Part shown: positions 1 through 51,077 of the stretch, piece after piece
Layout of the letters: each line of letters begins with the position of its first letter
How positions within the stretch are numbered: the first letter of the stretch is position 1
Source of the DNA: Shigella phage ESh4
Sequence record: ON528718
DNA length: 51,077 nt
Reading direction: 5' to 3' (one strand)
Position numbers and translations under genes: made by a program
Notes under the pieces: model-generated
The model's database searches: none
What the model was told of the DNA's origin: nothing
What the model saw: only the letters and a program-made list of their open reading frames with translations

Positions 1-56
1 GGAAGGTATGCAAAACGAATGGGTTAGGGATGTTTTACGGATCGGAGAAATGAGCG

Positions 57-251
57 ATGAAGAATTGTTTACGTCAAATGCTAATAGACAAAATATTGAA
101 GTTCTGCGCCGTAAGTTCAATCTCACATGACGAATTCATGCACGCAATGTTAACGCTCATTCATTCTGACATGCGAGCGTTTAACATATCAGAGCATAAT
201 TTGTGTGATGAAGACGGAGTTTTATTGGTTACTGTAAAGCGTATTGAATAA
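57..251 (+). CDS. hypothetical protein (64 aa)
   Basis: Complete ORF with GGAGAAA RBS-like sequence upstream; followed by hairpin terminator at 255-280. Confidence 0.4.
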   Translation: MKNCLRQMLIDKILKFCAVSSISHDEFMHAMLTLIHSDMRAFNISEHNLCDEDGVLLVTVKRIE

Positions 252-254
252 CAA

Positions 255-280
255 AGGAGGCGTTAAGCCTCCTTTTTGTT
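255..280. terminator. bidirectional intrinsic terminator
   Basis: AGGAGGC-GTTAA-GCCTCCT followed by TTTTGTT; between convergent ORF 57-251 and spanin gene. Confidence 0.6.
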
Positions 281-661
281 GCCTTTGCGGTAGGAAAAGT
301 AAAGCATAGTCAAAAGACCACTGAAAATTGCAGCGCAATAGATTATAGGATCGTACCACTTCCTTTGCTCACCCTGCACGACCTGGATTTTATCAGCCTT
401 GATGGTGTTAGCCTGAATGGTTGACGTAGTAAAATCCTTCTTGCTGGAAGTGTCCACCTTATCAACCGCAGATTCCTTTATTGTAGTTTCCTGTTTTGTA
501 CTGGTGTCCTGCTTTGCGGTAACGCCAACGGCCTGCTTTACGTTCTCCGCTCCTGCCTGTGCTGTGATTTCCGGCTTGCTACCGATTAATCCGGTCAGTG
601 GCTTAACGCTTGAACATCCAGACAAAATAACAGCGATCGCGATTATTGATAACTTTCGCAT
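263..661 (-). CDS. unimolecular spanin (u-spanin-like lipoprotein with C-terminal TMD)
   Basis: N-terminal signal with lipobox LSGC, hydrophobic C-terminal segment; sits distal in holin-endolysin-spanin order as in T1 gp11. Confidence 0.55.
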   Translation of the reverse strand: MRKLSIIAIAVILSGCSSVKPLTGLIGSKPEITAQAGAENVKQAVGVTAKQDTSTKQETTIKESAVDKVDTSSKKDFTTSTIQANTIKADKIQVVQGEQRKWYDPIIYCAAIFSGLLTMLYFSYRKGNKKEA

Positions 662-663
662 AA

Positions 664-1152
664 TTACAGATCCTTAATGCAATATTTAAATTCCACCGCG
701 CGGCGGTTGCGCAGTCCTTTAGACGTTTCTTTCTTTCCAGTTTTTGGATTAGTGTATTTGGTCCATCGCCATAACTGATTGCACGCGTCCATATAACGAC
801 CGTTATTAATCAGCTTAAGCATGGTTGAATTTCTAAATGCACCAGTGCCAGCATTGTATGTGAATGAATACATCGCTGCGCGCATTGTATCAGGAATGTC
901 AACCTTTACACGCTTATCAACTTCATCCTTTGCGATCTTTATATGCTTTGCCAGTAGCGCATTGCACTCTCTCTGTGTGTACGTTTTGCCTGGTATTACG
1001 TCAGGTCCAGTTATTCCGGCGCAAACCGTCCATATCCCAGCAATATCTTTGTACGGCTTATGTTTTACTCCTTCTATTTCCTCCAGTAGCGGAGAAGTAA
1101 GGGCAAGAGCAACGCCAAAAGCCGCAGCGGTCACTCTTTGTTTTATACTCAT
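664..1152 (-). CDS. SAR endolysin, GH24 lysozyme family
   Basis: N-terminal weakly hydrophobic Ala/Gly-rich segment ([17 protein letters not shown]) followed by E-x8-D-x5-T catalytic spacing ([19 protein letters not shown]); start overlaps holin stop. Confidence 0.8.
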
Positions 1153-1367
1153 TATTTACCTCTGATCTCAATAGCTTTCTTAATATCACCGCATTCAAGC
1201 GCGTCACGTAGCGCCTTACTATCACGCCAGCGAAGATAAGCGCCCCACATACCAAATGCAGCCATCAAAACGAAGCTGGCTATTGCGATGGTTGTTTGAC
1301 CAGTTACCGCGCCAGTGATTGACGCGCCGCCAGTTCCGGAAGTTGCAGCGTTTAAAAAATCTTTCAT
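1152..1367 (-). CDS. holin (class III / pinholin-like, 71 aa)
   Basis: Single TMD ([19 protein letters not shown]), charged C-terminus, immediately upstream of the endolysin. Confidence 0.6.
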
Positions 1368-1440
1368 GATTAGATCTCCTGTAAATAAAAGTCAACAATT
1401 AATTGATTGTATCCTAACCATTGAACGCACAAAAAGGAAT

Positions 1441-1470
1441 AAAAAAAGGGCGAAGCAAAATGCCACGCCC
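1441..1470 (-). terminator. putative intrinsic terminator between early gene and lysis cassette
   Basis: GGGCG...CGCCC stem with A-run on plus strand (T-run on minus) right after phosphoesterase stop. Confidence 0.4.
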
Positions 1471-1513
1471 AATTAAATTGATGATTTATATTTATATTTT
1501 AATGATTAAAAGT

Positions 1514-2632
1514 TCAACCAGCCATTTCTGGATAATGCATAAATCGCCCTACTTCTCCGTATTCTTTATCATAAACAATAACCGCCGCACGGCGACGAGA
1601 ACGCCATCCACCGCGCGCAGCATATGCATCTTTTGCCGCCATAGTGCTATGCACTTCAACAATGCCCAAGCTTGTTTCAGTTACTGTTTGATGATGCCAG
1701 TGCCCTACGTGAGCATACATCATTTTTGAATTGCCGAAGTCTTCGCGCCAGTCTGCAGCGCACATCATTAGCAATGTTTCAGGTTTGCGGATAGTATGCC
1801 CGTGATGGTATGCCAGGAACGTTTTGCCATATTGTGTGTGATGAACTACTCGCGGAGATACATCAACATGCACTCGTGGCTCATTCTCATACGCTGCCGC
1901 CATTGCTGCGCGCAACCAGATCATGCCGCTTTGGTCGTGGTTGCCTTCAATTATCTGAATCTCGACGTTTTTGTGTTTTGATAACAGCTTTGTGATTGCT
2001 CGACGCACTGACCGGATGGCAACATAAACAAGTTTTGCGTATCGACTATCTTGATCCAGTACGTGACCGCTTGCAGGTGTCACCGCTTCAAGTCCGTCAC
2101 TATGCAGCATGTCACCACCAATCAGTAAAACAGCCTTTTCACTATCCGGCGCGCACTGGATTGAATAATCAATGAAATTATTCATTACGCGCTCCGCTGT
2201 TGCTGTATCCCAATTCTCGCCGCATTCATGCTTATGCGCCATTGCGCCCAAATGCATGTCAAAGATCGGATACAGTGATAACGTCTCGCTATAATCATTT
2301 TTTGATTCTGGTTGCGGATCAAGTCGCGGAACTTCTTCGCTAAATGCATCCATGGCGGCTTGCATTAATGCTTCTAACTGTTCGCGGTCCTTGCTTGTCT
2401 TAATCCATGTCATAACCACATTGCCATCTTGATCAATTAGCTTTGATTCTCCAGTAACACCAAAACCAGGTGATCCGATGGTTGTAACTTTACCTTGCTT
2501 TGCTAAGCGTGCCGCGCGGCGCTCAATGCTGCGAACGTTCATACCATACTCATTAGCGATCTGCTTATATGTCTTTCCCTGCTTGCGCTCATTGATAAAT
2601 TGTTCATCTGTGATTTTGATTTGCTTCATCAA
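1514..2632 (-). CDS. HTH domain fused to calcineurin-like metallophosphoesterase
   Basis: N-terminal HTH-like segment (YKQIANEYGMNVRSIERRAARL); metallophosphatase motifs GGDMLHSD, GNHD and multiple His clusters (GHWHH). Confidence 0.7.
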   Translation of the reverse strand: MMKQIKITDEQFINERKQGKTYKQIANEYGMNVRSIERRAARLAKQGKVTTIGSPGFGVTGESKLIDQDGNVVMTWIKTSKDREQLEALMQAAMDAFSEEVPRLDPQPESKNDYSETLSLYPIFDMHLGAMAHKHECGENWDTATAERVMNNFIDYSIQCAPDSEKAVLLIGGDMLHSDGLEAVTPASGHVLDQDSRYAKLVYVAIRSVRRAITKLLSKHKNVEIQIIEGNHDQSGMIWLRAAMAAAYENEPRVHVDVSPRVVHHTQYGKTFLAYHHGHTIRKPETLLMMCAADWREDFGNSKMMYAHVGHWHHQTVTETSLGIVEVHSTMAAKDAYAARGGWRSRRRAAVIVYDKEYGEVGRFMHYPEMAG

Positions 2633-2727
2633 AAATTCTCCTTATCTCATTATGACAACATATACAATAGAGATCGCCATCATAACAGGTAAGGGCAAAA
2701 GTAACAAACGCCACATGATAATAATCC

Positions 2728-2970
2728 TCATTTGTAGTATTTGCGCGGCTCGCGAATTTTCGCCATAGCCTCTTTGAAATCAATCTTTGTTGGTATTGCT
2801 GGTACGCGATGCATCTTGCGCGGTCGTTCATTGAGAAATGTCATTTTGTCGCCGCTTATAATGCTTATGTCAGCAATATCAAAATATTTTGCTATCCTGG
2901 CTATGTCTTCAGAGATCCCGCATTCCTTTGCGTGATCCCATACGGCCTGCCGACCTTGTTCAACCTTCAT
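2728..2970 (-). CDS. hypothetical protein (80 aa; track ORF 2728-3018 trimmed to ATG)
   Basis: Track ORF begins at TTG; in-frame ATG (MKVEQG...) at 2970 overlaps stop of upstream small ORF (ATGA-type coupling). Confidence 0.45.
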   Translation of the reverse strand: MKVEQGRQAVWDHAKECGISEDIARIAKYFDIADISIISGDKMTFLNERPRKMHRVPAIPTKIDFKEAMAKIREPRKYYK

Positions 2971-2998
2971 GCTTATAATATGCCTCCGCTGTTTCAAT

Positions 2999-3139
2999 TG
3001 GCGCGTGACCATATGCAACCTTAAGCAAGGTCATTGCTGCAGACCAATCAAACTGATATCCGTTAACTGAACCGCCAGCAACAGATTCGCGTGAAACTTC
3101 TTGAGCAATTTTAAAAGCGCGTGGATCGTAAACAACCAT
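2999..3139 (-). CDS. small hypothetical protein (46 aa, below track size cutoff)
   Basis: ATG at 3139 preceded by GAGGAAAACAA RBS and by promoter-like unit 3172-3218; reads MVVYDPRAFKIAQEVS... Confidence 0.45.
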
Positions 3140-3171
3140 TTTGTTTTCCTCTTGTTCGTTTTGATGAAATA

Positions 3172-3218
3172 ATTATGCCCGACACAAGGCCGGGCGTTTT
3201 AACAAAAAGTGCTATTTT
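3172..3218 (-). promoter_or_regulatory. conserved promoter-like unit (22-bp element + hairpin spacer + CATAAT)
   Basis: Sense: AAATAGCACTTTTTGTTAAAAC-GCCCGGCCTTGTGTCGGG-CATAAT; 22 bp between TTGTTA and CATAAT; stop TAG of upstream ORF lies inside element. Confidence 0.55.
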
Positions 3219-3451
3219 GACGCTAATTCGTAAAACTCTTGCAAGTCTTTACCGATCTGCTCATGCCATTTTTCAAGCGGTAGTTTTCTTGTTTCCTCAA
3301 AACTCATATCTAATGCGCTTGAAAATTCCCACGGATCGCAATCAATCATCTTTTTCACGTTAGGGTTTTTATCAAGTGCATCGCATACCATAGCGCGATA
3401 CAAAAGAAATTCGCCATATTCATTAAGTAAAACTCTTCTTTCTTTCTGCAT
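3212..3451 (-). CDS. hypothetical protein (79 aa)
   Basis: ORF track; stop codon TAG embedded in conserved element AAATAGCAC. Confidence 0.5.
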   Translation of the reverse strand: MQKERRVLLNEYGEFLLYRAMVCDALDKNPNVKKMIDCDPWEFSSALDMSFEETRKLPLEKWHEQIGKDLQEFYELASK

Positions 3452-3455
3452 GGTT

Positions 3456-4157
3456 TTAGCTCCGTTTCCTTGCGCGACGGCCTTTGACAGAAGGGCACAT
3501 ATCGCTTATTTTCACGTAATGCGTTTGCTGTTGCTCTCCGCCTTTCAGTTGGCGCATAACAAAAATAACGCTTCCTTTATTGTTGCCTTGTACGGACTCA
3601 CCAGTCAGGCCAGAAATGAAGGCAAGTCGTCCGGTGCGGGAGCATTCCACACCTCCTTCCTCGTACACCTCGCCAGTGATCCAGATGATTTCCGCAGCGT
3701 GCTTTTGCGCTTCGTAAAACCAGGCTGTCGAGTTGTCCGCTGGCAACAAAATATCAATCTGGTTGTTGTGTTCCATTTGCTCAATCGCCTTCTTAACAAA
3801 TGGCGTAATATTGCTGTACGGTGGATTCAGCCATATATGCTTATTACTACCCCACCAACGCTTTAGGCAGTTGGTTTCCTTGCTATAAAACTTCTCGCAA
3901 ACTGCGTTTTCTGCTGATGCTGCCGCGTCGAGATCGTATTTCCCATATCGTCCAGACATCCACGCAACAACCTCCGGCGGCGATTGCCACAAATCGCGCA
4001 CAATGTCCGGCGTATTGCTGCCGTTATAGCGGTTGCCAGTCACTTTGAAATATTGATTTGGTTTAACAGCCTGATAATGACCACCAGTAGCAAGAGCATT
4101 ACCAATGAATGTTTCGCGTTCTATTTGTTCAAATGTCACTTCAGTTTCTTTGCTCAT
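3456..4157 (-). CDS. dam: DNA N6-adenine methyltransferase (Dam-like)
   Basis: NPPY catalytic motif (WLNPPYSN), DLDAAAS SAM-binding-like motif; typical phage Dam size. Confidence 0.8.
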   Translation of the reverse strand: MSKETEVTFEQIERETFIGNALATGGHYQAVKPNQYFKVTGNRYNGSNTPDIVRDLWQSPPEVVAWMSGRYGKYDLDAAASAENAVCEKFYSKETNCLKRWWGSNKHIWLNPPYSNITPFVKKAIEQMEHNNQIDILLPADNSTAWFYEAQKHAAEIIWITGEVYEEGGVECSRTGRLAFISGLTGESVQGNNKGSVIFVMRQLKGGEQQQTHYVKISDMCPSVKGRRARKRS

Positions 4158-4191
4158 TTCTTAATTACCTGTTGCTTGTTGAACTGGTGTT

Positions 4192-4237
4192 ATTATGGCG
4201 CAATCCTTCGCGCCTGTTTTAACAAAAAGTGCTATTT
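4192..4237 (-). promoter_or_regulatory. conserved promoter-like unit
   Basis: Sense: AAATAGCACTTTTTGTTAAAAC-AGGCGCGAAGGATTGCGC-CATAAT, hairpin GGCGC/GCGCC in spacer; 35 nt upstream of Dam start. Confidence 0.55.
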
Positions 4238-4651
4238 CATCATGTATTCTACCGCGATCATGAATTGCTTATATCCGTATGTTACGGCAGCGAATCCGCC
4301 AAGCTCACGCACACGACGCAAGAAGGCTTTTTGCTCCTTGCTTACTTGTGATGCCTTACCCTTGCCGGACTTATTGACGCGCTTCATCTCTATTGCCGCG
4401 AAAGGGTAACGGCCTTTTAATCCAATCAGGATGATAAAATCACTTACGCCCTTAACAAGCCCAGCTTGCTGATCCATCATTGCGGTGGCGATCCCCTTTT
4501 CCCCCTCATTTTTAGTATGCCATGCCAGCAATTCAGGATGAGCATAAGTTACCCATTGAAACGCGCCTATCTGATGCGATTCTTCTTTTAGTGTATCTGT
4601 CGGATCTCTTTCGTAAAACTCCAGATAATCGCCTTTATCAGTCATTGCCAT
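4232..4651 (-). CDS. VRR-NUC domain nuclease
   Basis: VRR-NUC-like core (SDFIILIGLKGRYPFAAIEMKRV...GKASQVSKEQKAFL); start moved to ATG at 4651 with AAGGA RBS to avoid 47-nt overlap with helicase. Confidence 0.65.
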   Translation of the reverse strand: MAMTDKGDYLEFYERDPTDTLKEESHQIGAFQWVTYAHPELLAWHTKNEGEKGIATAMMDQQAGLVKGVSDFIILIGLKGRYPFAAIEMKRVNKSGKGKASQVSKEQKAFLRRVRELGGFAAVTYGYKQFMIAVEYMMK

Positions 4652-6677
4652 AATTAAATTCCTTCTTGTACAAATTATCTTCACCCTTGCTAGTCTTGCG
4701 GTGAGTTACACGCGATGGTGGCATGATGTGATTCACATATTGCATGATTTTACGTGCATTACGATAGCTCGCCACCATGCCAGCAACACGGCGATCTGGT
4801 ATGTGCTTAAGAGCAACGCTTCGCCATTTTGCGCGGCAAATTTGGCTCTCAGATTCAGGGAAAAATATCTCTCTCGCCCTGAAAGTGTCTATGCCATCGG
4901 AAAGCTCATAATTAAATATTATCCCTTTCTGGTTTTTCGTCATGTCAACCGAGAAAGATTGCACCTGAAACCAGTCGTTTTTTGTGTAGTGCTTTCCGCT
5001 TAACTTCTCGTTAGGGTCAATCAATGACATGTCGCAATGTCTGCATACCCTGGCCGCAATATCATTTTTCGTTCCACAACCGCGCTGAATAATCTTTTTA
5101 GTGCGCGGGTCAATCTGATCATCGCATGTCCTGAATTTAAAGAACCACTCGCATCTGTTGCCGTTTTCGTCTACGTGCATACAGCGACGAGCATAATAGC
5201 TATTAAGAGTTCCGCAAATAGGGCAAGGCTTCGGATCTTTACCATTTCTGAATCGCTTCTGATGCTGCGCCTGTTCAAGTATCGGATCAAAATAAAGCTC
5301 GCCTAACTCATCCATCGTTCCTGAAAAATCCATTACGAGGTGATCATCTTTCTTGAATCCTTGCTCCTTATGCCACTTCTTAAGCAGTCGCATTCCACGC
5401 CCTAAAAGCTGAATCAGCAAAGTTAGCGATCCAATCTTACGCAGAATAACAGACGTATCCCAAAACGGCACGTTAACGCCAGTAGTTAGCGCCTGAACCT
5501 GGAAGATGTATTTTACCTTCCCTTCGTATGCTTCCCTCAACCACTCCTTGCGCTGATTGTCGCCAGTCTTACCAGTAATGATCCTGTAAGTAGTTCCAGG
5601 TGGCAACGCTGCCGCTGCCTCTTTGCAATGCCTTTCTCCTGCACATGTCACAAGTACGCCGTTGCGGTTTTTACAGATCTCGTGAACTTTCGCCATGATG
5701 CGCTTTGTCATGGTCGCTTCTTCATGAATTTTTTGTTCCATCCTGCGAAGCGTTTTAGCGTCAAAGTCTGCAACGCCATCCTCACTGGATGCCTCAAACT
5801 CTGAAAGGTCATACCCTAGATCGCCAACGTCGCCAAAATTTGTTGGCACAACAGAACCGAATTTGATCAGGTAGTTGGTGTCAATATTAGTAACCTGTTC
5901 ACGCCAGAATCCTTTCTGTTTTTTGTCTTCTACCAGGATCGGGACTACGCCGCGAAACTCCGATCCAGTCATGCCAAATATGCGCAGTTCATGGCCATAT
6001 GCTTTCCTGCATCGGCGCATCATTTCCATGATAATGACAGTGTATTGTGTGCGGCCTGTTCCCTCCATTGGCAAGCCATCCTCACCAATCAGGAACTCTT
6101 CGCATTCGTTATCGCTCGTTATGTCATAATCTGGATTTGGTACTTTTTCGCCTTTCTTCGTCGTCATTTGTAAAAATGATTCGTCTTTCTCTATTGCGTC
6201 GGCAAGGTCTTCCCAATCCACCTGGTGACACTCGTCAATCCCGATAACGTGCGGAACATAGTCGCCAAGCGCTTTAAACAGTCCATTAACTACAGTTCCC
6301 TCAGAACCAACAACTATCGGAAAGTATGCGCTTTTTGTCTTCAGTCCTGCGCAATAGATGGAGTTCGGCACGCCAAGATTTGTTATCTCTTCAGAATCCT
6401 GATCCACAATCTCAGCCTGGCGAGCAAGGACCATCATTTTTAATCCCATTTTCCGGCACTGGTGAGCAACCATTGCAAACATCAATGTTTTGCCAGCCGA
6501 TACGGACGCTTTAACAAAGAATGGATGCTCATAATTTTTCATACGTTTTGCGATCTCAGCGTATGCAACGCACTGGTAATGGTAAGGCACAATCTCGCCA
6601 ACAGTGAATCGCTCCTGAATGGATTTAATTACCGCTTCACCAAGTGCTGATATTTGCTTTTCAATGTTTGGAATCAT
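4638..6677 (-). CDS. SF2 DNA helicase with C-terminal zinc-ribbon
   Basis: Walker A (SVSAGKT), DExH box (IGIDECHQV), C-terminal Cys clusters (CPICG...C..C); start set at ATG 6677 (MIPNIEK) with AAAGG RBS, track start 6701. Confidence 0.8.
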   Translation of the reverse strand: MIPNIEKQISALGEAVIKSIQERFTVGEIVPYHYQCVAYAEIAKRMKNYEHPFFVKASVSAGKTLMFAMVAHQCRKMGLKMMVLARQAEIVDQDSEEITNLGVPNSIYCAGLKTKSAYFPIVVGSEGTVVNGLFKALGDYVPHVIGIDECHQVDWEDLADAIEKDESFLQMTTKKGEKVPNPDYDITSDNECEEFLIGEDGLPMEGTGRTQYTVIIMEMMRRCRKAYGHELRIFGMTGSEFRGVVPILVEDKKQKGFWREQVTNIDTNYLIKFGSVVPTNFGDVGDLGYDLSEFEASSEDGVADFDAKTLRRMEQKIHEEATMTKRIMAKVHEICKNRNGVLVTCAGERHCKEAAAALPPGTTYRIITGKTGDNQRKEWLREAYEGKVKYIFQVQALTTGVNVPFWDTSVILRKIGSLTLLIQLLGRGMRLLKKWHKEQGFKKDDHLVMDFSGTMDELGELYFDPILEQAQHQKRFRNGKDPKPCPICGTLNSYYARRCMHVDENGNRCEWFFKFRTCDDQIDPRTKKIIQRGCGTKNDIAARVCRHCDMSLIDPNEKLSGKHYTKNDWFQVQSFSVDMTKNQKGIIFNYELSDGIDTFRAREIFFPESESQICRAKWRSVALKHIPDRRVAGMVASYRNARKIMQYVNHIMPPSRVTHRKTSKGEDNLYKKEFNYGND

Positions 6678-6687
6678 TCTAAAACCT

Positions 6688-6715
6688 TTGAGTAATGCCA
6701 TTTAGCGTGTATAAT
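6688..6715 (+). promoter_or_regulatory. sigma70-like promoter for rightward block
   Basis: TTGAGT-16bp-TATAAT upstream of ORF 6767. Confidence 0.4.
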
Positions 6716-6755
6716 ACACAATCATTAAATCATCGTTTAACAAAAAATGCTATTG
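6711..6755 (-). promoter_or_regulatory. conserved promoter-like unit (helicase)
   Basis: Sense: AATAGCATTTTTTGTTAAAC + 21 bp + TATTAT; divergent with 6688-6715. Confidence 0.5.
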
Positions 6756-6766
6756 GAGAATGAATA

Positions 6767-7240
6767 ATGAAAGAAAAGCGGATCGCGGTATCAACTGGCA
6801 AGATTGACAAACGCACAATCAATGGCAATAACGGAACTCGACGTGGTAAAGATAAGAAAAAGCGAAAGCGCCCTACAGGATACTATGTTTTAAAAGATGA
6901 AGTGCGCGCCGGGCTAAAAGCGCGACTTGATATCCTTATTGAGTATTACGGAAGTGTGTCAGCAATGGCAAAACGTCTTAACGTTAGCCAGCAAACTGTA
7001 AATCAGTGGCGTGTTCGCGGTATGATTTCAGCCGCTGGCGCTCAAAAGGTGCATAACGATTACAAAAAATATGGCTGCCAAGGCTATCGCGCGTCATTCT
7101 GCCGTCCAGATCTGCGATTTGATTCCAATGGTAAACCGCTCACAAAGAGATGTGATAAGCGTGAAATGTTGCGAGTGGTAAGAATGTCAGATTATGAACC
7201 TAGCGGATTCCTGTATAAACCTGAAAGCACTAATTGCTAA
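6767..7240 (+). CDS. HTH DNA-binding protein (Cro/YdaS-like motif)
   Basis: MAKRLNVSQQTVNQWRVRGMIS helix-turn-helix signature; basic N-terminus; GGAGAA RBS. Confidence 0.55.
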   Translation: MKEKRIAVSTGKIDKRTINGNNGTRRGKDKKKRKRPTGYYVLKDEVRAGLKARLDILIEYYGSVSAMAKRLNVSQQTVNQWRVRGMISAAGAQKVHNDYKKYGCQGYRASFCRPDLRFDSNGKPLTKRCDKREMLRVVRMSDYEPSGFLYKPESTNC

Positions 7241-7295
7241 AAACAATGCCTGGCATGATGTTATCATCTGTCAGGCTTTTTTGCTTGAGGTGTAT

Positions 7296-8228
7296 ATGAA
7301 TAACGAAAACTTTATGGTTTATCAAAAGGAAGATGTTCTCCCATATATGCAAGGATTGTGGCGTGAGGCGCTACAAAGTATTTGCGGTCTTCCAAATGAA
7401 GTTTTTAACGGCAAGCATCAATCTTGCCCCCACTGCGGCGGAAAGGATCGCTTCAGATGGACGGATAAACTTGGCGATAAAAAAGGCGATGGCGGTGCGA
7501 TCTGCAACGTGTGCGGTAATGATACCGGAATTGGTTGGATCATGAAGCTAACAGGAGAACCTTACAGCGAAGTGATCAATATTTTGGGCCGTTTTCTTGG
7601 AAAAGTTCCTCAGGACTATAGAATCAAGGCAAATAAGCGAGTATCTCGTGATTCTGGTTATTCGTTTGGGAAACAGGCAAGCCATGAATGCTGCGAGCGC
7701 GTTATGTCAAAAACGCTAAAATTTGATCGCACGCCGTTAAGCACCTATGAAGGGATATATCCTCCTGAAGATGGTCATTATGAATGCGGCGTTAAAGATG
7801 GTCGATACATTCACGCGTTACCATGTTACCTGGTGCATTCCGATGATATTGATGATGAAATGTGCAATGTGCTTTTCATTGATGAAGAAGGTAAACAGTC
7901 TTTTCTCGCAAAGGACTACACGCGCGGGTCTGTTGTGAGAACAGGAAGCACCGATAAGACGATCTATCTTTGCGTTGACTGGATTGATGCGCAACACATT
8001 CACCTTGCAACTGGTCAGGAGGTTTGGGCCTGTTTTGATGCAACTAACATTGAGATTGTGGCTTACAGGTATAAAGGCAACAGAAGAATGCGAGTTGTCT
8101 GTAAGAGCACAGATCGTGACGCGATCATTGCTGCTGAGGAAAGAGGACTTGAAATTATGATGCCGATTAATGATAATTACAGGCAAGGGATAGAGAGGAA
8201 TGTTTACAAACCTGAATCTCTTCTCTAA
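7296..8228 (+). CDS. DNA primase (zinc-ribbon, P4-type primase family)
   Basis: CPHCGGKDRFRWTD...CNVCG zinc-ribbon typical of phage primases; start at ATG 7296 with GAGGTG RBS (track start 7194 overlaps previous gene). Confidence 0.7.
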   Translation: MNNENFMVYQKEDVLPYMQGLWREALQSICGLPNEVFNGKHQSCPHCGGKDRFRWTDKLGDKKGDGGAICNVCGNDTGIGWIMKLTGEPYSEVINILGRFLGKVPQDYRIKANKRVSRDSGYSFGKQASHECCERVMSKTLKFDRTPLSTYEGIYPPEDGHYECGVKDGRYIHALPCYLVHSDDIDDEMCNVLFIDEEGKQSFLAKDYTRGSVVRTGSTDKTIYLCVDWIDAQHIHLATGQEVWACFDATNIEIVAYRYKGNRRMRVVCKSTDRDAIIAAEERGLEIMMPINDNYRQGIERNVYKPESLL

Positions 8229-8243
8229 ATGTCACTGCTACTT

Positions 8244-8268
8244 TGCCCCGCATTGCGGGGTTTTTTTT
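8244..8268 (+). terminator. rho-independent terminator after primase
   Basis: CCCCGC-ATT-GCGGGG hairpin followed by nine T. Confidence 0.75.
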
Positions 8269-8326
8269 TGCCTTAGCAAATGCTATTATCTGCATTGACA
8301 TTAACATGCAACACGGGAGAAACCGC

Positions 8327-10171
8327 ATGGCAATTTACAGAACCGGACAAGCGTCAATGGACGCTCAAGGTTATATCACTGGATACGACACGAAATGGCG
8401 AGAGCAACTAACGCTCATTCGCCCTGGTGCAACAATCTTTTTCATTGATGCACCATTTCAAGCGGCTGTGATCAGTGAAGTTATCAGCGATACACAAATA
8501 CGCGCTATCACAACTGGCGGCGCTGAAATTGGTAGAAGCAACTACATTATTTTGCTGCATGACTCAATCACTGTTGATGGCCTGGCGCAAGATGTTGCGG
8601 AAACTCTTCGCTACTACCAAAGCAAAGAAACTAAGATCGAGGAAGCTATTGAATTTTTCAAAAACTTTGACCTAAAACACTTGGAAGATCTGGCTAATCA
8701 GGTTAAAGGTGATGCAGAGAAAACGGCAGATGATCGTGCTGCTACTGAACAACTGAAAAACGACACTCAACAGATAAAGGATTCTGCTGTTGCTGAAACA
8801 AACCAGATTAAAGTAGACACTGACGCAATCAAGGAGCAAACGCAACAGATTAAAGATTCTGCGATAACGGAAGTTAATTCCGCACGCGATCAAGGTGTTT
8901 TAGCTGTAAACCAGACTAAAGATCAGGCTGTTTCAGAAATGAATCAGATAAAGGGTGATGTTTCGAATCTGAAAAACGAAGCTATTTCAGCAAGGGATTC
9001 CGCACAGCAATACATGAATGGCGCTCAGGCTGCAAATAGCGCCGCTGAAACTGCAAAAAACGGAGCTGTTACTGCGCGAAATGAGGCTGAAGAATTTGCT
9101 AAAGGCCTTAACGCTGAAAATCTGCTTAGAAAAGATGCGAACCTTTCAGATCTGTCTAACGTTGAAATTGCTCGTAAAAACTTAAAAGTACAGTCCGTTT
9201 ATAGTAAAGATCCAGCGACTAATTCAGATCCAGGGGACTATAATTCTTTCAGAAATCCAAATGAGTCGTATGAACTACGAATATCAAATAACGGAAATTG
9301 GTTAGTGGCTAATAATCAAGATGATTCAGTTTCTGCGCTATCTATTGATGCAGGTGGTACTGGAGCGTCGAATGCTTCTGACGCAAGGAAAAATATTGGA
9401 TTAAGCAATACAGATCATGTTTCATTTGAAGGAGTTAACGCAGCAAACGGTTTCTCTTGTACCGTTAGATCTAGCCCGTGGAGTGTTGGATATGATAACG
9501 CGTCGTTTTCAGGTGGATTGATATTCAATAACGATCATGGTTACGTGCCTATAATTTACGGTGGAACACAATCTACATCAGGTTACAGATTAAGGATGGG
9601 GATGGGCGTCCTTCCAAGCGGGAATACAAGCTGGCCTATGGGATTGATTCAAATCCTCGGAGACGACACATACTGGCGCGTGTTTGCGCTAGGTTACGAT
9701 GGGAATCTTCAAACCTGGACTTCAGAATCAGGCGGATGGACTGGTTCTTACGATTTTGCAAAAAATCCAACGTCTGACAGAGATCTGAAAAAAGACATCG
9801 TTTATACGGATGGAAAAGAAAGTTACGATCGCGTAATGCAATGGCTTCCGACAATGTTTAAGTATAAGCGAGATGATGTTCAGCGTTACGGACTGATTGC
9901 TCAAGACATGTTAAAAATCGATCCTCAATATGTGAAACTTGTACAAGGATCACCAGTATTTGAGGATGTGATCGGGGTTGATGACAATGGTGAAGAATAC
10001 ATTGATCGTCAGATTGAAACTGACAGAAATGATGATACATTGGCGCTTGATAGCAACGTTATGCTAACTGATATGGCTTGCGCTATGGTTTACATGGGAG
10101 GAATGATCGAAAAACAGCAAAAGGAGATAGACGAATTAAAGGCGGCTGTTGCTGCACTGCTCAATAAATAA
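8327..10171 (+). CDS. tail fibre protein with C-terminal intramolecular chaperone (peptidase S74-like) domain
   Basis: Repeated ...QQIKDSA... fibrous segments; C-terminal region (DLKKDIVYTDG...YGLIAQDM...LDSNVMLTDMACAMVYM...coiled coil) resembles the autoproteolytic chaperone domain of T5 pb1/endosialidase; ATG 8327 with GGGAGA RBS. Confidence 0.65.
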   Translation: MAIYRTGQASMDAQGYITGYDTKWREQLTLIRPGATIFFIDAPFQAAVISEVISDTQIRAITTGGAEIGRSNYIILLHDSITVDGLAQDVAETLRYYQSKETKIEEAIEFFKNFDLKHLEDLANQVKGDAEKTADDRAATEQLKNDTQQIKDSAVAETNQIKVDTDAIKEQTQQIKDSAITEVNSARDQGVLAVNQTKDQAVSEMNQIKGDVSNLKNEAISARDSAQQYMNGAQAANSAAETAKNGAVTARNEAEEFAKGLNAENLLRKDANLSDLSNVEIARKNLKVQSVYSKDPATNSDPGDYNSFRNPNESYELRISNNGNWLVANNQDDSVSALSIDAGGTGASNASDARKNIGLSNTDHVSFEGVNAANGFSCTVRSSPWSVGYDNASFSGGLIFNNDHGYVPIIYGGTQSTSGYRLRMGMGVLPSGNTSWPMGLIQILGDDTYWRVFALGYDGNLQTWTSESGGWTGSYDFAKNPTSDRDLKKDIVYTDGKESYDRVMQWLPTMFKYKRDDVQRYGLIAQDMLKIDPQYVKLVQGSPVFEDVIGVDDNGEEYIDRQIETDRNDDTLALDSNVMLTDMACAMVYMGGMIEKQQKEIDELKAAVAALLNK

Positions 10172-10186
10172 CAATATTTTTAACTC

Positions 10187-10212
10187 AAGCGCGGCTCATG
10201 CTGCGCTTTTTT
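10187..10212 (+). terminator. rho-independent terminator after tail fibre gene
   Basis: AAGCGC...GCGCTT hairpin followed by TTTTTT. Confidence 0.6.
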
Positions 10213-10349
10213 CGCCTTTATGCCAGTTGCTTACATATCGCTTACAAATGTTTTATATCTATTCCTGACAGTTAGGCGCATACTCTTTGTCGTAACATAA
10301 ATGTTGCAAACTTTTTTTTAATTTTTTTAACGTCAAAGAGGAATTTACT

Positions 10350-11048
10350 ATGTCAGATATGACTTTACTCCCTACTGGTGGTGGTTTTGGTGGCGAAGCT
10401 GGCGCGGCTGGTCTTGGCGGTGCTGTTGGCGGCCTGATTGGGTCATGGTTTGGTAACGGCTTTAATGGTCGTGGTGGTTATGGTGGTGATGGTGCGGCTG
10501 TTGCTGTCGGTGCTAACGCTGTTCTTGATGGTATTAATAACATCCAGACGGGTGTAAACAACCTGGGTCTGCAAACTCTGCAAGGCCAAAACTCCACAAA
10601 CCTTGCCGTTGAGCGCTCCGCCGCATCAACCTTTAACGGCATTACCAGCCAGAATACGCAAAACCTGCTTGCATCGGTGCAAGGCTTCGCCGGACTGAAT
10701 ACCGCGATTGTTAGCGGTACTAACCAGACGGTTGCTGCGATTAATGCTGCTGATGTTAATGCTCTTGAACGTTCCTATCAGGCACAGATTGCAGCGGAGA
10801 GATGTTGCTGCGAGACTAACCTGAACATTGAGCGGCAAGGTAACGCAACGCGAGATCTGATTCGCCAACAGTTTGCTGATTCTCAGGCTGTTTTGATTTG
10901 CGATATGAAAGCTCAGTTGCAGGAGGCTCGTTTTGCTCTTTCTCAGGCAAACCAGACCGCCGCGCTGAATTGCAAAATCAACCAGGTCGAGCAACTGGTA
11001 AACTTCAAGTTGCCTACTCCTCAGACTCCGCCTACTGGCTGTTGCTGA
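10350..11048 (+). CDS. glycine-rich protein with Cys-rich C-terminus
   Basis: N-terminal 80 aa almost pure Gly/Ala (GGGFGGEAGAAGLGG...), central Q/N/T-rich segment, CCC and terminal GCC motifs; AAGAGGA RBS. Confidence 0.5.
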   Translation: MSDMTLLPTGGGFGGEAGAAGLGGAVGGLIGSWFGNGFNGRGGYGGDGAAVAVGANAVLDGINNIQTGVNNLGLQTLQGQNSTNLAVERSAASTFNGITSQNTQNLLASVQGFAGLNTAIVSGTNQTVAAINAADVNALERSYQAQIAAERCCCETNLNIERQGNATRDLIRQQFADSQAVLICDMKAQLQEARFALSQANQTAALNCKINQVEQLVNFKLPTPQTPPTGCC

Positions 11049-11100
11049 TGCTAATAAATCAAGCGCCTTTCGGGGCGCTTTTTTATAAGGGGATATACTC

Positions 11101-11424
11101 ATGAAAATTCGTGTCGCTGGCTATCATTTACCGCGCGTGCATTTGCCGCGAGTAGTAATTGGAGGGAATGGCTATGATGGAGATTATGAACGAGATCATG
11201 AACATGATTCAGTTATGGGAAGTGTTATTGAAAGAACTAAGCACTATCCTAAAACCTGGGACGCGCACATTGACAAGCCAGGCGGCTTAATGTCGATTGT
11301 AGAAATGGAATACAAAGAGCTAATGACCGAAAAGGCAGACGGCTCGCATCATGGCATTGAGAAAGAATTAACCGATCTTGCTGCCGCTTGTATCTGCGCA
11401 TTGCGTAAAATGAAATCAATGTAA
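11101..11424 (+). CDS. hypothetical protein (possible MazG-like acidic motif, weak)
   Basis: ORF with GGGGA RBS; EMEYKE / EKELTD acidic motifs only weakly suggestive. Confidence 0.4.
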   Translation: MKIRVAGYHLPRVHLPRVVIGGNGYDGDYERDHEHDSVMGSVIERTKHYPKTWDAHIDKPGGLMSIVEMEYKELMTEKADGSHHGIEKELTDLAAACICALRKMKSM

Positions 11425-11438
11425 CAAGGTGAACCGAT

Positions 11439-11930
11439 ATGCAAAACATTAATCAAAATGGCGCTGGAGTGACTCAATTCAACGGGATGAGGCCGAAACA
11501 AATCATTGAGATTGGAGGCGTTAAATGGTCGTTACGGCGTGATGCTACTGATTCATCAATGGCGTTTCCTCACCAGAAAGTAAACTGGCTTAACGCTGGA
11601 TGTGAACCTCTTGACGGCAACATTCATTATTGTTGGATAATGGGCGTAATTGCGCCAAATATGGGTACTCTTGAGCGTCCGGCTAATGTGATGTATATCG
11701 GTTTTCATCAACAGAGGATCATGATCGCACCAAATAGCGTTACTGTTGCAGATCTAGACAGGATGCATGTTTATGTAAGCGATAGCTCAAATTTTGTTGG
11801 TGAGTTTGTAGGAAAGTTTTTAGGAATTGAACCTGAAAAGCCAGTAGCAGAAAGGGAATCAATTAGCCCGTGGCCTGTAATGCCAGAACAGCAATCAACT
11901 CCTGAAGGAAAAGAAAATGACGAAAATTGA
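11439..11930 (+). CDS. hypothetical protein (163 aa)
   Basis: ORF with AAGGTGA RBS. Confidence 0.5.
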   Translation: MQNINQNGAGVTQFNGMRPKQIIEIGGVKWSLRRDATDSSMAFPHQKVNWLNAGCEPLDGNIHYCWIMGVIAPNMGTLERPANVMYIGFHQQRIMIAPNSVTVADLDRMHVYVSDSSNFVGEFVGKFLGIEPEKPVAERESISPWPVMPEQQSTPEGKENDEN

Positions 11931-12174
11931 AGGAATTGATCAGGTAGTTAAAGACCTGTCAGAGAGAGCGCATACAATAGCTGATGAGGGTCATTCGCCA
12001 ATATCAATAATGAAATCAGCAATGTCAGATTTTAACGGGCTTGGAAGTATGAGCGGAATGTTGTCAATAATGACCACTGGAAAACTTAACGCTCATCAAA
12101 CTGAACTTGCAAAGCGAATTGCTGTTAAGGTTATTGCCGTGCTTGGGATGGCTGAAAGTGAAAAAGGGGCGTAA
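11917..12174 (+). CDS. hypothetical protein (85 aa)
   Basis: ORF overlapping previous stop; ends in loop of terminator 12161-12186. Confidence 0.5.
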   Translation: MTKIEGIDQVVKDLSERAHTIADEGHSPISIMKSAMSDFNGLGSMSGMLSIMTTGKLNAHQTELAKRIAVKVIAVLGMAESEKGA

Positions 12175-12186
12175 TGCCCCTTTTTT
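12161..12186. terminator. bidirectional intrinsic terminator
   Basis: AAAAA-GGGGC-GTAAT-GCCCC-TTTTTT between convergent genes. Confidence 0.7.
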
Positions 12187-12625
12187 ATGCGTTTAACCCT
12201 TCTCCGTTATCTCTATGCCATTGCTTATGGTGTGCTTGGCATAACCATCTAACTGATAAAGGTTTGCTGTAATCGTCATGGTGTGCAACTGATTTTTCAC
12301 TACCGCAAATTTCACACGGTGATTTTTCCACCTTCCCATCACGTAATGCGTTATTCAATGCATTGTGTGCCTTATACTTTCCTGGAAATTTATTTCTCCA
12401 TTGTTTTAAATATTCTTTGTCTTGCCGGTTTCCTCTTTTTTTATCGTAATCTCTTTTTTCATCTATGTTATCCCATCTGTTTTTTGTGACATCTTTTTTT
12501 GTACATTCTTTGCACTTATTTAAGTGTCCATCAGCCATCCGTTTATGCTTATAAAATTCTTTAAGGGGCTTTACAGCCCCGCATTTAAAGCATTTCTTAA
12601 AGCGCATAGATTCGATGTTTTCCAT
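12185..12625 (-). CDS. HNH homing endonuclease
   Basis: N-terminal Cys pairs (CFKCG...CKEC) and HNH core (CEICG...VAHHDDYSKPL...WLCQAHH). Confidence 0.75.
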   Translation of the reverse strand: MENIESMRFKKCFKCGAVKPLKEFYKHKRMADGHLNKCKECTKKDVTKNRWDNIDEKRDYDKKRGNRQDKEYLKQWRNKFPGKYKAHNALNNALRDGKVEKSPCEICGSEKSVAHHDDYSKPLSVRWLCQAHHKQWHRDNGEGLNA

Positions 12626-13094
12626 ATTGCAATCCTACACTAGCAAAAGGGATGTCGTCGTCAAAGTCCATAGGAGGCTGATTGCTTTGTCTTGGCTGTT
12701 GCGGTTGTTGCGGTTGATTCTGTTGTTGTGGCTGGCCCCATCCTCCTTGAGTTCGCTGCTGATATTGTTGCTGGCTTTCCCCACGCTGACTGAAGATAAG
12801 ATTTGCAAATCCTCCTGGCATTAAGCTTGAATACATCTTTCCGTTATATTCACGCGTCTCAATGCGCAGCGTGTCGCAAGATACAGAAATAACCTTGCCA
12901 ACCTGGAACGCCTCATCATACCAACCATTAAGTCCGTCAGTTTTCGCATTAAAAAAGAAACTGTAGTTTGTATATTGCCAGTTTCCATCTTTATCTTTGT
13001 ATCGCTCTGAAAGTTCAACCACATAAAGTGTGCTTCCGTTAGGCATTTGCTTTACTCGCGGCTCTTTTCTGATCTCACCAGTAATAATATGCAT
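12597..13094 (-). CDS. ssb: single-stranded DNA-binding protein (SSB) with 15-aa C-terminal extension
   Basis: OB-fold-like N-terminus, Gly/Gln/Pro-rich linker, canonical acidic tip DFDDDIPF, but ORF continues ASVGLQYGKHRIYAL into the HNH gene; AGGAGA RBS. Confidence 0.8.
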   Translation of the reverse strand: MHIITGEIRKEPRVKQMPNGSTLYVVELSERYKDKDGNWQYTNYSFFFNAKTDGLNGWYDEAFQVGKVISVSCDTLRIETREYNGKMYSSLMPGGFANLIFSQRGESQQQYQQRTQGGWGQPQQQNQPQQPQQPRQSNQPPMDFDDDIPFASVGLQYGKHRIYAL

Positions 13095-13138
13095 TATTTA
13101 TTCTCCTGTAAGAAAGGGGCGCAAGCGCCCCATGTCAA

Positions 13139-13795
13139 TTATTCAAAATCAGTGATACTTTGTGATTTTACTTGCTCGTCGTTTTTTGTGTCAACGTCTT
13201 GAGCGGCGAGATTTTGCTTTGGTTGCGCTGGATTAAATCCTCGTGCTTTTCCGATCTCAAGCTCTGCTTTGCGTTTTTCGTAATGCTCTTTAATTACCTG
13301 CTTGCTTGCCGGATCGCTTGCCTTCCATGCTGATTTGAGCACTTCTTGTAATTCGTTTACGCTTTCACATTTCTCAATGTCACGCTTCCAGTCATTTGCA
13401 GATTTAACGGCAATCTGTGCGTCATCGTCTGCCTGGCTTAATCCAAATGCGGCTGCGGCTGCATAACGACGAGCATATGTGAATGCAGATCCGACGCCTT
13501 GAGGATCGTTTTTAACTATTGGTAATTCAGCATAGAATTTAACCCACTGACCGGAAACATGCAGGACTGTAGTTTCAACCTTGATTCGGTTAGGTTGTTC
13601 GCTTTCAATCATATCCTGCATCAACATTAGCTCGTTATCGTTGAGTGCTGGAGTGATTGCATCAAGTACGGCATCAAGTGTTGCGTAACGGTTTTTAAGG
13701 TGCGTGTTTTGCTTATCCTTCTTCACCTTTACAAACAAACTGCGCGCCTTATGCAGTGCTGGCAAAACCTTGTCGAATTGCTCTGATAGTTTCAT
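13139..13795 (-). CDS. single-strand annealing recombinase (Erf-like)
   Basis: [18 protein letters not shown] motif and position between exonuclease and SSB. Confidence 0.55.
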
Positions 13796-13840
13796 GATTA
13801 ATTCCCGTAATTAATGGCGGCTTTCGCCGCCTTATTGCTG

Positions 13841-14119
13841 TTAGTGCTTTGTTTCTTCTTTGGTGTGTAATTTAATCAGATTTTCCATCATGCGATCAGA
13901 ACTTTCTTTTACCGCCTTGATTGCTTCATCGTTGTCTTCGCTCATTGTTGCAATAAGTACGACGTTATCGACCGCATCAATTACTTTTCTGATGTACTCC
14001 ATTTCTTCTTCGCCTGCAGTTGGATCAAGTGGCGCCACAAAGTCACGAAGCAACATAGCCATGCCAGTTGCAAAATTGTTGATATGAACTGCCACCTCTG
14101 ACACTTGCTTGTTTTCCAT
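13841..14119 (-). CDS. hypothetical protein (92 aa)
   Basis: ORF with GAGGAA RBS; extended -10 TGTTATAAT about 40 nt upstream. Confidence 0.5.
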   Translation of the reverse strand: MENKQVSEVAVHINNFATGMAMLLRDFVAPLDPTAGEEEMEYIRKVIDAVDNVVLIATMSEDNDEAIKAVKESSDRMMENLIKLHTKEETKH

Positions 14120-14157
14120 GTTTATTTCCTCACGCTTGTTGTTAACTTATGCAGTGA

Positions 14158-14166
14158 ATTATAACA
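14158..14166 (-). promoter_or_regulatory. extended -10 element (TGTTATAAT)
   Basis: TGnTATAAT on minus strand upstream of ORF 13841-14119. Confidence 0.35.
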
Positions 14167-14200
14167 CCGCATTTTTCATTTGTTTAGCTATTTGTGCTGT

Positions 14201-15262
14201 TTAAATAAGATATTGCTTAAACTGGCGGCGCACCCAATCAGGAGTATCAAGGCAAACCTCAGGCTCACCGTTTGAATACGAAGGCCAAACGTCATGTTGC
14301 TGGCACATGGCAAACTGGTTAATCACGCTCATGTACTGAATGCGCCCGATCTTCAACTGCTCGCTATTCATGCGGAAAGCCAACGGCAAATAAGGTTCTT
14401 TCTTCTCTTGCGCTAACAGTCGCACAACTATAGGTCGCTTTTCTTCTGGATACGCTTTTCTGAATAAATCACATTGCAACGCCATTTTCAAATAATAGCC
14501 GTGATTGTAAGCCAGGCGCATAAACTCAGCCGGATTCGCGCTCATTGTTGTTTTGTAGTCAGTAATCACAATCGCCTCTGGATAAATAATATCGCGGCAA
14601 ATCGGTTGACCTTTTTCATCGTAACCATCAATCAGAGTTGCTGTCACGTTCTTTGTTACGTCAACGTGATCGCATCGCACTTTGACTTTTACGCCGTTGA
14701 TTTCACCGAACAACGATAATTCACGTTGTGCTGTCTTGCTATTCATACATGCGTTATGTTCCGGTATTGATTCCAGAACCTGGCGCATTGCCACGCACGA
14801 ATCGTAATCTTTAGCCTCGATTAACTGAACCCCATCGGCCCTAGCCTGGCTTTCTGCGATCATGTCGATTAACCACATGACGTTAAGGTCTTCTCCGCAG
14901 TCAACCATCATTTTTATAAGTTCTGGGTAAGTCTTTCCGGTTGTACCTTTCAGGCCAAATGATTTCAGCTTTGCAGCAAGCGCCGTTTGGCTGGTTATCA
15001 GATCCTTAAAGTCTTCTGGCGCTGGCGCACGGCGATAGGTTTTTTCGAAAAGCTCCTTGCTTTCAAAGTTGGTATGCGACTGCGTACCAAAAACTAGCGC
15101 CTTGCTCTTATCGTCACGAGGCTTGAACTTCCACGCTGCCGGGCATGTGCTGTAAATCTCTGCCAGGCTTGAACCGCTAACATAATCAGCCGTCCACGCT
15201 TCTGGATCGTGATAAAGCTCGTTGCTCATTTCTTCGCTGGTGTACGCCATAAACTTATTCAT
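14201..15262 (-). CDS. PD-(D/E)xK family recombination exonuclease
   Basis: D...ITDYKT core typical of RecB/YqaJ-like nucleases; first gene of leftward recombination operon. Confidence 0.65.
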   Translation of the reverse strand: MNKFMAYTSEEMSNELYHDPEAWTADYVSGSSLAEIYSTCPAAWKFKPRDDKSKALVFGTQSHTNFESKELFEKTYRRAPAPEDFKDLITSQTALAAKLKSFGLKGTTGKTYPELIKMMVDCGEDLNVMWLIDMIAESQARADGVQLIEAKDYDSCVAMRQVLESIPEHNACMNSKTAQRELSLFGEINGVKVKVRCDHVDVTKNVTATLIDGYDEKGQPICRDIIYPEAIVITDYKTTMSANPAEFMRLAYNHGYYLKMALQCDLFRKAYPEEKRPIVVRLLAQEKKEPYLPLAFRMNSEQLKIGRIQYMSVINQFAMCQQHDVWPSYSNGEPEVCLDTPDWVRRQFKQYLI

Positions 15263-15291
15263 GATTTGCCCTCGTTTGTTGGTATGCCTGC

Positions 15292-15319
15292 ATTTTAGCT
15301 ATTTAATGCGTTTAGTCAA
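15292..15319 (-). promoter_or_regulatory. sigma70-like promoter (TTGACT-16-TAAAAT)
   Basis: Good -35/-10 pair 30 nt upstream of exonuclease start. Confidence 0.5.
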
Positions 15320-15429
15320 CAGTTATTTTGTTTTTTCTGTTCTAACAACGTTCCAGACGAATCGAATAACAAAATTTACATGTAAGTGATTGATAAATAT
15401 CTTTGTTGTCTTTTTGTTCCCTTGTTCCT

Positions 15430-15620
15430 CCGTTTGCGCCGGATATAGATATATAGACACACACAAACACTGACACATACACAACCACATAAAAATTACC
15501 AGGCACACAAAATCACACAAAACATAGATAACAAGAAAAAAACAAATATAAATATATATACTACTAACTTATTGATTTATATGTATGTATATATATTTAT
15601 CTGTATGTATAGCGCTCTAT
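15430..15620. repeat. low-complexity CA-rich then TA/TG-rich tract
   Basis: acacacaaacactgacacatacacaaccacata... followed by tatgtatgtatatatatttatctgtatgtata; non-coding divergent junction. Confidence 0.7.
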
Positions 15621-15690
15621 TGATGTTCACTTTTTGAGCTAAATTTAAGCCTCCGCAGATTTGAGAACACTGGAGAACAAAAAGAACAGA

Positions 15691-15733
15691 ATAGCACTTT
15701 TTGCTAAACGCCTACCGTAAGATCATGTATAGT
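15691..15733 (+). promoter_or_regulatory. conserved promoter-like unit (variant TTGCTA)
   Basis: ATAGCACTTTTTGCTAAAC + 21 bp + TATAGT, 32 nt upstream of ORF 15765. Confidence 0.5.
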
Positions 15734-15764
15734 TGCAACTAACAACAACGAAGGAGAAACCAAG

Positions 15765-15995
15765 ATGAAAAAATTAATCGCTGTTTTGATTGCGGCCGTA
15801 ACCCTGACTGGTTGTGCAAATAACCTGAAAAACGGAGACTGTGTTACTTACGCTTACGGATCCTGCATGATGCGCTTTGTTGATGGTAATAAAGTTCCAG
15901 CAGGAGAGATTGATATGCGATTCAAAGGGCTTTCGTCTGACGATAACCAGGGCAATTTCAGTGGTAAGGTATCTGTTAAATCTAGGGAGTGGTGA
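15765..15995 (+). CDS. small lipoprotein (possible Cor/Llp-like superinfection exclusion protein)
   Basis: Signal peptide with lipobox LTGC (MKKLIAVLIAAVTLTGC); 76 aa; located beside tail/host-range genes. Confidence 0.5.
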   Translation: MKKLIAVLIAAVTLTGCANNLKNGDCVTYAYGSCMMRFVDGNKVPAGEIDMRFKGLSSDDNQGNFSGKVSVKSREW

Positions 15996-15998
15996 TTC

Positions 15999-16955
15999 AT
16001 GGGGCATGGTATATATATAAATTTAAATGATGGGCGACCAGCAATGGAAATAACATCAGGATTGCGAGCACCATCATATTGTGGGGCAATACAGGCCGAC
16101 GGTGTTGACTCATCTGGCTCTGTTTTTGATTTCGGCTTACAAATGAGTCCTGGATCTAGCGCTTTTTGCCTTCCATCTCAGGCCGTTTATATTGACGATA
16201 TGGAATACATTCCAGAGGTTTATTATTTAACCAGCTTCCAAAAGGTTAATGATTCAGTAGGCAGAATAACCGTTGGAAACTTTAACGGTAGCGGCGGTCG
16301 CAGGATGAGGTTTTACGGAAATTGCTACGAAATATTACCAGCAAGCACGTATAATCAGGGGATGCTTGTAAGTGATTCAACTGATTTTTCGGCAATACCA
16401 AATAACGCGAGATTGATGAGCGCCGCATTCGTTGGTGGGATTAATGTTAATGGGTATGCTCAACTTCCAGTACCAGGAATCCCATTTGGAATGTGGGATA
16501 ATCCGAATGTGACGCTTGAATCTGATGGTAATGGAATATGGTGTCGTGATGCTAACTATAATGGTACTGATGATGTTGCTGGCAGCACATACGTTCAGTT
16601 GGTGATATTTAATAACACTCCGCCACCACCAGGACCAGGAATAACAATGAGTAATGCCTCCGGTCAGATAGTATTTTCAAGCGTTAGACGTCCATTTGTT
16701 CTTGCTGGGTTTATGGGTATTAGTGATACATGGCAGTGGTGCGGAGGTTTTTTTCCAATAATGAGAACCGGAACAATATGCAGGGTTGTCGGTGGATACA
16801 ACAACATAAGATATAAAGGTGTGTGCATGAGTGGAGGTAATGTCAGGTCATCTCCAGGCACAAGAGTTGGTAACTATTCAACTCAAGGCGGAGCAAACTT
16901 TCCATTCAATATAAATATTTCAATGCCAATACCATTTACTCCAAATATGTATTAA
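15999..16955 (+). CDS. hypothetical protein (318 aa, Gly/Asn/Ser-rich, PPPPGPG motif)
   Basis: ORF immediately after lipoprotein gene; ends at bidirectional terminator. Confidence 0.5.
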   Translation: MGHGIYINLNDGRPAMEITSGLRAPSYCGAIQADGVDSSGSVFDFGLQMSPGSSAFCLPSQAVYIDDMEYIPEVYYLTSFQKVNDSVGRITVGNFNGSGGRRMRFYGNCYEILPASTYNQGMLVSDSTDFSAIPNNARLMSAAFVGGINVNGYAQLPVPGIPFGMWDNPNVTLESDGNGIWCRDANYNGTDDVAGSTYVQLVIFNNTPPPPGPGITMSNASGQIVFSSVRRPFVLAGFMGISDTWQWCGGFFPIMRTGTICRVVGGYNNIRYKGVCMSGGNVRSSPGTRVGNYSTQGGANFPFNINISMPIPFTPNMY

Positions 16956-16978
16956 AAAAGGGGGCAATAGCCCCCTTT
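16954..16978. terminator. bidirectional intrinsic terminator
   Basis: AAAAAA-GGGGGC-AATA-GCCCCC-TTTAAA between convergent 15999-16955 and J. Confidence 0.6.
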
Positions 16979-16981
16979 AAA

Positions 16982-19900
16982 TTACCACACACCAACAACA
17001 ACTCGTCCACCATTGGGAAGGTTTACAGTGATGCCATTGTTATTTATAACAACGGTGTTATTTGTTCCATTAAAAGCAAAACTACCGTTTGAAGCATAAA
17101 GCGATCCTCTAACAGTAACATTGTTCAACTCGGCTGCTCCTGATTTGTTAATCATCCACCCCTGCACTCCAGATACGAAGTTGTTTGATTGAATAACGTT
17201 ACCGATCTTAGCATTTGTGATTGAACCGTCTTTCACCAACAGGCTGTTAATGAATACCTGGTTATTTTCCACCACAAAAGGCAACGTATACGATCCTCCA
17301 GTAGAACTTGTCATGATAGCGAACCTGTTCGCATCAAACAAAATCTGCGAAATAAGGCCGGATGAACCCTGTGAAAGCTGCATCACCATACCAGCGCTGT
17401 ACTTCTGACCGTTATATGTCAATCCCAATTTCATTGCGTACTGTGCGCCAACTCCATTAACGCCAGCCCATGAATCAAGTTTTTCAGTAAGTGCCGATTC
17501 AACATCTCCAAACTTCGCTGTTAATGCTGTATCAGCCGAAACGCGCGCCTCTGTTTCGCTTGCAATCGCCTCCTCAACCCGCGTTAATTGCCCCTGAATA
17601 TCATCATCAATCTGTGATTTCAATTCCTCAATGGCTGTTGCTCGCGTTTCCGATTCTGTTGCAATTGCCTGATCAAGCCTTGTTACTTCGCTAGTTATTT
17701 CCTCGTCAAATTCAGCCTTGAGTTGCGTCATTGCGGTAACGCGCGCCTCAGTTTCATCTGCGATCAACTGTATTGATTGCCTGAATTCGGCTTTGCGTTT
17801 TCCGTTTTCCTTCATCATAATCCTAACGTCTGCATCATTCGCCAATGCGTTTTGAATGATGCTTTGTGCCTGATCCTTGATTTTGTTTGCGCTATCAATG
17901 GCATTCTCTTTCAGATCCTTTCCTGCTTCAGTGTCAAAAATCTTATCAAGAATATCTCCTAAAACAGCCTCCACATCATCTGAAGCCATACCTCTAACAA
18001 AATTAGTCCAGCCGGAGACGTTGCCGATTCTGTCAACGCTGCGGATCCTATACCAGACAACATGACCAGCCGGAAGCGTACCGTGCCAGTATTCATATTG
18101 TGGATACGGGATCAGCGTTAGCAGGCTTGAGTTTTCAGCCGTTCCATCCGGCGACTGGTGAAGCTCAATGTATGCCGTGTCTCCGCTCCCTTCTGGCATA
18201 CCCCACTTAACACGAATGCCAAACACCTCATTGTCGGATGCTGTTAAGTTAACTGGCGCGCCTGGCTCTCCCACCTTACCAGTCAGTGAAGCTGTCACAA
18301 TTCTGGACCACGGAGAAGTAGAACCTGAAGCGGAAACAGATCTGACCCTTACTTGGTAGTTTCCTGAATAAATACCTTCAACCTCAATTTCTTTGTTTGC
18401 AGTCTGTGGTGTATTCAGCCAGTTGCCATCACCTTTTCGCCACTGCATTTCATACAGCGATGCGTAAGGTACTTTATCCCACGACACAACCATTGTTTCA
18501 ACGCTTGCACCCTGGACAATTCGCGAGTATGAGGATATTTGCACGTTTTCCGGTGCTGCCATTTTGTCAGGCTGGACAATTGACGTTGGCCTGTCGTCAA
18601 TGTTTACTCCGTAATCAATCTCGTCGTATTTGTTAGGGTCATATTCAACAGCCGTGATGGAGTATGTAAATTCATCATCACCATCACCTTTGCCGATACT
18701 CGTTACAACGTATTGCTGCAATGCAATATCAGTGCGGTCGATTGCAAAAACCGTGTCAGGTTTAACTTCAAATCCAAACCCAATATTTAGCTCAATGGTT
18801 TTTCCGTCACCGCTTACTTTTGAGATTGTGCGCTTAACTGGCTTTCCGTCCGGCTTGTTGATGATAATGAAATCACCTGGTCTAGCATCAATCTTAAACG
18901 GAACGAACACCTGCAAGCCGGAAACTTCCATCACGCGCCCTGATAGGTTTAACTTCAGGTTGCTGCTGTGAAAGTTGTCAGCAATAGCAATCACATCACC
19001 TATTGATGGGATCATGCCTTCCAGTCCAGTAGCAAAGTTTACCGTAGTGCTGCGCAAGTTGGTTTTTAGTATCCATCGACCTCGCCGATTAGCCTCACTC
19101 CTGCGTGTACATCCGATCGCTGTTATGCTTGTCGGATTGTATCCAAAGCGTAGTGCCGCCTCAGTATCAAACACGCCTTCTACGTCCTGCTGATACATGT
19201 TTTGTTCGTCGTCGAACGTCACATTGCACTGCGTGTACATGCTCTTTTCACTTGCTGTTGTGTACTGGAAATCACCATCAACAACATTGTCATTTGTGAA
19301 GATGTACGACGGATCGCGCGGCTTATCAATGACGATTGACAAGCTCTCCCCATTCCAAAAGCTCATGCCTCTGAATATTGAGCAAATATCACGAATAAGC
19401 TGATAAGCCTCAATCTGACTCTGGATAACAACATCACATAGATAGCGTGGCTCTGTGCCTCCTTTTCCGTCTGGAACTTTCTGATCGCAGTATTGCGCAG
19501 CTTCGTAAAGACTCCACTTATCAACCTGTACACCAAGCTCTCGCTGATCTAATCCGTATCGCTGGTTTGTGATAATGTCATAAAGTACCCACGCCGGATT
19601 GTTAGACCACGCTTTCTTGAACGTACCATTCCATGAGCCGTGATACTCTCGCATTACCGGATCGTAATTGCTCGGAACATTAATCAACTTCCATTTCTTC
19701 TTGATTGAAATGTTAGGGATCTGGTTAGGGAACAACTCGCTGTCAAATTCAACGTATACAAGGCCAGTCAGAGGGTAACGGAATTTTGCATCAATAACCT
19801 CAGCGTAACTTTGTAGCTTAATCAGATCAGTAACGCGAGAAGATGCGCTGTCTGCCGTTACCCTTCTAACCCTAAGCAATACGCGATCATTAAATGCCGG

Positions 19901-20437
19901 AAGGTCAATCCTTCGGCTTCTGTCGTAACCGGAACGCGTTTTACCTTCGATAGTGTCTCGCAATACTTCTTTGTAAGAGTCTCCGTCAACAGCCATATCA
20001 ACAGCATAAGTAACCTTAACGCCGACAAGATCGCCGTTATCCTCTTGCTTAATGCCTGTTGGCATTAGCATTTTGATTCTGATAGCAGATAATGTTTTGT
20101 TGGTTACGGAAATCACATAAGGATTTGACGTGGTAATATCACGCGCCAGCGTCACTTCGCTTGATGTGTCAGTAAATCCCTGGATGTAATCTTGAGTCTG
20201 TGTACCTGGGCGAAACTCTGCGCTCACACCTTGGTAGTTAACAGTTCCGTCGTCTGCAATTACCGGAACATCATCAAGATACAGATCGCGAAGTGTAAAA
20301 TCTGGATCGCACTCGCCATCGGAAACGGCAAGAAGGATTTTGATTTTGTTGATTGAGATCAGGTTATCTTCCATCTCTTTCGGAACATAAGGTTTTGATG
20401 ATCCTCCCTTACTTCCCGTTATCATATTTTCAGCCAT
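16982..20437 (-). CDS. tail tip/host specificity protein J (central tail fibre)
   Basis: 1151 aa; size, position after I/K/L/M and lambda gpJ-like organisation. Confidence 0.85.
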   Translation of the reverse strand: MAENMITGSKGGSSKPYVPKEMEDNLISINKIKILLAVSDGECDPDFTLRDLYLDDVPVIADDGTVNYQGVSAEFRPGTQTQDYIQGFTDTSSEVTLARDITTSNPYVISVTNKTLSAIRIKMLMPTGIKQEDNGDLVGVKVTYAVDMAVDGDSYKEVLRDTIEGKTRSGYDRSRRIDLPAFNDRVLLRVRRVTADSASSRVTDLIKLQSYAEVIDAKFRYPLTGLVYVEFDSELFPNQIPNISIKKKWKLINVPSNYDPVMREYHGSWNGTFKKAWSNNPAWVLYDIITNQRYGLDQRELGVQVDKWSLYEAAQYCDQKVPDGKGGTEPRYLCDVVIQSQIEAYQLIRDICSIFRGMSFWNGESLSIVIDKPRDPSYIFTNDNVVDGDFQYTTASEKSMYTQCNVTFDDEQNMYQQDVEGVFDTEAALRFGYNPTSITAIGCTRRSEANRRGRWILKTNLRSTTVNFATGLEGMIPSIGDVIAIADNFHSSNLKLNLSGRVMEVSGLQVFVPFKIDARPGDFIIINKPDGKPVKRTISKVSGDGKTIELNIGFGFEVKPDTVFAIDRTDIALQQYVVTSIGKGDGDDEFTYSITAVEYDPNKYDEIDYGVNIDDRPTSIVQPDKMAAPENVQISSYSRIVQGASVETMVVSWDKVPYASLYEMQWRKGDGNWLNTPQTANKEIEVEGIYSGNYQVRVRSVSASGSTSPWSRIVTASLTGKVGEPGAPVNLTASDNEVFGIRVKWGMPEGSGDTAYIELHQSPDGTAENSSLLTLIPYPQYEYWHGTLPAGHVVWYRIRSVDRIGNVSGWTNFVRGMASDDVEAVLGDILDKIFDTEAGKDLKENAIDSANKIKDQAQSIIQNALANDADVRIMMKENGKRKAEFRQSIQLIADETEARVTAMTQLKAEFDEEITSEVTRLDQAIATESETRATAIEELKSQIDDDIQGQLTRVEEAIASETEARVSADTALTAKFGDVESALTEKLDSWAGVNGVGAQYAMKLGLTYNGQKYSAGMVMQLSQGSSGLISQILFDANRFAIMTSSTGGSYTLPFVVENNQVFINSLLVKDGSITNAKIGNVIQSNNFVSGVQGWMINKSGAAELNNVTVRGSLYASNGSFAFNGTNNTVVINNNGITVNLPNGGRVVVGVW

Positions 20438-20482
20438 GCTTTTTCACCTTTTGTGCTATTTGATTTGTTGAATTATACGGGC

Positions 20483-20508
20483 AAAAAAAAAGCCGCGCAA
20501 CGCGCGAC
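20483..20508 (-). terminator. intrinsic terminator between I and J
   Basis: GC hairpin (GCCGCGCAACGCGCG) followed on minus strand by nine T. Confidence 0.6.
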
Positions 20509-20517
20509 TCTTTTATA

Positions 20518-21114
20518 TTAAGCCTTATCTTCTGCATAACTCCCAGCAGACCAGATAGCTCCGCCGACGGTCCTTTGACCGTATGGCAATGGTATTGGGT
20601 ATCCTGCCGCCGTTGTGTTAACTGCACCGCCAAAAGCGTAAGACGGCTTATTTTCTGCTGATTGGGATGATAACCGCGACCCGCCTTGCTGTGGTGAAAT
20701 CATCTGCATTACGCCACCCAGCACCATAGCGCCACCCATCATGAAAGCAGACGATGCAAAAGCGCCCATCAAAGCAAGTGAGGAGCCGCCAGTGAAAAAT
20801 GCAGTCGCCATAATAACCGCCCCAAGAACAACCTGAAACAACCCGCCAGACTTTGATCCTGTTGGGATGGGGATAATCCTCACTTCCTTTGCGCATTGCC
20901 ACGCTTTTTCATCGTGCTGCCCTACATTATTACCGTCAACAAATACAGCATAACGCATTCGCGATCCTACTTCGCTTTGCATGTAGTCCTTGAATCCTTC
21001 CACCTGCGAAGATAGCGCACGGATTGCTTCAGGGTATGAGTCAACAGCCAGCTTATGAAATACACCAAATCTTCGCCCTAAAGATCCAGATAATTTAATC
21101 GTTTTCAGTGTCAT
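20518..21114 (-). CDS. tail assembly protein I (lambda gpI-like)
   Basis: C-terminal Gly/Ala-rich hydrophobic region typical of gpI; start at ATG 21114 (track M is GTG at 21120). Confidence 0.6.
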   Translation of the reverse strand: MTLKTIKLSGSLGRRFGVFHKLAVDSYPEAIRALSSQVEGFKDYMQSEVGSRMRYAVFVDGNNVGQHDEKAWQCAKEVRIIPIPTGSKSGGLFQVVLGAVIMATAFFTGGSSLALMGAFASSAFMMGGAMVLGGVMQMISPQQGGSRLSSQSAENKPSYAFGGAVNTTAAGYPIPLPYGQRTVGGAIWSAGSYAEDKA

Positions 21115-21667
21115 AATCACCTCTACTTTTTCTTAACGCGACGATTGCAGGCGCTATGTACTTTAAAAATTCCTCGTGCGTGTAGTTATGCATTCGCGTT
21201 ACGTTGCAAAGCTGGCAGCAAGTGACGCAATTATCTTTAGTGTGTCCTTTTGTGTTATCTATCCTGTCGAAGCCGTTACATAGTGGATCTATGTATCCGC
21301 AGTATACGCAAGGCTTTACTAGTTCCTTAATGCAGTAATCAACATCCAAATCATTCTCAAGATTCTTTTTTTTATCTATTTTTTGGTAGCCTTTTAGTCT
21401 TAATATTTGCGGATTGTTGATTCTGTATCTTCTGCCGTATTCGCTTTTTTTAGCCTTTCCCTCTGGCGTACTGAGCAATCTTTTGTTGTATGCTCTCTGG
21501 CTTGCAAGATACTTGTCCTTGTTGTCCCCCTTCCATTTCTTTTGCCTGTCGTAGTCGCATGTTTTGCATTTATTCCTATGACCATCGGCGCAAGTCTTCG
21601 CCTTCGGAAACTCGCTTAATTTTTTAACCTCTCCGCAGACGTTGCATTTCTTCTCTACTGTCAACAT
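21095..21667 (-). CDS. HNH endonuclease inserted in tail module
   Basis: Cys pairs (CNVCG...CKTC) and HNH-type core (CVYCG...GFDRIDNTKGHTKDNCVTCCQLCN); overlaps both neighbours. Confidence 0.7.
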   Translation of the reverse strand: MLTVEKKCNVCGEVKKLSEFPKAKTCADGHRNKCKTCDYDRQKKWKGDNKDKYLASQRAYNKRLLSTPEGKAKKSEYGRRYRINNPQILRLKGYQKIDKKKNLENDLDVDYCIKELVKPCVYCGYIDPLCNGFDRIDNTKGHTKDNCVTCCQLCNVTRMHNYTHEEFLKYIAPAIVALRKSRGDYDTEND

Positions 21668-22379
21668 GTTTTAGATCCTTATGCCTAACAACTAGCGCGG
21701 TATGCTCTTGATACCAGCCAGAATATAAATCAATTCGAGACAGCTTTCCATAAGTATGGTGTAGCAGTTGGTTATCGCCCAAGTAAATCCCAGCATGATT
21801 GATAACATCGGATTGCAATATCATCATCACCATATCACCAGGTTTTGGCGGATCCCCTGTTTCAACAAAACCCTCTTTCAGATAATTTTCTTGGTAAAGA
21901 TTTTCACCGTGCTCAGGCTTCCACCATTCATATGGCTTCCTGAAATCATTCAGGATAACGCCATGTTGCTTGTGCCATGCCATAATAAGCCCCCAGCAAT
22001 CATAAGCACCAAGCGACCACGGGCGACAAATCAGGGGACGAGATTCAGGCTCTATGATTCTCATGTCACCTTCTGGCCATGACACAATAACCCATGAAAC
22101 ACCCATTTCATCACACATGCATGTGTCATGGGCGCTTGGAATTGTACTTGCCCCGTCTCCTGTGTGGCTATGCACAACAGCAATAAGCTCACCGCTTTCA
22201 CACGCCTCAACGTATTCAATTGCGTCCATCTCAAAATGATTTTCAGGATCATCATGCACGTTTGTTATTCGGTGATATTTTTGTACCCGCGACTTTTGAG
22301 TGATAACCCCGCACGCCTCGCGCGGGTATTCATCTTTTACGTGCTGCATTATTTCAAGTTTTATTTTTGCACTAATCAT
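21624..22379 (-). CDS. tail assembly protein K (JAB/MPN + NlpC/P60-like)
   Basis: JAMM-like HSHTGDGASTIPSAHD and Cys...His motifs (DCWGL...H.GIYLG); ATG 22379 with AAGGAGA RBS. Confidence 0.8.
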   Translation of the reverse strand: MISAKIKLEIMQHVKDEYPREACGVITQKSRVQKYHRITNVHDDPENHFEMDAIEYVEACESGELIAVVHSHTGDGASTIPSAHDTCMCDEMGVSWVIVSWPEGDMRIIEPESRPLICRPWSLGAYDCWGLIMAWHKQHGVILNDFRKPYEWWKPEHGENLYQENYLKEGFVETGDPPKPGDMVMMILQSDVINHAGIYLGDNQLLHHTYGKLSRIDLYSGWYQEHTALVVRHKDLKHVDSREEMQRLRRG

Positions 22380-23140
22380 CACTGATTTCTCCTTAACAGG
22401 CTTGCTACTGGCGCACCGCCAAAATCAAGCTGCTGATCTGCACCAAAACGAAGTTTGCACGCTGTTACAGTTCCGGCGCAAAAGTCTTGAGATGGATCGG
22501 TTACAGGATTGTTGTCTTTGTCAAACATTCGCGATCCATTGTATCCGCAACCCTTTCCGCTTCGATACCATCCACGCTGCGCCCAATAACAAACGCTTTG
22601 AGTTATTCGCGGAGGAATCATTATTCCATCCATATCATAAGGCGATGTCAGATCAAACTTTGCCATCATTCTATTGTAATGGCTTGGGCGCTCAATGTAA
22701 TAAACCAGCTTTCTTGAAGCGCCATCTTTAATGCTGCCATCTTTCCCCATTAATTCCGCTGGCGTGATCCAGATTGTAACCTTAGCTTGCATCATGCCGT
22801 TAAAGTTACGAATCATCGCACTCACCTGGCTATCAAGGTTTGATAGTATCAATTGTGGCTTATCAGCCTTTCCGTTGCTTGTGAAGTTGATTCCAGATAT
22901 TCCGAACGGGCGCGCGCCGTAAACCTCACCACGGAATGTAATCTCTTTTGGCGGAAGAACTCCAGTTTCTCGCGCCTGCAATAATTCTTCCGCAGTGTAT
23001 GAGATGTTCTCATTGTGTATGCGGTAAATGTTTGCGCCAAACTTTGTGCCGTCAATTTCAATTAGCGTGATAATATCGCCAGGGTAAAGGCTTTGCAGAC
23101 AATTTTCAAGATCCGCGCGACCTGTTGTTTCATTAGCCAT
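22379..23140 (-). CDS. minor tail protein L
   Basis: Position between M and K; ATG at 23140 with AAGGAGGTG RBS (track start 23173). Confidence 0.75.
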   Translation of the reverse strand: MANETTGRADLENCLQSLYPGDIITLIEIDGTKFGANIYRIHNENISYTAEELLQARETGVLPPKEITFRGEVYGARPFGISGINFTSNGKADKPQLILSNLDSQVSAMIRNFNGMMQAKVTIWITPAELMGKDGSIKDGASRKLVYYIERPSHYNRMMAKFDLTSPYDMDGIMIPPRITQSVCYWAQRGWYRSGKGCGYNGSRMFDKDNNPVTDPSQDFCAGTVTACKLRFGADQQLDFGGAPVASLLRRNQ

Positions 23141-23171
23141 AATTGCACCTCCTTTCGTGCATTGTATCATC

Positions 23172-23198
23172 AATAAAAAAGCCGCACAAAGGCGGCTT
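23172..23198 (-). terminator. hairpin-Trun attenuator between M and L
   Basis: AAGCCGC...GCGGCTT followed on minus strand by TTTTATT. Confidence 0.45.
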
Positions 23199-23201
23199 GA
23201 A

Positions 23202-23558
23202 TTATTGCATTGATGTAAATTGCTCAGTAAATGTTGCTTTCACTTCCTGAACGGTTGCTGATACAGGAGTTAACCCAACGCTACCGGATTTAACCCTGAA
23301 TAGACCAGGTTGACCGTCAGGCATAAACCATAAAAACGGCTTCAGCCTGTGCCCATTCAGGAAGTCAACAACGTCTCTGTAATCCTTGCCAACATAGACA
23401 ATAGAAAACTCCCTGCGTACCGTGTTAAACCCTCCTGACGCAACCTGCGTGTAACCATTACCAAATGAGATTTCCCTGTCGTTATTTGATGTAGTCATAG
23501 CGCCGCCGCCTCCTTGCGTTTGCGTGCACCATTTGAATTGCTCAAGTTTCACTATCAC
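23202..23558 (-). CDS. minor tail protein M
   Basis: Lambda gpM-like N-terminus (FKW...), GTG start overlapping tape-measure stop. Confidence 0.7.
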   Translation of the reverse strand: MIVKLEQFKWCTQTQGGGGAMTTSNNDREISFGNGYTQVASGGFNTVRREFSIVYVGKDYRDVVDFLNGHRLKPFLWFMPDGQPGLFRVKSGSVGLTPVSATVQEVKATFTEQFTSMQ

Positions 23559-26227
23559 CCCCGCTTAGACATAACAAATTCGTAAACTTCCCCACCCTGC
23601 GTACATGAACGCTTAATCATATCAGTGAAAATCATTTTTACGCCAGTCTCCAACCCTTTCGGATCGCTTCCGTTGTTAATATCAACGCTGATCCCGCCAA
23701 TATTAAGATTTGTTGCTCCAGATGAAACTCCGCCGCCAGTGTATGAAGTGCCGCCAACAACGCCTCCATTTGCATAACCGCGCATCATTTTGTAAAGATT
23801 TCCAACTCCGATCCGCTTCGTTGCCTCCTTCGTCATGACAAACTCGCCTTTATGGACAACACCTGCTGGCTCATACTTCCCACCATCGCCAGTGTATCCA
23901 CCAGTTGCAAATCCAACATTTTTAAGAAGGCTTCCAATCGTCCAAGTGTCACCGCCAGTCGCACCAGATATGGCATTAAAGATAACCATCTTTGTTATCA
24001 TCTGGATAATCATTTGGATGATTGACGTTGCGAAGCTCTTAAAGTTTGCCTTGCCTGTTGCAAGGAATGTAGCCATTTGGTTGGTTAGACCGTTGAGCGC
24101 CTCGCTTGCAATATCTTGCACGTTGCCGTACATATCCATTGCATCTTGTCCGTAAACCTCCCATGCGTTTTTTGCTCCTGCAATCCAGTTATTTCTTAGC
24201 TGATCCTCAGTGGCGTAATACTCCTTCAGCTTTGCTTCCATCTGCTGATAAATTTCATCGTCGATACTACCGCCGCCAGCAACATAATCAGTTCGCAACT
24301 TCTTCAACTCAAGCTCTCGCTGGATTTGCAGATCTGTAGCTCCAGACTGTCGCAAGTTCATAGCGTCAATAGCATCCGATGTTTGCTGAATGAACTTTAG
24401 CCCTTCCTGATATTGCTTGTTCTTTCTTTGTTGCAAAACAATCTGATCGCCTATCTCGGCCTTTTCTTTTGCCATAGCAAGAACTGTTTTTTGCTCGTTT
24501 AGTAACGCCTGTTCCGCTTTTGTTAGCTTACGTTTGCTTTGCGCTTCCTCTAGGATCTGGATCTGCTTTTCAATACTCCACAAAGATTGCCTCTGGCGTG
24601 AAATAACATCATTTACAGTTCGGTGCTCTTTCAGAGTTTCAAGTTGCGCCTTGAGAACATATAGCTCCTTATCAAGCTGCTCTGTTGGTGCTTTTACAAC
24701 TCCACCAACTTTTTCCTTTTGCTGCTGCGCCTTCTTCGCCTCTTCAAGCTCTTTTCGCCTGAACTCCACGTTCTCAGCCGCTCGTTTTTTCAAATCTTCG
24801 TCTGCTGTCCTTGCTACGTTCTTCTGATCCTCTATGGCTTTGTTTAAAGCCTCTTGCGCCGCTCGAACTCTGTTTAAGGAAAGGTTTTCTCTGTCGATGC
24901 GTGCTGCTCGTTCCGCCATATCCCTATTCGCATCTTTTACGATCTTTCCTATATCCTCATAGGTGTTCTTCGCAAATTGCAACATAGGATTTACATAACC
25001 AAGCTCTTTCCCCAACAGCCCGCCGGACGGTGAAGCATAATCACGTTTTGCTTTTAAGACCGCATACCATGAATCGCCAAGCTCAAGAACTTTGTTTTTG
25101 TGATCAGCAATTTCATTGTTAAGACTTACAAAACTTGATGCGTTTTTGTATTCGTTTACTTTTGCCTTTGCTTCGTCATAGGTAAATCCAACATCGACGA
25201 GTTTTTGTATAGCCTCGCTTGCTCCATCCTTAGTGCTTATATAAGCCTTTGCGATATTGTCGGCGCTCTCTCCTGTCTTGTCAGATAGCGCCTGAATTCC
25301 AGTTGCGATCCGCTCTGCAAACTCACCTGAAAGACCTGTTGCCTCCTGAACGGTTTTTGTGATCTCCTTCAGTTGTGCATTTGTTTTGTATGCATTATAT
25401 GCAGCATAACCAAGAGCACCAGTCAGCGCCGTCATTCCTACACTTAAAGGCGTGACAAATGTCATTAGCGCTTTAAACGTATTAGCAACACCGCCGAATG
25501 AGTCCTTGATTTGCCCCCCTTGCTGTATTGCGATCATCCATACTGGCATACCTGAAGCGAGAGAAGTAACAACGTCAGTGATTTGCATTGGCAATTGCGC
25601 CATTGCTTGCTTGTACTGCCCCATAGAAACGCCAAGTTTTGAGGCTTGTTTTTCCTGCTCCTTCATTTTTGCAATAAATGGCGCTGCCTCAGCACTAACT
25701 CCAAGTTGTGCGGCTCTCATTTCTACAAGCTCTGATTTTGTTTTTTCCGCTGCGTCAGCTTGCGCCTGCAATGCCGCAATAAACTTTCTTGCCTCAGCCT
25801 CTGCCCTTGCCTTGTTTTTTGCTTCCTCAAGCGCCGCGCGACCTTCTTCAGTTAGCGCCTTTTTAGTTGCGATCAGTTTGTTTTGCTGCGTCTCAAGAAT
25901 TGATCCTAACTCAAAGAATGTATCATCCGGCACAATTCCTTTTTTCCAAAGCGCATCAAGCTGTGTTGCTGCCTGGCGCAACTTATCCATTTTGCTTGCT
26001 GTCGGATCTATTGCCGACTGAATTGCTTTAAATTCCTGTTTCTGCTTCGCCAATTCCTCAGCCAATTGTTTGGCTCTTTGCCTTGCAACAACCTCTGAAT
26101 CAACAAAGCTCTCAACGCTTCCCTTTGCGTCGTCGTTTGCCTTTTTGAATTGCTGCAAAGATTTTACAGCATTGTTGAGTTGAGATACATCAACCCCAAG
26201 CGTCAATCCTGCGTATTGTTCTGACAT
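23555..26227 (-). CDS. tail tape measure protein
   Basis: 890 aa, long Ala/Lys/Glu/Gln coiled-coil region, C-terminal Gly-rich segment; GGAGGA RBS. Confidence 0.85.
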   Translation of the reverse strand: MSEQYAGLTLGVDVSQLNNAVKSLQQFKKANDDAKGSVESFVDSEVVARQRAKQLAEELAKQKQEFKAIQSAIDPTASKMDKLRQAATQLDALWKKGIVPDDTFFELGSILETQQNKLIATKKALTEEGRAALEEAKNKARAEAEARKFIAALQAQADAAEKTKSELVEMRAAQLGVSAEAAPFIAKMKEQEKQASKLGVSMGQYKQAMAQLPMQITDVVTSLASGMPVWMIAIQQGGQIKDSFGGVANTFKALMTFVTPLSVGMTALTGALGYAAYNAYKTNAQLKEITKTVQEATGLSGEFAERIATGIQALSDKTGESADNIAKAYISTKDGASEAIQKLVDVGFTYDEAKAKVNEYKNASSFVSLNNEIADHKNKVLELGDSWYAVLKAKRDYASPSGGLLGKELGYVNPMLQFAKNTYEDIGKIVKDANRDMAERAARIDRENLSLNRVRAAQEALNKAIEDQKNVARTADEDLKKRAAENVEFRRKELEEAKKAQQQKEKVGGVVKAPTEQLDKELYVLKAQLETLKEHRTVNDVISRQRQSLWSIEKQIQILEEAQSKRKLTKAEQALLNEQKTVLAMAKEKAEIGDQIVLQQRKNKQYQEGLKFIQQTSDAIDAMNLRQSGATDLQIQRELELKKLRTDYVAGGGSIDDEIYQQMEAKLKEYYATEDQLRNNWIAGAKNAWEVYGQDAMDMYGNVQDIASEALNGLTNQMATFLATGKANFKSFATSIIQMIIQMITKMVIFNAISGATGGDTWTIGSLLKNVGFATGGYTGDGGKYEPAGVVHKGEFVMTKEATKRIGVGNLYKMMRGYANGGVVGGTSYTGGGVSSGATNLNIGGISVDINNGSDPKGLETGVKMIFTDMIKRSCTQGGEVYEFVMSKRG

Positions 26228-26244
26228 TATTAATCCTCCAGGTA

Positions 26245-26268
26245 ATAAAAAAGCGCCCGTAGGCGCTT
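26245..26268 (-). terminator. hairpin-Trun attenuator upstream of tape measure gene
   Basis: GCGCC-TACG-GGCGC followed on minus strand by TTTTTTATT, then RBS. Confidence 0.45.
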
Positions 26269-26895
26269 ATTTTGAATGCATCATTTCAAGTGCTTTTTGC
26301 TCCATGATTCGCAAGTCGTTTAGCGCCATCTCGCGATCCTCAACCTTGTAAATCTCAAAAAGCATAGGCAAGACATTATAATCAAATCCGTAAGCGCCAC
26401 CGCCTGAACATCTCCATTGTGTTTGCATTGCGCAAAATATATCCCATGATTGCATCATGCTTTCATCAAATATAACCTCTGGCGGATCTTCTCCTTCATA
26501 GTCTGCCCTTGTAAGGCCAACAGCCTCAAGCTCTGCATCTGTCGGCGGTTTCTGATAAAACAGGTAAACCGCCCTTTTTAGTTTTTTACTCGCTGCCCCG
26601 CAAGCGCTTTCATGTATGCGCTAGTTAATCCGATTGCTGTCGCTGGGTAGTAATCAAGAAGCTGTTTAATATTTTCTTCGTTAAATTCATCATCAAGATT
26701 CCAACCGGAAGCAAGGAAGGTGATCATTTCAACATCGCTCATCGGGGTGTCGGACGTGTAGCGTTCGTGAATCTCACTTGTTTTTCGGTGGCGAACTGTG
26801 AAGATAATTGTTTGATCTTCTCCGTTAGGCATTGCAAATTTCACTGGTAATTTAAAGTCAGGAAGCGGCCCAAGAGTTAATTTCATTTTTGACAT
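26267..26895 (-). CDS. tail assembly chaperone GT fusion via -1 programmed frameshift
   Basis: Slippery heptamer A_AAA_AAC (plus coords 26581-26587) overlapping G stop; -1 frame is open and runs into track ORF 26267-26458. Confidence 0.55.
26578..26895 (-). CDS. tail assembly chaperone G (zero-frame product)
   Basis: 105-aa ORF between major tail and tape measure genes; AAGGAGAAAGAA RBS. Confidence 0.7.
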   Translation of the reverse strand: MSKMKLTLGPLPDFKLPVKFAMPNGEDQTIIFTVRHRKTSEIHERYTSDTPMSDVEMITFLASGWNLDDEFNEENIKQLLDYYPATAIGLTSAYMKALAGQRVKN

Positions 26896-26906
26896 TTCTT
26901 TCTCCT

Positions 26907-26952
26907 TGATAGCACTTTTTGTTAAAAGAATTGATTATGAATCGTGTATCAT
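26907..26952 (+). promoter_or_regulatory. conserved promoter-like unit in inverted (antisense) orientation
   Basis: Plus strand ATAGCACTTTTTGTTAAAAG + 22 bp + TATCAT, pointing rightward into the leftward tail operon. Confidence 0.4.
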
Positions 26953-26965
26953 GATTGTACAGTAA

Positions 26966-26989
26966 CAAAAAAAGGGGCGCAACGCCCCT
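26966..26989 (-). terminator. intrinsic terminator after major tail protein gene
   Basis: GGGGCG-CAAC-GCCCC followed on minus strand by TTTTTTT. Confidence 0.7.
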
Positions 26990-26994
26990 TGTGA

Positions 26995-27657
26995 TTATGC
27001 TACTTGAGAAGGTAGGAAGGTGAATCGACCTTTCAGGGATACAGACAGGGAAACAGTTTCCATTTCGTTAACGGTCGTTTGTGGGATCTCGTTAAACGAA
27101 AGGACACCAGCCCAGCAACGCATTTCTTTTGCTTTTGGTACATACATGCGAAGCGCCGTTACAGCGCCTGACTCATCTGCTGAACGCAATAGCGGATAGA
27201 TCGCGTTATCGTATTCGTGCGCAAAAGTGTAGGTAAGAGAAACGGCGCTCTTATAGGTAGGTAACTGCTGTTCCTGGTCGTCTGCCAAACACTGATAAGT
27301 ATAGTATTGCTGTTCGCCGCCGTCCTGCGACAAATCCTGAACGCAAGGGATCTCAGTCCATGCATCAATCTTGGCAAAAGATGCAGTGCCGCCAGTCGGG
27401 AACACGTTCTGATCGGTAGTATCAACACCCTCAAGAGTCACGCTTGTTTCTTCACCGTCAGCCTTTACACGCATAACACGATCAATCAGCTTGCCCCAGG
27501 AGGACGCAGTGATGATTACATAATCGCCTTTCTTGTACGCAGTGCCACCAGATGCAACAGTGAAAACGGGATCTTTAGCGTTTGACACTGCGGTTGCTTG
27601 GATTTCGCTGCCGCGATTGCTCTCAACGAAAATTTGCGATCCATTTGGTAAATGCAT
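26995..27657 (-). CDS. major tail protein (gpV-like)
   Basis: 220 aa ORF upstream of G/GT with its own terminator; AAGGAG RBS. Confidence 0.7.
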   Translation of the reverse strand: MHLPNGSQIFVESNRGSEIQATAVSNAKDPVFTVASGGTAYKKGDYVIITASSWGKLIDRVMRVKADGEETSVTLEGVDTTDQNVFPTGGTASFAKIDAWTEIPCVQDLSQDGGEQQYYTYQCLADDQEQQLPTYKSAVSLTYTFAHEYDNAIYPLLRSADESGAVTALRMYVPKAKEMRCWAGVLSFNEIPQTTVNEMETVSLSVSLKGRFTFLPSQVA

Positions 27658-27662
27658 AATTT

Positions 27663-28061
27663 TTACTCCTTTGTTTCAATTCTAACATAAAATCTTATTG
27701 GGAGAAGCCATCCGCTTTCACTCTTGAGCGGCTTGTGAACTCTTGCACCCTCATATATATAACCATGCTCCAACATTTTACCATCGTAAAAGAATTGCGC
27801 AATCTCTTTAGCGAGCACACGCGGTCTGTCAGTTCCGTAACCTGGCGGGAACACAATGCCAACCTGAATCATTCCGATATAGGAAACACATTTGCGATCC
27901 AATGACAAGTATTCTGTGTCAACTTCGGTATAGTCAAATTTCAACCACGGCGAACCGTCACCAGGTGGAGTAAACTCTACGTTTTCATAAGCGATCATGA
28001 ATCTGTTCTCGTATTCAGTCGCCAGCGCCTTACGCGCCGATAGCATTAATTCATAGTGCAT
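27663..28061 (-). CDS. tail terminator protein (gpU-like)
   Basis: Position immediately upstream of major tail gene; 132 aa. Confidence 0.5.
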   Translation of the reverse strand: MHYELMLSARKALATEYENRFMIAYENVEFTPPGDGSPWLKFDYTEVDTEYLSLDRKCVSYIGMIQVGIVFPPGYGTDRPRVLAKEIAQFFYDGKMLEHGYIYEGARVHKPLKSESGWLLPIRFYVRIETKE

Positions 28062-28494
28062 TTTTTGCCCTCGACTCTTTTATTGCCTCAGCCATATAAG
28101 ATCTCAACTTAACCGCTACAATCCCAAGCACACCCGCTGGCGCTTGTTTTGAATGACCGTATTCAAGCGCATTAGCGTAAATAAGCATATTTGAAAAATA
28201 AATAGCCCTTACCGCTCCGCCACCTCTCAATATTGCGTATATAGCTCTCTTACCTTCCGCGATCGTTTTGTCGCCGTGCTTATCGTACTGGTTAAGAGCA
28301 TGCAATGGCGGCTTATTTGCTGTTACCTGCCAGTTTCCACGGTAACGACCAGTATCTACCGGAGAACGCTTAACCAAATCTGTGTGTACTTTTTCTGCGA
28401 ATAACTCCATGCAATCTTTTAGTCCACTATCAACGGCGTTTATCCACGCATCAATGTTGCCGTGAAATTCCCTTATCGTGTAGTTTTTAGCCAT
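28051..28494 (-). CDS. head-tail joining protein (HK97 gp10-like)
   Basis: DTGRYRGNW motif region and position in neck module. Confidence 0.5.
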   Translation of the reverse strand: MAKNYTIREFHGNIDAWINAVDSGLKDCMELFAEKVHTDLVKRSPVDTGRYRGNWQVTANKPPLHALNQYDKHGDKTIAEGKRAIYAILRGGGAVRAIYFSNMLIYANALEYGHSKQAPAGVLGIVAVKLRSYMAEAIKESRAKNAL

Positions 28495-28858
28495 GCACAG
28501 AAATCCTTCTCAAAACAGGCCGATAAGCAACAGTGACATTGGTTTGCCTGATTGGCCTTGCTTCAACTACAACATATAATTCACCATCAACATCAATATG
28601 ATACCCGCTCTTAATTTCAACTTTATTGTTAAAAACTCCCAACTTATCTGTTACTCGTATTGTCTCGCCGTCAACCTCTCGGACTTTTGGGGATCGAATT
28701 AAACCCTTAATCATTACACTAATCTCTGGCTTTTCTACTTCTTCGCCTCCGATGATTTCAACGCTTCCACGCTGCGTTATGCACTTAAACTCACCGTTGC
28801 TATCACTAAATAAGTTAATTCCTTCGGTTGCCATTCTTGCGATCTCGTTATAGTTCAT
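28487..28858 (-). CDS. head-tail adaptor / head closure protein
   Basis: Position and size (123 aa) in neck module. Confidence 0.45.
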
Positions 28859-29271
28859 TTGCAGCGCCTCCGAAATCCAGTCACAAGGCCAAATCCACCG
28901 CCTTTCTTACGATTTAGCGTTTCGTACATTTTCCCCCATGGAGTTTGTCTAATCTCTTTTCCGCCAGAGTCGCCTGACACTCGATCAAAAGTCTGGCTAA
29001 ATTCACCAGTCAGGGAAAATGACGCAACTCGCCTAGAGTAACTTTCTACGCTTTCCCCTTCTTGCTTCATGGCTCCATCAAGCGTCATAAGGTGCAACGT
29101 ATAAAGAGCAACCGCTTTAGGATATGACTCTTTAAACCGCTTCTTGCAAACAAATTCCTTTGCAAGCTCAATCCATGCCACCATTAAATCTGGATCAATC
29201 TGCTTCATCGGTGGCGCTAATTTCACGATTTGCTGCGTGATTTCTGCGTCAGTGAAAAATTCATCAACCAT
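28855..29271 (-). CDS. head-tail connector protein
   Basis: Position in neck module, overlapping start/stop with neighbours. Confidence 0.45.
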
Positions 29272-29318
29272 TTTGTTTCCTCCAGATATGACAAAGGGCG
29301 CTTATAGCGCCCTCTTTA

Positions 29319-29591
29319 TTAATAGATGCCGCCGTCTTCAAGTTCGGCTTTGCTCTTGCCCTCTCGCGGGTCTTTTTTACGTTTGCTTGCTGCGCTCTGT
29401 TTGATTTCTTCGTTCAATGCGGAGTTATCTTTGACCTCCAGATCGCCTTTTGCAATTAGATATTCAAACGCGCTTGTTTTCAACTTTGATTCTTCTACGT
29501 CAAACTCTTTGCCTGGATGATAATGCTCACCATCAACAATGATAAGGCATACGCCGGAAACCTTTAGCGTTACAGTTTTTTCTTTAGCCAT
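29319..29591 (-). CDS. hypothetical protein (90 aa)
   Basis: ORF with GGAGG RBS directly after capsid terminator. Confidence 0.5.
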   Translation of the reverse strand: MAKEKTVTLKVSGVCLIIVDGEHYHPGKEFDVEESKLKTSAFEYLIAKGDLEVKDNSALNEEIKQSAASKRKKDPREGKSKAELEDGGIY

Positions 29592-29604
29592 TTCATAACC
29601 TCCA

Positions 29605-29634
29605 ATAAAAAAGGGAATCCAGTTAAGGATTCCC
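29605..29634 (-). terminator. intrinsic terminator after major capsid gene
   Basis: GGGGAATCC-TTAACT-GGATTCCC followed on minus strand by TTTTTTATTGG and RBS. Confidence 0.7.
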
Positions 29635-29647
29635 CAATGTTATACGA

Positions 29648-30622
29648 TTAACCTGATTTTTTCAAGCCAGTAATAAGCACTAGCGTAAACGGACGGTAAA
29701 TCGTCAGGCCAGTACATTTTGAAGTGCACGGAACTTTGAAATGCAGATCTTTTGGCTGCGCCGGAAGCATGTTAAATGCTTCTGGAATCTCGATCGACAT
29801 ATTCATTGGGTCTTTCTCATATACCAGGCAACCTTTAGTTCCAGCGCCATCAATATCCTCAAGCTCTGCGATTGAGTCGATGGTGATTCCGCTGTTTTGT
29901 TTCTGGAAGTATTCCAGATAACTTTCAGTGGTGTTTTCCATTCGAACGGAAAGAACCTTGCGCATAGACGGCGGAATCAGGATGTTGGTTGCTCGGTGCT
30001 GACCATTGGTGATGGTCTGAATGGTTTCAATAGCCTTTTCCAGTTCATCAGATGCTGCCTGCGGGAACTTAGTGTTTTCATCAGCACTTAACCAGCCAGT
30101 TGACACGATCTTTGTCAGGTTAGGGTGTTCAAACACCGAAAGAATCTTATGCGGCTTTGAACCCTTAAACACCAGGCGGTTAACCTCCTGATCATGAGCG
30201 TTTTGCGCTGCGTTTGCCTTGCGAGTGGAAAGGCTCTTACCAGTGCGCTGACCAGCCTTGATTTCGTCAATGGAGATCAAGAACGCGTTACCCAGGCGGA
30301 ATACTTTACCGAATTCGCTAGACATCAGCGCGTCAACGGTCGGCAGGTCGTCGGTGTAATCAGCGATAATTTTTGCGTAACCAACTTTGTCAAACATCTG
30401 ATATTCAAAAGTCTTATCAGTATCAGAAAGCTCATTAGTTACAGGGAATACACGAAGCGCTGAACCTGCCGGATATTCTTTCTCGTAAGCATTAGAGCGA
30501 ATCTTATGCAGTTCTTGAGCGGCCCAAATACCCATATCGGACGCATCACCTTTAACGCCGCGAGTAGCCAGATAGCTAGAAACAATATCCGCATCTAGCT
30601 GATCAAATTTTTCTTTTTCCAT
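29648..30622 (-). CDS. major capsid protein
   Basis: 324 aa, flanked by strong promoter-like sequence upstream and terminator downstream; T1-type capsid gene position. Confidence 0.75.
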   Translation of the reverse strand: MEKEKFDQLDADIVSSYLATRGVKGDASDMGIWAAQELHKIRSNAYEKEYPAGSALRVFPVTNELSDTDKTFEYQMFDKVGYAKIIADYTDDLPTVDALMSSEFGKVFRLGNAFLISIDEIKAGQRTGKSLSTRKANAAQNAHDQEVNRLVFKGSKPHKILSVFEHPNLTKIVSTGWLSADENTKFPQAASDELEKAIETIQTITNGQHRATNILIPPSMRKVLSVRMENTTESYLEYFQKQNSGITIDSIAELEDIDGAGTKGCLVYEKDPMNMSIEIPEAFNMLPAQPKDLHFKVPCTSKCTGLTIYRPFTLVLITGLKKSG

Positions 30623-30665
30623 TTTCTTCCTCCATATATAAAGGTCGTTAGTATGTAACGGACCA

Positions 30666-30693
30666 ATGATAGCATTTTTTGTTAAACGTGCAA
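30666..30693 (-). promoter_or_regulatory. sigma70-like promoter for major capsid gene (TTGCAC-16-TATCAT)
   Basis: Built from an inverted copy of the conserved element (plus 30669-30687). Confidence 0.45.
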
Positions 30694-30705
30694 CATAATT
30701 TTGTG

Positions 30706-31140
30706 TTATGGGTCAATGCTTACCCCGACAATATATGAATCATGATCAACCTTTACATGTTCGCCAGTAAATATCCAACCAATCAGCAAGTCGCCTTCAC
30801 TGTATGCCACATCTCCATCTTGCGTTACAAATACTTTATCTCCATATTCTGGCGCTTCGCTCTCAGAAGTTAAGCACCAAACATTACCACGACTAACCAC
30901 ATTAACTGGATCGCCCTCCTCATATATGCACGAGTCCGGCGGCCTTACTGCCACTCCAATAACCAGATCACCATTAACACTGACTATTTTATATCCGCTT
31001 GATATATATGATAACCTTACAATCTTACCTGGTGAAATAAACTCGTCTCCACATACAAAAGAACCATTAATCACCATTATTGAAGAATCAACCATGCATC
31101 CTGGCGACTCAGCGCCAACAATGACTGAATAATCACTCAT
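30706..31140 (-). CDS. capsid-associated protein, paralog A (decoration-like)
   Basis: Shares motifs with 31186-31698 (GVAV..., E.G...NV...G.VW.L....AP.[FY]G); same module. Confidence 0.5.
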   Translation of the reverse strand: MSDYSVIVGAESPGCMVDSSIMVINGSFVCGDEFISPGKIVRLSYISSGYKIVSVNGDLVIGVAVRPPDSCIYEEGDPVNVVSRGNVWCLTSESEAPEYGDKVFVTQDGDVAYSEGDLLIGWIFTGEHVKVDHDSYIVGVSIDP

Positions 31141-31154
31141 GAGAACTCCAAATA

Positions 31155-31178
31155 TAAAAAAGGCGCTCAGTGAGCGCC
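31155..31178 (-). terminator. intrinsic terminator
   Basis: GGCGCTC-ACT-GAGCGCC followed on minus strand by TTTTTTATATTTGGAG. Confidence 0.65.
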
Positions 31179-31185
31179 ATATTTA

Positions 31186-31698
31186 TTAACCTGCTGAAAC
31201 TGCCGGAACTTTTTGCACCTGAACCTCTACCAGCTTCAAGTCTTGAAACTTGGTGAAATCACCAGTCGCGATCCAGTTTGTTTCGATAGTGCCAGACGTG
31301 GTATCAACCTGACCATCATCAGACAGTTTGATTGTAGTGCCGAACGCTGGCGCGGAAGCGTCTTTAGCCAGCATCCAAACACGCCCTTCAGTCATTACGT
31401 TGATTCCGCCGCCAGATTCATAAATCATTCGACCGTCAGACGAAGTTGTCTGAAAGTGAGATCGAATTGCAACGCCGTAAGCCTTGCCGCTTGCCGCCAT
31501 CGGCTTAATTAGCTTATTGCCCATAGCGTCAACTCCGCCATGCTGGACCGCCACACCAACAAAAACAGACTGATTCTGATTGCCTGCCGCATTCTCAAGA
31601 ACACAAGCGCCATCAATATTATAAGCTGAAGTGTCAGAAACCTGACCAGGTAACGCACGAGACATTACAGCAAAATAACTTGCTCCAATTGTAGCCAT
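31186..31698 (-). CDS. capsid-associated protein, paralog B (decoration-like)
   Basis: Paralogous to 30706-31140; followed by terminator. Confidence 0.5.
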   Translation of the reverse strand: MATIGASYFAVMSRALPGQVSDTSAYNIDGACVLENAAGNQNQSVFVGVAVQHGGVDAMGNKLIKPMAASGKAYGVAIRSHFQTTSSDGRMIYESGGGINVMTEGRVWMLAKDASAPAFGTTIKLSDDGQVDTTSGTIETNWIATGDFTKFQDLKLVEVQVQKVPAVSAG

Positions 31699-31710
31699 GT
31701 TTATTTCTCC

Positions 31711-32823
31711 TTATTTAAGTTTTTTCAAACGCGCAGTCGGATCAAGGGAGTCGGTTTTTTCACTCTTGCCAGATTCGAAAGAGTCGCCCTTAACAGATTT
31801 ACGCTGCGCCGCCATTTTATCAGACTGCTTCGCAAGGTCAAAAGCTGTTTCAATATATGCATCGGCTTTTTCTGAAATATCAGCGCCAGTGACTTCTTTG
31901 ACGTAAGCAACCTTAATCGCTTTAGCGTCCAAGCCGTCACACTTGATGCCAATTTCAGTTGCATCTGCAACCAGCTTGGCGTGTTCTTCTGCGTCAGTCT
32001 TCGCCTTCTTAACAGCTTCTGCAATCTGCGCCGGAATGCCATCGACTTTAGTTTTCAGGGCGTCGCGCTCTGCCTCAAGGCCATCAGCTTTTTCGGTTGC
32101 AGCTTTTGCATCTGCCTTTAACGCCTCAATATGATCAGCAACGGCCTTTGGAACATCAAATTCTACCGCGCCATCAAGTTTAATTTTTACTGTCATTTCC
32201 TCATCTCCTTTGTCATTTAGAACCTCGTCACTATACGGAAAATCTTGTTCACTATCAAGATTTAATTTGGCAATGCCAGCACGACCACGAAAGACAAGTG
32301 CAATGTGATTAACACGGATATTCGTCTGAATGGCGTCAAATTTAACCCAATCAGGAGAATCTGGATTCCAGTCTTCCTTGAGATCTTCCTCAAACAAGTA
32401 ATCACCGGTTTTATTATTACCCCAGCCTGGCTTGTCAATATCAACCGATGTGTAACCAACTGAAATTTCCGCCGTGTCTTTCTTTTTTGCGCTCTCAATT
32501 GCTCGCTTTGAGTAAATGCTTAACGGAACTTCAACGCCAATCCCATTTGGAACACCAGCGCCAGCGCATGAACCAACAACAACCTGATCCGCATTATCTG
32601 GCGTCACTGTGACGTGACCGATAGTGATTGGCTTGCCTGCGAACGTAGCAAGCGAATCAGCCTTAAACACTTCTGACGCTGGTCGGAACTCTCGTCTGAT
32701 TCCATACGGCGTGCGGTACTCCTGCAAGCCAATTCGCGCCACAATTGGGCGATCCACTAAAAATCCATTATCATCAAAATGCGCCTTAACTTGGACGCTA
32801 TCAAATCTTTGTTTTGCCTTCAT
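31711..32823 (-). CDS. head scaffolding protein (possibly with N-terminal protease-like domain)
   Basis: C-terminal half Ala/Lys/Glu/Asp-rich coiled coil; position between minor head and capsid genes. Confidence 0.5.
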   Translation of the reverse strand: MKAKQRFDSVQVKAHFDDNGFLVDRPIVARIGLQEYRTPYGIRREFRPASEVFKADSLATFAGKPITIGHVTVTPDNADQVVVGSCAGAGVPNGIGVEVPLSIYSKRAIESAKKKDTAEISVGYTSVDIDKPGWGNNKTGDYLFEEDLKEDWNPDSPDWVKFDAIQTNIRVNHIALVFRGRAGIAKLNLDSEQDFPYSDEVLNDKGDEEMTVKIKLDGAVEFDVPKAVADHIEALKADAKAATEKADGLEAERDALKTKVDGIPAQIAEAVKKAKTDAEEHAKLVADATEIGIKCDGLDAKAIKVAYVKEVTGADISEKADAYIETAFDLAKQSDKMAAQRKSVKGDSFESGKSEKTDSLDPTARLKKLK

Positions 32824-32826
32824 TAA

Positions 32827-33591
32827 TTACTCTCCTTTATTATTCCAATCTGGAATCGCCCAGCAACGGCAACCCCACGGCTCACCAGGGAAATCATGAA
32901 TTGCATCAAGCGCTATTCTTTTACCTTCCCATAATACATGCTGCAATCGCTCTCTATCATCTAACATCCCATGCCAGAAATAATGAGTCACCTTAGCATC
33001 ATAAAGGCGCTGGCGCATCAGGCGACTATTCCACGCGCCGATAATGTTTTCTGATCTAGTTTTACCCCAGGAGCTATAAACAGCAAATCTCTTTTCTGCA
33101 AGATCATTAACCTGTTTATCATTGCTTCCGCGAAAGTTTGCATTGCGAATGTTTGTTGACCAGTCAGAAACAATGTTTGTGAATAACTTCCTTAGCGATG
33201 ATTCTGTAAGGCCGTGCCATTGACCGTAAAGCGTCTGATACCACTCCTCGTTAGCGTTAGCGCCAACCGCGATCAAAACAATTACCGCCGTATTATTCTT
33301 TCCGCCAGTTGACTTGGCAACATTTATGAACTGCTTCGCATTGAATTTATAAATGGTCAACGCGATTGCAGGAAGAGTTGAAACAATGCCAGCTATAAGG
33401 TCAGTTGCCAGACTGTTAATTTCATCTTCTGCGCTGTTGATCTCATTATCTGTTGCGTCAAACTTCATCGCCTTTGTTCGCTTGCGCATGAGAACCACAA
33501 GATCTCTAATTGCCTCCTGAATTGAGCGGCTAAATTGCCGCTCGCTTGCTTCAGGAAAGCGCCATTGTTTAACGACGCCCTTCACTTTCAT
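32827..33591 (-). CDS. minor head protein (Mu F-like / SPP1 gp7-like)
   Basis: WHGMLDDRERLQH...CRCW motif region; directly downstream of portal. Confidence 0.65.
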   Translation of the reverse strand: MKVKGVVKQWRFPEASERQFSRSIQEAIRDLVVLMRKRTKAMKFDATDNEINSAEDEINSLATDLIAGIVSTLPAIALTIYKFNAKQFINVAKSTGGKNNTAVIVLIAVGANANEEWYQTLYGQWHGLTESSLRKLFTNIVSDWSTNIRNANFRGSNDKQVNDLAEKRFAVYSSWGKTRSENIIGAWNSRLMRQRLYDAKVTHYFWHGMLDDRERLQHVLWEGKRIALDAIHDFPGEPWGCRCWAIPDWNNKGE

Positions 33592-34871
33592 TACTCATTC
33601 CCCTGTGTGCCTGGCTCCGGCTCAGTTGGCTCCGGCAGCTTGATTTTATTAGTGTCCTTTAGTTTAACGCTTGGGGCGATTGCTCGCAACGTGTCTCGCG
33701 CTTCTTCAACATCAAGGAACTGACCATCAATAGCCTTGCTGATTGAGTCGATATTCTTATTCAGAATTTCAGCCTGATCTTTATCGCTAGGCACGCTCAA
33801 AGGTGAAAACTCAATGCTCCACTCCTGCTCACTAATGATGAACGGCAATAGAAATTCAAGGATGGGCTTGTAATCCTCGACGCGTTTTCGCTCAATAAGT
33901 TTATAGAATGTTTCAAGCGCCGTGTTTTGGCTTGCGCTAACGCCGCCAACGTTTTTATTTTTCAGGATGATTTCATGAATACCTGAAAGGGAAACGATGC
34001 GATCCATTTTCTTTTCCAGAAAAGAATCAACGCCGCTAATGTCAGAATTAAGAACATCATATTCCTCATCCTCAGCATCAATACCAATTGCTTTTCCAAC
34101 ACCGCCCTCGTCGTCAACCTGCGCAAGTCTCAGGCGTGCCGCGCTAACACCTTCCTCATCATCGCACAAGTCAGCGAGTCCTTTAGCTTTCCATACTGCC
34201 TGTTGCTTCCGCCGCAATAATTGCGTTGCCAATGTTTCACAATAATTATAATCAACAATAGCCTCAACAAGTCTCTTGTTAAGAACTGACTCACCCCAGC
34301 CATCATTGCTGCGTCGCTTTGCGTTAGGTATCCGCTCACCGTCAATAATGCAAACGCGCGTATAGTGTACTTGGTATTCCGGCAAGTCTCCGCCTGGCGT
34401 TACAGTGTAAAGCACTGGCTCACCATAGCGAACCTTGCGGGGATTAGTTTCGCGCGCTTCAACGCGAATCTGATAACGATCATAAACGCGCACATCTTCC
34501 AGCATGGCACCAGGCTTTACAGGTGATTTGAGCGCTCGCCCATCCTGAACAAGAGCAATGATTGCAGATCCACCAAACAAACGCGACCAACAAAGCGCAT
34601 CAATAATTTTTGCATTGAGTCGCTTCTCATCCCACAAAGAACGGAATGCTGCCTCGTCTGCCACGCCGTCAACAGTAAAGCCAGGGGAAACCATTTCCTC
34701 TGGTACTACGTCAATAATCCTTTTTGCCAGACCATCTTTTTCGTAAAAGTCAGCGAGTGTCTTGTATGGCATTGATTGCATGTAGAATGGTTGCTCTACT
34801 CGCGATTTGCAATTCTCGCCTTTAAAGATCTCATTATAGCCGTCAGCCTTAACGATTCGTGATTTACTCAT
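33591..34871 (-). CDS. portal protein
   Basis: 426 aa, acidic C-terminal region, position directly after TerL. Confidence 0.75.
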   Translation of the reverse strand: MSKSRIVKADGYNEIFKGENCKSRVEQPFYMQSMPYKTLADFYEKDGLAKRIIDVVPEEMVSPGFTVDGVADEAAFRSLWDEKRLNAKIIDALCWSRLFGGSAIIALVQDGRALKSPVKPGAMLEDVRVYDRYQIRVEARETNPRKVRYGEPVLYTVTPGGDLPEYQVHYTRVCIIDGERIPNAKRRSNDGWGESVLNKRLVEAIVDYNYCETLATQLLRRKQQAVWKAKGLADLCDDEEGVSAARLRLAQVDDEGGVGKAIGIDAEDEEYDVLNSDISGVDSFLEKKMDRIVSLSGIHEIILKNKNVGGVSASQNTALETFYKLIERKRVEDYKPILEFLLPFIISEQEWSIEFSPLSVPSDKDQAEILNKNIDSISKAIDGQFLDVEEARDTLRAIAPSVKLKDTNKIKLPEPTEPEPGTQGNE

Positions 34872-34884
34872 TATCTTTCCTCCA

Positions 34885-34909
34885 ATAAAAAAGGCTGGAT
34901 TTACCAGCC
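34885..34909 (-). terminator. hairpin-Trun attenuator between TerL and portal
   Basis: GGCTGG-TAAAT-CCAGCC followed on minus strand by TTTTTTATTGGAGG. Confidence 0.6.
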
Positions 34910-34939
34910 TTTGATTATATATTGGTTTGTCGATTCGTG

Positions 34940-36508
34940 CTATTTGTTCCGCAAACCTGCCAATTTTTTCATTCTTCCTACCGGATCATCTGCCATGTTC
35001 ATTTCAATGTTAACAGCATCAATGATGTTATCAACAATATCATCATGAGGATGGCTATCATCGAATGTAAACGCCGCAACTTCAGCGAGAATCTCAGCCA
35101 GCATAGGATGAGATTCTGGAAGTGCCACGCGTCCGGCGCGCATTACTGGTGCTGCGTCCATTGCGCGAGTAACCTTGTCTTTATCTCGCTGAACTGGATT
35201 GATCTTGATCATGATTTTTTTCGCTGCGCTCTGAATCAAGCCAGTGCCAGATGACTTGTCTTCAACATGAATCCTTCGCAACGTTCCGCATTCTTTATTG
35301 CGCTTCCAGCACTGATTAACGAACGCAACAAAATTCGTCTCAAGGTCCGGTGCTTCCCATTTTCCGCGAACGCCATCAATGAAGTAGACACGATCTTTAT
35401 ACATCCCCCAATAACAGATCACGGAATAGTCGTTAAGCTCACCTGTTTTCTGCGCGGTATCAACCGTGATAAATGTATATTCAAAGCGATCCGGTTTTGG
35501 TAGTGTGCATTTCTCGCTGCTGCCGTAATACTGAAACCACTCTGTTTTAAACACGTTGCCGCCAAGCGCAACAGGCTGTTGCTGATACTGACTAGCGAAC
35601 GTGTACGGATCAGCATTTCGAAGTGCAAGTAATTCCTCCGCGCTTTCCTTAGCAGGCCAGAATGAATAATGAGCAACTCCATCAATCATCACTGGCTTAC
35701 TGGACAAAACATCGCGATCAAACTCAGGCTTTAACCAATCAGGAAGCGTTTCGCGATATTCCTTAGTAACTAGCGCCGGAATACTGACCACCTTAAACTG
35801 GATGCCGCCCATGCCGCCGTTTGTCATGAACCATGTTGAATCATTGACGTGTAGCCGTTGCTGGACCATTACGATTGGCGTTGTGTCCTTCATTCTACGC
35901 GATCGCACCGTGTTCTTTAGGCGCATGTGTCCGGCTTCGCGCTTCACCTTAGAAAGCATATCATCCGGTTTGTCTGGATCATCAAGAACCAGCATACCAG
36001 TAAATCCATCGTCCATGTAGCCGCCACGCAGACCAGTAACCTGACCACCGATAGAGCGCGAGTTAACTTGCAATTTAACCTTGCCACCATCGGTTACAAT
36101 TAAATCCTTTGCGCTCGCCTTCGCCAGTTTTCCAGGCCATAGCTCCTGCCATTCTGGAGAACCAATAATCTCTTTGATGCGGTTGCTATTCTGCTGGACA
36201 AGGCCATCACTAAACGAAAGATTAAGATTTCGCACCTTCTTACTTTTCAATGACGCATAAGGTGACATGTGGATCGAGAATATCTCTGTTTTACCGCTGC
36301 CTGGCGTTATGTTGAAAATTACGTTTTGTGACTCGCCTTTGATGATTTTTTCAACTTCGCTGCATAGGTAGCTGAAATGCCAGTTTCCTAAGAATTTCTG
36401 ACCTTGCAATAATTGAAACCAAATGCGGATCATCTTTTCGAATGAATATTCGCTCATTTCCTTAACGGCGCGTTTCTGCGCCGCTGTTAAGTCTTCCCAA
36501 ATCAGCAT
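34940..36508 (-). CDS. terL: terminase large subunit
   Basis: Walker A-like ITPGSGKT, Walker B-like LVLDDPD, C-terminal nuclease-like acidic residues; 522 aa. Confidence 0.85.
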   Translation of the reverse strand: MLIWEDLTAAQKRAVKEMSEYSFEKMIRIWFQLLQGQKFLGNWHFSYLCSEVEKIIKGESQNVIFNITPGSGKTEIFSIHMSPYASLKSKKVRNLNLSFSDGLVQQNSNRIKEIIGSPEWQELWPGKLAKASAKDLIVTDGGKVKLQVNSRSIGGQVTGLRGGYMDDGFTGMLVLDDPDKPDDMLSKVKREAGHMRLKNTVRSRRMKDTTPIVMVQQRLHVNDSTWFMTNGGMGGIQFKVVSIPALVTKEYRETLPDWLKPEFDRDVLSSKPVMIDGVAHYSFWPAKESAEELLALRNADPYTFASQYQQQPVALGGNVFKTEWFQYYGSSEKCTLPKPDRFEYTFITVDTAQKTGELNDYSVICYWGMYKDRVYFIDGVRGKWEAPDLETNFVAFVNQCWKRNKECGTLRRIHVEDKSSGTGLIQSAAKKIMIKINPVQRDKDKVTRAMDAAPVMRAGRVALPESHPMLAEILAEVAAFTFDDSHPHDDIVDNIIDAVNIEMNMADDPVGRMKKLAGLRNK

Positions 36509-37029
36509 TATATCTTCTCCAGAATGTCAATTACCGCCTCTTTGACTTCCTCCGCCGTTACAGCGTCAACGCTTGCGCTTGTATTATTCTCAATGGTAAC
36601 GGTAGCTGGCTTTTCAATGCCGATCTCTTTACCAATGAATCCGGCGTTAACAATATTGTTTGCAGCAAGCTGGAATTTTTGCTCGTAAACAACGCCGTCG
36701 ATAAAGTCCATAACCTCGCTGAATCCTGGCTCACGTCGCCATTTTTCAAGTACGGAAGCAGAAAGGCCAGCGAATAATCGGAATCCGTTTAAGGTGAACA
36801 CGCGCGGCTTGTAAATCTTGCTTTCGTATACGTCACCCTGAAAGGATGCCGTTTCCGCAGCCTGTATATGATTTTCCTCGGCCCACGTAAAGTAACGAAC
36901 AGCAAGATCAAATACCTGTTCCGGCGTGTACTTGTGCGCCTTTGTCATTTTTGCAATATCGCCATATTGCTTATTATATAGTTTTTTAAAATTGCAAGCC
37001 TTTACTGCTGGCTCAACGTTTTTAGCCAT
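36508..37029 (-). CDS. terminase small subunit (candidate)
   Basis: Gene immediately upstream of TerL; ATG at 37029 with AAGGAGGG RBS (track ORF extends to 37200). Confidence 0.55.
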   Translation of the reverse strand: MAKNVEPAVKACNFKKLYNKQYGDIAKMTKAHKYTPEQVFDLAVRYFTWAEENHIQAAETASFQGDVYESKIYKPRVFTLNGFRLFAGLSASVLEKWRREPGFSEVMDFIDGVVYEQKFQLAANNIVNAGFIGKEIGIEKPATVTIENNTSASVDAVTAEEVKEAVIDILEKI

Positions 37030-37058
37030 AATTCGCCCTCCTTTATAACAAAGCCTCA

Positions 37059-37064
37059 TTATAG
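37059..37064 (-). promoter_or_regulatory. -10-like TATAAT upstream of terminase genes
   Basis: TATAAT on minus strand between terminator 37079-37102 and TerS RBS; no clear -35. Confidence 0.3.
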
Positions 37065-37078
37065 ACAAATTGCAGACA

Positions 37079-37102
37079 ATAAAAAACCCGCCATTTGGCG
37101 GG
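37079..37102 (-). terminator. intrinsic terminator separating early region from packaging genes
   Basis: CCCGCC-AAAT-GGCGGG followed on minus strand by TTTTTTATT. Confidence 0.65.
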
Positions 37103-37109
37103 TAGTTTG

Positions 37110-37349
37110 TCAATACTTGTATTTTACTTTTTCTGGATTTGTTTTCATAGCGCTGTGAATCTTGCCACCGATTGATAAGTAGTGACCGCGAACCTGCCAA
37201 ACTTTCTGCTCTTCATCCCAAAACGCTAAAGCAAATTCTCCTTTTTTTGACTTATAGCGAACGCCAACAGCCAACACGAAAGATACAGCAACAAAACCGA
37301 TTAGAACACCAACAATTAAAGCAACCAAACCAATAATTACAGAACTCAT
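37110..37349 (-). CDS. small membrane protein (79 aa)
   Basis: N-terminal TMD (VIIGLVALIVGVLIGFVAVSFVLAV). Confidence 0.45.
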   Translation of the reverse strand: MSSVIIGLVALIVGVLIGFVAVSFVLAVGVRYKSKKGEFALAFWDEEQKVWQVRGHYLSIGGKIHSAMKTNPEKVKYKY

Positions 37350-37531
37350 GATATTTTCCTTACAAGATCTATTGAAAACTGGTGAGTGTCTTGATTAGCG
37401 CCGGACAACTCTTTTGCTCTTGCTGCTGCCTCAAGCTCTCCGCGCGCTTCAACCTCACATTCAAAACTTTGTTTGCATGACGAGCAATTACGCCCCATTC
37501 GCCTGATCGTCAGCTTTACTTTGTACTTCAT
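37346..37531 (-). CDS. hypothetical protein (61 aa, Cys pair)
   Basis: ORF track; overlapping stop/start with neighbours. Confidence 0.4.
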   Translation of the reverse strand: MKYKVKLTIRRMGRNCSSCKQSFECEVEARGELEAAARAKELSGANQDTHQFSIDLVRKIS

Positions 37532-37721
37532 CTTTTACGATCTCGCGTTTGATGCAATTGATATTGTGAACTGGGTACAAGTATTCACCAATTCGAATGA
37601 ATTTGCCATCATCATCAATTTCATCCTCATTCACGGTAACAGAAAAGCTATTGCAAGCGTAACCATTTAATGGATTCATCACCATACTATTAAACATGAA
37701 AGTTAATTTGTACTTTTCCAT
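37488..37721 (-). CDS. hypothetical protein (77 aa)
   Basis: ATG at 37721 with AGGTGA RBS (track start 37799). Confidence 0.4.
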   Translation of the reverse strand: MEKYKLTFMFNSMVMNPLNGYACNSFSVTVNEDEIDDDGKFIRIGEYLYPVHNINCIKREIVKDEVQSKADDQANGA

Positions 37722-37867
37722 ATATTCACCTATAAAAAAGGCGATACGTCTTACGGTAAAAACCTGCATATCGCCGTTGTTGCGTGGCAACCGCGCCACC
37801 CGTTCGGCACTAACGCCGCTCTTATGTAAACACCGAAGATGTTAACCAATCAGGAAATCGTTGTCAA

Positions 37868-38098
37868 TCATTCGCGGTCAAACGCGTTTCCCCATCGCCC
37901 ACGAAGATAACCACACAACCAGATGAATTGGGTAATTGTCAGCATTGGCGCAACTGGCTGATAATGTTCGGAAATAATGCCCTTCATAACTTCATCAACA
38001 TACTTCCCGCGCTTTTCAACATCCGCCTTCATTGCCTCGCCGCACTTCTTAGCCTGGCGTTTTGCAGCGTTGAATTGTGCCTCGTTCATTCCAAACAT
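37868..38098 (-). CDS. hypothetical protein (76 aa)
   Basis: ORF track; start overlaps stop of small upstream ORF. Confidence 0.45.
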   Translation of the reverse strand: MFGMNEAQFNAAKRQAKKCGEAMKADVEKRGKYVDEVMKGIISEHYQPVAPMLTITQFIWLCGYLRGRWGNAFDRE

Positions 38099-38226
38099 TA
38101 CAGACCTCTACCCTTCCACAAGTTGTACATTTCGAAATAATGCATTGCCGTTTCAGTGTCGCCGCGCTCTAATGCTTCATCTTGCTTCTGTGCGCACCAC
38201 TGCGACGGTTTTATGTAGTTATCCAT
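38098..38226 (-). CDS. small hypothetical protein (42 aa, below track cutoff)
   Basis: ATG at 38226 with AGGTGA RBS; MDNYIKPSQWCAQKQDE...; stop overlaps next start. Confidence 0.3.
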   Translation of the reverse strand: MDNYIKPSQWCAQKQDEALERGDTETAMHYFEMYNLWKGRGL

Positions 38227-38296
38227 TGAATCACCTTACCTAAAAAATGCCTCGTCAAAATGCGTCCTGTTCGCTGTATGAGGCATTCAATTTTAA

Positions 38297-38611
38297 TTAA
38301 AAATCGTCGAGCAACTCACGAAAGTTGTTAAGCGTTGCAACTTTAGCGCAATCCCACTCCGTCGACCCGGCTTCTTCCCACGGAGAACAAGGCCCGTGAT
38401 TTGTCATGTCGTCGATTAGTGATGAAATTTCATCAACAACAATCTCTTTCAAATGCTCTCGGTGCTCTATGTCTTCAACTGGCTCAAAAGCCTGAATTAC
38501 GCCACCCAAAACGCGTTGCTGTTCTTTCGCATCGTCGAGCGTGTCACAAATTGCTCTGCGCTCCTGCTTGTTTTCGTTTGTCCCGATCTGGTAGTAGTGA
38601 ATGAAAATCAT
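38297..38611 (-). CDS. hypothetical protein (104 aa)
   Basis: ORF track. Confidence 0.45.
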   Translation of the reverse strand: MIFIHYYQIGTNENKQERRAICDTLDDAKEQQRVLGGVIQAFEPVEDIEHREHLKEIVVDEISSLIDDMTNHGPCSPWEEAGSTEWDCAKVATLNNFRELLDDF

Positions 38612-38916
38612 TTATATTTCTCCGCTACATGCTTTGCAACTGATTGTGCGTAATTGGCAAATGCCGACTCCACGCTTTCATTCTTTCGCTTCCAGTTGTG
38701 AACTTTTAAAGCCGTGTATCCATTCTCAGCAAGCCATTTTGCAGTTTCTGCCGCGTCAGTCGGACGTGGTGAGAATTTTTGCTCAAGCTGAGTAAAAAGC
38801 TCTCTTGCAACCTCATGATCAATCATCATTTCATCGGTTGATCCGCAAAGCGCACGAGAACCTACAGCATGCAGGAGTTTCTTTGCTTGTTCTTCTGAAA
38901 GGTTAATCGTGATCAT
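38608..38916 (-). CDS. hypothetical protein (102 aa)
   Basis: ATG 38916 with AGAGGA RBS, overlapping stop of upstream ORF. Confidence 0.45.
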   Translation of the reverse strand: MITINLSEEQAKKLLHAVGSRALCGSTDEMMIDHEVARELFTQLEQKFSPRPTDAAETAKWLAENGYTALKVHNWKRKNESVESAFANYAQSVAKHVAEKYK

Positions 38917-39125
38917 TCCTCTACTACCTCGCATTCGTCATGGTTTACGCCGATGTTATCACCGATTCTAATTTCTTCTGTGTTGCGGATTGCTAACACG
39001 CAGTAAGAACCATCGCGAAAGAATCCGTCAACCTCTACAATGTCTCCAACTTTGAACCCGCATTGCTCAAGGGTAATGCTTCCGTCGTTGTGGTCAATGT
39101 CAACATTGGTGATTCGAATTTTCAT
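38913..39125 (-). CDS. hypothetical protein (70 aa)
   Basis: ORF downstream of promoter-like unit 39158-39202. Confidence 0.5.
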   Translation of the reverse strand: MKIRITNVDIDHNDGSITLEQCGFKVGDIVEVDGFFRDGSYCVLAIRNTEEIRIGDNIGVNHDECEVVEE

Positions 39126-39157
39126 TTTGATTTCCTCTGTTTCGCTTCAATGAGGAC

Positions 39158-39202
39158 ACTTTAACAAATGCCCTCGCGGAAGTTTTAACAAAAAGTGCTA
39201 TT
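39158..39202 (-). promoter_or_regulatory. conserved promoter-like unit
   Basis: Sense AATAGCACTTTTTGTTAAAAC + 22 bp + TAAAGT; upstream gene stop TAA abuts element. Confidence 0.45.
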
Positions 39203-39488
39203 AGCTCATGTAATAGATTTCATCGCGCACAAAATCGTCAAAATCAGATTGCGTTAATGGTCGATCCTCTAGTGCGGCCTGCTCAATCATTTCAACAAGG
39301 GCGCAATCCATATCAAGGTAATGCGCATCAAGATCATACCATGAAGCCATTTGACGCGCCCAGGAGCGGCAATTCTTGAGTCCGTAACGTCGGATACAGT
39401 TTGCCGTGTGAAATGAGTCATTCCAACCACACTCAAGCGCTGCCTTTTCGAATGCGTTAATCAACATCTTACGATTGCTTTTAGCCAT
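39201..39488 (-). CDS. hypothetical protein (95 aa)
   Basis: ORF track. Confidence 0.5.
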   Translation of the reverse strand: MAKSNRKMLINAFEKAALECGWNDSFHTANCIRRYGLKNCRSWARQMASWYDLDAHYLDMDCALVEMIEQAALEDRPLTQSDFDDFVRDEIYYMS

Positions 39489-39531
39489 TTGTTTCCTCCT
39501 TTTAGCGCCACAGAAGCGGCGCTGTTAAACA

Positions 39532-39729
39532 TTATTTCTTCCCAGTCAGGATGTAACGCTTGCCATTTTTAAATCCATCGCCGTAGCCGTAATATGCGCC
39601 AGCCAGGAAGATAATCATTCCGCCGATTGACTCAACAATACCGCTATACCCATAAGCCAAGTGGGAACCAGCGATAATGGCAATAAAAGTGATAATTACT
39701 CTTTTCATACGTGATCCCATACTTCGCAC
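39532..39729 (-). CDS. small membrane protein (65 aa)
   Basis: Two hydrophobic segments (VIITFIAIIAGSHLAYGY, IGGMIIFLAGAYYGYG). Confidence 0.4.
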   Translation of the reverse strand: MRSMGSRMKRVIITFIAIIAGSHLAYGYSGIVESIGGMIIFLAGAYYGYGDGFKNGKRYILTGKK

Positions 39730-39968
39730 TTTTTGACAACCAGCAAACGCAGTTTGTAAGGTCGGAACTTGTGCAACTTTTTAGCGTACTCACGCGCTTC
39801 ACTGTAGCTATTGAACTCCATAGCCCAAAAGCCGAAAGCGTCATCCGTCAGATATTCCCAATCGCCACTGATAACGCGGCGGCGTTGCAGGTAATAAATC
39901 TTGCATTCTGTGCAAGCAACGATCCGGTATTCAGGTTTAAAGATTCGTTTTAGTGCGTTAAAAACCAT
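39705..39968 (-). CDS. hypothetical protein (87 aa)
   Basis: ORF track. Confidence 0.4.
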   Translation of the reverse strand: MVFNALKRIFKPEYRIVACTECKIYYLQRRRVISGDWEYLTDDAFGFWAMEFNSYSEAREYAKKLHKFRPYKLRLLVVKKCEVWDHV

Positions 39969-40081
39969 AGTGCGGCCCTCACTGAATAAATAACTAAGAG
40001 AATCAAGAATAACACAATCATGATTTCATGAAAATCAAATGGCGGCTTTGGATTTGTTGCGTTGTTGTTATTTCCCAGCAT
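39950..40081 (-). CDS. small membrane protein (43 aa, trimmed from track ORF)
   Basis: ATG 40081 with AAGGGA RBS; C-terminal TMD (IMIVLFLILLVIYSV). Confidence 0.3.
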   Translation of the reverse strand: MLGNNNNATNPKPPFDFHEIMIVLFLILLVIYSVRAALWFLTH

Positions 40082-40472
40082 TTCGCGCAATCCCTTTGTA
40101 CATGACGTAAAAATCATTACCAGGCTTTTTGAACTTGATCGCATTTCGCACAAGTCGGCGCATACGTCGCGCATCGTATCGCGCTCGCTGAAATGGCATT
40201 TTCATTGTCTTAACATGGCAGCCGCGATGATCGCTGATTCGCTTAAGCTCAATCAAAACTCCTTGAGTCGCCACCACACAATAATGATCAAAGCCAAGTC
40301 GTCGAGTAATGATATAGCCATTCTTGATGCGTGGTCGGTTAAACTCTTTTAACGATCCGATATAGCGATCGGAAGCCGTTACAATCTCACCTTTACGAAT
40401 GCCGCATCGCTCATCATACACCCAGGTTACAACAAATTTTGTGCCTACGCGGATTTTGTGAAGATCTAACAT
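40068..40472 (-). CDS. hypothetical protein (134 aa)
   Basis: ATG 40472 with AAAGGA RBS, 30 nt downstream of TATAAT of unit 40503-40548. Confidence 0.5.
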   Translation of the reverse strand: MLDLHKIRVGTKFVVTWVYDERCGIRKGEIVTASDRYIGSLKEFNRPRIKNGYIITRRLGFDHYCVVATQGVLIELKRISDHRGCHVKTMKMPFQRARYDARRMRRLVRNAIKFKKPGNDFYVMYKGIARNAGK

Positions 40473-40502
40473 GTTCAAGTCCTTTCGTTGATTGGTGTTT
40501 GC

Positions 40503-40548
40503 ATTATAGCGAGGCATTGCGCCCCGCTTTTAGCAATTCGTGCTATTT
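40503..40548 (-). promoter_or_regulatory. conserved promoter-like unit (variant)
   Basis: Sense AAATAGCACGAATTGCTAAAAG + 22 bp + TATAAT; kinase stop TAG inside element. Confidence 0.55.
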
Positions 40549-41133
40549 GATCTTGATGTGTTGCCACTGGACCGTTTTGATGATCTCGTCAACAGTTTTT
40601 TCTGGCTCGCCATCAATCATTGTGAAGTCGTAATGTTTGACGCGGTAATGGTATCCGCTCAGGTCAATATAGTTTCGTGAATCGCCATCAAAAGTGAATC
40701 CCTCGCGATGCAGTCGGCAAATGTGAACCTCATGGCCTGCCTTAACTAGCGGCTTGATTTCCTCAGGGAATCCGCCGTCACTAATTACAACAGCTAAATC
40801 TCTGTACATCTCGTGTACTTGCTCAACCATGCGATTTCCGAAATATTGCTTGCCAAAAGCTGGCTTCATAACTTCTTCGCTAATCCAGATCATGAACTGG
40901 CGAGGAGACTTGCCTTGCAAGATTGCTTGAGGCTTTTCTTTCTGCTCGCGGTCGTTATACAGATCAATGAACTCGTCATATCGGTAAACGCCAAGCATGG
41001 AAAACGCAATATCAAACATAGGCTGTTTAAACGACGCTTTAACCGCTGCGTAACGATGGCCCGTTAGGTATGCCGCAAGAGTATCCTTGCCAACTCCTGG
41101 CGGTCCGTTAAGGATGATAATGTCGCGTTTCAT
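40543..41133 (-). CDS. deoxynucleoside monophosphate kinase-like P-loop kinase
   Basis: Walker A GPPGVGKDT (GKDT as in T4 gp1 dNMP kinase), size about 200 aa; start set at ATG 41133. Confidence 0.55.
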   Translation of the reverse strand: MKRDIIILNGPPGVGKDTLAAYLTGHRYAAVKASFKQPMFDIAFSMLGVYRYDEFIDLYNDREQKEKPQAILQGKSPRQFMIWISEEVMKPAFGKQYFGNRMVEQVHEMYRDLAVVISDGGFPEEIKPLVKAGHEVHICRLHREGFTFDGDSRNYIDLSGYHYRVKHYDFTMIDGEPEKTVDEIIKTVQWQHIKIK

Positions 41134-41134
41134 A

Positions 41135-41272
41135 TTAGTTGTCTCCATATCGGCTTGAATGTTTACCTGGGTGCTGGCGCTTCTTGCGATAGCGTTGATT
41201 CATCTCGCGGTGCTCGTCGTAGCTGTAGCGCTTCTTCTTTGTTACGATTTTTTCGAAGTTTCGCATCTTCAT
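41135..41272 (-). CDS. small basic protein (45 aa, below track cutoff)
   Basis: ATG 41272 with AGGAGA RBS; MKMRNFEKIVTKKKRYSYDEHREMNQRYRKKRQ... Confidence 0.3.
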   Translation of the reverse strand: MKMRNFEKIVTKKKRYSYDEHREMNQRYRKKRQHPGKHSSRYGDN

Positions 41273-41327
41273 GATCTCCTGTTGTTATCTCAATATAGCG
41301 CACTGCATGAATGCGCTATAGCAAGAA

Positions 41328-41513
41328 TCACCACTTAAAGCCGCTTTCATCCCGCACAATCTGGTAAAGCGCCACCCAAAACCACACAAACCAGAACATC
41401 AGAACAAGAGGCTGATCTTTATCAGTGCAATCACACTCTTTAACCAATGTTAGGGAGATGAATAAACCTGAAATATAAAAGAAAACCACTAAAAATACAA
41501 GTAACCAAATCAT
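41328..41513 (-). CDS. small membrane protein (61 aa)
   Basis: Two TMDs (MIWLLVFLVVFFYISGLFISL, LVLMFWFVWFWVALY). Confidence 0.4.
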   Translation of the reverse strand: MIWLLVFLVVFFYISGLFISLTLVKECDCTDKDQPLVLMFWFVWFWVALYQIVRDESGFKW

Positions 41514-41773
41514 TTGTTGACTCCTTCAATTACCAGCGTGTAAAGCAGAACTGGATTTTGCATGTCGCGGCGGCGCGGCTCTAGTGGCGAATCGTTCCAT
41601 GCACATTTCCCGTTTGCCACAATATGACCCACCAAGTCACTAAGTTTTGAGATTCCATCTCGACTGATAACATTGTACCCAATATCCTCGCCGTCAATAG
41701 AATGGATAGCAAAGAAGCTCGGCGCACCATCAATCCTGTCTACTGCTTTGAAAAACTCAACTTTATTAGCCAT
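41510..41773 (-). CDS. hypothetical protein (87 aa)
   Basis: ORF downstream of promoter-like unit 41805-41851. Confidence 0.5.
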   Translation of the reverse strand: MANKVEFFKAVDRIDGAPSFFAIHSIDGEDIGYNVISRDGISKLSDLVGHIVANGKCAWNDSPLEPRRRDMQNPVLLYTLVIEGVNK

Positions 41774-41804
41774 GATTTAATCCTCGTTTGTTGTAGATGG
41801 GCTT

Positions 41805-41851
41805 ACTATACCGAAAGCCCGATAATCTGTTTTTGCAAAAAGTGCTATTTT
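41805..41851 (-). promoter_or_regulatory. conserved promoter-like unit (variant TTGCAA)
   Basis: Sense AAAATAGCACTTTTTGCAAAAAC + 22 bp + TATAGT; upstream gene stop TAG inside element. Confidence 0.5.
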
Positions 41852-42384
41852 AATTCATCCACGCCGTGCGATTGGATGTGATTATGTGGCTTGTCGTATT
41901 CCGTGACCTGATAGGTTGTGATTCCCAGGCTGCGGAAGTGCTTAACCACGTTCGGCGAATCATCAAAAGCGCACACAATGTTTTCCAGTCCGATAGCGCG
42001 CAAGACTTCTTCTTTGATGATTGTGTCTTTGCGATTGTCTTCCTTGCGGCGCATGATTAACGCATCGTACTTGATGCCGTTTTCGTTAAGCCATTTGCAG
42101 GTGTCCTCCATCACTTCATCGCTACGTCCGGTCAGGATAACCACGGCAAATCCTGACATCCACAATCCGTTAACCACTGCAACCGTGCTTTTAATCGGCG
42201 AATCTCCAACAGCCGCTTTATTGAACTCAGACCAGCTTTCTGTAAGGTGTAAATCTTCTGTCGGCAGCAGGTGCAAGCGATGCGTTCCGTCTGATAACGT
42301 TCCGTCCAGGTCAACGATAACAATCGGCTTGCTCGTGGAAAAATGGTATTTGCTGCCCCAAAGTTCAAATTCGTATTTTTTCAT
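41845..42384 (-). CDS. HAD-family phosphatase (polynucleotide kinase 3'-phosphatase-like)
   Basis: HAD motif I VIVDLDGTL, later SGR and RKD...KEE and DD signature resembling T4 Pnkp phosphatase domain; ATG 42384 with GGAG RBS. Confidence 0.6.
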   Translation of the reverse strand: MKKYEFELWGSKYHFSTSKPIVIVDLDGTLSDGTHRLHLLPTEDLHLTESWSEFNKAAVGDSPIKSTVAVVNGLWMSGFAVVILTGRSDEVMEDTCKWLNENGIKYDALIMRRKEDNRKDTIIKEEVLRAIGLENIVCAFDDSPNVVKHFRSLGITTYQVTEYDKPHNHIQSHGVDELK

Positions 42385-42566
42385 TTTACGCTCCATTTGT
42401 CGCCATCATATGTTGGATCATCAAGTTTTATCTCGCGTATTGTTACTTCGTCGTAACAATCCGGAAGCGTCTCAGCGTGCTGTTCTGCCTTATCAAATGC
42501 GCTGAAGGCTCCCTCAAAGTATTCTCCGTCGTAGTAAATATCACCATGCACAACGTAGACAATCAT
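42381..42566 (-). CDS. hypothetical protein (61 aa)
   Basis: ORF track, translationally coupled. Confidence 0.45.
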   Translation of the reverse strand: MIVYVVHGDIYYDGEYFEGAFSAFDKAEQHAETLPDCYDEVTIREIKLDDPTYDGDKWSVK

Positions 42567-42784
42567 TCTTTCACTTCCTCAAATTCAGCAATTACCATAG
42601 CGTACGCCATAACCTTAGTGCCTTCTCCGCCGTTCAGGAACATTCGATGCCCCTTACTATTGCTCACGTAAAAAGATCCGGTTGATGATTTCAACTTTTG
42701 CGCCATATAGATTTCACCAGGCTTGAACATTCCAGCACAACCATAGTTAACGGAAACGCATTTCATCTTCTTGTTAATGTACAT
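42563..42784 (-). CDS. hypothetical protein (73 aa, trimmed)
   Basis: Track start is TTG inside promoter unit; ATG 42784 with GAAGGGGA RBS lies 30 nt downstream of TATAAT. Confidence 0.45.
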   Translation of the reverse strand: MYINKKMKCVSVNYGCAGMFKPGEIYMAQKLKSSTGSFYVSNSKGHRMFLNGGEGTKVMAYAMVIAEFEEVKE

Positions 42785-42814
42785 CGTTTTATCCCCTTCG
42801 TTGAAAGTGAGGCC

Positions 42815-42859
42815 ATTATACCTGGCCCCGCATTTGAGTTTTAACAATTCGTGCTATTT
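42815..42859 (-). promoter_or_regulatory. conserved promoter-like unit (variant)
   Basis: Sense AAATAGCACGAATTGTTAAAAC + 21 bp + TATAAT with GGCC...GGCC dyad around -10. Confidence 0.55.
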
Positions 42860-43748
42860 ACACTTTGACCTTCCACTTAACCATCGTTCCGCGCTTGATG
42901 CTAATCTCACCAGCAACGGTACGGTTTTTAGCGCCGCCATAGTGAAGCAGAAGAATAACAACATCATCATGAATCTCGATCGTCTTTGGCTTTGCCGTCA
43001 CCTCAAACCACATACCATCATCAAGCTGAACGCCTTTTAGTGTGGCGGCAACTGGCATATCTTCAATGGCGCCCTGCGTTACGATTTCTTGATTGGCAAA
43101 GGCGCTCTTATCAATACGCCAGCCTCCAGGTGCTTTCATTTTAACGGCTGCATTGTGGATCTCCTCGCCAATGGTTTTTTGAATTGACGTCTTCCCGCCG
43201 CCGAATGGTGTTTCCCCAAACAAGTGTTTTGTAATGTCTTCCACGTAGTACACCTTATCTTCTTCATTGTGTGGATTGAATTTGTTATGAGCGTTGACAA
43301 AGAAATCAACCTTAAGCTCTGATTTCTGACCGTCGCTATAAACGCCGTTGTCTTGTGACGTATAGCGAATCGTTGAGTTACCAACCGTGCGGAATACGAT
43401 CGGATACTTGATGTTATCCACGCTTAAGCACCACAATTTTTTATAGTCGCAGGTTTTCATATCTACCGTATGAATCTCTGCGCGTTCCGGTGAGCGCACT
43501 GGCAACACCTGGCCTTTATATGGCTTGTAGTGAAAACATGTGTATCCTGGCATTGCGTAACCGTAGTCTCTGAGTGAGTTGTAGTGTTTATTGTGCGCTT
43601 CAATTAAGTGTTCAATCTCCATTTTTGAAACATCAGGCTTTCCGTATTCGTTAAACTTAGTGCATGTATTTTTGTCTGAAAACATGAAGTGACCAACGCC
43701 GCGAGATTCGAAGGTGATTGGGAATTTAATGTTAGCAAGTTTTAACAT
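42858..43748 (-). CDS. hypothetical protein (296 aa)
   Basis: Largest unassigned early ORF; CAGGAGAAATAACC RBS. Confidence 0.55.
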   Translation of the reverse strand: MLKLANIKFPITFESRGVGHFMFSDKNTCTKFNEYGKPDVSKMEIEHLIEAHNKHYNSLRDYGYAMPGYTCFHYKPYKGQVLPVRSPERAEIHTVDMKTCDYKKLWCLSVDNIKYPIVFRTVGNSTIRYTSQDNGVYSDGQKSELKVDFFVNAHNKFNPHNEEDKVYYVEDITKHLFGETPFGGGKTSIQKTIGEEIHNAAVKMKAPGGWRIDKSAFANQEIVTQGAIEDMPVAATLKGVQLDDGMWFEVTAKPKTIEIHDDVVILLLHYGGAKNRTVAGEISIKRGTMVKWKVKV

Positions 43749-43803
43749 GGTTATTTCTCCTGATTGGTTTAACTGGGCGACGCCGTGCCGCCCTATGTGA
43801 TTT

Positions 43804-43849
43804 ATTATGCCTGGTTATCGTTTTTGAGTTTTAACAAAAAATGCTATTT
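43804..43849 (-). promoter_or_regulatory. conserved promoter-like unit
   Basis: Sense AAATAGCATTTTTTGTTAAAAC + 22 bp + CATAAT. Confidence 0.55.
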
Positions 43850-44033
43850 AGAATTTTACCTCTTCCACAAGCTCAACCATTTTATAACCAAGCCGATAAG
43901 AGTCACCGAACAACAAGATCCCCATAAATTCATCGTGGATTATTGACTCTTTGCCAACCGTTCTAAGCTCGCCGTTGTGAATCACAGTATCGCCGATCTT
44001 GATTTCTGATTTATGGACTAATTTCGTTTTCAT
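43848..44033 (-). CDS. hypothetical protein (61 aa)
   Basis: ORF track; stop TAA abuts conserved element. Confidence 0.45.
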   Translation of the reverse strand: MKTKLVHKSEIKIGDTVIHNGELRTVGKESIIHDEFMGILLFGDSYRLGYKMVELVEEVKF

Positions 44034-44048
44034 TTATTCACCTGCTAA

Positions 44049-44234
44049 TTAAAAGAAAGCTACATAGTTTGCAATGCCTTTGGCGTCGTCGTTTGGCATT
44101 GCCTTTACAGCCAGGTCATAACCTGATTCTACCTTCTGCTTTGCTGTTTCTTCGTTGTAACCCCAGATAACTAGGATTTTAACTACGTTTTCTTTGTTCA
44201 GGACTTTAAGGTCTTTGGTGATGCGACGTGCCAT
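44049..44234 (-). CDS. hypothetical protein (61 aa, trimmed)
   Basis: ATG 44234 with GAGGAAAACAAAA RBS downstream of unit 44268-44313 (track M is TTG). Confidence 0.45.
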   Translation of the reverse strand: MARRITKDLKVLNKENVVKILVIWGYNEETAKQKVESGYDLAVKAMPNDDAKGIANYVAFF

Positions 44235-44267
44235 TTTTGTTTTCCTCAATCTCGTTTCGATGAGGCT

Positions 44268-44313
44268 ATTATGCCAGGCTTTGCACCTGGCGTTTTAACA
44301 AAAAGTGCTATTT
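44268..44313 (-). promoter_or_regulatory. conserved promoter-like unit with CCAGG/CCTGG hairpin
   Basis: Sense AAATAGCACTTTTTGTTAAAAC-GCCAGGTGCAAAGCCTGG-CATAAT, near-identical to unit 48478-48524. Confidence 0.55.
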
Positions 44314-44317
44314 CCGC

Positions 44318-44566
44318 TCAGAGTCCAACATTCTCCTCATCGAATGCAGCCACAAGCCTTGCAAATACAGGATCTCCAGGCATTTCAATTTCAATGACCT
44401 TGATTTCCCTCCCGCATAGGCTTGTGTAAATCTCGCTCGCATCAGATAGCATGTCGCTAAACTCCTGCGCGGTGATTTCACATGCGGTCAAGTGGAAATC
44501 AACCGGTTTGTTAAAGCCCACCTCATCAATTTTTTCCATCAGCTCATCAAGAGTAAGTTTGCTCAT
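44318..44566 (-). CDS. hypothetical protein (82 aa, trimmed)
   Basis: ATG 44566 with GAGGAG RBS, overlapping stop of upstream ORF. Confidence 0.45.
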   Translation of the reverse strand: MSKLTLDELMEKIDEVGFNKPVDFHLTACEITAQEFSDMLSDASEIYTSLCGREIKVIEIEMPGDPVFARLVAAFDEENVGL

Positions 44567-44567
44567 T

Positions 44568-45038
44568 TTATTTCTCCTCATCGTTAAGGTATGTTTCTTT
44601 AATGATCGCGTGAAAGTCTGCGATCGCCTTAGCAAGTGTTTCATATTCATCTGGCGAGTAGTTCGCTAGGTTTGGTGAGACTTTAAGCATCGACTCAGCA
44701 ACCTGGCGTTTTGCTTTCGCTACAGCCTTCTCAAGCGCGGCCTTGTTGTATACCCTGCGATTAGGCGCACTAACAATCGCCACATCAAAGTAATTTTCCC
44801 CGAAATATTTGTGATCAGGGCCGTAAGGTTTCTTTGAAACTGAAACCCTCCCTTTCTCCGCCACTTCTGGAACTCGCCCCATAATCTGACGCAGATATGA
44901 TCCGGCATTGCTGGCTGACTTCTTGCCCTCCAGGTGCTGCCTTACCCATCTTTCAGGTATCTGGATCGATTCGTGCAATCCAGATGCGAGCGCAGTAGCA
45001 ACCTTGCGAAGCTCATTTGTAAATACAGATTCACTCAT
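44568..45038 (-). CDS. hypothetical protein (156 aa), first gene of leftward early operon
   Basis: ORF with GAGAGGG RBS downstream of TTGACA-17-AATAAT promoter. Confidence 0.5.
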   Translation of the reverse strand: MSESVFTNELRKVATALASGLHESIQIPERWVRQHLEGKKSASNAGSYLRQIMGRVPEVAEKGRVSVSKKPYGPDHKYFGENYFDVAIVSAPNRRVYNKAALEKAVAKAKRQVAESMLKVSPNLANYSPDEYETLAKAIADFHAIIKETYLNDEEK

Positions 45039-45069
45039 GCTTTATACCCTCTCGTGATTCAGTGGCTGC

Positions 45070-45098
45070 ATTATTATTTACCATTCCTGGCGTGTCAA
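45070..45098 (-). promoter_or_regulatory. sigma70-like early promoter (TTGACA-17-AATAAT)
   Basis: Perfect -35 TTGACA on minus strand, 17-bp spacer, AATAAT; 30 nt upstream of ORF 44568-45038. Confidence 0.5.
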
Positions 45099-45229
45099 AT
45101 GTTTTTTATTGTTATTGGCAGTTTTTCAATGTTGTCTTTTCATAGCACAACAAGATTCTCGTTTTTCTCCTTATAAATCAATGTTATTTTGGCGTGTTAT
45201 CTAAAAATGCGCGGATTCGCCCCTACCCC

Positions 45230-45370
45230 ATATATACATACCTGCCAACACACAACCACATACAATCACCAAAAATACATCAGACATCAATATGACCACA
45301 TAACATACATAACAGATAGTAATTTATAGATACATATAAATAAATAATCCTTATTTTTTAGTATGTTATA
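45230..45370. repeat. low-complexity CA-rich / TA-rich tract
   Basis: ccaacacacaaccacatacaatcacc...cataacatacataacagatag...; shares the 13-mer acacaaccacata with region 15430-15620. Confidence 0.6.
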
Positions 45371-45422
45371 TGGATTTCTCTTGTTATTTTTTGTTATGCG
45401 ATTCCACGCCGGAATAACACGC

Positions 45423-45460
45423 ATAACAGCGATAACAGAAGATAACAGATGTGCGCGCCA
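45423..45460. repeat. ATAACAG direct repeats (3-4 copies)
   Basis: cATAACAGcgATAACAGaagATAACAGatg; iteron-like. Confidence 0.5.
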
Positions 45461-45579
45461 GGATTGCCGAAAAGGACGCAAGAGGACCGCGTTTATCTAT
45501 CCCCTCCACACAAAAAGTTAATCAACTGATTAAAATTGATCAAACTCAAAGTCTCACAATCCAGGTGATCGCGAATGAG

Positions 45580-45619
45580 TTATTCCTGTTATTCCTGATT
45601 AATGGAATAGATGGAATAA
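45580..45619. promoter_or_regulatory. operator-like array of four TTATTCC half-sites
   Basis: TTATTCCTG TTATTCCTG attaat GGAATAGAT GGAATAAT: two direct repeats and two inverted copies with 9-bp period, just upstream of promoter unit 45632-45677. Confidence 0.5.
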
Positions 45620-45631
45620 TCGCCAGTTGAG

Positions 45632-45677
45632 AAATAGCACTTTTTGTTAAAACTGAATCCGCCTGATCGGGTACATT
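45632..45677 (+). promoter_or_regulatory. conserved promoter-like unit (first rightward gene)
   Basis: AAATAGCACTTTTTGTTAAAAC + 22 bp + TACATT, 40 nt upstream of ORF 45717. Confidence 0.5.
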
Positions 45678-45716
45678 ACACACATCGAAACGAGACACCC
45701 ATCAGGAGACGGTAAG

Positions 45717-45989
45717 GTGAACATCAGCAAAACCACTTTCAACTTTGCAAAGCGTCACGGTCTGGATCTGACTGTTGAAGACTTCGGCGATGTTCTGCAA
45801 CTCTGCATTTGGGAAGCGGATAACGATTGCGAGTGGCTTTGCTCTTATCGTATCAATTACGATTGCTTAACCTGGCACGGTAATATCTATCTGCCGCAAG
45901 AAGTGAAAGAGGAATTGCCAGCTACCATCAATAATGAAGTGTTTTTGCGCAAAGTCCTGAAGTTTATTGCTGATGAGATCAAGAAATGA
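45717..45989 (+). CDS. hypothetical protein (90 aa)
   Basis: ORF with AGGAGACGG RBS, GTG start. Confidence 0.5.
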   Translation: MNISKTTFNFAKRHGLDLTVEDFGDVLQLCIWEADNDCEWLCSYRINYDCLTWHGNIYLPQEVKEELPATINNEVFLRKVLKFIADEIKK

Positions 45990-46231
45990 TTAGTGAAGTG
46001 GATTTTGAACTTGCCGAGGCCCAGGTAAGGGCCAAAAAGATGGGTTTGCGTATACTGACGAAAACCGTGGAGTTTCCGTCGATGCCGTTCGCATCATTCC
46101 ATAAAGTGACGGTGTTCAGTAGCAAACGCGAGTTTAACGCGCTAATCCCTGCTGGTGATGATAAGCGCATGGCAAAATTTATTAACGAGTCCTGTGATGT
46201 TCTGATGGCAGTTAAACACGATCAACAATGA
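45986..46231 (+). CDS. hypothetical protein (81 aa)
   Basis: ORF track, ATGA overlap with upstream gene. Confidence 0.5.
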   Translation: MISEVDFELAEAQVRAKKMGLRILTKTVEFPSMPFASFHKVTVFSSKREFNALIPAGDDKRMAKFINESCDVLMAVKHDQQ

Positions 46232-46244
46232 AGGAGAAATAAAG

Positions 46245-46511
46245 ATGGCGCGAATCAATGCACCTATTCCAGTTAAGCGCAAAGCACGACTGCTTAACAA
46301 TGGATGTTACGCCCTGCGGCCTGATTTTAAAAAACGCACCTTTCCGGTTATCGTCAACGTGTCGCACGTAAGCCGTAGCGGGAATCTGGCCTTTGTTAAC
46401 GGTGAAGATCTGGCGGCGCTTGGATTCTATGGCGGTATTTACGGCGAACCGCTCGGATTCTGGCTTGTAAATCCGTCAACTGGAGAACGTGAAATCGAAT
46501 TCCTGGACTAA
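46245..46511 (+). CDS. hypothetical protein (88 aa)
   Basis: ORF with GGAGAAATAAAG RBS; stop TAA abuts conserved element. Confidence 0.5.
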   Translation: MARINAPIPVKRKARLLNNGCYALRPDFKKRTFPVIVNVSHVSRSGNLAFVNGEDLAALGFYGGIYGEPLGFWLVNPSTGEREIEFLD

Positions 46512-46555
46512 ATAGCATTTTTTGTTAAAACCGATGCGCCTATGATTGGTATATT
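46510..46555 (+). promoter_or_regulatory. conserved promoter-like unit
   Basis: AAATAGCATTTTTTGTTAAAAC + 22 bp + TATATT; -10 lies in loop of CGATGCGC...GCGCATCG dyad. Confidence 0.55.
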
Positions 46556-46586
46556 ATGCGCATCGACAACGAACGAGGATTTAAAA

Positions 46587-46751
46587 ATGGAAACACAGGT
46601 TGATGTTAAAGTTATTAAGCGCGACAAATCTCACGAGAAAGGAATCTTTAAGAAAGGCACTATCATCACCATTGATCTTGAGGATATGGAGGCTTACCAC
46701 TCAGGTCTAACTTGGAACGTGCGCAAATGTGAAAACGGCCTGTTCAAGTAA
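46587..46751 (+). CDS. hypothetical protein (54 aa, trimmed)
   Basis: ATG 46587 with GAGGA RBS; track start 46542 would lie inside the promoter unit. Confidence 0.4.
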   Translation: METQVDVKVIKRDKSHEKGIFKKGTIITIDLEDMEAYHSGLTWNVRKCENGLFK

Positions 46752-46783
46752 AATGGCTTTGAAACATACATGGAGATCATCTA

Positions 46784-46984
46784 ATGGCAAAGAAATTAAA
46801 ACTTAAATGCGTAGAAACTTATAACTCAACTTGGAAATTCACGCGAGGGAAAGAATACCCAATAATGGGAAATCTCAAAGAAGATCCTCATTTAATTTCA
46901 GATAATTGTTTAATGGAATGCAACGATGGATATATCGGTGCTGGTGTTCCAGGCCATAAATTTAAGCTGAAAAATAAGAAATGA
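46784..46984 (+). CDS. hypothetical protein (66 aa)
   Basis: ORF track; Lys-rich. Confidence 0.45.
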   Translation: MAKKLKLKCVETYNSTWKFTRGKEYPIMGNLKEDPHLISDNCLMECNDGYIGAGVPGHKFKLKNKK

Positions 46985-47080
46985 GGCTATTTATTTTCAA
47001 AAACGCTTGGATGGTGGCGGTTGCAAATGACCATTATGGTGGAGACGGCAAGCGAGCAAATCGCCATAGCTATTTCAACT

Positions 47081-47124
47081 AATAGCACGAATTGCTAAAC
47101 AATATTTCTCAAACCTGGTATAGT
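47081..47124 (+). promoter_or_regulatory. conserved promoter-like unit (variant)
   Basis: AATAGCACGAATTGCTAAAC + 21 bp + TATAGT. Confidence 0.5.
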
Positions 47125-47154
47125 TACCACGCCAAATATAATGAGGATTGCATA

Positions 47155-47382
47155 ATGAAAGCTAAAGTCACTAACATCATGCACACTGTTGATGCACATC
47201 ACCGCGTCGCCATTAAGATGGATAAATCTTGCGGAATCAACCAGTTAACCATCACGAGTGGTAAAGGTGTGTTTGTTGTTGGCTCACATCCAGGTAGTAA
47301 AATCCGCAAATATACACGCGAAGAATTGATTAAATTGCTTGAAGAAAACAGCATGTTTATTGAAAGCTGGAAAGCTGTATGA
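47155..47382 (+). CDS. hypothetical protein (75 aa, trimmed)
   Basis: ATG 47155 with GAGGA RBS downstream of unit 47081-47124. Confidence 0.45.
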   Translation: MKAKVTNIMHTVDAHHRVAIKMDKSCGINQLTITSGKGVFVVGSHPGSKIRKYTREELIKLLEENSMFIESWKAV

Positions 47383-47389
47383 TTAATCA

Positions 47390-47417
47390 ATGGGAGATTT
47401 CCGCCTCCCATTTTATC
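47390..47417 (+). terminator. possible hairpin terminator/attenuator
   Basis: ATGGGAG-N8-CTCCCAT followed by TTTATC. Confidence 0.35.
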
Positions 47418-47429
47418 AATGGGGAATAA

Positions 47430-47543
47430 ATGATTAAGGCGCTTGATATTTTATTTGGTGTTATGATTGGCCTTGTGGGTTTGCTTGTTTTTACTGCCGG
47501 GCTTGTAATTATTATTGCTGTTATTAAGGAGTTTATTAAATGA
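47430..47543 (+). CDS. small membrane protein (37 aa, below track cutoff)
   Basis: ATG 47430 with GGGGAATAA RBS; single TMD (ILFGVMIGLVGLLVFTAGLVIIIAVI); stop overlaps next start. Confidence 0.35.
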   Translation: MIKALDILFGVMIGLVGLLVFTAGLVIIIAVIKEFIK

Positions 47544-47764
47544 GTCAAGACGGTTTTTTTGAGCGACTGCAAAAAGCGGAAGATGCCGGACTGAATAAAG
47601 AGGCTGCGCTTGAAGTGGCATATAAGATCAGGACGCTTGATGATGCGCTTGGTGAAATGGATATGGATCATGAATGTGGCGCTGCGTTTGCAGATCCAAC
47701 GATGATTGTTAATGATTGTGGATGCAATTTTGATCCTAACTGTGCGCGATGCTTTCCGTTTTGA
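47540..47764 (+). CDS. hypothetical protein (74 aa, Cys-rich C-terminus)
   Basis: ORF with AAGGAG RBS; HECG...CGC...CARC motifs. Confidence 0.45.
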   Translation: MSQDGFFERLQKAEDAGLNKEAALEVAYKIRTLDDALGEMDMDHECGAAFADPTMIVNDCGCNFDPNCARCFPF

Positions 47765-47773
47765 GGTGATGAA

Positions 47774-48484
47774 ATGTATAAAGGTTTAATTTTCTCTTTG
47801 TTTGATGGATCTGGTAAAGCCGTTAAAGATTGGGCCGACGCTGGATATAAGTGCATTTGCTTTAATGCTGACGGTGGCGATCATGGTGATTACCAGTCAG
47901 TGCGCATACAGCATGAGAATATCGAATACGTTAACTTCTGGATTGATGAAAGATTTTACCACCGCGCGCGCTGGGAGGAATGGGGTATTCCTGACTTTAT
48001 TATGGCATTTCCTCCTTGCACACAATTAGCAAATAGCGGATCTCGTCATTGGGCTAAAAAGCGCGTGGAAAATCCTAACTTCCAGGATGAGGCCGCAGAC
48101 ACTTGCAAAATTGCGGCGCATATCGCTGATTATTTCGGTGTTCCGTACATGATAGAGAATCCTGTAGGAAAGTTATCAACGTTATGGCGGAAGCCTGATT
48201 ATACTTTCCATCCGTGCGATTATGCTGGCTATCTGCCGGAAGATGATAAGCATCCCGACTTCCCTGATATTATTCCGGCGCGGGATCGCTACTTTAAGAA
48301 AACATGCCTTTGGACTGGAAACGGATTTGTTATTCCTCCGCGCGCAACAATCCTTCCTAAAGAGGGCGACAAGGATAATCCTGGCTGGGCCAAAACTGGC
48401 GGAAAATCATCTCGCACAAAGATGATTCGCTCCCTCACACCGCGCGGTTTTGCTCGCGCCGTCTTTGAAGTAAACGCAAAATAG
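47774..48484 (+). CDS. DNA cytosine-5 methyltransferase-like protein (compact)
   Basis: Motif I-like LFDGSG, motif IV-like FPPCTQLANSG (Pro-Cys), motif VI-like MIENPVG; 236 aa; stop TAG inside conserved element. Confidence 0.5.
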   Translation: MYKGLIFSLFDGSGKAVKDWADAGYKCICFNADGGDHGDYQSVRIQHENIEYVNFWIDERFYHRARWEEWGIPDFIMAFPPCTQLANSGSRHWAKKRVENPNFQDEAADTCKIAAHIADYFGVPYMIENPVGKLSTLWRKPDYTFHPCDYAGYLPEDDKHPDFPDIIPARDRYFKKTCLWTGNGFVIPPRATILPKEGDKDNPGWAKTGGKSSRTKMIRSLTPRGFARAVFEVNAK

Positions 48485-48524
48485 CACTTTTTGTTAAAAG
48501 CCAGGTGTAAAAGCCTGGCATAAT
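48478..48524 (+). promoter_or_regulatory. conserved promoter-like unit with CCAGG/CCTGG hairpin
   Basis: AAATAGCACTTTTTGTTAAAAG-CCAGGTGTAAAAGCCTGG-CATAAT; 31 nt upstream of ORF 48556. Confidence 0.55.
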
Positions 48525-48555
48525 CACTTCACCGAAACGAAAGGAGGAATAAACG

Positions 48556-48942
48556 ATGAAAGTTATCTGCAATAAAACCAACGTTTTGATGAACGGTCGT
48601 TATAAAGCTGTATACGAAAAAATTGCTGGTAGCGATGATGTGATCGAGTTGGAACAATTCCAGGTAAAGAGCATTACAAAGGGTAGCAAGTGGCAAAACG
48701 CTGTTGAGTCTGACTATCGTCATATCAAGACAAAAACAATTAAATGCACCTTTGTAGATCACAAGATCCCGTGTAAAAAGCATTTCAAAGAAGGAAAGCG
48801 TTACCAGATTGAGCAAGGTCGCGCTCTTGGTGCTGTTGCTGGTTATGTTTTTGATGAAGCTGGCGACCGCTGGACGCTATACCGCGAAGAAGTAGGATTT
48901 TCCGCTGGTGGCTGTCATTTGTTTGAGGCTATGTATAAGTGA
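48556..48942 (+). CDS. hypothetical protein (128 aa)
   Basis: ORF with AAAGGAGGAATAAACG RBS. Confidence 0.5.
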   Translation: MKVICNKTNVLMNGRYKAVYEKIAGSDDVIELEQFQVKSITKGSKWQNAVESDYRHIKTKTIKCTFVDHKIPCKKHFKEGKRYQIEQGRALGAVAGYVFDEAGDRWTLYREEVGFSAGGCHLFEAMYK

Positions 48943-49160
48943 TCAAGACTGAATATCGCTATAAGGTGACTTATTCAGCAACAAAAACCTTCAAGCCTGG
49001 CGATATAGTCAGGCCAATAAAGAAAACGACGGTTGGATGGCTGATTGGTCTTTCTTACCACAAATCACTTTATTTTGATTTTGCTGATTCCGTAACCGCG
49101 CATTGCCATAGCGCAAGGGAACCAGAAAAAATCTTGGTTAGCATAGAGCGGATCAAATAG
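48939..49160 (+). CDS. hypothetical protein (73 aa)
   Basis: ORF track; stop TAG inside conserved element. Confidence 0.45.
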   Translation: MIKTEYRYKVTYSATKTFKPGDIVRPIKKTTVGWLIGLSYHKSLYFDFADSVTAHCHSAREPEKILVSIERIK

Positions 49161-49200
49161 CATTTTTTGTTAAATGCGGGTAGCATTGTTGCGGTATTAT
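49155..49200 (+). promoter_or_regulatory. conserved promoter-like unit
   Basis: AAATAGCATTTTTTGTTAAATG + 22 bp + TATTAT. Confidence 0.55.
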
Positions 49201-49228
49201 TGCCGCATCAAAAAAGGAGTTATCATCA

Positions 49229-50812
49229 ATGAATTTTTCGTTTGAAACCAATAAACTAACACCAAAACAAATTATCGAATTAGCTGATGCACAAGGATTG
49301 TCTCCGGTGCGCGTGTCCATTCAGGCAAACGGATACCGTCAATCGTCCAGCTTTTGGGGTGAGGTTAATGATGTTAATAACGGAAACGATCGCTACCCTG
49401 TAATTTCTCTTGGCAATGATGTTGATATTGTTGGAAAGTTAGCGCGCAACATTGCTCGCTCTGTTCAATTCCCTGAATCATCGGCCTATATGCATTTTAT
49501 CGGCTGCGTGTCTGCTGCAATGCTTGGGCGATTCACGGTTGAGTATCACGGAACGGATCAGCCAACCGCTCTTTATGTTGTCACAAGTCAGCCTCCTTCA
49601 ACTGGTAAATCTGCCGTTAACAGCCTGGCTCTTGCTCCAATGGTTGCAGAAGTGGAAAGAATTAACGATCAGCGAAAGAAGGAAAGAAAAAAGATTCAGG
49701 CAAAGTTGGCAGGTCTTGCAAAAGAGATGAAAAGCGAGCGCTCCGGCGCTGATATGGAATCTCTGTACCAGGAGAAAGAAGATCTGGAAGAAAAACTGGA
49801 AAAGATGTGTGACATCGTTTTCCCTGTGTCCGACACCACGCCGGAAGGACTTGCAAGAATCAACAATCGCCAGGGTAACTTTGCTGTGATTTCAGACGAG
49901 GCAACAAGTATTAACAGCCTTTTAGGTCTGACATATGCCAATAGCGAACGTAAAACCAACAGCGAACTTGTTCTGAAAGCATGGGATCATGGTCATGTTT
50001 CTATAGCTCGTGCAAACGCTGACAACAATATGAGTTTTAAAGCTCTTGGCTGCATGGCGGTAATTGCCCAGGATGAAACAATCAATGCCATCATGGATGC
50101 AGGATCGCGAGGTATTGGTGTAAGTGAGCGTTATTTGCTTGTGCGTGAAGAATCATTTTTAGGTCGTCGAAAGTTTGTTGATGATAACGGTGATTCGACT
50201 TATGAGCCTGTTGATGGAGAACTGAAAAGCCAATATTTTAAGCTGATCCATAACATCATGAGTGAATCAAACATCCAGCTTAAGATCAGTAAATCAGCAA
50301 TGCGAGTTCTTAACATGGCTCGTCAGGAGATGGAGCCGCACCTTGCTGATGGAGGAAAGTATTCGCATACAATGCTGCGCGGTGCGCTTGGCAAAATGGA
50401 TAAGCAGGTGATCAGGATTGCTTCGGTTTTGCACACTATCCGCAATTGGTTTAATCCTGGTGGATACCCTCAGAAGTCGAAAGAGATTGAAGTTGAAACC
50501 GTTCAGGAAGCACTGTTGATGTTTAGCGAGTTGAGCAAAACATACATTAGCGCCGCCAACGCTTCTGGCTATGCTGGTGATGATGCTGAGATGGGTAAAC
50601 TAATCGAGATTATCACTCGACACGGTAAGGCTAACAAGGGGATCTTGAATGTGCGCGCCATATATGAGGCTGCACGAAAAGTTAAGCCGTTTGTTGGTCA
50701 GGCTGGCGTAATGAAGCGTATGGAAACGCAACTGCTGCCGATGCTTGAAGAAAGAAATTATATTTGTGTGATTAATGGCGTTGTTTTTGTAAATCCAACA
50801 TTGCTGGGGTAA
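49229..50812 (+). CDS. P-loop NTPase (DUF3987-like; possible replication/helicase-associated ATPase)
   Basis: Walker A-like VVTSQPPSTGKSAV and Walker B-like NFAVISDEAT; 527 aa; AAAAAAGGAG RBS. Confidence 0.5.
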   Translation: MNFSFETNKLTPKQIIELADAQGLSPVRVSIQANGYRQSSSFWGEVNDVNNGNDRYPVISLGNDVDIVGKLARNIARSVQFPESSAYMHFIGCVSAAMLGRFTVEYHGTDQPTALYVVTSQPPSTGKSAVNSLALAPMVAEVERINDQRKKERKKIQAKLAGLAKEMKSERSGADMESLYQEKEDLEEKLEKMCDIVFPVSDTTPEGLARINNRQGNFAVISDEATSINSLLGLTYANSERKTNSELVLKAWDHGHVSIARANADNNMSFKALGCMAVIAQDETINAIMDAGSRGIGVSERYLLVREESFLGRRKFVDDNGDSTYEPVDGELKSQYFKLIHNIMSESNIQLKISKSAMRVLNMARQEMEPHLADGGKYSHTMLRGALGKMDKQVIRIASVLHTIRNWFNPGGYPQKSKEIEVETVQEALLMFSELSKTYISAANASGYAGDDAEMGKLIEIITRHGKANKGILNVRAIYEAARKVKPFVGQAGVMKRMETQLLPMLEERNYICVINGVVFVNPTLLG

Positions 50813-50814
50813 TT

Positions 50815-51077
50815 ATGTTTCTTCTGGATCTGTATCGCTGGTGTGAGTCATTCGAATGGTTTACACGTCAACATATAGCAAAATTTATCTTTCAGCATAG
50901 AGAATGTGAGCGGCTCGCAAGGGCCGCAGGATTTACGCCGAGAATGTTTGCGACTGCCGTTTCAAAAGAGTTTTGCGCAAGAATGATGACCGCTGGTTAT
51001 CTTGATGGAGTTGGCGGAAAGTTCTGGTGTAAGAAAGGATCCGCAAATAGACCTTTCTCGTTTGAACTTTACAGCCT
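50815..51077 (+). CDS. hypothetical protein, 3'-truncated by window end
   Basis: ATG 50815 just after previous stop; open to end of window (MFLLDLYRWCESFEWF...). Confidence 0.35.
   Translation, partial: MFLLDLYRWCESFEWFTRQHIAKFIFQHRECERLARAAGFTPRMFATAVSKEFCARMMTAGYLDGVGGKFWCKKGSANRPFSFELYS

Follow-up and report, generated by a model that had tools for sequence, protein, structure and literature searches.

Phage T1 belongs to the classical T phages, and its relatives often turn up as contaminants in laboratories and fermentations. In the SV40 core origin, inverted GAGGC pentanucleotide sites for large T antigen stand together with an AT tract, and in the origins of SaPI and PICI elements two sets of iterons reportedly flank an AT-rich region that is melted by the Rep helicase. 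In phage P4 (NC_001609), ori and crr both carry TGTTCACC repeats in both orientations, spaced 9-11 nt apart. For the Drexlerviridae, recent genome papers describe a search for an origin and report none (including PMC11447400), and the 2024 re-annotation of TLS found no origin-like repeats (PMC11447400). The same source describes a 21-nt intergenic direct repeat in TLS, T1 and Rtp, whose function is given there as unknown (PMC11447400). Literature searches on the T1 transcriptome, on transcription start sites in the Drexlerviridae and on the P4 octamer returned nothing useful. Since the recent papers on the family report that no origin was found, the paired modules described below are new, testable origin candidates and not a known feature.

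The window, that is, the whole stretch of 51,077 nt analysed here (ON528718), is the complete genome of a T1-like phage (Drexlerviridae, Tempevirinae, Hanrivervirus-like). It contains a 502-bp gap at 15263-15764, between the start of the leftward exonuclease VIII-erf-ssb operon (exo VIII start at 15262, minus strand) and the rightward gene of a Cor-type lipoprotein (ATG at 15765), in which some GenBank records annotate hypothetical proteins. A second gap, at 45039-45716, lies amid small early genes, at the head of a rightward gene block whose last gene encodes a DUF3987 helicase. The earlier note had described the first gap as a low-complexity junction, and the CA-rich run (15458-15518) and the TA/TG run (15580-15611) that it reported are indeed present, as are the leftward sigma-70 promoter and the rightward "promoter unit" that it had placed on either side (Table 1). 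It had also noticed a 13-mer common to this gap and the 45-kb one. This sequence, ACACAACCACATA, occurs only at 15479 and 45250, with 0.05 occurrences expected genome-wide; in shuffles preserving local composition, an exact 13-mer common to both tracts has a P of ~0.001-0.017, and taken alone it is only modestly significant. It is the visible tip of a larger module, for which the collinear paralogy of the whole gaps is the stronger evidence. We call the copy in the 15-kb gap module A and the copy in the 45-kb gap module B.

Table 1. Positions of the features of modules A and B in the window; promoters and binding sites are predicted from sequence.
Module	Feature	Position	Strand	Remarks
A	Leftward sigma-70 promoter of the exo VIII-erf-ssb operon	15292-15319	-	TTGACT, 16 nt, TAAAAT (read from 15319 to 15292); -35 GTCAA and -10 region kept in 26 relatives; paralogous to 45070-45098
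A	T-rich TGTT array 1	15323-15345		TGTT at 15329 and 15338; TGTT invariant in 15 sequences; A-rich on the strand of the leftward promoter, resembling an UP element at about -40 to -60
A	IHF core consensus site 1 (TATCAATCACTTA)	15383-15395	-	TAAGT…TGAT kept across relatives
A	Left arm, three TGTT(C) repeats	15404-15431		At 15404, 15415 and 15423; spacing 11 and 8 nt
A	GC box 1 (TTTGCGCCGGAT)	15433-15444		Module B counterpart ATGCGCGGAT at 45207-45216; also in both modules of T1 and TLS
A	TA run and A/C-rich, G-poor tract	15445-15520		Contains the 13-mer, 15479-15491
A	Central AACA repeats	15521-15546		At 15521, 15530 and 15541; spacing 9 and 11 nt
A	TA/TG-rich core, candidate DNA unwinding element	15540-15612		Contains the least stable genomic 60-mer, 15540-15599 (z 5.2)
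A	IHF core consensus site 2 (AATCAATAAGTTA)	15565-15577	-	Within the TA/TG-rich core
A	Lone inner TGTTCAC repeat	15624-15630		Between core and right arm; 7/8 bases of the P4 type 1 repeat
A	GC box 2 (CCTCCGCAG)	15650-15658		Module B counterpart CCACGCCGG at 45404-45412
A	Right arm, GAGAACA, GAGAACA, AGAACAG	15663-15689		AACA at 15666, 15676 and 15685, 10 and 9 nt apart; opposite in orientation to the left arm; AACAA invariant in 15 sequences
A	Rightward "promoter unit" upstream of cor	15691-15733	+	Exactly from the 18-nt element ATAGCACTTTTTGCTAAA (15691-15708) through the TATAGT hexamer (15728-15733)
B	Leftward sigma-70 promoter	45070-45098	-	TTGACA, 17 nt, AATAAT; aligns to the module A promoter
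B	Core, paralogue of 15323-15689	45100-45449		nhmmer E 1.5e-15
B	TGTT repeats, left	45100, 45110, 45130, 45182, 45195		Repeat positions
B	A/C-rich tract	After GC box 45207-45216		13-mer at 45250-45262
B	Central AACA repeats	45302, 45311		Followed by the TA-rich core
B	TA-rich core	45310-45369		Second least stable genomic 60-mer (z 4.7)
B	TGTT repeats, right of core	45364, 45382, 45392		Followed by GC box 45404-45412
B	Right array, four ATAACA repeats	AACA at 45416-45447		ATAACA 12 times in module B
B	AATCA-rich segment, B only	45450-45630		~180 nt, right of the shared core; IHF core consensus at 45520-45532 (+); no module A counterpart
B	Copy of the 18-nt promoter-unit element	45634-45651	+	Motif copy

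The 15-kb gap is matched by 149 phage records, the closest being Salmonella phage slyngel (95.4%), G29-2 and JakobBernoulli, and 133 of them cover at least 80% of it. Comparable tracts thus stand at the equivalent junctions of related phages, and T1 and TLS carry both, so that the condition under which the earlier note would have called the tracts neutral filler does not apply. A profile of the 560 nt upstream of exo, aligned from 26 phages and searched with nhmmer, matches the 45-kb gap collinearly and in the same orientation over profile positions 22-415 (E 1.5e-15). Local alignment of A to B gave scores of 58-92 in ON528718, JakobBernoulli, TLS and T1, against 25-27 ± 4 for block shuffles (58 against 26 ± 3-4 in ON528718), and the duplication is therefore present in both subfamilies. 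The order of elements is common to the copies: leftward sigma-70 promoter, TGTT repeats, a GC box ((T)TGCGC(C)GGAT), a short TA run, the A/C-rich, G-poor tract, AACA repeats, the TA/TG-rich core, one or more TGTT repeats, a second GC box, the AACA array and the 18-nt element (ATAGCAYTTTTTGYTAAA). In both modules the AACA/TGTT repeats are spaced 8-11 nt apart, roughly a helical turn, and form inverted sets around the centre. The left arm of module A (15404-15444) and its right arm (15646-15689) are imperfect inverted copies of each other, as detected by a minus-strand self-match of the profile (E 2e-5), and the innermost left-arm repeat reads TGTTCAC in most relatives. In T1, modules A and B align to each other with a score of 66, against at most 44 for either module and its Tempevirinae counterpart; this mutual likeness suggests that the two copies evolve in concert, or that both co-evolve with one shared binding factor.

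The pattern of conservation follows this anatomy. Across 15-26 phages the invariant columns are TGTT and AACA, while the enriched hexamers differ by lineage: ATAACA/AGAACA in ON528718, GTGAAC/GGAACA in TLS and GTTACA/CGATTA in T1 (ATAACA is found in 14 copies against 0.78 expected). In distant relatives, where the four-fold sites of exo are saturated (identity 0.44-0.49), identity reaches 0.56-0.73 in the left arm, 0.65-0.71 at IHF site 1, 0.65-0.80 (up to 0.87) in the central AACA repeats and 0.51-0.68 in the TA core; in close relatives the TA core stands at 0.92-0.98 against 0.82-0.91 at exo four-fold sites. The view that the two tracts are related and functional, and not random spacer, is thus upheld by the paralogy, by retention across the family and by arms and core that exceed saturated four-fold sites.

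By nearest-neighbour energies, no other 60-mers in the genome are as unstable as the TA cores of the two modules (15540-15599, z 5.2; 45310-45369, z 4.7; next 60-mer, z 3.4), and the TA cores are likewise the least stable in T1, TLS and JakobBernoulli (z 4.9-5.8 against 3.4-3.8). Exact matches to the IHF core consensus number seven in the genome, two of them in module A, in blocks kept in many relatives, and one in the B-specific segment. Host nucleoid-protein binding, as proposed in the earlier note, has support from the sequence only: two of the seven sites fall in the 502-bp gap at positions kept in many relatives, and they flank the CA tract, with none inside it. Neither DnaA boxes (at most one mismatch, module cores) nor a clustering of GATC was found. 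An inward promoter that could prime an R-loop (TTTACA-17-TATCTT, 15375-15403) was rejected, being weak, not conserved and overlapping IHF site 1.

The genome encodes no DNA polymerase. It does encode a primase homologous to the P4 alpha primase domain (residues 26-262, E 4e-14; Pfam Zn_Ribbon_Prim), a Cro-like HTH protein just upstream of the primase gene (6767-7240), an SF2 helicase and the DUF3987 protein, whose confident structure model (pLDDT 88.9) is that of an MCM-like AAA+ helicase carrying a winged helix at its C terminus, in agreement with the assignment of Kazlauskas et al. 2016 (PMC4889955). Module B stands 3.5 kb, and module A ~7 kb or more, from the helicase and primase genes; module A adjoins exo-erf-ssb. 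Distant phages with the same set of replication genes give the most telling indication: in them an analogous module with different repeats lies directly beside the DUF3987 helicase gene. In L053 and L054 it is just downstream of the helicase gene and its terminator, with ACCCCAG/CTGGGGT repeats that include an exact 11-nt inverted pair 288 nt apart (CAAAACCCCAG and CTGGGGTTTTG in L053), a GC box and, at the centre, a TA-rich "tagatatgtatgta…" stretch, the 60-mer with the lowest duplex stability in the locus. In L055 the module is just upstream of the helicase gene and holds 13 of the 17 copies of CCCCA/TGGGG in the contig together with the least stable 60-mer, and in L052, also upstream, a (CAA)11 A/C tract is flanked by 10 copies of CTTACA/TGTAAG in the gap, in both orientations. 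The profile finds no homology between the ON528718 modules and those of L052 and L053, so these are analogues only and not demonstrable homologues.

We read the low-complexity tract as the spacer and unwinding centre of a putative iteron-flanked, origin-type module of ~370-400 bp, present twice per genome (15.3-15.7 kb and 45.1-45.45 kb), and the pair of modules as two candidate replication origins; alternatively, one would be the origin and the other a cis enhancer, in the manner of P4 ori/crr. A replication role had been among the functions suggested for the tracts, and the duplex-stability minima, the repeat arrays and the helicase-linked analogous modules make it the best-supported reading. 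The CA-tract length, kept while the sequence drifts, the arm-to-arm distances stepping by about one helical turn (both given below), the IHF core consensus sites in module A, the MCM-like helicase model and the homology of the primase to P4 alpha also count in its favour. A phage DNA-binding protein would occupy the repeat arrays, candidates being the DUF3987 helicase, through its winged-helix domain (residues ~451-527), and the Cro-like HTH protein encoded beside the primase; IHF would bend the module centre and bring the arms together; negative supercoiling from the two outward-firing promoters would favour melting of the TA core; and the replicative helicase would be loaded at the melted core with the P4-alpha-like primase. 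The outward promoters flanking each module probably assist the opening in this way. The sequences themselves show how the modules are built, that they are paralogous, which parts are conserved, where duplex stability is lowest and that the analogous modules are linked to helicase genes. Protein binding, melting and initiation at the modules we infer, and because this applies to every functional step we hold the origin reading at a probability of about 0.5.

Several considerations weigh against an origin. Conservation of the outer parts may be related to promoters, given that the modules contain or adjoin the strongest predicted early promoters, and arrays of this kind beside promoters are just as characteristic of regulators. 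The repeat is short and degenerate, and the repeats of A and B differ from each other in ON528718 and in T1, which is awkward for a single putative initiator. The lack of DnaA boxes and of GATC clusters, the lack of a detectable homologue of the P4 alpha origin-binding domain, the distance of both modules from the helicase and primase genes, the merely analogous nature of the modules in distant phages and the few length classes behind the helical phasing count against it too. T1-like phages also depend strongly on recombination, and their replication may start without a fixed origin. If the origin reading holds, a conserved and defined pair of candidate sites would make the location of the T1 origin directly testable and would offer a way to study the recruitment of an MCM-like phage helicase; in phage engineering, the module regions would be ones not to be disturbed. 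The module also accounts for two long, seemingly empty gaps that are sometimes mis-annotated with hypothetical proteins.

The chief rival, which is compatible with origin function and which we consider rather unlikely, takes the module for a nucleoprotein complex that regulates the divergent early promoters. The inverted arrays would be bound by a regulator from the phage, such as the Cro-like HTH protein, or from the host, IHF would bend the flexible CA/TA centre and the resulting loop would switch both promoters on or off, the tract being a loop spacer constrained in length and flexibility. Each module in fact has a near-consensus sigma-70 promoter on one side and a copy of the 18-nt element on the other. 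The TLS re-annotation found no more than three sigma-70-like promoters between genes, of which one precedes the exonuclease gene (PMC11447400). The spacer length is kept, IHF core consensus sites are present, and the arm-to-arm distances fall into classes of 199-200, 210-211, 219-222, 233 and 241 nt, with steps of about one helical turn, a phasing argument that rests on ~5 independent length classes (rough P ~0.02). The recognition helix of the Cro-like protein varies among ON528718, TLS and T1, as the repeats do; covariation of the repeat sequence with this helix, or with the helicase winged-helix, was uninformative, the lineages being too few. However, the repeats are clear of the -35 and -10 hexamers, and the other 12 copies of the promoter element (14 in ON528718, against 0.04 expected) have no such arrays upstream. 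A pure loop spacer would not need the lowest duplex stability of the genome, yet this is seen in four genomes. The module of L053, lying after the helicase terminator, is not at a divergent junction, and the 143-bp divergent junction of that phage has no such module, an arrangement that argues against a mere spacer between divergent promoters.

AT-rich filler, or a sink for host proteins, is an improbable explanation of the tracts. They would be kept AT-rich by the needs of UP elements or by mutation bias, or would bind H-NS and Fis nonspecifically. The CA tract does evolve about neutrally in sequence, with identities to distant relatives of 0.20-0.62 (0.20-0.51 in those with saturated exo four-fold sites), and low-complexity DNA aligns with its own reverse complement, which, like the modest significance of the 13-mer, fits filler. 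The earlier idea that the CA-rich tract itself is the constrained element is not supported, its sequence being the least conserved part; what is kept is its place in the module, a length of 74-77 nt (22 of 26 phages) and a composition (A ~0.5, C ~0.26, G 0.03-0.15) that stays fixed despite the turnover of sequence. This constancy, the identical order of elements in two paralogues and two subfamilies, and a core better conserved than four-fold sites all speak against filler. Also against this reading, the tract is not predicted to be intrinsically bent, contrary to what had been suggested: in a wedge model with Bolshoy-Trifonov parameters its curvature lies at 2-15 degrees per 30 bp, where the genome averages 12.6 and has its 99th percentile at 29.9. 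That percentile is exceeded by the TGTT arms of the two modules alone (15423 and 45168), the left arm of module A having a predicted peak of 32.8 degrees at 15423.

It is very doubtful that the modules are sites of packaging or recombination, recognized by the small terminase (pac) or serving as a preferred substrate of Exo/Erf. The T1 and TLS records, which are numbered from the mapped pac end, start within the module B gap, and the T1 record annotates a 2.8-kb terminal repeat (1-2800). A pac site or genome end is put in the module B untranslated region in PMC11447400, and the SU57 paper likewise places the genome end there (PMC7718038). When aligned, however, the T1 and TLS record starts fall in the ~180-nt AATCA-rich segment (~45450-45630), ~100 nt or more outside the shared core. 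Because this segment is absent from module A, pac is a neighbour of module B and not the function of the shared core. In addition, headful phages need one pac site, not two, and in the distant phages the analogous modules adjoin helicase genes and stand several kb away from those for the terminase. For recombination, module A adjoins the recombination operon, several Hanriverviruses share module B only to the right of ~45423-45434, which places a mosaic breakpoint in its right arm, some carry insertions within module B, and the B modules of ON528718 and JakobBernoulli align with a score of only 48 though their A modules are nearly identical. To the recombination hotspot envisaged in the earlier note, these breakpoints in module B lend weak support.

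A non-coding RNA or small protein gene is extremely improbable, for although some records annotate proteins here and the whole-module fold has a z of about -2.5, both strands fold alike, as expected of inverted repeats in DNA, the G-poor tract stays unpaired and the folded segment has a z of +0.6 as single-stranded DNA, no Rfam family matches at gathering thresholds, RNAalifold on 15 phages gives -1.4 kcal/mol with pairing only between invariant TGTT/AACA columns and no real compensatory support, and the ORF at 15323-15520, already taken to be spurious, is broken by stops or frameshifts in five of five close relatives.

At the right edge of both modules, the "promoter unit" repeats an element already described for the family, the 21-nt intergenic direct repeat seen in TLS, T1 and Rtp (aaATAGCACnnnTTGnTAAAA, "ATAGCAC…TAAA"). 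Within the modules, matches to this repeat, upstream of genes and oriented with transcription, are confined to the flanking elements at 15691-15708 and 45634-45651, and the low-complexity tract has no copy. The tract, arms and core lie outside the repeat, and the accessible text of PMC11447400 makes no mention of them.

With SV40-type origins of eukaryotic viruses the likeness is one of analogy only. Both have inverted short repeats beside an AT-rich element, melted in those viruses by a hexameric AAA+ helicase, and the phage helicase is MCM-like, but there is no homology in the sequence or protein of the binding domain, and size and layout differ. The SaPI/PICI origins reportedly share the architecture, with two sets of repeats around an easily melted AT-rich centre and a repeat sequence that varies by lineage while the architecture is kept; the L053 and L055 modules moreover adjoin the helicase gene. 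Unlike in those elements, the module of T1-like genomes is duplicated and stands kilobases from the helicase gene, and the helicase family is unrelated.

The P4 ori and crr sites offer a close parallel. As in P4, there are two separate cis sites with arrays of GAACA-core repeats in both orientations beside AT-rich DNA, the phage primase is homologous to alpha residues 26-262, and the L053 module follows immediately after the helicase gene, in the way that crr follows alpha. The TGTTCAC/GTGAACA repeat of TLS and most Tempevirinae has 7/8 bases of TGTTCACC, and ON528718 has one exact TGTTCAC, at 15624. Unlike P4, ON528718 has degenerate repeats (TGTTC[CT], ATAACA) and no array of the exact octamer, and its modules have an A/C-rich tract of fixed length, GC boxes and flanking divergent promoters, none of which the P4 ori/crr annotation shows. 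The helicase is the separate MCM-like DUF3987 protein, and a homologue of the alpha helicase or origin-binding domain was not detected in T1-like genomes by BLASTP, by tblastn with alpha and its C-terminal 217 residues against ON528718, T1 and TLS, or by phmmer of three candidate proteins against the PDB. Since no origin-binding homologue of alpha is detectable, the likeness to P4 is a resemblance and not family membership. We tentatively propose, while thinking it unlikely, that the Drexlerviridae use a two-site system like P4 ori and crr, in which an MCM-like (SF6) helicase would be loaded on a strand-asymmetric, G-poor spacer of fixed length between inverted arrays, with the two sites co-evolving within each genome. 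If true, such a system would give a bacteriophage MCM-like helicase its first defined loading site and would account for the position of both sites between outward-firing early promoters.

The 45-kb gap contains module B, the paralogue of the repeat-array, CA-rich and TA-rich unit that lies between exo VIII and cor (module A). An AATCA-rich segment with an IHF core consensus inside it (coordinates in the table below) is present in module B only. We consider this segment a candidate pac region of the window phage on the basis of alignment, since the starts of the T1 and TLS GenBank records, whose numbering is pac-based, align to it. In several close relatives, matching to the 45-kb gap is confined to its right part (query positions from 385-396), with identity >90%, and other relatives carry insertions of 0.8-1.1 kb inside the gap; the records related to this boundary observation are aalborv, herni, PGN590, Henu8, A13a and C4. 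In the comparison of the window with JakobBernoulli, module B scored 48 and module A 870, B being far more diverged. A mosaic or recombination boundary lies at module B.

The gene next after cor, to the right of module A, encodes a 318-aa DUF6453 protein. At the equivalent position relatives have different genes, with other plus-strand genes in haarsle and minus-strand genes in slyngel, which makes the right flank of module A a site of variable cargo. Within the equivalent of its CA-rich tract, Escherichia phage haarsle carries an annotated 'repeat_region', the sole annotation of this region among the records seen. Searches with both gaps, 15263-15764 and 45039-45716, also retrieved about 18-20 unannotated 'Campylobacter phage' records (host Campylobacter jejuni) containing these regions at 91-93% identity. 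These are clearly T1-like coliphage genomes, and their Campylobacter host labels therefore look doubtful.

Features of the window and of related records
Feature	Location	Strand	Remarks
Cro/YdaS-like HTH protein	window 6767-7240		
Zn-ribbon primase ORF	window 7194-8228		344 aa
Same HTH-primase arrangement	distant phage L053 8344-9537		
DUF6453 protein gene	window 15999-16955	+	
Promoter-unit copy	window 26909-26926	+	between genes 26578-26895 and 26995-27657
Promoter-unit copy	window 30669-30686	+	between major capsid gene 29648-30622 and gene 30706-31140
Edge of partial matches to 45-kb gap	window about 45423-45434		related-record comparison
AATCA-rich segment	window 45450-45630		
IHF core consensus	window 45520-45532		inside AATCA-rich segment
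DUF3987 protein	window 49229-50812		
haarsle 'repeat_region'	L001 2730-2763 = MN850600 27022-27055		34 nt

The structure model of the DUF3987 protein (pLDDT 88.9) gave MCM2-7, archaeal MCM and Cdc6/Orc1 as top structural matches, with residues 451-521 predicted to form a winged helix, and its last 85 C-terminal residues match an additional, separate PHROG, phrog_7327. Both in the window and in one distant phage, a Cro/YdaS-like HTH gene lies directly 5' of the Zn-ribbon primase gene. Among the window phage, TLS and T1, the N-terminal motif of the HTH protein, STGxIDKRxINGNNGxRRGKD, is invariant and its recognition helix is variable; it may be a replication protein instead of a 'transcriptional regulator'. 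The two reading frames overlap by 47 nt, and the true start of the primase ORF is probably further downstream.

At the inspected copies of the 18-nt promoter-unit element (e.g. 3198, 46512, 49157, 15691), -10-like hexamers (TATATT, TATTAT, CATAAT, TATAGT) lie 21-22 nt 3' of the TTGYTA within the element. This exceeds the normal -35 distance and places the element at about -50 to -33, a position more in keeping with an UP-element-like or activator site than with a -35 box. Of the 14 copies, the two that are tabulated run opposite to the neighbouring minus-strand structural genes and may drive antisense transcripts or small unannotated genes; for TLS, the repeats are described as lying solely along the direction of transcription (PMC11447400).

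Follow-up and report, generated by a model that had tools for sequence, protein, structure and literature searches.

Two adjacent genes that run towards the gpJ homologue in the 51,077-nt window analysed here (Shigella phage ESh4, sequence record ON528718) very probably encode an LptD-binding receptor-binding protein (RBP) and an LptD-blocking lipoprotein carried on a swapped module. We are confident that these genes form the receptor-specificity locus, here of the type that targets LptD; in Drexlerviridae and related phages this locus is situated downstream of gpJ and has been called the 'bona fide RBP locus'. The window itself is a Hanrivervirus-like Drexlerviridae phage, a T1-like siphophage. 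The features of the locus are listed in Table 1. The 76-aa lipoprotein ORF is followed after a 3-bp gap (15996-15998) by the 318-aa ORF, and both are convergent with the gene of the 1151-aa gpJ homologue; the ORF calls gave the positions, the spacing and the convergence on J exactly as placed in the first-pass annotation of this DNA. Judged by their Pfam scores (PF24052, 83.6 bits; PF20051, 425 bits), both ORFs are genuine genes. They are probably co-transcribed (we infer this, as well as the timing of expression) and translationally linked across the gap. In the synteny comparison, the same layout convergent with a J homologue was also present in Rtp, Oekolampad, Shfl1 and pSf-1. The order in Rtp is rtp45-rtp44, convergent with rtp43/J, and the pair in Oekolampad is bas18_0026/0025.

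Table 1 Features of the locus. Coordinates are positions in the window.
Feature	Coordinates	Strand	Basis or remark
Conserved left flank: AT-rich upstream region, ribosome-binding site, signal peptide and lipobox codons	15500..15822	+	92-97% nt identity to Hanriverviruses with other receptor modules
76-aa Rtp45-family superinfection-exclusion lipoprotein (predicted function)	15765..15995	+	PF24052, phrog_4281, 9rps_D match
Exchanged receptor-specificity module: mature lipoprotein domain, RBP, terminator, J tip	15823..17174	both	1352 bp; sliding identity
318-aa dedicated receptor-binding protein, DUF6453, Rtp44 / RBP-Oekolampad family; predicted target LptDE	15999..16955	+	PF20051, 9rpt_C, AlphaFold2 model
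GC-rich hairpin GGGGGC-AATA-GCCCCC plus A/U pairs, probable shared intrinsic terminator	16957..16978	both	folding energies
gpJ-like central tail fibre / tail-tip protein, presumed RBP carrier	16982..20437	-	PF09327, PF24801, PF13550; phrog_31 'central tail fiber J'
Last ~64 gpJ codons, C-terminal tip ...FAFNGTNNTVVINNNGITVNLPNGGRVVVGVW	16985..17174	-	travels with the module; likely RBP docking site

Receptor-binding protein

The 318-aa protein matched PF20051 (DUF6453) at 425.4 bits (cut-off 25; E=1.5e-127), with residues 4-295 aligned to positions 1-291 of the 291-position model. The PDB sequence search returned 9rpt_C over the full length (E=9.4e-65), and identities calculated end to end were 40% to RBP-Oekolampad, 41% to Rtp44 and 66% to the MSK RBP. 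The AlphaFold2 model (pLDDT 87.3, pTM 0.85) is all-beta, consisting of strands and no helix. When this model was compared to the PDB with Foldseek, 9rpt_C was the sole match at E<=0.001 (E=1.7e-20; TM-score 0.89 normalised by target and 0.72 by query). The model is superimposable on the solved RBP-Oekolampad, and the fold of the LptD RBP family has been described as two beta-sandwiches (Black et al., PMC13035648). Membership of this family has been defined as more than 30% identity at more than 99% coverage (bioRxiv 10.64898/2026.04.02.716166), and the 318-aa protein lies above both values. Its richness in Gly, Asn and Ser and its PPPPGPG motif, both remarked upon earlier, were found as described (G+N+S is 30.8%; the motif occupies residues 208-214).

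From its homology to Rtp44 and the Oekolampad RBP, we conclude that the 318-aa protein is the primary, dedicated RBP of this phage, and the receptor is predicted to be LptD(E), not FhuA or BtuB. The first-pass annotation had considered the neighbour of the lipoprotein as a possible second host-range or exclusion determinant, or as a receptor-binding accessory. Involvement in host range agrees with our results; a secondary or accessory role does not, as its homology to a solved RBP extends from end to end. Experimental support comes closest with OzMSK, which fails to infect two LptD loop-deletion mutants (PMC13035648); MSK and OzMSK are near-identical, with 9 nt different. The conserved residues of these RBPs lie mainly at the tail-proximal base and not in the receptor-contacting loops (Black et al., PMC13035648), and therefore shared receptor specificity is not guaranteed by homology alone. 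The allele of the window is new; none of the records searched exceeds 89% aa identity to it.

Predicted exclusion lipoprotein

The N-terminus of the 76-aa protein, MKKLIAVLIAAVTLTG, is followed by Cys17. The hydrophobic core has a Kyte-Doolittle value of 2.7, the lipobox is L-T-G-C and Ala18 stands at position +2; the secreted lipoprotein with an LTGC lipobox that had been noticed earlier is thus borne out, with lipidation expected at Cys17. Since the +2 residue is Ala and not Asp, the protein would be sorted to the outer membrane according to the E. coli +2 rule. The mature domain has 60 aa and contains Cys26 and Cys34. In the Pfam search the protein matched PF24052 over residues 3-76 (83.6 bits, cut-off 27, E=9.4e-24), for which Rtp45 itself scored 128 bits, and it fell just under the cut-off of PF08139 (19.5 compared to 20). 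The PHROG search gave phrog_4281 (E=3.6e-35). With phmmer (E<=1), the whole PDB yielded Rtp45 (9rps_D, E=6e-9) and one chance match, and nothing else.

Identity of the mature domain is 73% to the superinfection-exclusion (SE) protein of Oekolampad and 37% to Rtp45; the match of the lipoprotein to Rtp45 is modest (35-37% identity). The disulfide pair of Rtp45, Cys30 and Cys38 (described in PMC12685063), has its counterpart in Cys26 and Cys34. In the alignment of six homologues, G24, C26, G32, C34, G41, V44, P45, G47, D50, R52, G55, E75 and W76 were invariant, and the motif VPAGExDxR and the C-terminal EW are conserved in the alignment with the Rtp45 family. By these matches the lipoprotein is a member of the Rtp45 family (PF24052) and a relative of neither Cor nor Llp. 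In the solved structure (9rps, PMC12685063), Rtp45 sits at the periplasmic face of LptD; AlphaFold predictions for Rtp45, related lipoproteins and their complexes have been reported as wrong or unreliable (PMC12685063). By analogy, the lipoprotein of the window is predicted to block LptD in infected cells, not FhuA or BtuB. As the predicted receptor is LptD(E), a negative result would be expected if the lipoprotein were challenged with FhuA- or BtuB-dependent phages. Kuravirus-like podoviruses (Gordonclarkvirinae) also encode members of this lipoprotein family, in their early region.

Module exchange and the gpJ tip

Among the Hanriverviruses, JakobBernoulli uses FhuA and KarlJaspers uses BtuB (PMC8594841 S5 Table). 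Measured in steps of 100 nt, nucleotide identity between the window and JakobBernoulli amounts to 89-97% as far as position 15822 and then falls to 29-60%; in the sliding comparison over the whole region it is 29-60% within the module and 88-100% outside. The left end is shared widely, with more than 40 phage records aligned to 15500-15822 of the window (query 1-323) at 92-93%, all of which end at the same point. This flank contains the ribosome-binding site of the lipoprotein gene (GGAG, 15753-15756). In the comparison to Shfl1, a phage of a different subfamily, the segment between 15800 and about 17100 shows 71-86% identity, whereas the flanks next to it mostly show 44-70%. The ends of the module thus fall just after the lipobox, with the signal peptide shared, and within the last ~64 codons of J. 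These profiles indicate that 15823-17174 was swapped by recombination, relative to the FhuA-dependent sister JakobBernoulli.

Homology of JakobBernoulli to J of the window resumes only at 17175. The comparison of the J tip rests on explicit alignments of seven loci, in which the tip of the FhuA-type JakobBernoulli differs from that of the window, and pSf-1, Shfl1, Rtp and MSK agree almost completely over the last ~32 residues; the tip of Oekolampad is more diverged and still alignable (59% identical). The tip is therefore kept across six phages of this RBP family from four lineages and co-varies with the RBP type, a co-variation that has been noted elsewhere too (bioRxiv 10.64898/2026.04.02.716166). 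The J tip is the likely docking site of the RBP. We also performed tblastn with the C-terminal 59 aa of J; the low-complexity filter cut many true matches to residues 1-30 (as in ISF002 and pSf-2), so that the counts from this search are unusable.

The window pairs an Oekolampad-type SE lipoprotein with an MSK-type RBP. As the MSK RBP is 66% identical to that of the window while the MSK lipoprotein is of the Rtp45 subtype, the two genes have been reassorted between lineages.

Alternative explanations

An exclusion lipoprotein of the Cor or Llp type had been suggested in the first-pass annotation. A receptor-blocking lipoprotein beside the tail-tip gene remains our prediction in general; the kinship with Cor or Llp was not upheld, as the mature part is PF24052. 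In our estimate it is extremely improbable that a lipoprotein of that type inactivates FhuA or BtuB here and that the 318-aa protein serves as an accessory or as another exclusion factor. Although Cor-annotated genes of sister Hanriverviruses have almost the same signal peptide and upstream region and the PHROG search returned Cor (phrog_1119, E=2.7e-6), that match covers only residues 1-33, essentially the signal peptide. JakobBernoulli bas07_0026, the counterpart of the Cor-annotated sister genes, aligns with the lipoprotein of the window only across signal peptide and lipobox, with no similarity in the mature domain, and it was not placed in PF24052 by the Pfam search. The PDB-wide phmmer search (E<=1) returned Rtp45 and matched no Llp or Cor structure, and there was no Llp-related Pfam match. 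Gene content argues in the same direction, as the FhuA-type locus of JakobBernoulli has a 101-aa and a 223-aa gene on the J strand that are related to N15 gp23. No Pfam family was matched by these two genes, and we assigned them via homology to N15 gp23 and the BASEL receptor table (PMC8594841 S5 Table). Nor does an accessory role fit a 318-aa protein that is homologous to a solved RBP from end to end. We give just as little weight to the view that this protein is a 'membrane protein' or moron located in the host envelope and not a virion component. The labels 'membrane protein' and 'moron, auxiliary metabolic gene and host takeover' do stand in RefSeq (pSf-1, Shfl1 and others) and PHROG 1265; however, the protein has no signal peptide and no hydrophobic segment compatible with a transmembrane helix (the maximum Kyte-Doolittle mean over 19 aa is 1.25), and its model is a soluble all-beta fold without helix.

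More weight, although still little, is given to the explanation that the two families are as described above and this subtype of RBP has diverged to use another outer-membrane receptor, with the lipoprotein blocking that receptor; we consider this unlikely. RBP subtypes of the family are only 33-43% identical to one another, the best-characterised ones (Oekolampad, Rtp44/Bas01) are only about 40% identical to that of the window, and conservation is concentrated at the tail-proximal base and not at the receptor-contacting tip (PMC13035648). Among T5-like phages, pb5 homologues of ~30% identity switch between FhuA and BtuB (bioRxiv 10.64898/2026.04.02.716166). However, every family member with an experimentally determined receptor uses LptD, across Braunvirinae, Dhillonvirus and Queuovirinae (bioRxiv 10.64898/2026.04.02.716166, PMC13035648). 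The nearest tested relative, MSK/OzMSK at 66% identity, is LptD-dependent, and the lipoprotein encoded next to the RBP of the window shares 73% identity in its mature domain with the one from Oekolampad, a phage that depends on LptD. We therefore retain LptD as the predicted receptor.

Related systems

Coliphage Rtp (Braunvirinae) has an identical two-gene arrangement, with a near-identical locus in AugustePiccard (Bas01). Rtp44 and Rtp45 belong to the same Pfam families as the proteins of the window, the genes are likewise contiguous with the lipoprotein before the RBP and convergent with a J homologue, and the J C-terminal tip is the same. Rtp45 is a structurally characterised LptD-binding exclusion lipoprotein (9rps). 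The two phages differ in that the backbone is of a different subfamily, the RBPs share 41% and the mature lipoproteins 37% identity, and the lipoprotein subtype is 'NGDC...YGSC' in the window and 'DGWC...GVC' in Rtp45. Oekolampad (Bas18, Dhillonvirus; RBP bas18_0025, SE bas18_0026; PDB 9rpt, 9rpw, 9rqi) has the same RBP family, fold and locus layout and an SE lipoprotein of the same subtype as the window (73% in the mature domain), whereas its RBP is 40% and its J tip 59% identical and the phage lies outside Drexlerviridae. Of the relatives that have experimental support, the RBP of MSK/OzMSK (Braunvirinae) comes closest (66% over the full length), and its LptD dependence was shown genetically; the MSK lipoprotein is of the Rtp45 subtype, with 74% identity to Rtp45 and 37% to that of the window. 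The closest alleles are those of Shfl1, pSf-2, ISF001/002 and SA32RD (Tunavirinae) and pSf-1 (Hanrivervirus), whose RBPs are 84-89% and whose lipoproteins are 83-85% identical in aa sequence. For these Shfl1/pSf-1-type alleles, at up to 89%, the use of LptD is by prediction; SH6, the sole Tunavirinae phage modelled by Black et al., was 'predicted LptD-dependent' (PMC13035648).

T5 pb5 and Llp act on FhuA by the same logic, that is, a monomeric tail-tip RBP and a periplasm-facing lipoprotein that bars the RBP from inside (PMC9586334). However, they have no kinship with the pair of the window in sequence or fold, and their receptor is a TonB-dependent transporter. Llp works through long-range allostery, whereas Rtp45 displaces loop EL4 sterically. 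Cor of phi80/N15/T1-type phages (the FhuA module) is found at the equivalent genomic position in sister Hanriverviruses, and its gene has promoter region and signal peptide in common with that of the window; in contrast, its mature protein is unrelated to that of the window, and the FhuA module has other RBP-side genes in the opposite orientation.

Model and significance

The mechanism we propose is modelled on the cryo-EM structures of LptDE-RBP and LptDE-Rtp45 (PMC12685063); LptD binding, exclusion, location of the RBP in the virion and docking on the J tip are predictions for this phage. The RBP would be monomeric and all-beta, held non-covalently at the tail-tip end of J via the 'base' at its N-terminus, which is highly conserved. 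The distal loops would enter the extracellular mouth of the LptD barrel in the LptDE lipopolysaccharide translocon, and this insertion would commit the phage to DNA injection. The lipoprotein would be exported, lipidated at Cys17, sorted to the inner leaflet of the outer membrane owing to Ala at +2, and bound to LptD from the periplasm. If it acts like Rtp45, a beta-hairpin would then be pushed up the barrel lumen and extracellular loop 4 displaced, so that RBPs of this and other LptD-binding phages could not dock. The outcome would be superinfection exclusion, and progeny would be kept from sticking to the debris of lysed cells. The swap has turned a Hanrivervirus backbone, whose sisters use FhuA or BtuB, to predicted LptD dependence.

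The terminal receptor of this phage can be predicted from its sequence as LptD, which is an essential and conserved protein. The misleading labels 'membrane protein / moron' and 'Cor' in related records can be corrected. The boundaries 15823-17174 would define the piece to move in order to switch the receptor of a Hanrivervirus among FhuA, BtuB and LptD, and the J tip would have to move together with the RBP. The type of locus was already described in 2021 and its mechanism solved structurally in 2025, and beyond the allele, the labels and the boundaries nothing is conceptually new. A broader and tentative reading, which we regard as doubtful, is that the locus is a three-part portable receptor switch (SE domain, RBP and J tip) with fixed junctions, in which SE and RBP reassort independently and any Rtp45-family lipoprotein protects against all LptD RBP subtypes; Gordonclarkvirinae would then either engage LptD or shut out LptD-dependent competitors.

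Transcription signals

The lipoprotein gene had been credited with its own promoter unit. This was not confirmed by a consensus scan of 15260-17100: in the 360 nt that precede the lipoprotein ATG, the + strand gave no sigma-70-like site, and the total of such sites was not above that of shuffles. A promoter is nevertheless likely in the 502-bp gap upstream of the lipoprotein gene, because this gap is AT-rich and separates divergently transcribed genes. The same scan flagged no terminator at the hairpin between the convergent genes, probably because the flanking A/U pairs stretch the stem into the T-run, and we set this negative result aside since direct folding gives a strong hairpin. The gap between the two stop codons is 26 bp and holds a 9-bp GC-rich hairpin that is probably a shared intrinsic terminator. 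A bidirectional terminator, as annotated before, is plausible on both strands and stronger for J. On the - strand, the one relevant to J, the hairpin is followed by a clean run of U6 and folds at -22.6 kcal/mol (z -4.4), whereas the + strand has the poor tail UUUAAAUU and folds at -16.9 kcal/mol (z -3.7); 0 of 200 shuffles fold as well.

Anatomy of the cassette

The cassette very probably encodes a receptor-binding protein (RBP) that targets LptD, of the outer-membrane lipopolysaccharide translocon LptDE, and its Rtp45-family superinfection-exclusion lipoprotein (in phage Rtp, Rtp45 is the exclusion lipoprotein and Rtp44 the RBP). The anatomy described in the first-pass annotation, a 76-aa lipoprotein ORF, a 3-bp gap and a 318-aa ORF convergent with J, was borne out by the ORF list and the raw sequence. 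The proposed bidirectional terminator stood in part. The hairpin folds on both strands far more stably than shuffled controls (-16.9 and -22.6 kcal/mol; z -3.7 and -4.4), but a clean U6 tail follows it on the J strand only, the + strand tail being weaker. It was not flagged in a simple terminator scan. A promoter scan upstream of the lipoprotein gene gave no convincing sigma-70 site, and the separate promoter unit proposed for this gene in the first-pass annotation therefore stays putative. The AT-rich part (15540-15610) of the 502-bp divergent intergenic region carries TATGTATGTA-like repeats with a 10-bp phase, together with several imperfect inverted repeats, and may serve as a regulatory element or as curved DNA; this stretch is kept in sister phages irrespective of module type.

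Features of the cassette and other ORFs. Positions are in the window unless stated otherwise.
Feature	Position	Strand	Remarks
Lipoprotein ORF, 76 aa	15765-15995	+	starts MKKLIAVLIAAVTLTG/C; classical type II signal peptide; lipobox LTGC
RBP ORF, 318 aa	15999-16955	+	PPPPGPG at residues 208-214
Hairpin, 9-bp, GC-rich	16957-16978	both	between stop codons of 318-aa gene and J
gpJ homologue, 1151 aa	16982-20437	-	convergent with lipoprotein and 318-aa genes
Endonuclease VII/HNH-like ORF, 146 aa	12185-12625	-	phrog_2340, E=1e-37; follows SSB gene
Endonuclease VII/HNH-like ORF, 190 aa	21095-21667	-	phrog_1035, E=3e-24; between two tail genes
Bas91_0098, Rtp45-family lipoprotein	3977-4258 (Bas91, Escherichia phage LorandFenyves)		PF24052, E=2.4e-36

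Identity of the 318-aa protein

The 318-aa protein, 31% of whose residues are Gly, Asn or Ser, matched Pfam DUF6453 (PF20051) over its full length with 425 bits, and also PHROG 1265. A PDB sequence search gave a single match, end to end (E=9.4e-65), to 9rpt_C ('Tail fiber protein'), which is the RBP of Oekolampad (Bas18) seen by cryo-EM in the extracellular mouth of Shigella flexneri LptDE in an open state (Dunbar et al., PNAS 2025, PMC12685063). The same chain was the sole significant PDB structural match (E=1.7e-20, target-normalised TM 0.89) of a confident AlphaFold2 model built with 50 homologues, which is entirely beta (pLDDT 87.3, pTM 0.85). The first-pass annotation had suggested that the protein may be a second host-range or exclusion determinant or a receptor-binding accessory; this homology in sequence and fold makes it very probably the primary RBP, a role that was underestimated.

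The identity is 40% to the Oekolampad RBP, 41% to Rtp44 and 66% to the corresponding ORF of MSK, which differs by 9 nt from its twin OzMSK; the latter fails on a pair of LptD mutants with loop deletions (PMC13035648). What doubt is left mainly concerns whether the RBP subtype of the window still targets LptD, the nearest experimentally tested relative being 66% identical. In the model, PPPPGPG falls in a strand-free segment (206-215) that separates strand 196-205 from strand 216-218; P209 and G214 do not vary among the 50 homologues, and G212 hardly does. Conservation in the family is highest in the N-terminal ~25 residues, the tail-proximal base according to Black et al. (PMC13035648). Nothing more than 89% identical to this RBP allele was found among the records and protein clusters searched; the allele is a new member of a kind of locus described in 2021, with the mechanism solved in 2025. 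DUF6453 homologues of 40-47% identity are also frequent in Citrobacter, Salmonella and E. coli, on chromosomal contigs of megabase scale and on one E. coli plasmid, which suggests that temperate siphophages (prophages) use the same RBP family.

Identity of the lipoprotein

The lipoprotein scored 83.6 bits against PF24052 ('Phage lipoprotein family'), on which Rtp45 scored 128 bits, and in a PDB sequence search it matched 9rps_D, Rtp45 bound to LptDE-LptM (PMC12685063). In the alignment, its Cys26 and Cys34 fall on Cys30 and Cys38, the disulfide of Rtp45 (PMC12685063), and six homologues show no variation in the VPAGExDxR segment or the C-terminal EW. Cryo-EM shows Rtp45 at the periplasmic face of LptD, flanked by LptE and LptM, with a hairpin up the LptD lumen and extracellular loop 4 displaced by up to 20 Å, so that the RBP is sterically blocked (PMC12685063). 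In the window's lipoprotein, Ala directly follows the lipidated Cys. Under the E. coli +2 rule, Ala here predicts the outer-membrane sorting that an Rtp45-type mechanism requires.

The first-pass annotation had proposed a receptor-blocking exclusion factor like Cor or Llp, to be assayed with FhuA- and BtuB-dependent phages. The function is still predicted, through the Rtp45 family, but the family is not Cor or Llp and the predicted target is LptD. The PHROG Cor aligns to residues 1-33 only, the lipoprotein of JakobBernoulli (Bas07), whose counterparts are annotated Cor in sister phages, shares the signal peptide only, and no Llp structure was matched in the PDB sequence search. The 'membrane protein / moron' label of RefSeq and PHROGs is likewise unfounded for the 318-aa protein because the latter has no hydrophobic segment and no helix is predicted in its model. 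RBP homologues widely carry the label 'membrane protein', in the category 'moron, auxiliary metabolic gene and host takeover' (RefSeq records of pSf-1, Shfl1, pSf-2 and others; PHROG 1265), and 'Cor' is applied uniformly to the lipoprotein slot in several Hanriverviruses. For LptD-type modules both are misleading.

Exchange of the receptor module

The same two genes, adjoining and likewise ordered, run towards J in Rtp (rtp45/rtp44/rtp43), Oekolampad (bas18_0026/0025/0024), Shfl1 and pSf-1. Its position is the 'bona fide RBP locus' described by Maffei et al. (2021), whose alleles were matched one by one to FhuA, BtuB, YncD or LptD (PMC8594841), and which was confirmed in a 2026 preprint on 255 phages (bioRxiv 10.64898/2026.04.02.716166). 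Across 83-88% of its length, the initial 25-kb part of the window shows 94-95% identity to Hanriverviruses (such as vojen, slyngel and JakobBernoulli; Drexlerviridae/Tempevirinae), and the genes around the cassette are the usual T1-type set, with exonuclease VIII, Erf and SSB upstream and divergent and gpJ and tail assembly downstream.

The receptor of JakobBernoulli is FhuA by experiment (BASEL S5 Table, PMC8594841). Per 100-nt window, nucleotide identity to this phage is 88-100% on both sides but 29-60% within 15823-17174. Its FhuA module differs in gene content: besides the lipoprotein of the type annotated Cor, it has two genes on the same strand as J, of 101 aa and 223 aa, which are relatives of N15 gp23. 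The left junction, two to three codons past the lipidated cysteine, is the exact alignment end for more than 40 phages with other modules. On the right, the junction falls within J, ~64 codons before the stop, and the J tip therefore moves together with the RBP, in agreement with the suggestion that the GpJ tip gives structural compatibility with the locus-encoded RBP (bioRxiv 10.64898/2026.04.02.716166). The last ~32 residues of the tip (FAFNGTNNTV.INNNGITVNLPNGGRVVVG) hardly differ among pSf-1, Shfl1, Rtp and MSK, are more diverged but still alignable in Oekolampad, and are different in JakobBernoulli. Against Shfl1 (Tunavirinae), identity is mostly 44-70% in the adjacent flanks and 71-86% from 15800 to ~17100, a pattern that we read as a signature of horizontal transfer.

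The two genes themselves differ in history. For the window's mature lipoprotein, identity is 73% to the Oekolampad protein and 37% to the Rtp and MSK proteins, whereas for its RBP it is 66% to MSK and ~40% to Oekolampad and Rtp. In MSK, an Rtp-type lipoprotein (74%) occurs together with an RBP that is not of the Rtp type (39%). These discordant identities indicate that LptD-type modules have recombined internally, between the two genes. Such reassortment fits the mechanism, since a lipoprotein acting on the receptor from the periplasm need not match the RBP.

The two endonuclease VII/HNH-like ORFs lie in segments missing from pSf-1 and JakobBernoulli (homology gaps 12187-12645 and 21116-21664) and are probably homing-endonuclease insertions, one on each side of the receptor module at distances of ~3.6 kb and 4 kb.

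Related modules in other records

Shigella phage 2019SD1 (NC_049820.1) keeps most of the lipoprotein gene (89% nucleotide identity over window 15500-15973) but of the RBP it has no more than two fragments, within residues 72-207, on the strand opposite to the lipoprotein. This looks like a rearranged or degraded module, or else a faulty assembly. The unannotated GenBank records MG0656xx ('Campylobacter phage A1xx'), labelled as Campylobacter jejuni phages, are 81-93% identical in nucleotides to this T1-like region, and some contain the same module; the host assignment looks wrong and the records are probably coliphage contaminants.

Rtp45-family lipoproteins were also found in Gordonclarkvirinae/Kuravirus-like podoviruses (Bas91, Bas88, Bas93, Bas94, SU10, EP335, KBNP1711, 172-1). 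Bas91_0098 keeps both cysteines, VPxGExDxR and the C-terminal EW, and its gene lies away from the tail genes, in the early-gene region, adjoining a tRNA-Arg and a homing endonuclease. The BASEL-2 paper's model for these podoviruses is O-antigen glycans followed by the LPS core, by analogy with T-even phages. The lipoprotein could be a sign of LptD use, or of the exclusion of LptD-dependent competitors.

Follow-up and report, generated by a model that had tools for sequence, protein, structure and literature searches.

What is a reading frame with a nuclease-like product doing between two tail assembly genes of a phage, and how did it come to lie there with both genes intact? The genome is that of Shigella phage ESh4 (ON528718), a Hanrivervirus of 51,077 bp, and the window referred to below is the whole of this sequence. 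ESh4 forms plaques, and TEM images show a siphovirus whose tail is long and non-contractile (PMC9686686). The three genes concerned are as follows.

21624-22379, minus strand: tail tip assembly gene K (Pfam Prok-JAB and NlpC/P60; PHROG 30).
21095-21667, minus strand: the nuclease ORF, ATG to TAA, 190 residues, resembling a free-standing homing endonuclease gene (homologues, PHROG 1035, dN/dS).
20518-21114, minus strand: tail assembly gene I (Pfam Lambda_tail_I; PHROG 32).

The arrangement is as the earlier note described it. The ORF lies between K and I and overlaps K by 44 nt (the K stop is at 21624) and I by 20 nt (ATG at 21114), or by 26 nt if I begins at an alternative GTG at 21120. Since the isolate forms plaques, the insertion at K/I is tolerated. 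The product is an exact NCBI match to URY10784.1 of ESh4, named 'hypothetical protein'. It is nevertheless a real gene and not a chance ORF: homologues are found with E-values as low as 1e-121, the AF2 model has a pLDDT of 95.5, and dN/dS against close alleles is 0.13-0.18, indicating purifying selection. In distant pairs of the nuclease, pS exceeds 0.8 and pN is 0.23-0.30.

A megablast search with positions 20400-22500 against 50,697 phage records gave 127 matching records of the Hanrivervirus type. None carries the nuclease, and in all of them K and I overlap directly with no insert (the number of related phages without the gene is elsewhere given as about 150). Among the records listed, the flanks match in two pieces, together about 1548 bp of the 2101-bp query, and none of the 50,697 records covers 80% or more of it. 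Genomes that are collinear in other respects differ at a single exact position in having or lacking the gene, and occupied and empty junctions align to the base. The ends of the insert were defined by alignment to six empty alleles (BEK7, A123, A134, egaa, damhaus and pSf-1).

21115-21667, minus strand: insertion of 553 bp (3n+1) relative to insertion-free K/I alleles, its ends ambiguous by a 3-nt ATG repeat.

The junction sequence common to the six empty alleles, whether aligned or read, is AAGGATCTRAAATATG/ACTTTRAAGGTRATTAAATTATCTGG. In gene orientation the empty allele reads ...CATAAGGATCTGAAAT ATG ACTTTGAAGGTAATTAAATTATCTGG..., and the K/I junction of the BEK7, pSf-1 or egaa type is ...AAGGATCTGAAATATGACTTTGAAGGTAATTAAATTATCTGGATC...; the ESh4 allele reads ...CATAAGGATCTAAAAC ATG TTGACAG...(ORF)...AGTAGAGGTGATT ATG ACACTGAAAACGATTAAATTATCTGG... 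The K/I overlap of the empty alleles is 20 nt long, and K ends there in YDFKGN. The nuclease gene sits inside this ancestral 20-nt overlap. Three short features describe how it is fitted in.

21676-21680, minus strand: AAGGA, a Shine-Dalgarno-like motif, with motif and spacing equal in empty and occupied alleles.
21624-21668, minus strand: altered C-terminus of K, from the ancestral ...HKDLK-YDFKGN-stop to ...HKDLK-HVDSREEMQRLRRG-stop.
21117-21123, minus strand: GAGGTGA, a putative new ribosome-binding site (RBS) for I, within the conserved C-terminal ...RKSRG(D/E) codons of the nuclease.

The position of the ancestral I start codon, behind the AAGGA motif, is now taken by the nuclease ATG. 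AAGGA is the probable RBS of I in empty alleles and would now serve the nuclease. With its length of 3n+1, the insert brings the ORF into the reading frame that K had before, so that the old K stop terminates it; its last residues are YDTEND against YDFKGN for ancestral K. K itself acquires a new tail of 14 residues, HVDSREEMQRLRRG, encoded in the other frame of the nuclease 5' end. At the 3' end of the insert, with RKSRGD as the last ORF codons, GAGGTGA stands three bases ahead of the regenerated I ATG, and this GAGGTGA-N3-ATG arrangement presumably restores a start for I; the motif is found in ESh4, in the homologous loci L003, L004 and L015, and in phage TH27. A promoter and terminator scan of the region gave matches no commoner than in shuffled sequence, with none above chance inside the insert, so that the ORF is most naturally taken to be expressed together with the late tail genes.

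The gene is rare but has relatives at the same junction. A DNA search with the ORF found a single matching record, TH27, at 71% over the 3' half of the ORF. TH27 belongs to a different genus, Nouzillyvirus, and carries a protein of 49% amino acid identity at the same K/I junction, where the I ATG is again replaced by the nuclease ATG and GAGGTGA precedes the restored I start. It is the sole carrier among about 13 Nouzillyvirus records that span K/I. Homologues at the K/I site in other Drexlerviridae lineages are 47-96% identical: L003 and L052, from Logan assemblies, at 95-96%, L004 at 65%, L058 at about 60%, and L015, from IMG/VR, at 47%. Clustering at 90% identity places the ESh4 protein in a cluster of 12 members, on contigs of up to about 51 kb, and the TH27 type in a cluster of 31.

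This distribution bears on whether the gene arrived or was left behind. It could be ancestral to Drexlerviridae tail modules and have been lost many times by deletion and ordinary recombination, with no nuclease-driven invasion. In favour of this, same-junction homologues diverge roughly in step with the host genes (K is only 66-78% identical between them), and their synonymous sites are saturated. However, the six empty alleles have a seamless 20-nt overlap with no scar, and the insert is missing from all 127 records; independent deletions would not rebuild that overlap precisely. Carriers are moreover a small minority in both genera, and nearly identical copies (95-98% amino acid identity) sit in differing backbones, one with an extra M/L copy (L052) and one with an extra HNH_3 gene (L005). 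We therefore consider loss from an ancestral state very improbable, and the long-fixed gene that the earlier note had named as its counter-case is contradicted by the insertion-free alleles. An insertion into the tail operon, which that note proposed, is borne out by the 553-bp insert and its empty counterparts, with cleavage and homing as the presumed means.

The protein has no family model in Pfam (E up to 10) or NCBIfam, and no HNH match in either. PHROG 1035 matches with an E-value of 3e-24 and bears the label 'endonuclease VII'. A profile search collected 753 relatives, none with a Pfam domain, and of 1.84 billion representatives searched exhaustively, 14,410 matched at E <= 1e-10 and 592 at E <= 1e-30; the 592 are clusters at 50% identity and so a lower bound for the size of the family. 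In an alignment of 55 sequences the invariant or nearly invariant residues are C8, C11, C34, C37, C120, Y122, C123, D134, R135, D137, N138, G141, H142, N146, C151, C154, N155 and R158. They fall into two modules.

21557-21646, minus strand: N-terminal Cys4 zinc ribbon (C8, C11, C34, C37), from the alignment, matching the N-terminal CxxC...CxxC of PacI.
21194-21310, minus strand: PacI-like beta-beta-alpha-metal nuclease core, with C120/C123/C151/C154 as structural zinc site and D134 and N155 as predicted metal ligands.

The zinc ribbon is probably a DNA-binding module. The core also holds N146 and R158; R135 takes the place of the canonical His, and H142 stands in the omega loop where PacI has its Tyr. 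A search of PDB sequences with the single sequence returned noise only (PacI at E 0.8), and an alignment profile was needed: this matched a Gme HNH protein (E 8e-6) and PacI (E 2e-5), the motif in the PacI match being DRSDSFEGYSPQNARLACFICN against DRIDNTKGHTKDNCVTCCQLCN. DRID...G-H142 aligns with DRSD...G-Y of PacI, and the invariant D134 and N155 with its Asp 92 and Asn 113 (sequence positions). The AF2 model has strands at 132-135 and 147-150 and a helix at 152-158, which is the beta-beta-alpha-metal fold of the His-Me finger/HNH superfamily, and two Cys4 zinc sites flank the active site in an overall fold like that of the PacI-like group.

The closest known system is thus the restriction endonuclease PacI (PDB 3ldy/3m7k; His-Me finger group 20, Jablonska et al. 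2017), and the nuclease belongs to the His-Me/HNH superfamily through this PacI-like variant. The 'HNH motif' of the earlier note consequently holds at the level of the superfamily; the protein is not a canonical HNH, having Arg135 for the first His (as do all 55 family members) and no Pfam or NCBIfam match. Identity with PacI is about 21%, and the ESh4 protein differs from it by a four-helix insert of about 65 residues (35-100) between zinc ribbon and core. It differs too in the omega loop, where the phage family has His in 54 of the 55 sequences and Tyr in one, whereas PacI has Tyr, and in being a phage-borne, site-specific insertion where PacI is a bacterial restriction enzyme. PacI is a homodimer that cuts a short palindrome, TTAATTAA (TTAAT/TAA).

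PacI lacks a catalytic His and uses the omega-loop Tyr (PMC5714182, PMC4081073, PMC3384342), an identity that follows from two reviews placing the residue in the omega loop, which has a single Tyr in our alignment. Its metal is bound through one Asp and one Asn (PMC4081073). Because the canonical general-base His is absent from the ESh4 protein, its activity is argued by analogy with PacI, and by that analogy His142 may act as general base in place of the Tyr. The name 'endonuclease VII', which comes only from PHROG 1035 and RefSeq, was considered and rejected: PF02945 gives no match even at E 10, the structural hits listed do not include endonuclease VII, and the fold matches PacI.

That same label is one reason to ask whether the phage itself draws a benefit from the protein, be it as an HNH protein assisting the terminase in DNA packaging, a resolvase, or a non-mobile weapon against the host or competitors. 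Homing endonucleases do cause marker exclusion of competitors, and in phage A123 a paralogue lies between TerL and portal. HNH packaging factors of the HK97 gp74/GVE2 type are found next to the terminase, are conserved across their phage group and keep the canonical His. The ESh4 gene, unlike these, is PacI-like, lies in the tail operon, and is neither adjacent to the terminase nor shared by all related phages, being absent from the 127 above. It has no match to the Pfam Endonuclease_7 or HNH models and its structure is PacI-like rather than that of T4 endonuclease VII, and the A123 paralogue itself has no counterpart in the BEK7 annotation or in the ESh4-BEK7 alignment. We give a phage-serving function almost no credence. 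The role in DNA packaging that had been suggested for such enzymes finds no support here, as the gene is far from the terminase and sporadic, missing from nearly all relatives.

Does the gene still encode an active enzyme? Loci L005-L008, from metagenomic phages, have at the identical K/I site a 96-residue derivative, P0010, that overlaps K and I just as the full-length gene does. An in-frame deletion of 282 bp between two repeats produced it, with loss of the linker and of half the zinc site in the nuclease core.

21545-21551, minus strand: CGACAGG direct repeat, copy 1, bounding the deletion seen in P0010.
21263-21269, minus strand: CGACAGG direct repeat, copy 2, bounding the same deletion.

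Such a remnant is the decay stage expected in the invasion-degeneration cycle of homing endonucleases. Its persistence in several phages, with exactly these overlaps, would also suit a decaying or catalytically dead passenger (DH changed to DR) kept only for the C-terminus of K and the RBS and start context of I. R135 at the canonical His position and the lack of a Pfam HNH match point the same way. In the relevant passage of a report on Skunavirus, where free-standing PacI-like HNH genes are variably present, only two I-HmuI-like constructs are reported to reduce plaquing, and no exclusion is described for the PacI-like one (PMC12724721). On the other hand, the arrangement DR...H/Y...N...N is that of active PacI (PMC4081073), and the predicted catalytic and zinc-ligand columns are kept in at least 53 of the 55 sequences, most of them in all 55. 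Purifying selection extends across the whole ORF, beyond the overlapping ends, and the family is very large, with the 592 clusters noted above. A dead passenger is on balance unlikely.

The reading that we prefer, with a probability of roughly 80%, is that a PacI-like homing endonuclease gene of the free-standing kind invaded the K/I overlap and is the ORF seen there, cleavage and homing being its presumed activities. Beyond the encoding of a PacI-like fold, each step of the following scheme is one that we infer. The nuclease gene would be co-translated with the late M-L-K-I-J operon, and its product would bind DNA through the N-terminal Cys4 zinc ribbon and the helical linker. The one-metal beta-beta-alpha site would then cut, with D134 and N155 as metal ligands, H142 as general base and R135 beside the scissile phosphate. 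In a mixed infection the target would be the intact K/I junction of endonuclease-free relatives, and recombinational repair from the carrier genome would copy the nuclease gene together with adjacent markers; ESh4 has an ORF annotated in related records as an Erf-like annealing protein or recombinase. The carrier would be immune because the insertion splits the target site, although L003 keeps the downstream half-site unchanged and the basis of self-immunity is thus only presumed. After spreading, copies would decay, as in the 96-residue remnant, and sister lineages would target the M/L, L/K and TerL/portal junctions. Ordinary recombination between carriers and non-carriers could also yield the sporadic pattern with no cleavage.

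Relatives at those other junctions are 33-51% identical to the K/I-site members. They are found at M/L (ESCO41 gp59, L016, L052/L053 and L054/L055), at L/K (L056/L057) and at TerL/portal (phage A123), and L052 has two copies, one at M/L and one at K/I. A neighbour-joining tree places the M/L members in one clade and keeps those of K/I together, separate from the lone L/K sequence. This largely site-wise clustering fits target-specific lineages. ESCO41 gp59 ('endonuclease VII', NC_047820; PHROG 1035) is an instance: it is of the same family, 37% identical over its full length and encoded in the same Drexlerviridae tail module, but it lies at M/L and belongs to a separate site-specific clade. 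A wider proposal is that the PacI-type family (at least 592 clusters, with Arg for His and an omega-loop His) is made up of active homing endonucleases that have radiated along the Drexlerviridae tail-tip operon in M/L-, L/K- and K/I-specific clades, each integrating where essential genes overlap and taking over their start and stop codons. This we put forward tentatively, as having slightly less than an even chance of being right.

The ESh4 gene resembles free-standing phage homing endonuclease genes such as T4 seg/mob and the I-HmuI-like and PacI-like HNH genes of Skunavirus (PMC12724721) in being an ORF-sized insertion between conserved essential genes, with variable presence in near-identical genomes, truncated remnants and clusters tied to sites. 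It differs from them in lying inside a gene overlap and swapping start and stop codons, where theirs lie in intergenic spacers, and in belonging to another phage family, Drexlerviridae. PacI-like free-standing HNH genes and coliphage homing endonucleases are both known already, and the case is conceptually nothing new for phage biology. What makes it interesting is that start and stop codons are captured where two genes overlap, that the PacI site is met in a Tyr-to-His variant, and that the family has spread along a single operon in a site-specific manner.

It is a base-resolved case of a selfish nuclease inside the translationally coupled overlap of two essential structural genes, neither of which is disabled: the gene borrows the downstream start signal and the upstream stop, and supplies a replacement RBS. 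A gene called 'hypothetical protein' or 'endonuclease VII' can now be placed in the PacI structural class, which is absent from Pfam and NCBIfam yet widespread in phages. Insertions of this kind, with their conversion tracts, confound phylogenies and also the annotation of phages that are candidates for therapy, ESh4 among them. New enzymes that nick or cut at rare sites may be sought in the site-specific clades, and the radiation along the tail operon, if true, would provide a natural series for studying the adaptation of a PacI-like scaffold to new long sites, besides a supply of new rare-cutting enzymes.

Endonuclease genes also occur elsewhere in these genomes, homing endonuclease infestation of coliphages being well known (PMC8594841). 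ESh4 has a second one.

12185-12625, minus strand: second endonuclease gene, 146 residues (PHROG 2340 'endonuclease', E 1e-37).

The gene beside ssb reported earlier is thus real; at its start it overlaps the 3' end of an ORF (12597-13094) that is called ssb in related records. The product is 34% identical to the 190-residue protein over residues 6-124, with a common N-terminal zinc-ribbon module, and its C-terminus has a canonical-looking C..C/HH...HH..H. Like the first gene it is sporadic, and only 2 of 122 related records carry it. In BEK7 four homing endonuclease genes are annotated, all at other sites, and the ESh4 alignment shows no counterpart for them; for one of the four, which falls at the ends of the ESh4 sequence, this absence is less certain. 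The traffic of endonuclease genes in this phage group is therefore real, and the active selfish-element traffic previously suggested for ESh4 is typical of the group.

The flanks of the insertion show some signs of mosaicism. The clearest case is specific to ESh4.

21099-21214, minus strand: mosaic patch of 116 nt, covering the nuclease 3' end and I codons 2-5.

In the patch, codons 2-5 of I have changed from ACT TTG AAG GTA to ACA CTG AAA ACG. Identity to the L003 allele is 83% for a 131-nt query spanning the patch (21090-21220), whereas the remainder of the ORF reaches about 99%, and from 21214 to 21099 there are some 20 substitutions relative to L003, with about 10 synonymous and 6 non-synonymous codon changes. 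In appearance the patch is a short tract recombined in from an allele missing from the sample; an exact IMG/VR search for the recoded I start returned nothing, and a metagenome scan only distant relatives. The recoded codons were also considered as a carrier-wide immunisation of the target site, and this was rejected: L003, L052 and L005-L008 keep the empty-allele sequence here, so that the patch is no general immunity change.

The composition of the insert is unremarkable (40.9% GC against 43.9%). The empty site holds GTAATTAA, which has 7 of the 8 bases of the PacI site and lies 11 nt downstream of the insertion point; the resemblance of GTAATTAA may be a coincidence. Among Hanriverviruses the last 200 bp of K fall into two allele classes about 25% apart, and flanking co-conversion, suggested by such differences, shows no clean gradient. 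Immediately upstream of the gene, the occupied alleles share only a T>C change at -2 before the ATG, besides G>A at -8, which the empty egaa allele has too. L004 and TH27 share AAGGAATTAA upstream, where the empty Nouzillyvirus alleles differ, a hint that a few upstream bases travel with the nuclease gene.

The set of homing endonuclease genes differs from phage to phage, each phage having its own. In ESh4, the PacI-like endonuclease gene between tail genes K and I is accompanied by a second endonuclease gene:

12185-12625, (-) strand: second endonuclease gene (146 aa), overlapping the 3' end of ssb, of sporadic occurrence

The N-terminal zinc-ribbon module of its product is the same as that in the K/I gene product, while the C-terminus, in contrast to that of the K/I gene, has a canonical-looking HH...HH..H arrangement. 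Of 122 related records only two, morffagbaw and vB_EcoP_06, have the gene, and A16a and A15b appear to have another insert at this site. The lowest-GC stretches of the genome are at 15050-15550 and 45000-45200 (33-36%, against a mean of 43.9%). Inspection by eye of the ORFs at 44318-45038 revealed nothing endonuclease-like.

BEK7, an insertion-free relative of the Hanrivervirus type, has four annotated homing endonuclease genes without counterpart in the window alignment:

BEK7 8970-9479: homing endonuclease gene
BEK7 30916-31386: homing endonuclease gene
BEK7 36215-36601: homing endonuclease gene, falling at the window's ends, its absence from the window being less certain
BEK7 38842-39360: homing endonuclease gene

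Within the tail operon, the Hanrivervirus-like metagenomic contig L052 contains two PacI-like family members, at the M/L and K/I junctions (L052 2501-3040 and 4491-5063). Related metagenomic phages have a further HNH_3 (PF13392) gene between I and J, on the opposite strand (L005 4885-5346, L007 2044-2505), where the window has a mere 80-bp spacer with a GC-rich hairpin (20478-20510).

The surroundings of the K/I insertion are themselves mosaic, at its I side in the form of a short patch:

21099-21214: mosaic patch covering the endonuclease 3' end and gene I codons 2-5 (V5T)

The patch has approximately 83% identity to the allele carried by the assemblies L003 and L052, compared to approximately 99% for the remainder of the allele, and is probably a recombination tract out of an unsampled allele. 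An exact IMG/VR search with the recoded start of I and a metagenome scan found no donor. Downstream of the insertion point, at a distance of 11 nt, the empty K/I site (L001, L009-L013) has GTAATTAA, which agrees with the PacI site TTAATTAA at 7 of 8 bases; at 21100-21110 the patch turns it into ACGATTAA. Because the carriers L003 and L052 retain GTAATTAA, this likeness may be a coincidence. At the 3' end of K, a second mosaic block (21700-21899) adjoins the insertion site. Here there are two Hanrivervirus allele classes, egaa, damhaus and pSf-1 versus the window, BEK7, A123 and A134, which are about 25% apart against a background divergence of 2-5%. This block could be an old conversion tract.

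The distal J and tape-measure gene segments (17000-17900 and 24000-25000) are 30-55% divergent from A123, A134 and L005, which elsewhere are 95% identical to the window, and show no such divergence from egaa or pSf-1. This divergence from otherwise similar relatives indicates an exchange of modules in host-range and tail-length genes. The MG0656xx records (L009, L013, L014), titled 'Campylobacter phage A123/A134...', are marked UNVERIFIED with C. jejuni as host; they have approximately 94% identity to Hanrivervirus coliphages, and this host looks doubtful.

Follow-up and report, generated by a model that had tools for sequence, protein, structure and literature searches.

Sequence analysis of a predicted G/GT-type programmed -1 frameshift in the tail genes of the T1-like Shigella phage ESh4

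Introduction

Between its major tail protein and tape measure protein genes, Shigella phage ESh4 (sequence record ON528718; the whole stretch of 51,077 nucleotides that was analysed is referred to as the window) carries two overlapping reading frames, designated G and T, the second of which lies in the -1 frame relative to the first. This arrangement raises the question of how T is translated: as a protein in its own right, or as the C-terminal part of a GT fusion made by those ribosomes which change frame at the end of G. The G/GT frameshift itself is textbook knowledge that goes back to 1993 and 2004, and the initial annotation of the window had assigned the locus to this type.

Results

The window derives from a T1-like siphophage (Drexlerviridae, Hanrivervirus) to which phages herni and pSf-1 are 97-98% identical. 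The tail genes were found in the order major tail protein, G, T and tape measure, followed by gpM-, gpL-, gpK- and gpI-like genes (Table 1). Terminators are annotated in T1 and G29-2 at the place orthologous to the hairpin between the major tail gene and G, and in T1, G29-2 and Stevie at the place orthologous to the hairpin at the end of T. An Rfam scan of positions 26150..27050 returned only sub-threshold chance matches, which fell on these terminator hairpins.

Table 1. Features of the G-T locus and its surroundings, in window coordinates
Feature	Position	Strand	Basis or remark
Major tail (tube) protein gene	26995..27657	(-)	PF08813 Phage_tail_3, E = 2.6e-64; PHROG 584 'major tail protein'; directly upstream of G
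Terminator-like hairpin and T-run between the major tail gene and G	26972..26990	(-)	Consensus scan
Shine-Dalgarno sequence AAGGAG	26902..26907	(-)	6 nt upstream of the G start codon; read from sequence
Gene G, tail assembly (tape measure) chaperone, 105 aa, 11.97 kDa	26578..26895	(-)	Standard 0-frame product; ATG 26895, TAA 26580..26578
-1-frame TAG, upstream limit of the 43-nt overlap permitting a shift into the T frame	26621..26623	(-)	13 codons upstream of CTA
Slippery heptamer A_AAA_AAC	26581..26587	(-)	Last A of GTA, Lys codon AAA and Asn codon AAC; X_XXY_YYZ register of G
0-frame stop TAA directly 3' of the heptamer, possible 'shifty stop' stimulator	26578..26580	(-)	First two bases are bases 2-3 of the T codon CTA (Leu)
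Predicted hairpin GGCGGUUU-ACCUGUUUUAUCAG-AAACCGCC, 8 + 3 bp, candidate 3' stimulator	26544..26573	(-)	Starts 7 nt after the heptamer
T segment, 104 codons and stop in the -1 frame, first codon CTA	26267..26581	(-)	C26581 read twice
63-codon ATG ORF, a separate gene in the annotation of close relatives	26267..26458	(-)	Here the C-terminal part of T
Terminator-like hairpin and T-run overlapping the T stop codon, before the tape measure gene	26251..26268	(-)	Consensus scan
Tape measure protein gene, 890 aa	23555..26227	(-)	TMP_2 E = 3e-35 and Tape_meas_lam_C E = 6.5e-22 (Pfam); directly downstream of T

The G protein matched the PF08748 family (Phage_TAC_4) over its full length (residues 1-105 against profile positions 1-124 of 124; E = 1.1e-31, 110.1 bits against a cut-off of 21.1 bits), and an AF2 model of G alone had a pLDDT of 81. 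Pell and colleagues are said to have described, in 2013, a 'spiral' fold for the tail assembly chaperone. The T part matched PF08809 (DUF1799), with residues 127-206 of the predicted GT protein corresponding to profile positions 2-80 of 80 (46.8-49.1 bits; cut-off 26 bits), while PHROG 17368 covers both G and T. A sequence search of the PDB with a GT profile gave nothing significant.

The initial annotation had stated that the T sequence resembles lambda gpT, a claim which was not borne out. BLASTP comparison with lambda gave E = 0.5 for the T parts and E = 2 for the G parts, i.e. no detectable similarity, and the proteins belong to different Pfam families: lambda GT matched PF06894 (Phage_TAC_2) and PF06223 (Phage_tail_T), whereas the window protein matched PF08748 and PF08809 and hit neither of the two lambda families even at E <= 10. 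What the two loci share is a pair of overlapping ORFs between the major tail and tape measure genes, with the downstream ORF in the -1 frame and lacking its own start, an X_XXY_YYZ heptamer near the end of G, and short and long chaperones with a common N-terminal part. As judged from the sequences, the likeness to lambda is positional and functional and is not one of detectable homology.

The last codons of G are GCG GGG CAG CGA GTA AAA AAC TAA. The coordinates and translations that had been given for this ORF, with its heptamer at the stop codon, were confirmed, as was the claim that the -1 frame continues open into the 63-codon ORF: it runs without a stop from 26620 down to the TAA at 26269..26267, with (T-G) mod 3 = 2, and its translation (...SKK LKRAVYLFYQKPPTDAELEAVGLTRADYEGEDPPEVIFDES MMQSWDIF...) contains the ORF at 26458..26267. 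The number of heptamers could not be used as evidence, since AAAAAAC is not over-represented in the window (26 occurrences against 22.3 +/- 4.9 expected, which is chance level). A frameshift-like layout is likewise weak evidence when taken alone, because a loose version of it, namely an in-frame heptamer within the overlap and a -1 extension of at least 50 codons, was found by chance in 8 of the 286 ORFs of at least 60 codons. The one such match that was inspected, at 7333..7545 with A_AAA_AAG at about position 7479, was rejected as a shadow ORF within the 344-amino-acid gene at 7194..8228. The site at the end of G is set apart from chance occurrences by the position of its heptamer, which adjoins the stop codon in the interval from the major tail gene to the tape measure gene, and by its retention in relatives.

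On this sequence evidence, G and T are very probably joined by a programmed -1 ribosomal frameshift at A_AAA_AAC, which would yield a GT protein of 209 amino acids and 24.1 kDa (predicted from 26895..26581 joined to 26581..26267). In the proposed mechanism most ribosomes would stop at TAA and release the 105-residue G, while a minority would slip back by one nucleotide, with tRNA-Lys moving from AAA to AAA and tRNA-Asn from AAC to AAA, and would go on to read CTA AAA AGG... for 104 further codons of the -1 frame. The fusion product would read ...GQRVKN-LKRAVY... across the junction, and its C-terminal part would be the DUF1799 domain; the junction proposed in the initial annotation is identical to that predicted by tandem slippage. 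We infer that the shift is ribosomal and of low efficiency, in which case its efficiency would set a fixed and low ratio of GT to G. By analogy with lambda, the G part would bind the tape measure protein and the T part would recruit the major tail protein; G and GT would presumably both be required for tail assembly and be absent from virions.

The searchable literature yielded no experimental demonstration of GT for any T1-like phage. Mass spectrometry of a tryptic digest would not work for the junction, as the tryptic junction peptide is NLK only; digestion with Asp-N would give DYYPATAIGLTSAYMKALAGQRVKNLKRAVYLFYQKPPT. A tryptic peptide from the start-less region, AVYLFYQKPPTDAELEAVGLTR, is encoded upstream of the only ATG of T.

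Were G and T two independent genes, G would end normally and a protein of 63 amino acids (7.5 kDa) would initiate at ATG 26458 without recoding. Separate coding sequences are indeed annotated in Henu8, JakobBernoulli, Poky and the T1 RefSeq record, and an equivalent of Met 26458 is present in many T1-like phages. This ATG, however, is not preceded by a Shine-Dalgarno sequence (gatgaaagcATG), in contrast to the AAGGAG of G, and the 54 T-frame codons between 26620 and Met 26458 contain no ATG, GTG or TTG. The first 20 residues of the DUF1799 match precede this Met, which is itself missing in Webervirus, Dhillonvirus, Ralstonia-phage and other lineages, and the starts annotated in relatives are inconsistent: the T ORFs called in them are between 63 and 136 amino acids long, compared with a uniform 103-105 for the G homologues (n = 69).

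The 41 T codons upstream of this Met, which have no start codon of their own, vary among relatives in the way of coding sequence in the T frame and are kept as protein. Their differences from relatives are mostly at the third codon position (for example, 22 of 31 against 2 of 31 at the second position); there are no stops in the T frame compared with one to six in the other frames, and amino acid identity is 0.60-0.95 in the T frame compared with 0.15-0.65 in the others. Independent initiation of T at ATG 26458 is thus a barely plausible account of the locus.

Conservation of the junction was assessed among relatives. A scan of viral contigs with a single protein recovered 10 loci and an alignment-based scan recovered 80; in all, 103 distinct junctions were compared, drawn from isolates of independent origin and from metagenomes, with protein identity extending to below 30%. 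T lay in the -1 frame relative to G in 101 of the 103, the exceptions being two records with a run of five A's (L008 and L023). When the fusion protein was used as a tblastn query, 58 of the 60 matches listed (of 1147 phage records) were split into two pieces. Homopolymers are error-prone, and two public records show a one-base difference at this point, so it could be argued that G and T were once a single in-frame gene, broken by a sequencing error or a recent indel in the A-run. The recurrence of the -1 arrangement in nearly all junctions and the lack of any in-frame G-T fusion among the 69 G homologues speak against such an artefact or pseudogene, the probability of which we regard as negligible.

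A canonical heptamer in the register of G was found in 82 of the 103 junctions (79 A_AAA_AAC, 1 A_AAA_AAT and 2 G_GGA_AAC). The codon preceding AAA was GTA, GCA, ACA, GAA or CAA, which specify five amino acids but always have A as the third base, and that preceding GGA was CGG or AAG, always with G as the third base. Among 41 representatives sharing less than 90% nucleotide identity, the heptamer positions, including the wobble A, were at least 90% conserved while neighbouring wobble positions varied freely. In AV129 (L012) and L110 a -1-frame TGA stands directly before the heptamer, shrinking the overlap of the two frames to 10 nt, and the shift is therefore pinned to the heptamer.

These data also bear on transcriptional slippage, in which RNA polymerase would add one A within the run of six and a subset of the mRNA would encode GT (...VKK-LKR...). 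An additional A would give the T frame, the run extends to seven A's in lineages with GAA AAA AAC, and the records L008 and L023, which differ by one A, indicate that it is indel-prone at least in sequencing. Efficient slippage by bacterial RNA polymerase is, however, documented at runs of about nine A or T (PMC5009743), for which six is short, and the conserved feature is not the length of the run but a codon-phased X_XXY_YYZ with covarying NNA-AAA and NNG-GGA, a signature of tRNA re-pairing. Moreover, the two-frame layout is kept at the G_GGA_AAC sites of Ralstonia phages and phiPMW and at A_AAA_GTY sites, where the runs are only three to four. A long homopolymer is missing from these G_GGA_AAC and A_AAA_G variants, which favours a ribosomal shift, and slippage of the polymerase appears highly unlikely.

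A stop codon (TAA or TGA) directly adjoined the heptamer in every one of the 82 canonical junctions. Non-canonical motifs (A_AAA_GTY, A_AAG_GTC and A_AAG_AGT) occurred in about 19% of junctions, so that strict tandem slippage is not universal in the family; in the 19 junctions of the A_AAA_G/A_AAG_G type one codon separates the motif from the stop. The review PMC5009743 reports that A_AAA_AAC is far less shift-prone than A_AAA_AAG in E. coli, and for this reason the efficiency at the window site may be very low unless stimulators are present. Stimulation by the adjoining stop, by the hairpin 7 nt downstream, or by both is possible.

The position of the stop suggests a variant of the ribosomal mechanism, the 'shifty stop', in which slippage would occur after translocation with TAA in an empty A site. 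The P-site peptidyl-tRNA-Asn would re-pair from AAC to AAA during slow binding of the release factor, while tRNA-Lys occupies the E site, and competition from RF1/RF2 rather than tandem slippage in the P and A sites would set the efficiency. Such a mechanism is consistent with the constant stop adjacency and with the poor performance of A_AAA_AAC as a P/A-site shifter in E. coli (PMC5009743); it would give the same junction peptide as tandem slippage (VKN-LKR), and that review cites Weiss et al. 1987 for the 'shifty stop' as an established stimulator. On the other hand, Leu106, the first T-frame residue, is invariant in alignment A1 (CTA or CTG), and this Leu codon, which overlaps the stop, could by itself explain the adjacency; from the sequences, stop adjacency cannot be separated from selection on this codon. 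The Webervirus-type sequence A_AAA_GTT TAA also has its slippery Lys codon one codon away from the stop. We consider the 'shifty stop' rather unlikely, though a serious possibility, as the form that the ribosomal shift takes here.

The downstream hairpin was predicted to fold with a dG of -15.2 kcal/mol (z = -4.2 on a 38-nt segment and -1.7 on 71 nt). It was found in about half of the T1-like representatives and was absent from the Rtp-like, C119-like and Webervirus lineages; in the close relatives L032 and L038 synonymous changes break its stem. Over 25 representatives 71.7% of cells were paired, with few compensatory changes and weak covariation. A family-wide conserved 3' hairpin was rejected, as the structure is absent or broken in several lineages, and it was retained as a lineage-restricted candidate. 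Unrelated hairpins were observed at the same offset from the heptamer in AV129 and Silvanus. A G-rich sequence, GCGGGGCAG, lies 8-14 nt upstream of the heptamer; its nucleotides are not kept in relatives, so that no conserved Shine-Dalgarno-like stimulator was seen, and its G-richness is due to codons which specify a conserved Ala-Gly-Gln.

Discussion

The assignment of the locus to the G/GT type, as originally proposed, is supported at the sequence level by gene order, protein domains, the missing start codon, the conserved register and the coding-type evolution of T. With respect to the class defined by Xu, Hendrix & Duda 2004 (G/GT of long-tailed phages), the gene position, a start-less -1 ORF and a conserved in-register heptamer were all found. 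The orthologous site is already known, having been annotated or published for Stevie, U136B and Silvanus since 2015. Citrobacter phage Stevie (KM236241, Tlsvirus; PMC4319613) has orthologous genes with the same Pfam families, belongs to the same subfamily (Tempevirinae) and has a G that also ends GTA AAA AAC TAA, with a joined CDS of 210 amino acids; the tape measure chaperone frameshift is reported for this phage (PMC4319613) and for the E. coli phage U136B (PMC8104045). In Stenotrophomonas phage Silvanus (MZ326867) the joined tape measure chaperone CDS has GTA AAA AAC TGA, and the record cites the Center for Phage Technology's own annotation of the frameshift in T1. Only the host, the phage species and a protein divergence of 20-45% distinguish the window from these annotated cases, and the window site is ordinary because the same site is already annotated in such closely related phages.

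Among better characterised systems, the lambda heptamer (G_GGA_AAG) is located several codons before the G stop, whereas A_AAA_AAC touches the stop in the window. Lambda G/GT has been measured, with a 30:1 ratio and protein contacts attributed to Levin, Hendrix & Casjens 1993 and Xu, Hendrix & Duda 2004, 2013 and 2014 in the review PMC5009743, while G/GT of the window is predicted from its sequence. In E. coli dnaX (A_AAA_AAG; PMC5009743) there is likewise a Lys-codon heptamer with a stem-loop a few nucleotides downstream; its second codon, however, is AAG, which is highly shifty (about 50% efficiency), against AAC in the window, and dnaX has an upstream Shine-Dalgarno-like element, while the window has no conserved one and its hairpin is not conserved family-wide. 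The same heptamer with the same stop adjacency occurs in gp12/gp13 of the Acinetobacter siphophage vB_AbaS_Loki (PMC5313236), a member of another phage lineage, where the frameshift is likewise only predicted.

While nothing here is biologically new in kind, the value of the finding is in annotation. In the nearest relatives of the window phage (herni, pSf-1, G29-2, Henu8 and JakobBernoulli; Hanrivervirus) the shift is unannotated, and Henu8, JakobBernoulli, G29-2, Poky and the T1 RefSeq record, among others, show beside G either a 'hypothetical protein' that is truncated or a wrongly labelled 'tail length tape measure protein'. The records of the relatives should instead carry the joined 209-residue GT, and a correct GT model matters for engineering or reconstituting T1-like tails.

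It is also conceivable, though improbable, that in some lineages a 'shifty stop' is adjusted by hairpins which arose independently and share a constant spacing of 7 nt. If so, the GT:G ratio and tail assembly would follow the host's growth state or its capacity for termination, unlike the constant ratio assumed for lambda. With a programmed ribosomal shift as the preferred reading, this family of E. coli phages, with over 1000 phage records, uses A_AAA_AAC, which shifts poorly in E. coli, and has a stop codon directly against the heptamer wherever the latter is canonical; it could be a natural test system for the stimulation of -1 frameshifting by stop codons.

Genomic context of the G-T unit

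The window was assigned to a T1-like siphophage (Drexlerviridae, Tempevirinae, Hanrivervirus) with 97-98% nucleotide identity to Escherichia phages herni, G29-2 and aaroes and to Shigella phage pSf-1; all genes in this part of it are encoded on the minus strand. G is a tail assembly chaperone that matches Phage_TAC_4 (PF08748) over its full length (E = 1e-31), and DUF1799 (PF08809) was detected in the -1 extension, T, at 47-49 bits against a cut-off of 26 bits. The major tail protein gene (PF08813) lies upstream of G, and T is followed by the tape measure gene (TMP_2 and Tape_meas_lam_C) and then by gpM-, gpL-, gpK-, gpI- and gpJ-like genes. The first half of a single PHROG profile (17368, 213 positions) matches G and the second half T; the profile therefore covers both parts.

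The G-T unit is bracketed by two terminator-like hairpins, orthologues of which are annotated in T1, G29-2 and Stevie, and partial read-through of these terminators may determine how much major tail protein, chaperone and tape measure are made relative to one another. An ATG-initiated ORF of 190 codons with no Pfam match (21095-21667, minus strand), a possible extra gene, was also observed between the gpK-like (21624..22382; JAB and NlpC/P60) and gpI-like (20518..21120) genes, overlapping both; in T1 the two genes are adjacent.

Features of the G-T region of the window
Feature	Coordinates	Strand	Remarks
Terminator-like hairpin and T-run	26972-26990	-	between major tail gene and G
SD of G	26907..26902	-	AAGGAG
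G ORF	26895..26578	-	105 codons; 3' end ...GCG GGG CAG CGA GTA AAA AAC TAA
-1-frame TAG	26623..26621	-	upstream limit of open frame; -1 frame open from 26620
Heptamer AAAAAAC	26587..26581	-	phased A_AAA_AAC in G frame; G stop codon directly 3'
-1-frame stop TAA	26269..26267	-	end of T
Terminator-like hairpin and T-run	26251-26268	-	overlaps T stop, just ahead of tape measure gene

The slippery site and its chance expectation

The initial annotation had proposed a programmed -1 frameshift at this site, and its coordinates, heptamer, translation and frame relation all proved right on re-reading of the sequence, the -1 frame reading ...SKK-LKRAVYLFYQKPPTDAELEAVGLTRADYEGEDPPEVIFDES-MMQSWDIF... up to its TAA. 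The heptamer by itself is not above chance (26 copies of AAAAAAC in the window compared to 22.3 +/- 4.9 in shuffles), and among the 286 ORFs with 60 or more codons, 8 have a loose frameshift-like layout, defined as an in-frame X_XXY_YYZ within the overlap and a -1 extension of at least 50 codons. One such case was inspected (7333-7545, plus strand) and was rejected as a false positive, being a 70-aa shadow ORF inside a 344-aa gene (7194..8228); it has an in-register A_AAA_AAG, the most shift-prone heptamer in E. coli, at ~7479-7485 and a -1 extension of 226 codons. The significance of the site at the end of G comes from its context and from comparison with relatives.

Conservation of the slippery site

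A tblastn search with the conceptual GT fusion gave matches in 1147 phage records, with identity down to <30%, and a two-piece match was seen in 58 of the 60 rows listed. From 110 collected loci, 103 distinct junctions were obtained; recurrence of the arrangement in 101 of these 103 independent junctions excludes a sequencing error or pseudogene as its source. A_AAA_AAC was present in 79 junctions (the stop being TAA in 48 and TGA in 31), A_AAA_AAT in one and G_GGA_AAC in two, and the G-frame stop abuts the heptamer in all 82. The codon 5' of AAA is GTA, GCA, ACA, GAA or CAA (encoding five different amino acids, always with a final A) and that 5' of GGA is CGG or AAG (always with a final G), which is the covariation that a requirement for -1-frame re-pairing of both tRNAs would predict. 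Among 41 representatives (<90% nucleotide identity) each heptamer position was at least 90% conserved, while adjoining wobble positions vary freely. Selection acts on the slippery site at the nucleotide level. In Dhillonvirus AV129 and one further locus (L110) a -1-frame TGA lies directly 5' of the heptamer, leaving an overlap of 10 nt, and a shift is therefore possible only on the heptamer.

The exceptions were the Weberviruses (L011, L061-L078; Klebsiella phages), mostly with GCA AAA GTY TAA (A_AAA_G; junction at ~715-727 in L011), the C119-like phages with GCA AAG GTC TAA (A_AAG_GTC), and K34PH164 with CAA AAG AGT TAA. All have kept an A_AAA or A_AAG tetramer in the corresponding position, and a Webervirus-like contig (L066) has the canonical A_AAA_AAC; in the Webervirus and C119-like lineages this would point to slippage of a single tRNA-Lys or to evolutionary change of the slippery motif. 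The A6 run would also allow the T frame to be reached by transcriptional slippage, but this is unlikely because efficient bacterial slippage requires runs of ~9 (PMC5009743), orthologous G_GGA_AAC or A4 sites have no such run, and the conserved feature is the codon-phased pattern.

Five A's rather than six (GTAAAAACTAA) were found in Salmonella virus STSR3 (MT500539, ~700-715) and Shigella phage 2019SD1 (IMGVR_UViG_2974632794, ~1205-1217), which shifts T to +1 with respect to G; within T, 2019SD1 contains a further frame break. Both records are most likely homopolymer sequencing errors and not biology.

T has no start of its own

No ATG, GTG or TTG occurs in the T frame from 26620 to Met 26458. 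Independent initiation at this Met, by which T would be a separate protein, is contradicted by the conservation of the start-less region, by the DUF1799 match, which begins 20 residues upstream of it, and by the lack of an SD ahead of it (gatgaaagcATG); T cannot be produced on its own. Compared to nine relatives (59-85% nucleotide identity), the 41 start-less codons showed coding-type evolution in the T frame only: differences were mostly at third positions (e.g. 7 at first, 2 at second and 22 at third positions), stops numbered zero in the T frame and 1-6 in the other frames, and amino acid identity was 0.60-0.95 compared to 0.15-0.65. The GT alignment is seamless over the junction, with invariant R102 (G) and L106 (first T codon). 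Gene-caller lengths are uniform for G homologues (103-105 aa), whereas T fragments (63-136 aa) have inconsistent starts. In Escherichia phage G29-2 (NC_049822) a single AGG to ATG change (Arg to Met, 2026-2028) two codons past the shift site creates a T-frame ATG, from which the record begins a distinct 102-aa 'gene', a case of annotators picking any start codon at hand.

Proposed mechanism and candidate stimulators

Programmed -1 ribosomal frameshifting is the reading best supported by the sequence. tRNA-Lys (AAA to AAA) and tRNA-Asn (AAC to AAA) would slip one base back, with CTA as the next codon, giving a GT of 209 aa and 24.1 kDa (...GQRVKN-LKRAVY...) alongside the 12.0-kDa G. No experiment on GT in any T1-like phage was found in the searchable literature; GT production and the GT:G ratio are what we infer. 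In E. coli A_AAA_AAC is much less shift-prone than A_AAA_AAG, and lambda needs a low GT:G ratio, given as 30:1 (review PMC5009743). The low shiftiness of A_AAA_AAC would fit a similarly low ratio here, and suggests that stimulators are needed.

One candidate is the abutting stop codon ('shifty stop'), with which the stop adjacency in all canonical-heptamer junctions would be consistent, although it cannot be told apart from the effect of selection on the overlapping invariant Leu codon. The other candidate, a hairpin at 26573..26544, starts 7 nt past the heptamer (GGCGGUUU/AAACCGCC plus 3 inner pairs; -15.2 kcal/mol; z-score -4.2 for a 38-nt segment and -1.7 for 71 nt). It occurs in Hanrivervirus, Tlsvirus, Warwickvirus and T1, is absent in the Rtp-like, C119-like and Webervirus lineages, and is broken by synonymous changes in two close relatives (L032 and L038); over 25 representatives only 71.7% of cells pair, with few compensatory changes. 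Its role as a stimulator is plausible but unproven. Strong hairpins of unrelated sequence at exactly this 7-nt offset were observed in two distant lineages, in Stenotrophomonas phage Silvanus (715-744, -23 kcal/mol, z = -4.2) and in Escherichia phage AV129 (768-797, -17 kcal/mol, z = -2.3); in all three phages the arms are T-frame Ala/Arg and Pro-Pro codons (GGCGG...CCGCC).

Relation to known systems and existing annotation

The site is like lambda G/GT in function and position, but the proteins have no detectable sequence relationship (BLASTP E = 2 for G and 0.5 for T), and lambda GT matches PF06894 and PF06223 and none of the families of the window protein. The frameshift interpretation in the initial annotation is supported, except for its statement that T resembles the lambda gpT extension, which is wrong as a sequence claim.

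For this phage family the G/GT frameshift site has been recognised before. In Citrobacter phage Stevie (Tlsvirus), a member of the same subfamily, the G that ends GTA AAA AAC TAA is part of a joined CDS named 'tape measure chaperone', and the Stevie paper names the 'conserved translational frameshift' (PMC4319613); the frameshift is annotated likewise in phage U136B (PMC8104045), and the record for Silvanus refers to a 'CPT-T1 tape measure chaperone frameshift product'. The GT join is not annotated in the close relatives of the window that were inspected. Although they are chaperones, with lengths of 105 and about 100 aa, G and T orthologues are widely named 'tail length tape measure protein' (PHROGs 569, 680 and 17368; RefSeq re-annotations), a misnomer that appears to have spread automatically. 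The value of the finding lies chiefly in annotation correction, together with a modest natural case of a stop-adjacent heptamer that is weak in E. coli.

Follow-up and report, generated by a model that had tools for sequence, protein, structure and literature searches.

Coliphage T1 is a classical phage that orders early and late transcription with neither a polymerase nor a sigma factor of its own. Class II activator sites are known in both bacteria and phages, examples being those for CRP or FNR at -41.5, for lambda cI at OR2, from where it activates PRM, and for phage Mu Mor at -51 to -33. In the 2024 reannotation of phage TLS, Kropinski, Misra and colleagues described a 21-nt direct repeat with the consensus aaATAGCACnnnTTGnTAAAA, present in 18 intergenic copies that are oriented with transcription and lie about 76 nt before start codons, and noted the same repeat in T1, Rtp and Rogue1 as well (PMC11447400). 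The function of the repeat was given as an open question, the ideas offered being a stoperator, an enhancer and an UP element, and in Table S1 of that paper one copy, DR7, is placed on the negative strand (15044-15024) within the positive-strand late region (PMC11447400). For bidirectional promoters of Escherichia coli it has been reported that activating one direction represses the other via polymerase competition, that a regulator which is bound and does not activate leaves the opposite direction unblocked, and that the common separations between the two starts are 18, 10 and 23 bp (PMC12825309). When we searched the literature for T1-like transcriptomes, start sites and the motif sequence, the TLS paper alone was found, and the RNA-seq in another paper covers a T5-like phage only (PMC13250531).

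Here we report on the repeat in the genome of a T1-like phage. The first-pass annotation of this DNA had taken the repeat for a new promoter unit, and it is in fact the 21-nt direct repeat already published for TLS and T1 (PMC11447400). The repeat family is thus known, and so are antisense and bidirectional promoters, and it is their combination at this locus that is a new variant. This combination appears to be a conserved antisense repeat-type promoter that is interdigitated with a terminator-embedded sigma70 promoter, together with the same putative operator built into the promoter of the major capsid gene and into the regulator's own promoter.

The window, i.e. the whole 51-kb stretch of DNA that was analysed (51,077 nt), is a T1-like siphophage genome, complete or nearly so (Hanrivervirus, Tempevirinae, Drexlerviridae), and its late region is 96-97% identical to that of Escherichia phages grams, aalborv, haarsle and herni. 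The features in and around the gap between the tail genes V and G (the V-G gap), together with the capsid gene, are as follows:

26578-26895 (to 26907 with the ribosome binding site, RBS), minus strand: coding sequence of G, tail assembly chaperone (Pfam Phage_TAC_4)
26907-26902, minus strand: AAGGAG, RBS of G, which adjoins the reverse complement of the V-G repeat copy
26909-26928, plus strand: inverted repeat copy ATAGCACTTTTTGTTAAAAG, core TAGCA-N5-TGTTA, 32 bits against 18 for the best shuffle
26929-26946, plus strand: antisense spacer, 18 nt, sequence not conserved
26947-26952, plus strand: TATCAT, -10 of the putative antisense promoter P_as, exactly 18 nt past the repeat
26959, plus strand: predicted antisense start, an A seven nt past the -10, placed by spacing; the T before it and the A itself are a conserved context
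26947, minus strand: predicted start of the sense promoter of G (P_G), placed by the position of its -10; it diverges from the antisense start at a distance of 12 bp
26959-26954, minus strand: TACAAT, -10 of P_G, 1 nt from the antisense -10 on the opposite strand
26982-26977, minus strand: TTGCGC, -35 of P_G, within the V terminator (loop and 3' arm) and separated from the -10 by 17 nt
26990-26965, minus strand: V intrinsic terminator (hairpin 26990-26972 plus T-run), annotated at the same place in T1 and KP36
26995-27657, minus strand: V, major tail tube protein (Pfam Phage_tail_3), the target of any antisense transcript
29648-30622, minus strand: major capsid protein gene (Pfam Major_capside)

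The 20-mer ATAGCACTTTTTGTTAAAAG has 14 matches in the window at no more than three mismatches (0.01 expected), and a looser pattern together with a weight matrix gave about 20 window copies, 18 of which score at least 22 bits, compared to 18 bits for the best shuffle. All strong window copies point to their downstream gene except for two, one in the V-G gap and one upstream of the capsid gene, and these are inverted just as the first-pass annotation had stated. Both are intergenic and on the strand opposite all flanking genes, and their antisense orientation is shared by T1, TLS (DR7, which is the homologue of the capsid-gene copy) and most relatives.

The canonical units of the window have TAnnnT or CAnnnT 17-18 nt downstream of the repeat and a start codon about 55-75 nt downstream. 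The canonical unit was surveyed in 53 copies with at most one mismatch, taken from the window, T1 (NC_005833) and Klebsiella phage KP36 (NC_029099). In these three genomes a (T/C)AnnnT hexamer is present at +18 in 41 of the 53 copies and at +17 in five, the background for TAnnnT being 1.1-1.5% per position. The core of the repeat is the dyad TAGCA-N5-TGYTA, with TAGCA in 50 copies and TGCTA or TGTTA in 49. When the hexamer is set at -12 to -7 the repeat covers -50 to -31 and the dyad is centred at -41.5/-42. At the 7th nt past the hexamer, many canonical units of the window, T1 and KP36 also share a leader, which is a C followed by ATCGAAACGA or by a sequence close to it; this shared leader fixes the start site of the canonical units, and with it the position of the dyad centre, and the predicted start would be the A of CATCGAAACGA.

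By eye, no consensus -35 at 16-18 nt was present among the 18 strong window copies. At the -35 position itself are the final six bases of the repeat, which agree with TTGACA at only 2-4 of 6 positions, the TTGnTA within canonical repeats is 22 nt from the hexamer, and TGn precedes the hexamer in about half of the T1 units (by eye). We infer that the repeat-type promoters use a host sigma70 -10 and need something at the repeat instead of a -35. Class II promoters likewise combine a good -10 and no usable -35 with a dyad near -41.5 that overlaps the -35 position. Unlike the class II examples, the T1-group repeat has half-sites of 5 bp and asymmetric A-rich flanks, it is present at about 20 near-identical sites per genome, and its activator is a candidate only. 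Compared to the published TLS/T1 family (some 18 copies in each genome, intergenic and ahead of start codons), the element is the same; the +18 hexamer, the dyad core, the -41.5 geometry and the fusion to the capsid promoter are absent from the TLS paper, as is the antisense V-G unit, which TLS itself lacks (PMC11447400).

Several other identities of the repeat were considered and rejected. Read as a sigma54 promoter (TGGCAC-N5-TTGCW) the repeat is TAGCAC-N3-TTGCT, with AG for GG and a spacing that is 2 nt short, and a sigma54 start would lie about 30 nt upstream of where the transcript leader begins. An UP element is A/T-rich and located at -59 to -38; the repeat lies at -50 to -31, it overlaps the -35 position with no -35 after it, and it holds the invariant GC-containing half TAGCAC. 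No convincing match to IHF, CRP or Fis sites was seen in the repeat by eye. The canonical repeat read backwards as an extended -10 promoter (GTGCTATTT) has a sixth base that is not conserved, and no -35; a sense -10 at the V-G copy (TATCAA) was also rejected, as it is not conserved in relatives. At the capsid gene this backward reading does apply, both TATCAT and TTGCAC being present there.

With respect to the V-G copy, a full unit on the plus strand between the minus-strand genes G and V had been proposed, and the repeat at 26909-26928 and TATCAT at 26947-26952 are indeed as read. The 22-bp spacer assigned to the unit needs correction: the gap after the repeat is 18 nt (26929-26946), and 22 is the distance from the internal TTGTTA, which was rejected as a -35 of the unit for the same reason, i.e. 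a spacer of 22 nt. Compared to the TLS/T1 consensus the V-G copy has no mismatch in the specified core, and TG instead of AA precedes it. It covers -50 to -31 of the antisense promoter and +19 to +38 of the sense promoter for G. Judged by sequence only, the unit has the class II geometry, that is a -10, no -35 at 17 +/- 1 nt and a dyad near -41.5. It departs from the spacing of the TLS/T1 repeat, about 76 nt before a start codon, in that it is 13 nt from the start codon of G on the other strand. On the plus strand, no ORF of at least 20 aa with an ATG start was found after the V-G antisense start. The leader motif is absent, and the stable, variable hairpin that the family has around the -10 is not seen (z = -0.85 for the V-G unit of the window and z = +0.38 for that of T1, the family mean being -2.7). 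A V-G unit that is without the leader motif and the hairpin of the mRNA-producing units fits a non-coding role, as far as these features can be read.

To follow the unit among relatives, 77 related contigs with 5.5-kb flanks were combined with T1 and the window, V was located by tblastn and the V-G gap was read. The repeat is present in 20 of the 73 usable gaps and is antisense every time. It is absent from the V-G gap in the other 53 relatives, i.e. the TLS-like and Webervirus lineages, and because it is missing there the unit must be dispensable. Gaps without the repeat are about 40 nt shorter, the A...TA pattern is absent from them and the matching positions on the sense strand are not conserved. 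The 20 gaps represent 18 distinct V-G units, from phages with V identities of 59% to 100%, among them T1, a member of another subfamily. Pairwise identity among the 18 averages 0.94 over the 20 nt of the repeat and 0.38 over the first 12 spacer positions. In the +18 hexamer, positions 1, 2 and 6 are always T, A and T (identity 1.00), and positions 3-5 have an identity of 0.36, giving 11 different hexamers, most of which are weak compared to the consensus (e.g. TAGAGT and TAGGAT); TGn precedes the hexamer in most units. Both the architecture of the unit and the selective conservation of its parts are direct observations, and the pattern in the hexamer is that expected from purifying selection on a -10 element. 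It is therefore very probable that polymerase opens DNA at the V-G antisense unit. Since the -1/+1 bases of P_G are also the T and A of the antisense -10, part of the conservation of these two bases could serve the sense promoter.

While both architectures described in the first-pass annotation stood, its interpretation overlooked the conserved sense promoter P_G (TTGCGC-17-TACAAT, 26982-26954), which is interleaved with the antisense unit. A TAnAAT-type hexamer follows the V terminator in essentially all 73 relatives, irrespective of whether the repeat is present, with TACAAT, TAAAAT, TAGAAT, TAATAT and CATAAT as variants, and in the -35 the TTG and the 17-nt spacing are kept across lineages (TTGCGC, TTGCAC, TTGTGC and TTGAGG). 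A strict sigma70 consensus scan misses P_G as well as the capsid promoter described below, the -35s of which match at TTG only, and for this reason the case for these two promoters rests on conservation.

The two V-G promoters are interlocked such that the upstream element of each is inside the transcribed region of the other, the P_G -35 being at about +18 to +24 of P_as. With -10s that neighbour each other on opposite strands, a predicted distance of 12 bp between the divergent starts and conservation of both, the V-G gap has the composition of a bidirectional promoter, and since the predicted polymerase footprints on P_as and P_G overlap completely the two promoters would be mutually exclusive. 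The bacterial bidirectional promoters studied by the Grainger laboratory likewise have divergent starts a few bp apart and mutually exclusive polymerase binding (PMC12825309). Unlike in those systems, the V-G hexamers are adjacent and not shared, about 12 bp separate the predicted starts, and one side is geneless; of the two arms, one depends on the repeat and has no -35, and in the other the -35 lies within a terminator.

Upstream of the capsid gene the repeat is put to a different use, and the features there are:

30669-30688, plus strand: second inverted repeat ATAGCATTTTTTGTTAAACG, 29 bits, without an antisense -10 and preceded by TG, not AA
30693-30688 and 30671-30666, minus strand: capsid sense promoter TTGCAC-16-TATCAT, conserved, an annotated promoter in KP36

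At the +17 and +18 offsets this copy reads TTATGG and TATGGG, neither being a -10, and no antisense hexamer at +17 or +18 is conserved; the second copy thus lacks an antisense -10, as had been claimed. The further claim that it supplies the spacer and the -10 of a minus-strand promoter is borne out by the relatives, where TTGnnn, a spacer, TGn and TAnnnT are present in 77 of 77 capsid promoters. These represent 22 distinct versions, with a 16-nt spacer in 20 and the TG in 21, and with TTGCAC, TTGACG, TTGACC and TTGAAC as -35s, TATCAT, TATTCT, TATTAT and TATATT as -10s and an A-rich stretch upstream. In the window the TG at 30674-30673 (positions -15/-14) makes this an extended -10. The promoter spacer is the reverse complement of the repeat, and the dyad centre is at about -18, between the -35 and the -10. 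A protein bound between -35 and -10 normally represses a promoter, and a protein on the capsid copy would block the capsid promoter in this way. An antisense repeat is present 45-75 nt before the capsid start in most of the 74 relatives with an upstream region. In Webervirus-like lineages the capsid-upstream repeat is lost or decayed, and in KP36 it has drifted to ATATCACGAATCGTTAAGCC with the canonical repeats of KP36 unchanged, suggesting that an operator role of the capsid copy may be relaxed in the KP36 lineage and is perhaps not universal.

A third sigma70 promoter that is met by the repeat lies between the genes for a regulator and a helicase, which are arranged back to back:

6688-6715, plus strand: sigma70 promoter of the regulator, TTGAGT-16-TATAAT, identified from its sequence
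6753-6734, minus strand: repeat of the helicase promoter, the TATTAT of which overlaps the TATAAT of the regulator promoter
6767-7240, plus strand: Cro-like regulator, 157 aa, helix-turn-helix (Pfam YdaS/P22 Cro, PHROG 2856, PDB Cro-like chains)

The 157-aa regulator is 56-71% identical in T1 and KP36, and the layout, with the genes served both ways, is common to the window, T1 and KP36. Directly before the regulator RBS is the reverse complement of the helicase-promoter repeat. The -10s of the pair overlap and about 18 bp separate the predicted starts, which is the commonest class among the bidirectional promoters (PMC12825309). The layout looks like negative autoregulation, and this makes the 157-aa regulator the best candidate for the repeat-binding factor, a candidate link drawn from gene position and fold class.

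As the best explanation of these data we propose, tentatively and with slightly less confidence than would make it probable, that the V-G element is a maintained antisense repeat-type promoter that is bidirectional with P_G, that its repeat is a class II operator through which an activator excludes P_G, and that the capsid copy acts by occlusion. The repeat would be the operator for a dimeric phage protein, with the Cro-like regulator as candidate, and this protein, at -41.5, would recruit host polymerase to about 18 repeat-type promoters. In the V-G gap the activator would bring polymerase to the antisense promoter, and would thereby keep P_G from initiating and give rise to a non-coding RNA directed toward V, this RNA being a necessary product of P_as firing. 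With the repeat-type promoters off, P_G would be free. The reversed repeats would in this manner oppose sigma70 promoters, those of G and the regulator gene by competition and that of the capsid gene by occlusion. Given that regulators which do not activate do not block the opposite direction, the proposal also explains why the V-G copy has kept a -10 and is not a bare operator. What is predicted in this explanation is the binding of polymerase, the two starts, the identity of the protein that binds, and when and in which direction regulation acts.

It is at least as likely that polymerase competition at a bidirectional promoter is the purpose of the unit as that the purpose is an antisense RNA acting on V. 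The latter, which we regard as unlikely though worth considering, would imply an RNA that runs from about 26959 over the V terminator and the 3' part of V and that lowers or delays V, either by pairing with V mRNA or by collision with sense polymerases, as for lambda paQ on Q. The conserved promoter features on the antisense strand are in keeping with such an RNA, which would be non-coding since no ORF follows. The predicted fold of 26959-27060 has the V terminator hairpin, reversed, at +14 to +32 of the antisense RNA, then UUGUGAUUAU; this stable 5' hairpin could protect the RNA end, but the reversed terminator and its moderately U-rich tail might also stop the RNA at about 40 nt, and the model allows that the predicted RNA could end after the hairpin or run into V. 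Past the start we identified no conserved feature that suggests a structured or targeted RNA, and an Rfam scan of the whole window gave no matches. Untranslated RNA is also prone to Rho termination, which counts against this possibility, and the exact interlocking with P_G would be unneeded for an antisense RNA and yet is strictly conserved. A plus-strand terminator at 29295-29313 was considered as the end of the antisense RNA and discarded as uninformative, as its hairpin coincides with the terminator site of the sense operon in T1. The promoter paQ is within a coding region, depends on cII and takes part in a temperate decision. Lambda paQ/antisense-Q and P22 sar likewise place an activator-type promoter in a late-function region and against a late gene, and the V-G unit is unlike paQ in that it belongs to a virulent phage, is intergenic, is interlocked with a sense promoter and is known here by its sequence alone.

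Less likely again is that the repeat is an operator or roadblock only, with a stoperator-like protein at +19 to +38 of P_G that halts or attenuates transcription toward G, and that the hexamer is incidental. Mycobacteriophage L5 stoperators bind the prophage repressor to silence the lysogen and have no associated -10. They resemble the T1-group repeats in the many copies of one asymmetric site, in the short intergenic gaps and in the orientation bias; the T1-group repeats are unlike them in belonging to virulent phages and in having a fixed -10 at +18. The capsid copy without an antisense -10 would suit a roadblock, and so would the position of the reverse complement of the repeat, which directly adjoins the RBS of G and also that of the regulator gene. 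In addition, another late promoter is followed by a repeat-like half-site in sense orientation, immediately ahead of the start codon of J. A stoperator-like role was also raised by the TLS authors (PMC11447400). A roadblock, however, leaves unexplained the invariant T, A and T at exactly +18 in 18 diverged units, and at the E. coli bidirectional promoters a bound regulator is displaced and lets polymerase pass, unless it activates the opposing promoter (PMC12825309).

We consider it very improbable that the element works at the level of RNA, the reverse complement of the repeat in the 5' leader of G controlling G translation or stability. That the element ends 1 nt before the G RBS, and that the regulator gene has it placed likewise, would agree with this. 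Against it, the predicted G leader has no structure beyond that of shuffled sequence (z = -0.31), the canonical copies are upstream of their own starts and would appear in RNA in the opposite sense, and the conserved antisense -10 is not accounted for. A neutral recombination relic with no function is already disfavoured and hardly credible, for although the patchy presence (20/73) and the closely related V alleles that occur with and without the unit suggest module exchange at the terminator, the functional positions are invariant next to diverged neighbours (0.36-0.38) across subfamilies, T1 included.

Returning to the bidirectional promoter with its class II operator, these data provide a first concrete and testable hypothesis for the T1-group repeat. 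Here the inverted copies are informative as exceptions, in that they tie the repeat to a -10 at a fixed distance and its dyad core to the class II position, and the repeat is set against sigma70 promoters at three places, namely the regulator, capsid and tail chaperone genes. The V-G gap would then show how, in nature, an activator can drive polymerase competition at a bidirectional promoter.

An extension of this, which we think improbable as it stands, is that the single Cro-like protein runs the whole T1-type programme on unmodified host polymerase, with replication titrating about 20 sites as a copy-number timer. The repeat at -41.5 would then turn on about 18 early and middle promoters, and the backward repeats would hold off the sigma70 promoters of the regulator, capsid and tail chaperone genes. 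As replication multiplies the sites and self-repression caps the protein, the sites would become empty, the early promoters would fade and the late sigma70 promoters would fire. Any early or late timing of the repeat-type promoters is speculative: a repeat-type copy in sense direction is also present upstream of the portal gene, which means that these promoters are not purely early and that the timing logic is uncertain.

The promoters and the terminator-promoter combinations identified here are compact, portable modules that may be of use in phage engineering. Two further promoters built like P_G are present in the tail operon, at 23189-23161 and 20500-20472, and with P_G included the late operon has three terminator-embedded promoters.

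Hairpin arms flank or precede the -10 hexamer in the canonical units, i.e. promoter-linked repeats facing their gene with a TAnnnT-type -10 hexamer 17-18 nt downstream. For 46 canonical units from the window, T1 (NC_005833) and Klebsiella phage KP36 (NC_029099), folding of the 40 nt 3' of the repeat gave a mean z of -2.7 versus shuffled sequences and z was below -1.5 in 76% of the units; the hairpin sequence varies from unit to unit. Examples in the window are:

3215-3176, minus strand, canonical unit with hairpin
44311-44272, minus strand, same
46532-46571, plus strand, same
39201-39162, minus strand, same

Folding of units without a co-directional upstream gene, i.e. the antisense copy between tail tube gene V and chaperone gene G, the regulator/helicase unit and the units at 15691 and 45634, revealed no hairpin. 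Since the hairpin is absent from these, its role is probably on read-through RNA of the upstream gene, as 3' end or terminator, and not on initiation. From the seventh base past the -10, many canonical units also share a leader, C|ATCGAAACGA (variants ATCAAAACGA and ATCGACAACG), after which comes the RBS:

3175-3160, minus strand, leader
44271-44256, minus strand, leader
48525-48540, plus strand, leader

Another hairpin is positioned between the -10 of the major capsid gene promoter and the capsid RBS:

30643-30664, sense strand minus, hairpin and T-run

Its homologue in the related phage TLS is annotated as terminator T35. The predicted start of the capsid transcript falls within the 5' arm, and therefore transcripts derived from upstream would end here, while RNA initiated at the capsid promoter would not fold into this structure.

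Further promoters and a weaker repeat lie outside the tail operon:

6688-6753, bidirectional promoter of the Cro-like regulator and helicase genes, overlapping -10s TATAAT/TATTAT
15292-15319, minus strand, near-consensus sigma70 promoter TTGACT-16-TAAAAT directly 5' of the RecE-like exonuclease gene (14201-15262)
34926-34943, minus strand, sense-oriented repeat ATAGCACGAATCGACAAA, 14.5 bits

The overlapping -10s form the palindrome GTGTATAATACAC, the predicted regulator and helicase starts are ≈18 bp apart, and this layout is kept in T1 and KP36. Strong sigma70 promoters are very few in this genome; the exonuclease promoter is one of them, is a candidate immediate-early promoter and is probably the counterpart of TLS promoter P51. 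The weaker repeat and the large terminase gene overlap at the 3' end of the gene, and the repeat lies 55 nt upstream of the portal start; full-strength repeats occupy this site in ≈18 relatives, and thus a repeat-type promoter may serve one or more late (head) transcription units.

The tail operon carries three terminator-embedded sigma70 promoters and one half repeat:

26982-26954, minus strand, promoter between V and G
23189-23161, minus strand, promoter
20500-20472, minus strand, promoter
20438-20462, minus strand, sense half repeat AAATAGCACAAAAGGTGAAAAAGC directly 5' of the J-like tail gene start (20437)

All three promoters have a -35 (TTGCGC or TTGTGC) in the loop and 3' arm of the terminator, the T-run as spacer and, 17 nt downstream of the -35, a -10 reading TACAAT or TATAAT; the module between V and G is kept in essentially all of 73 relatives checked. 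The half repeat, downstream of the promoter at 20500-20472, is also the RBS region of the J-like gene and has counterparts in T1 (25021) and TLS (DR8). In T1, a sense copy of the repeat adjoins the small terminase RBS (8362).
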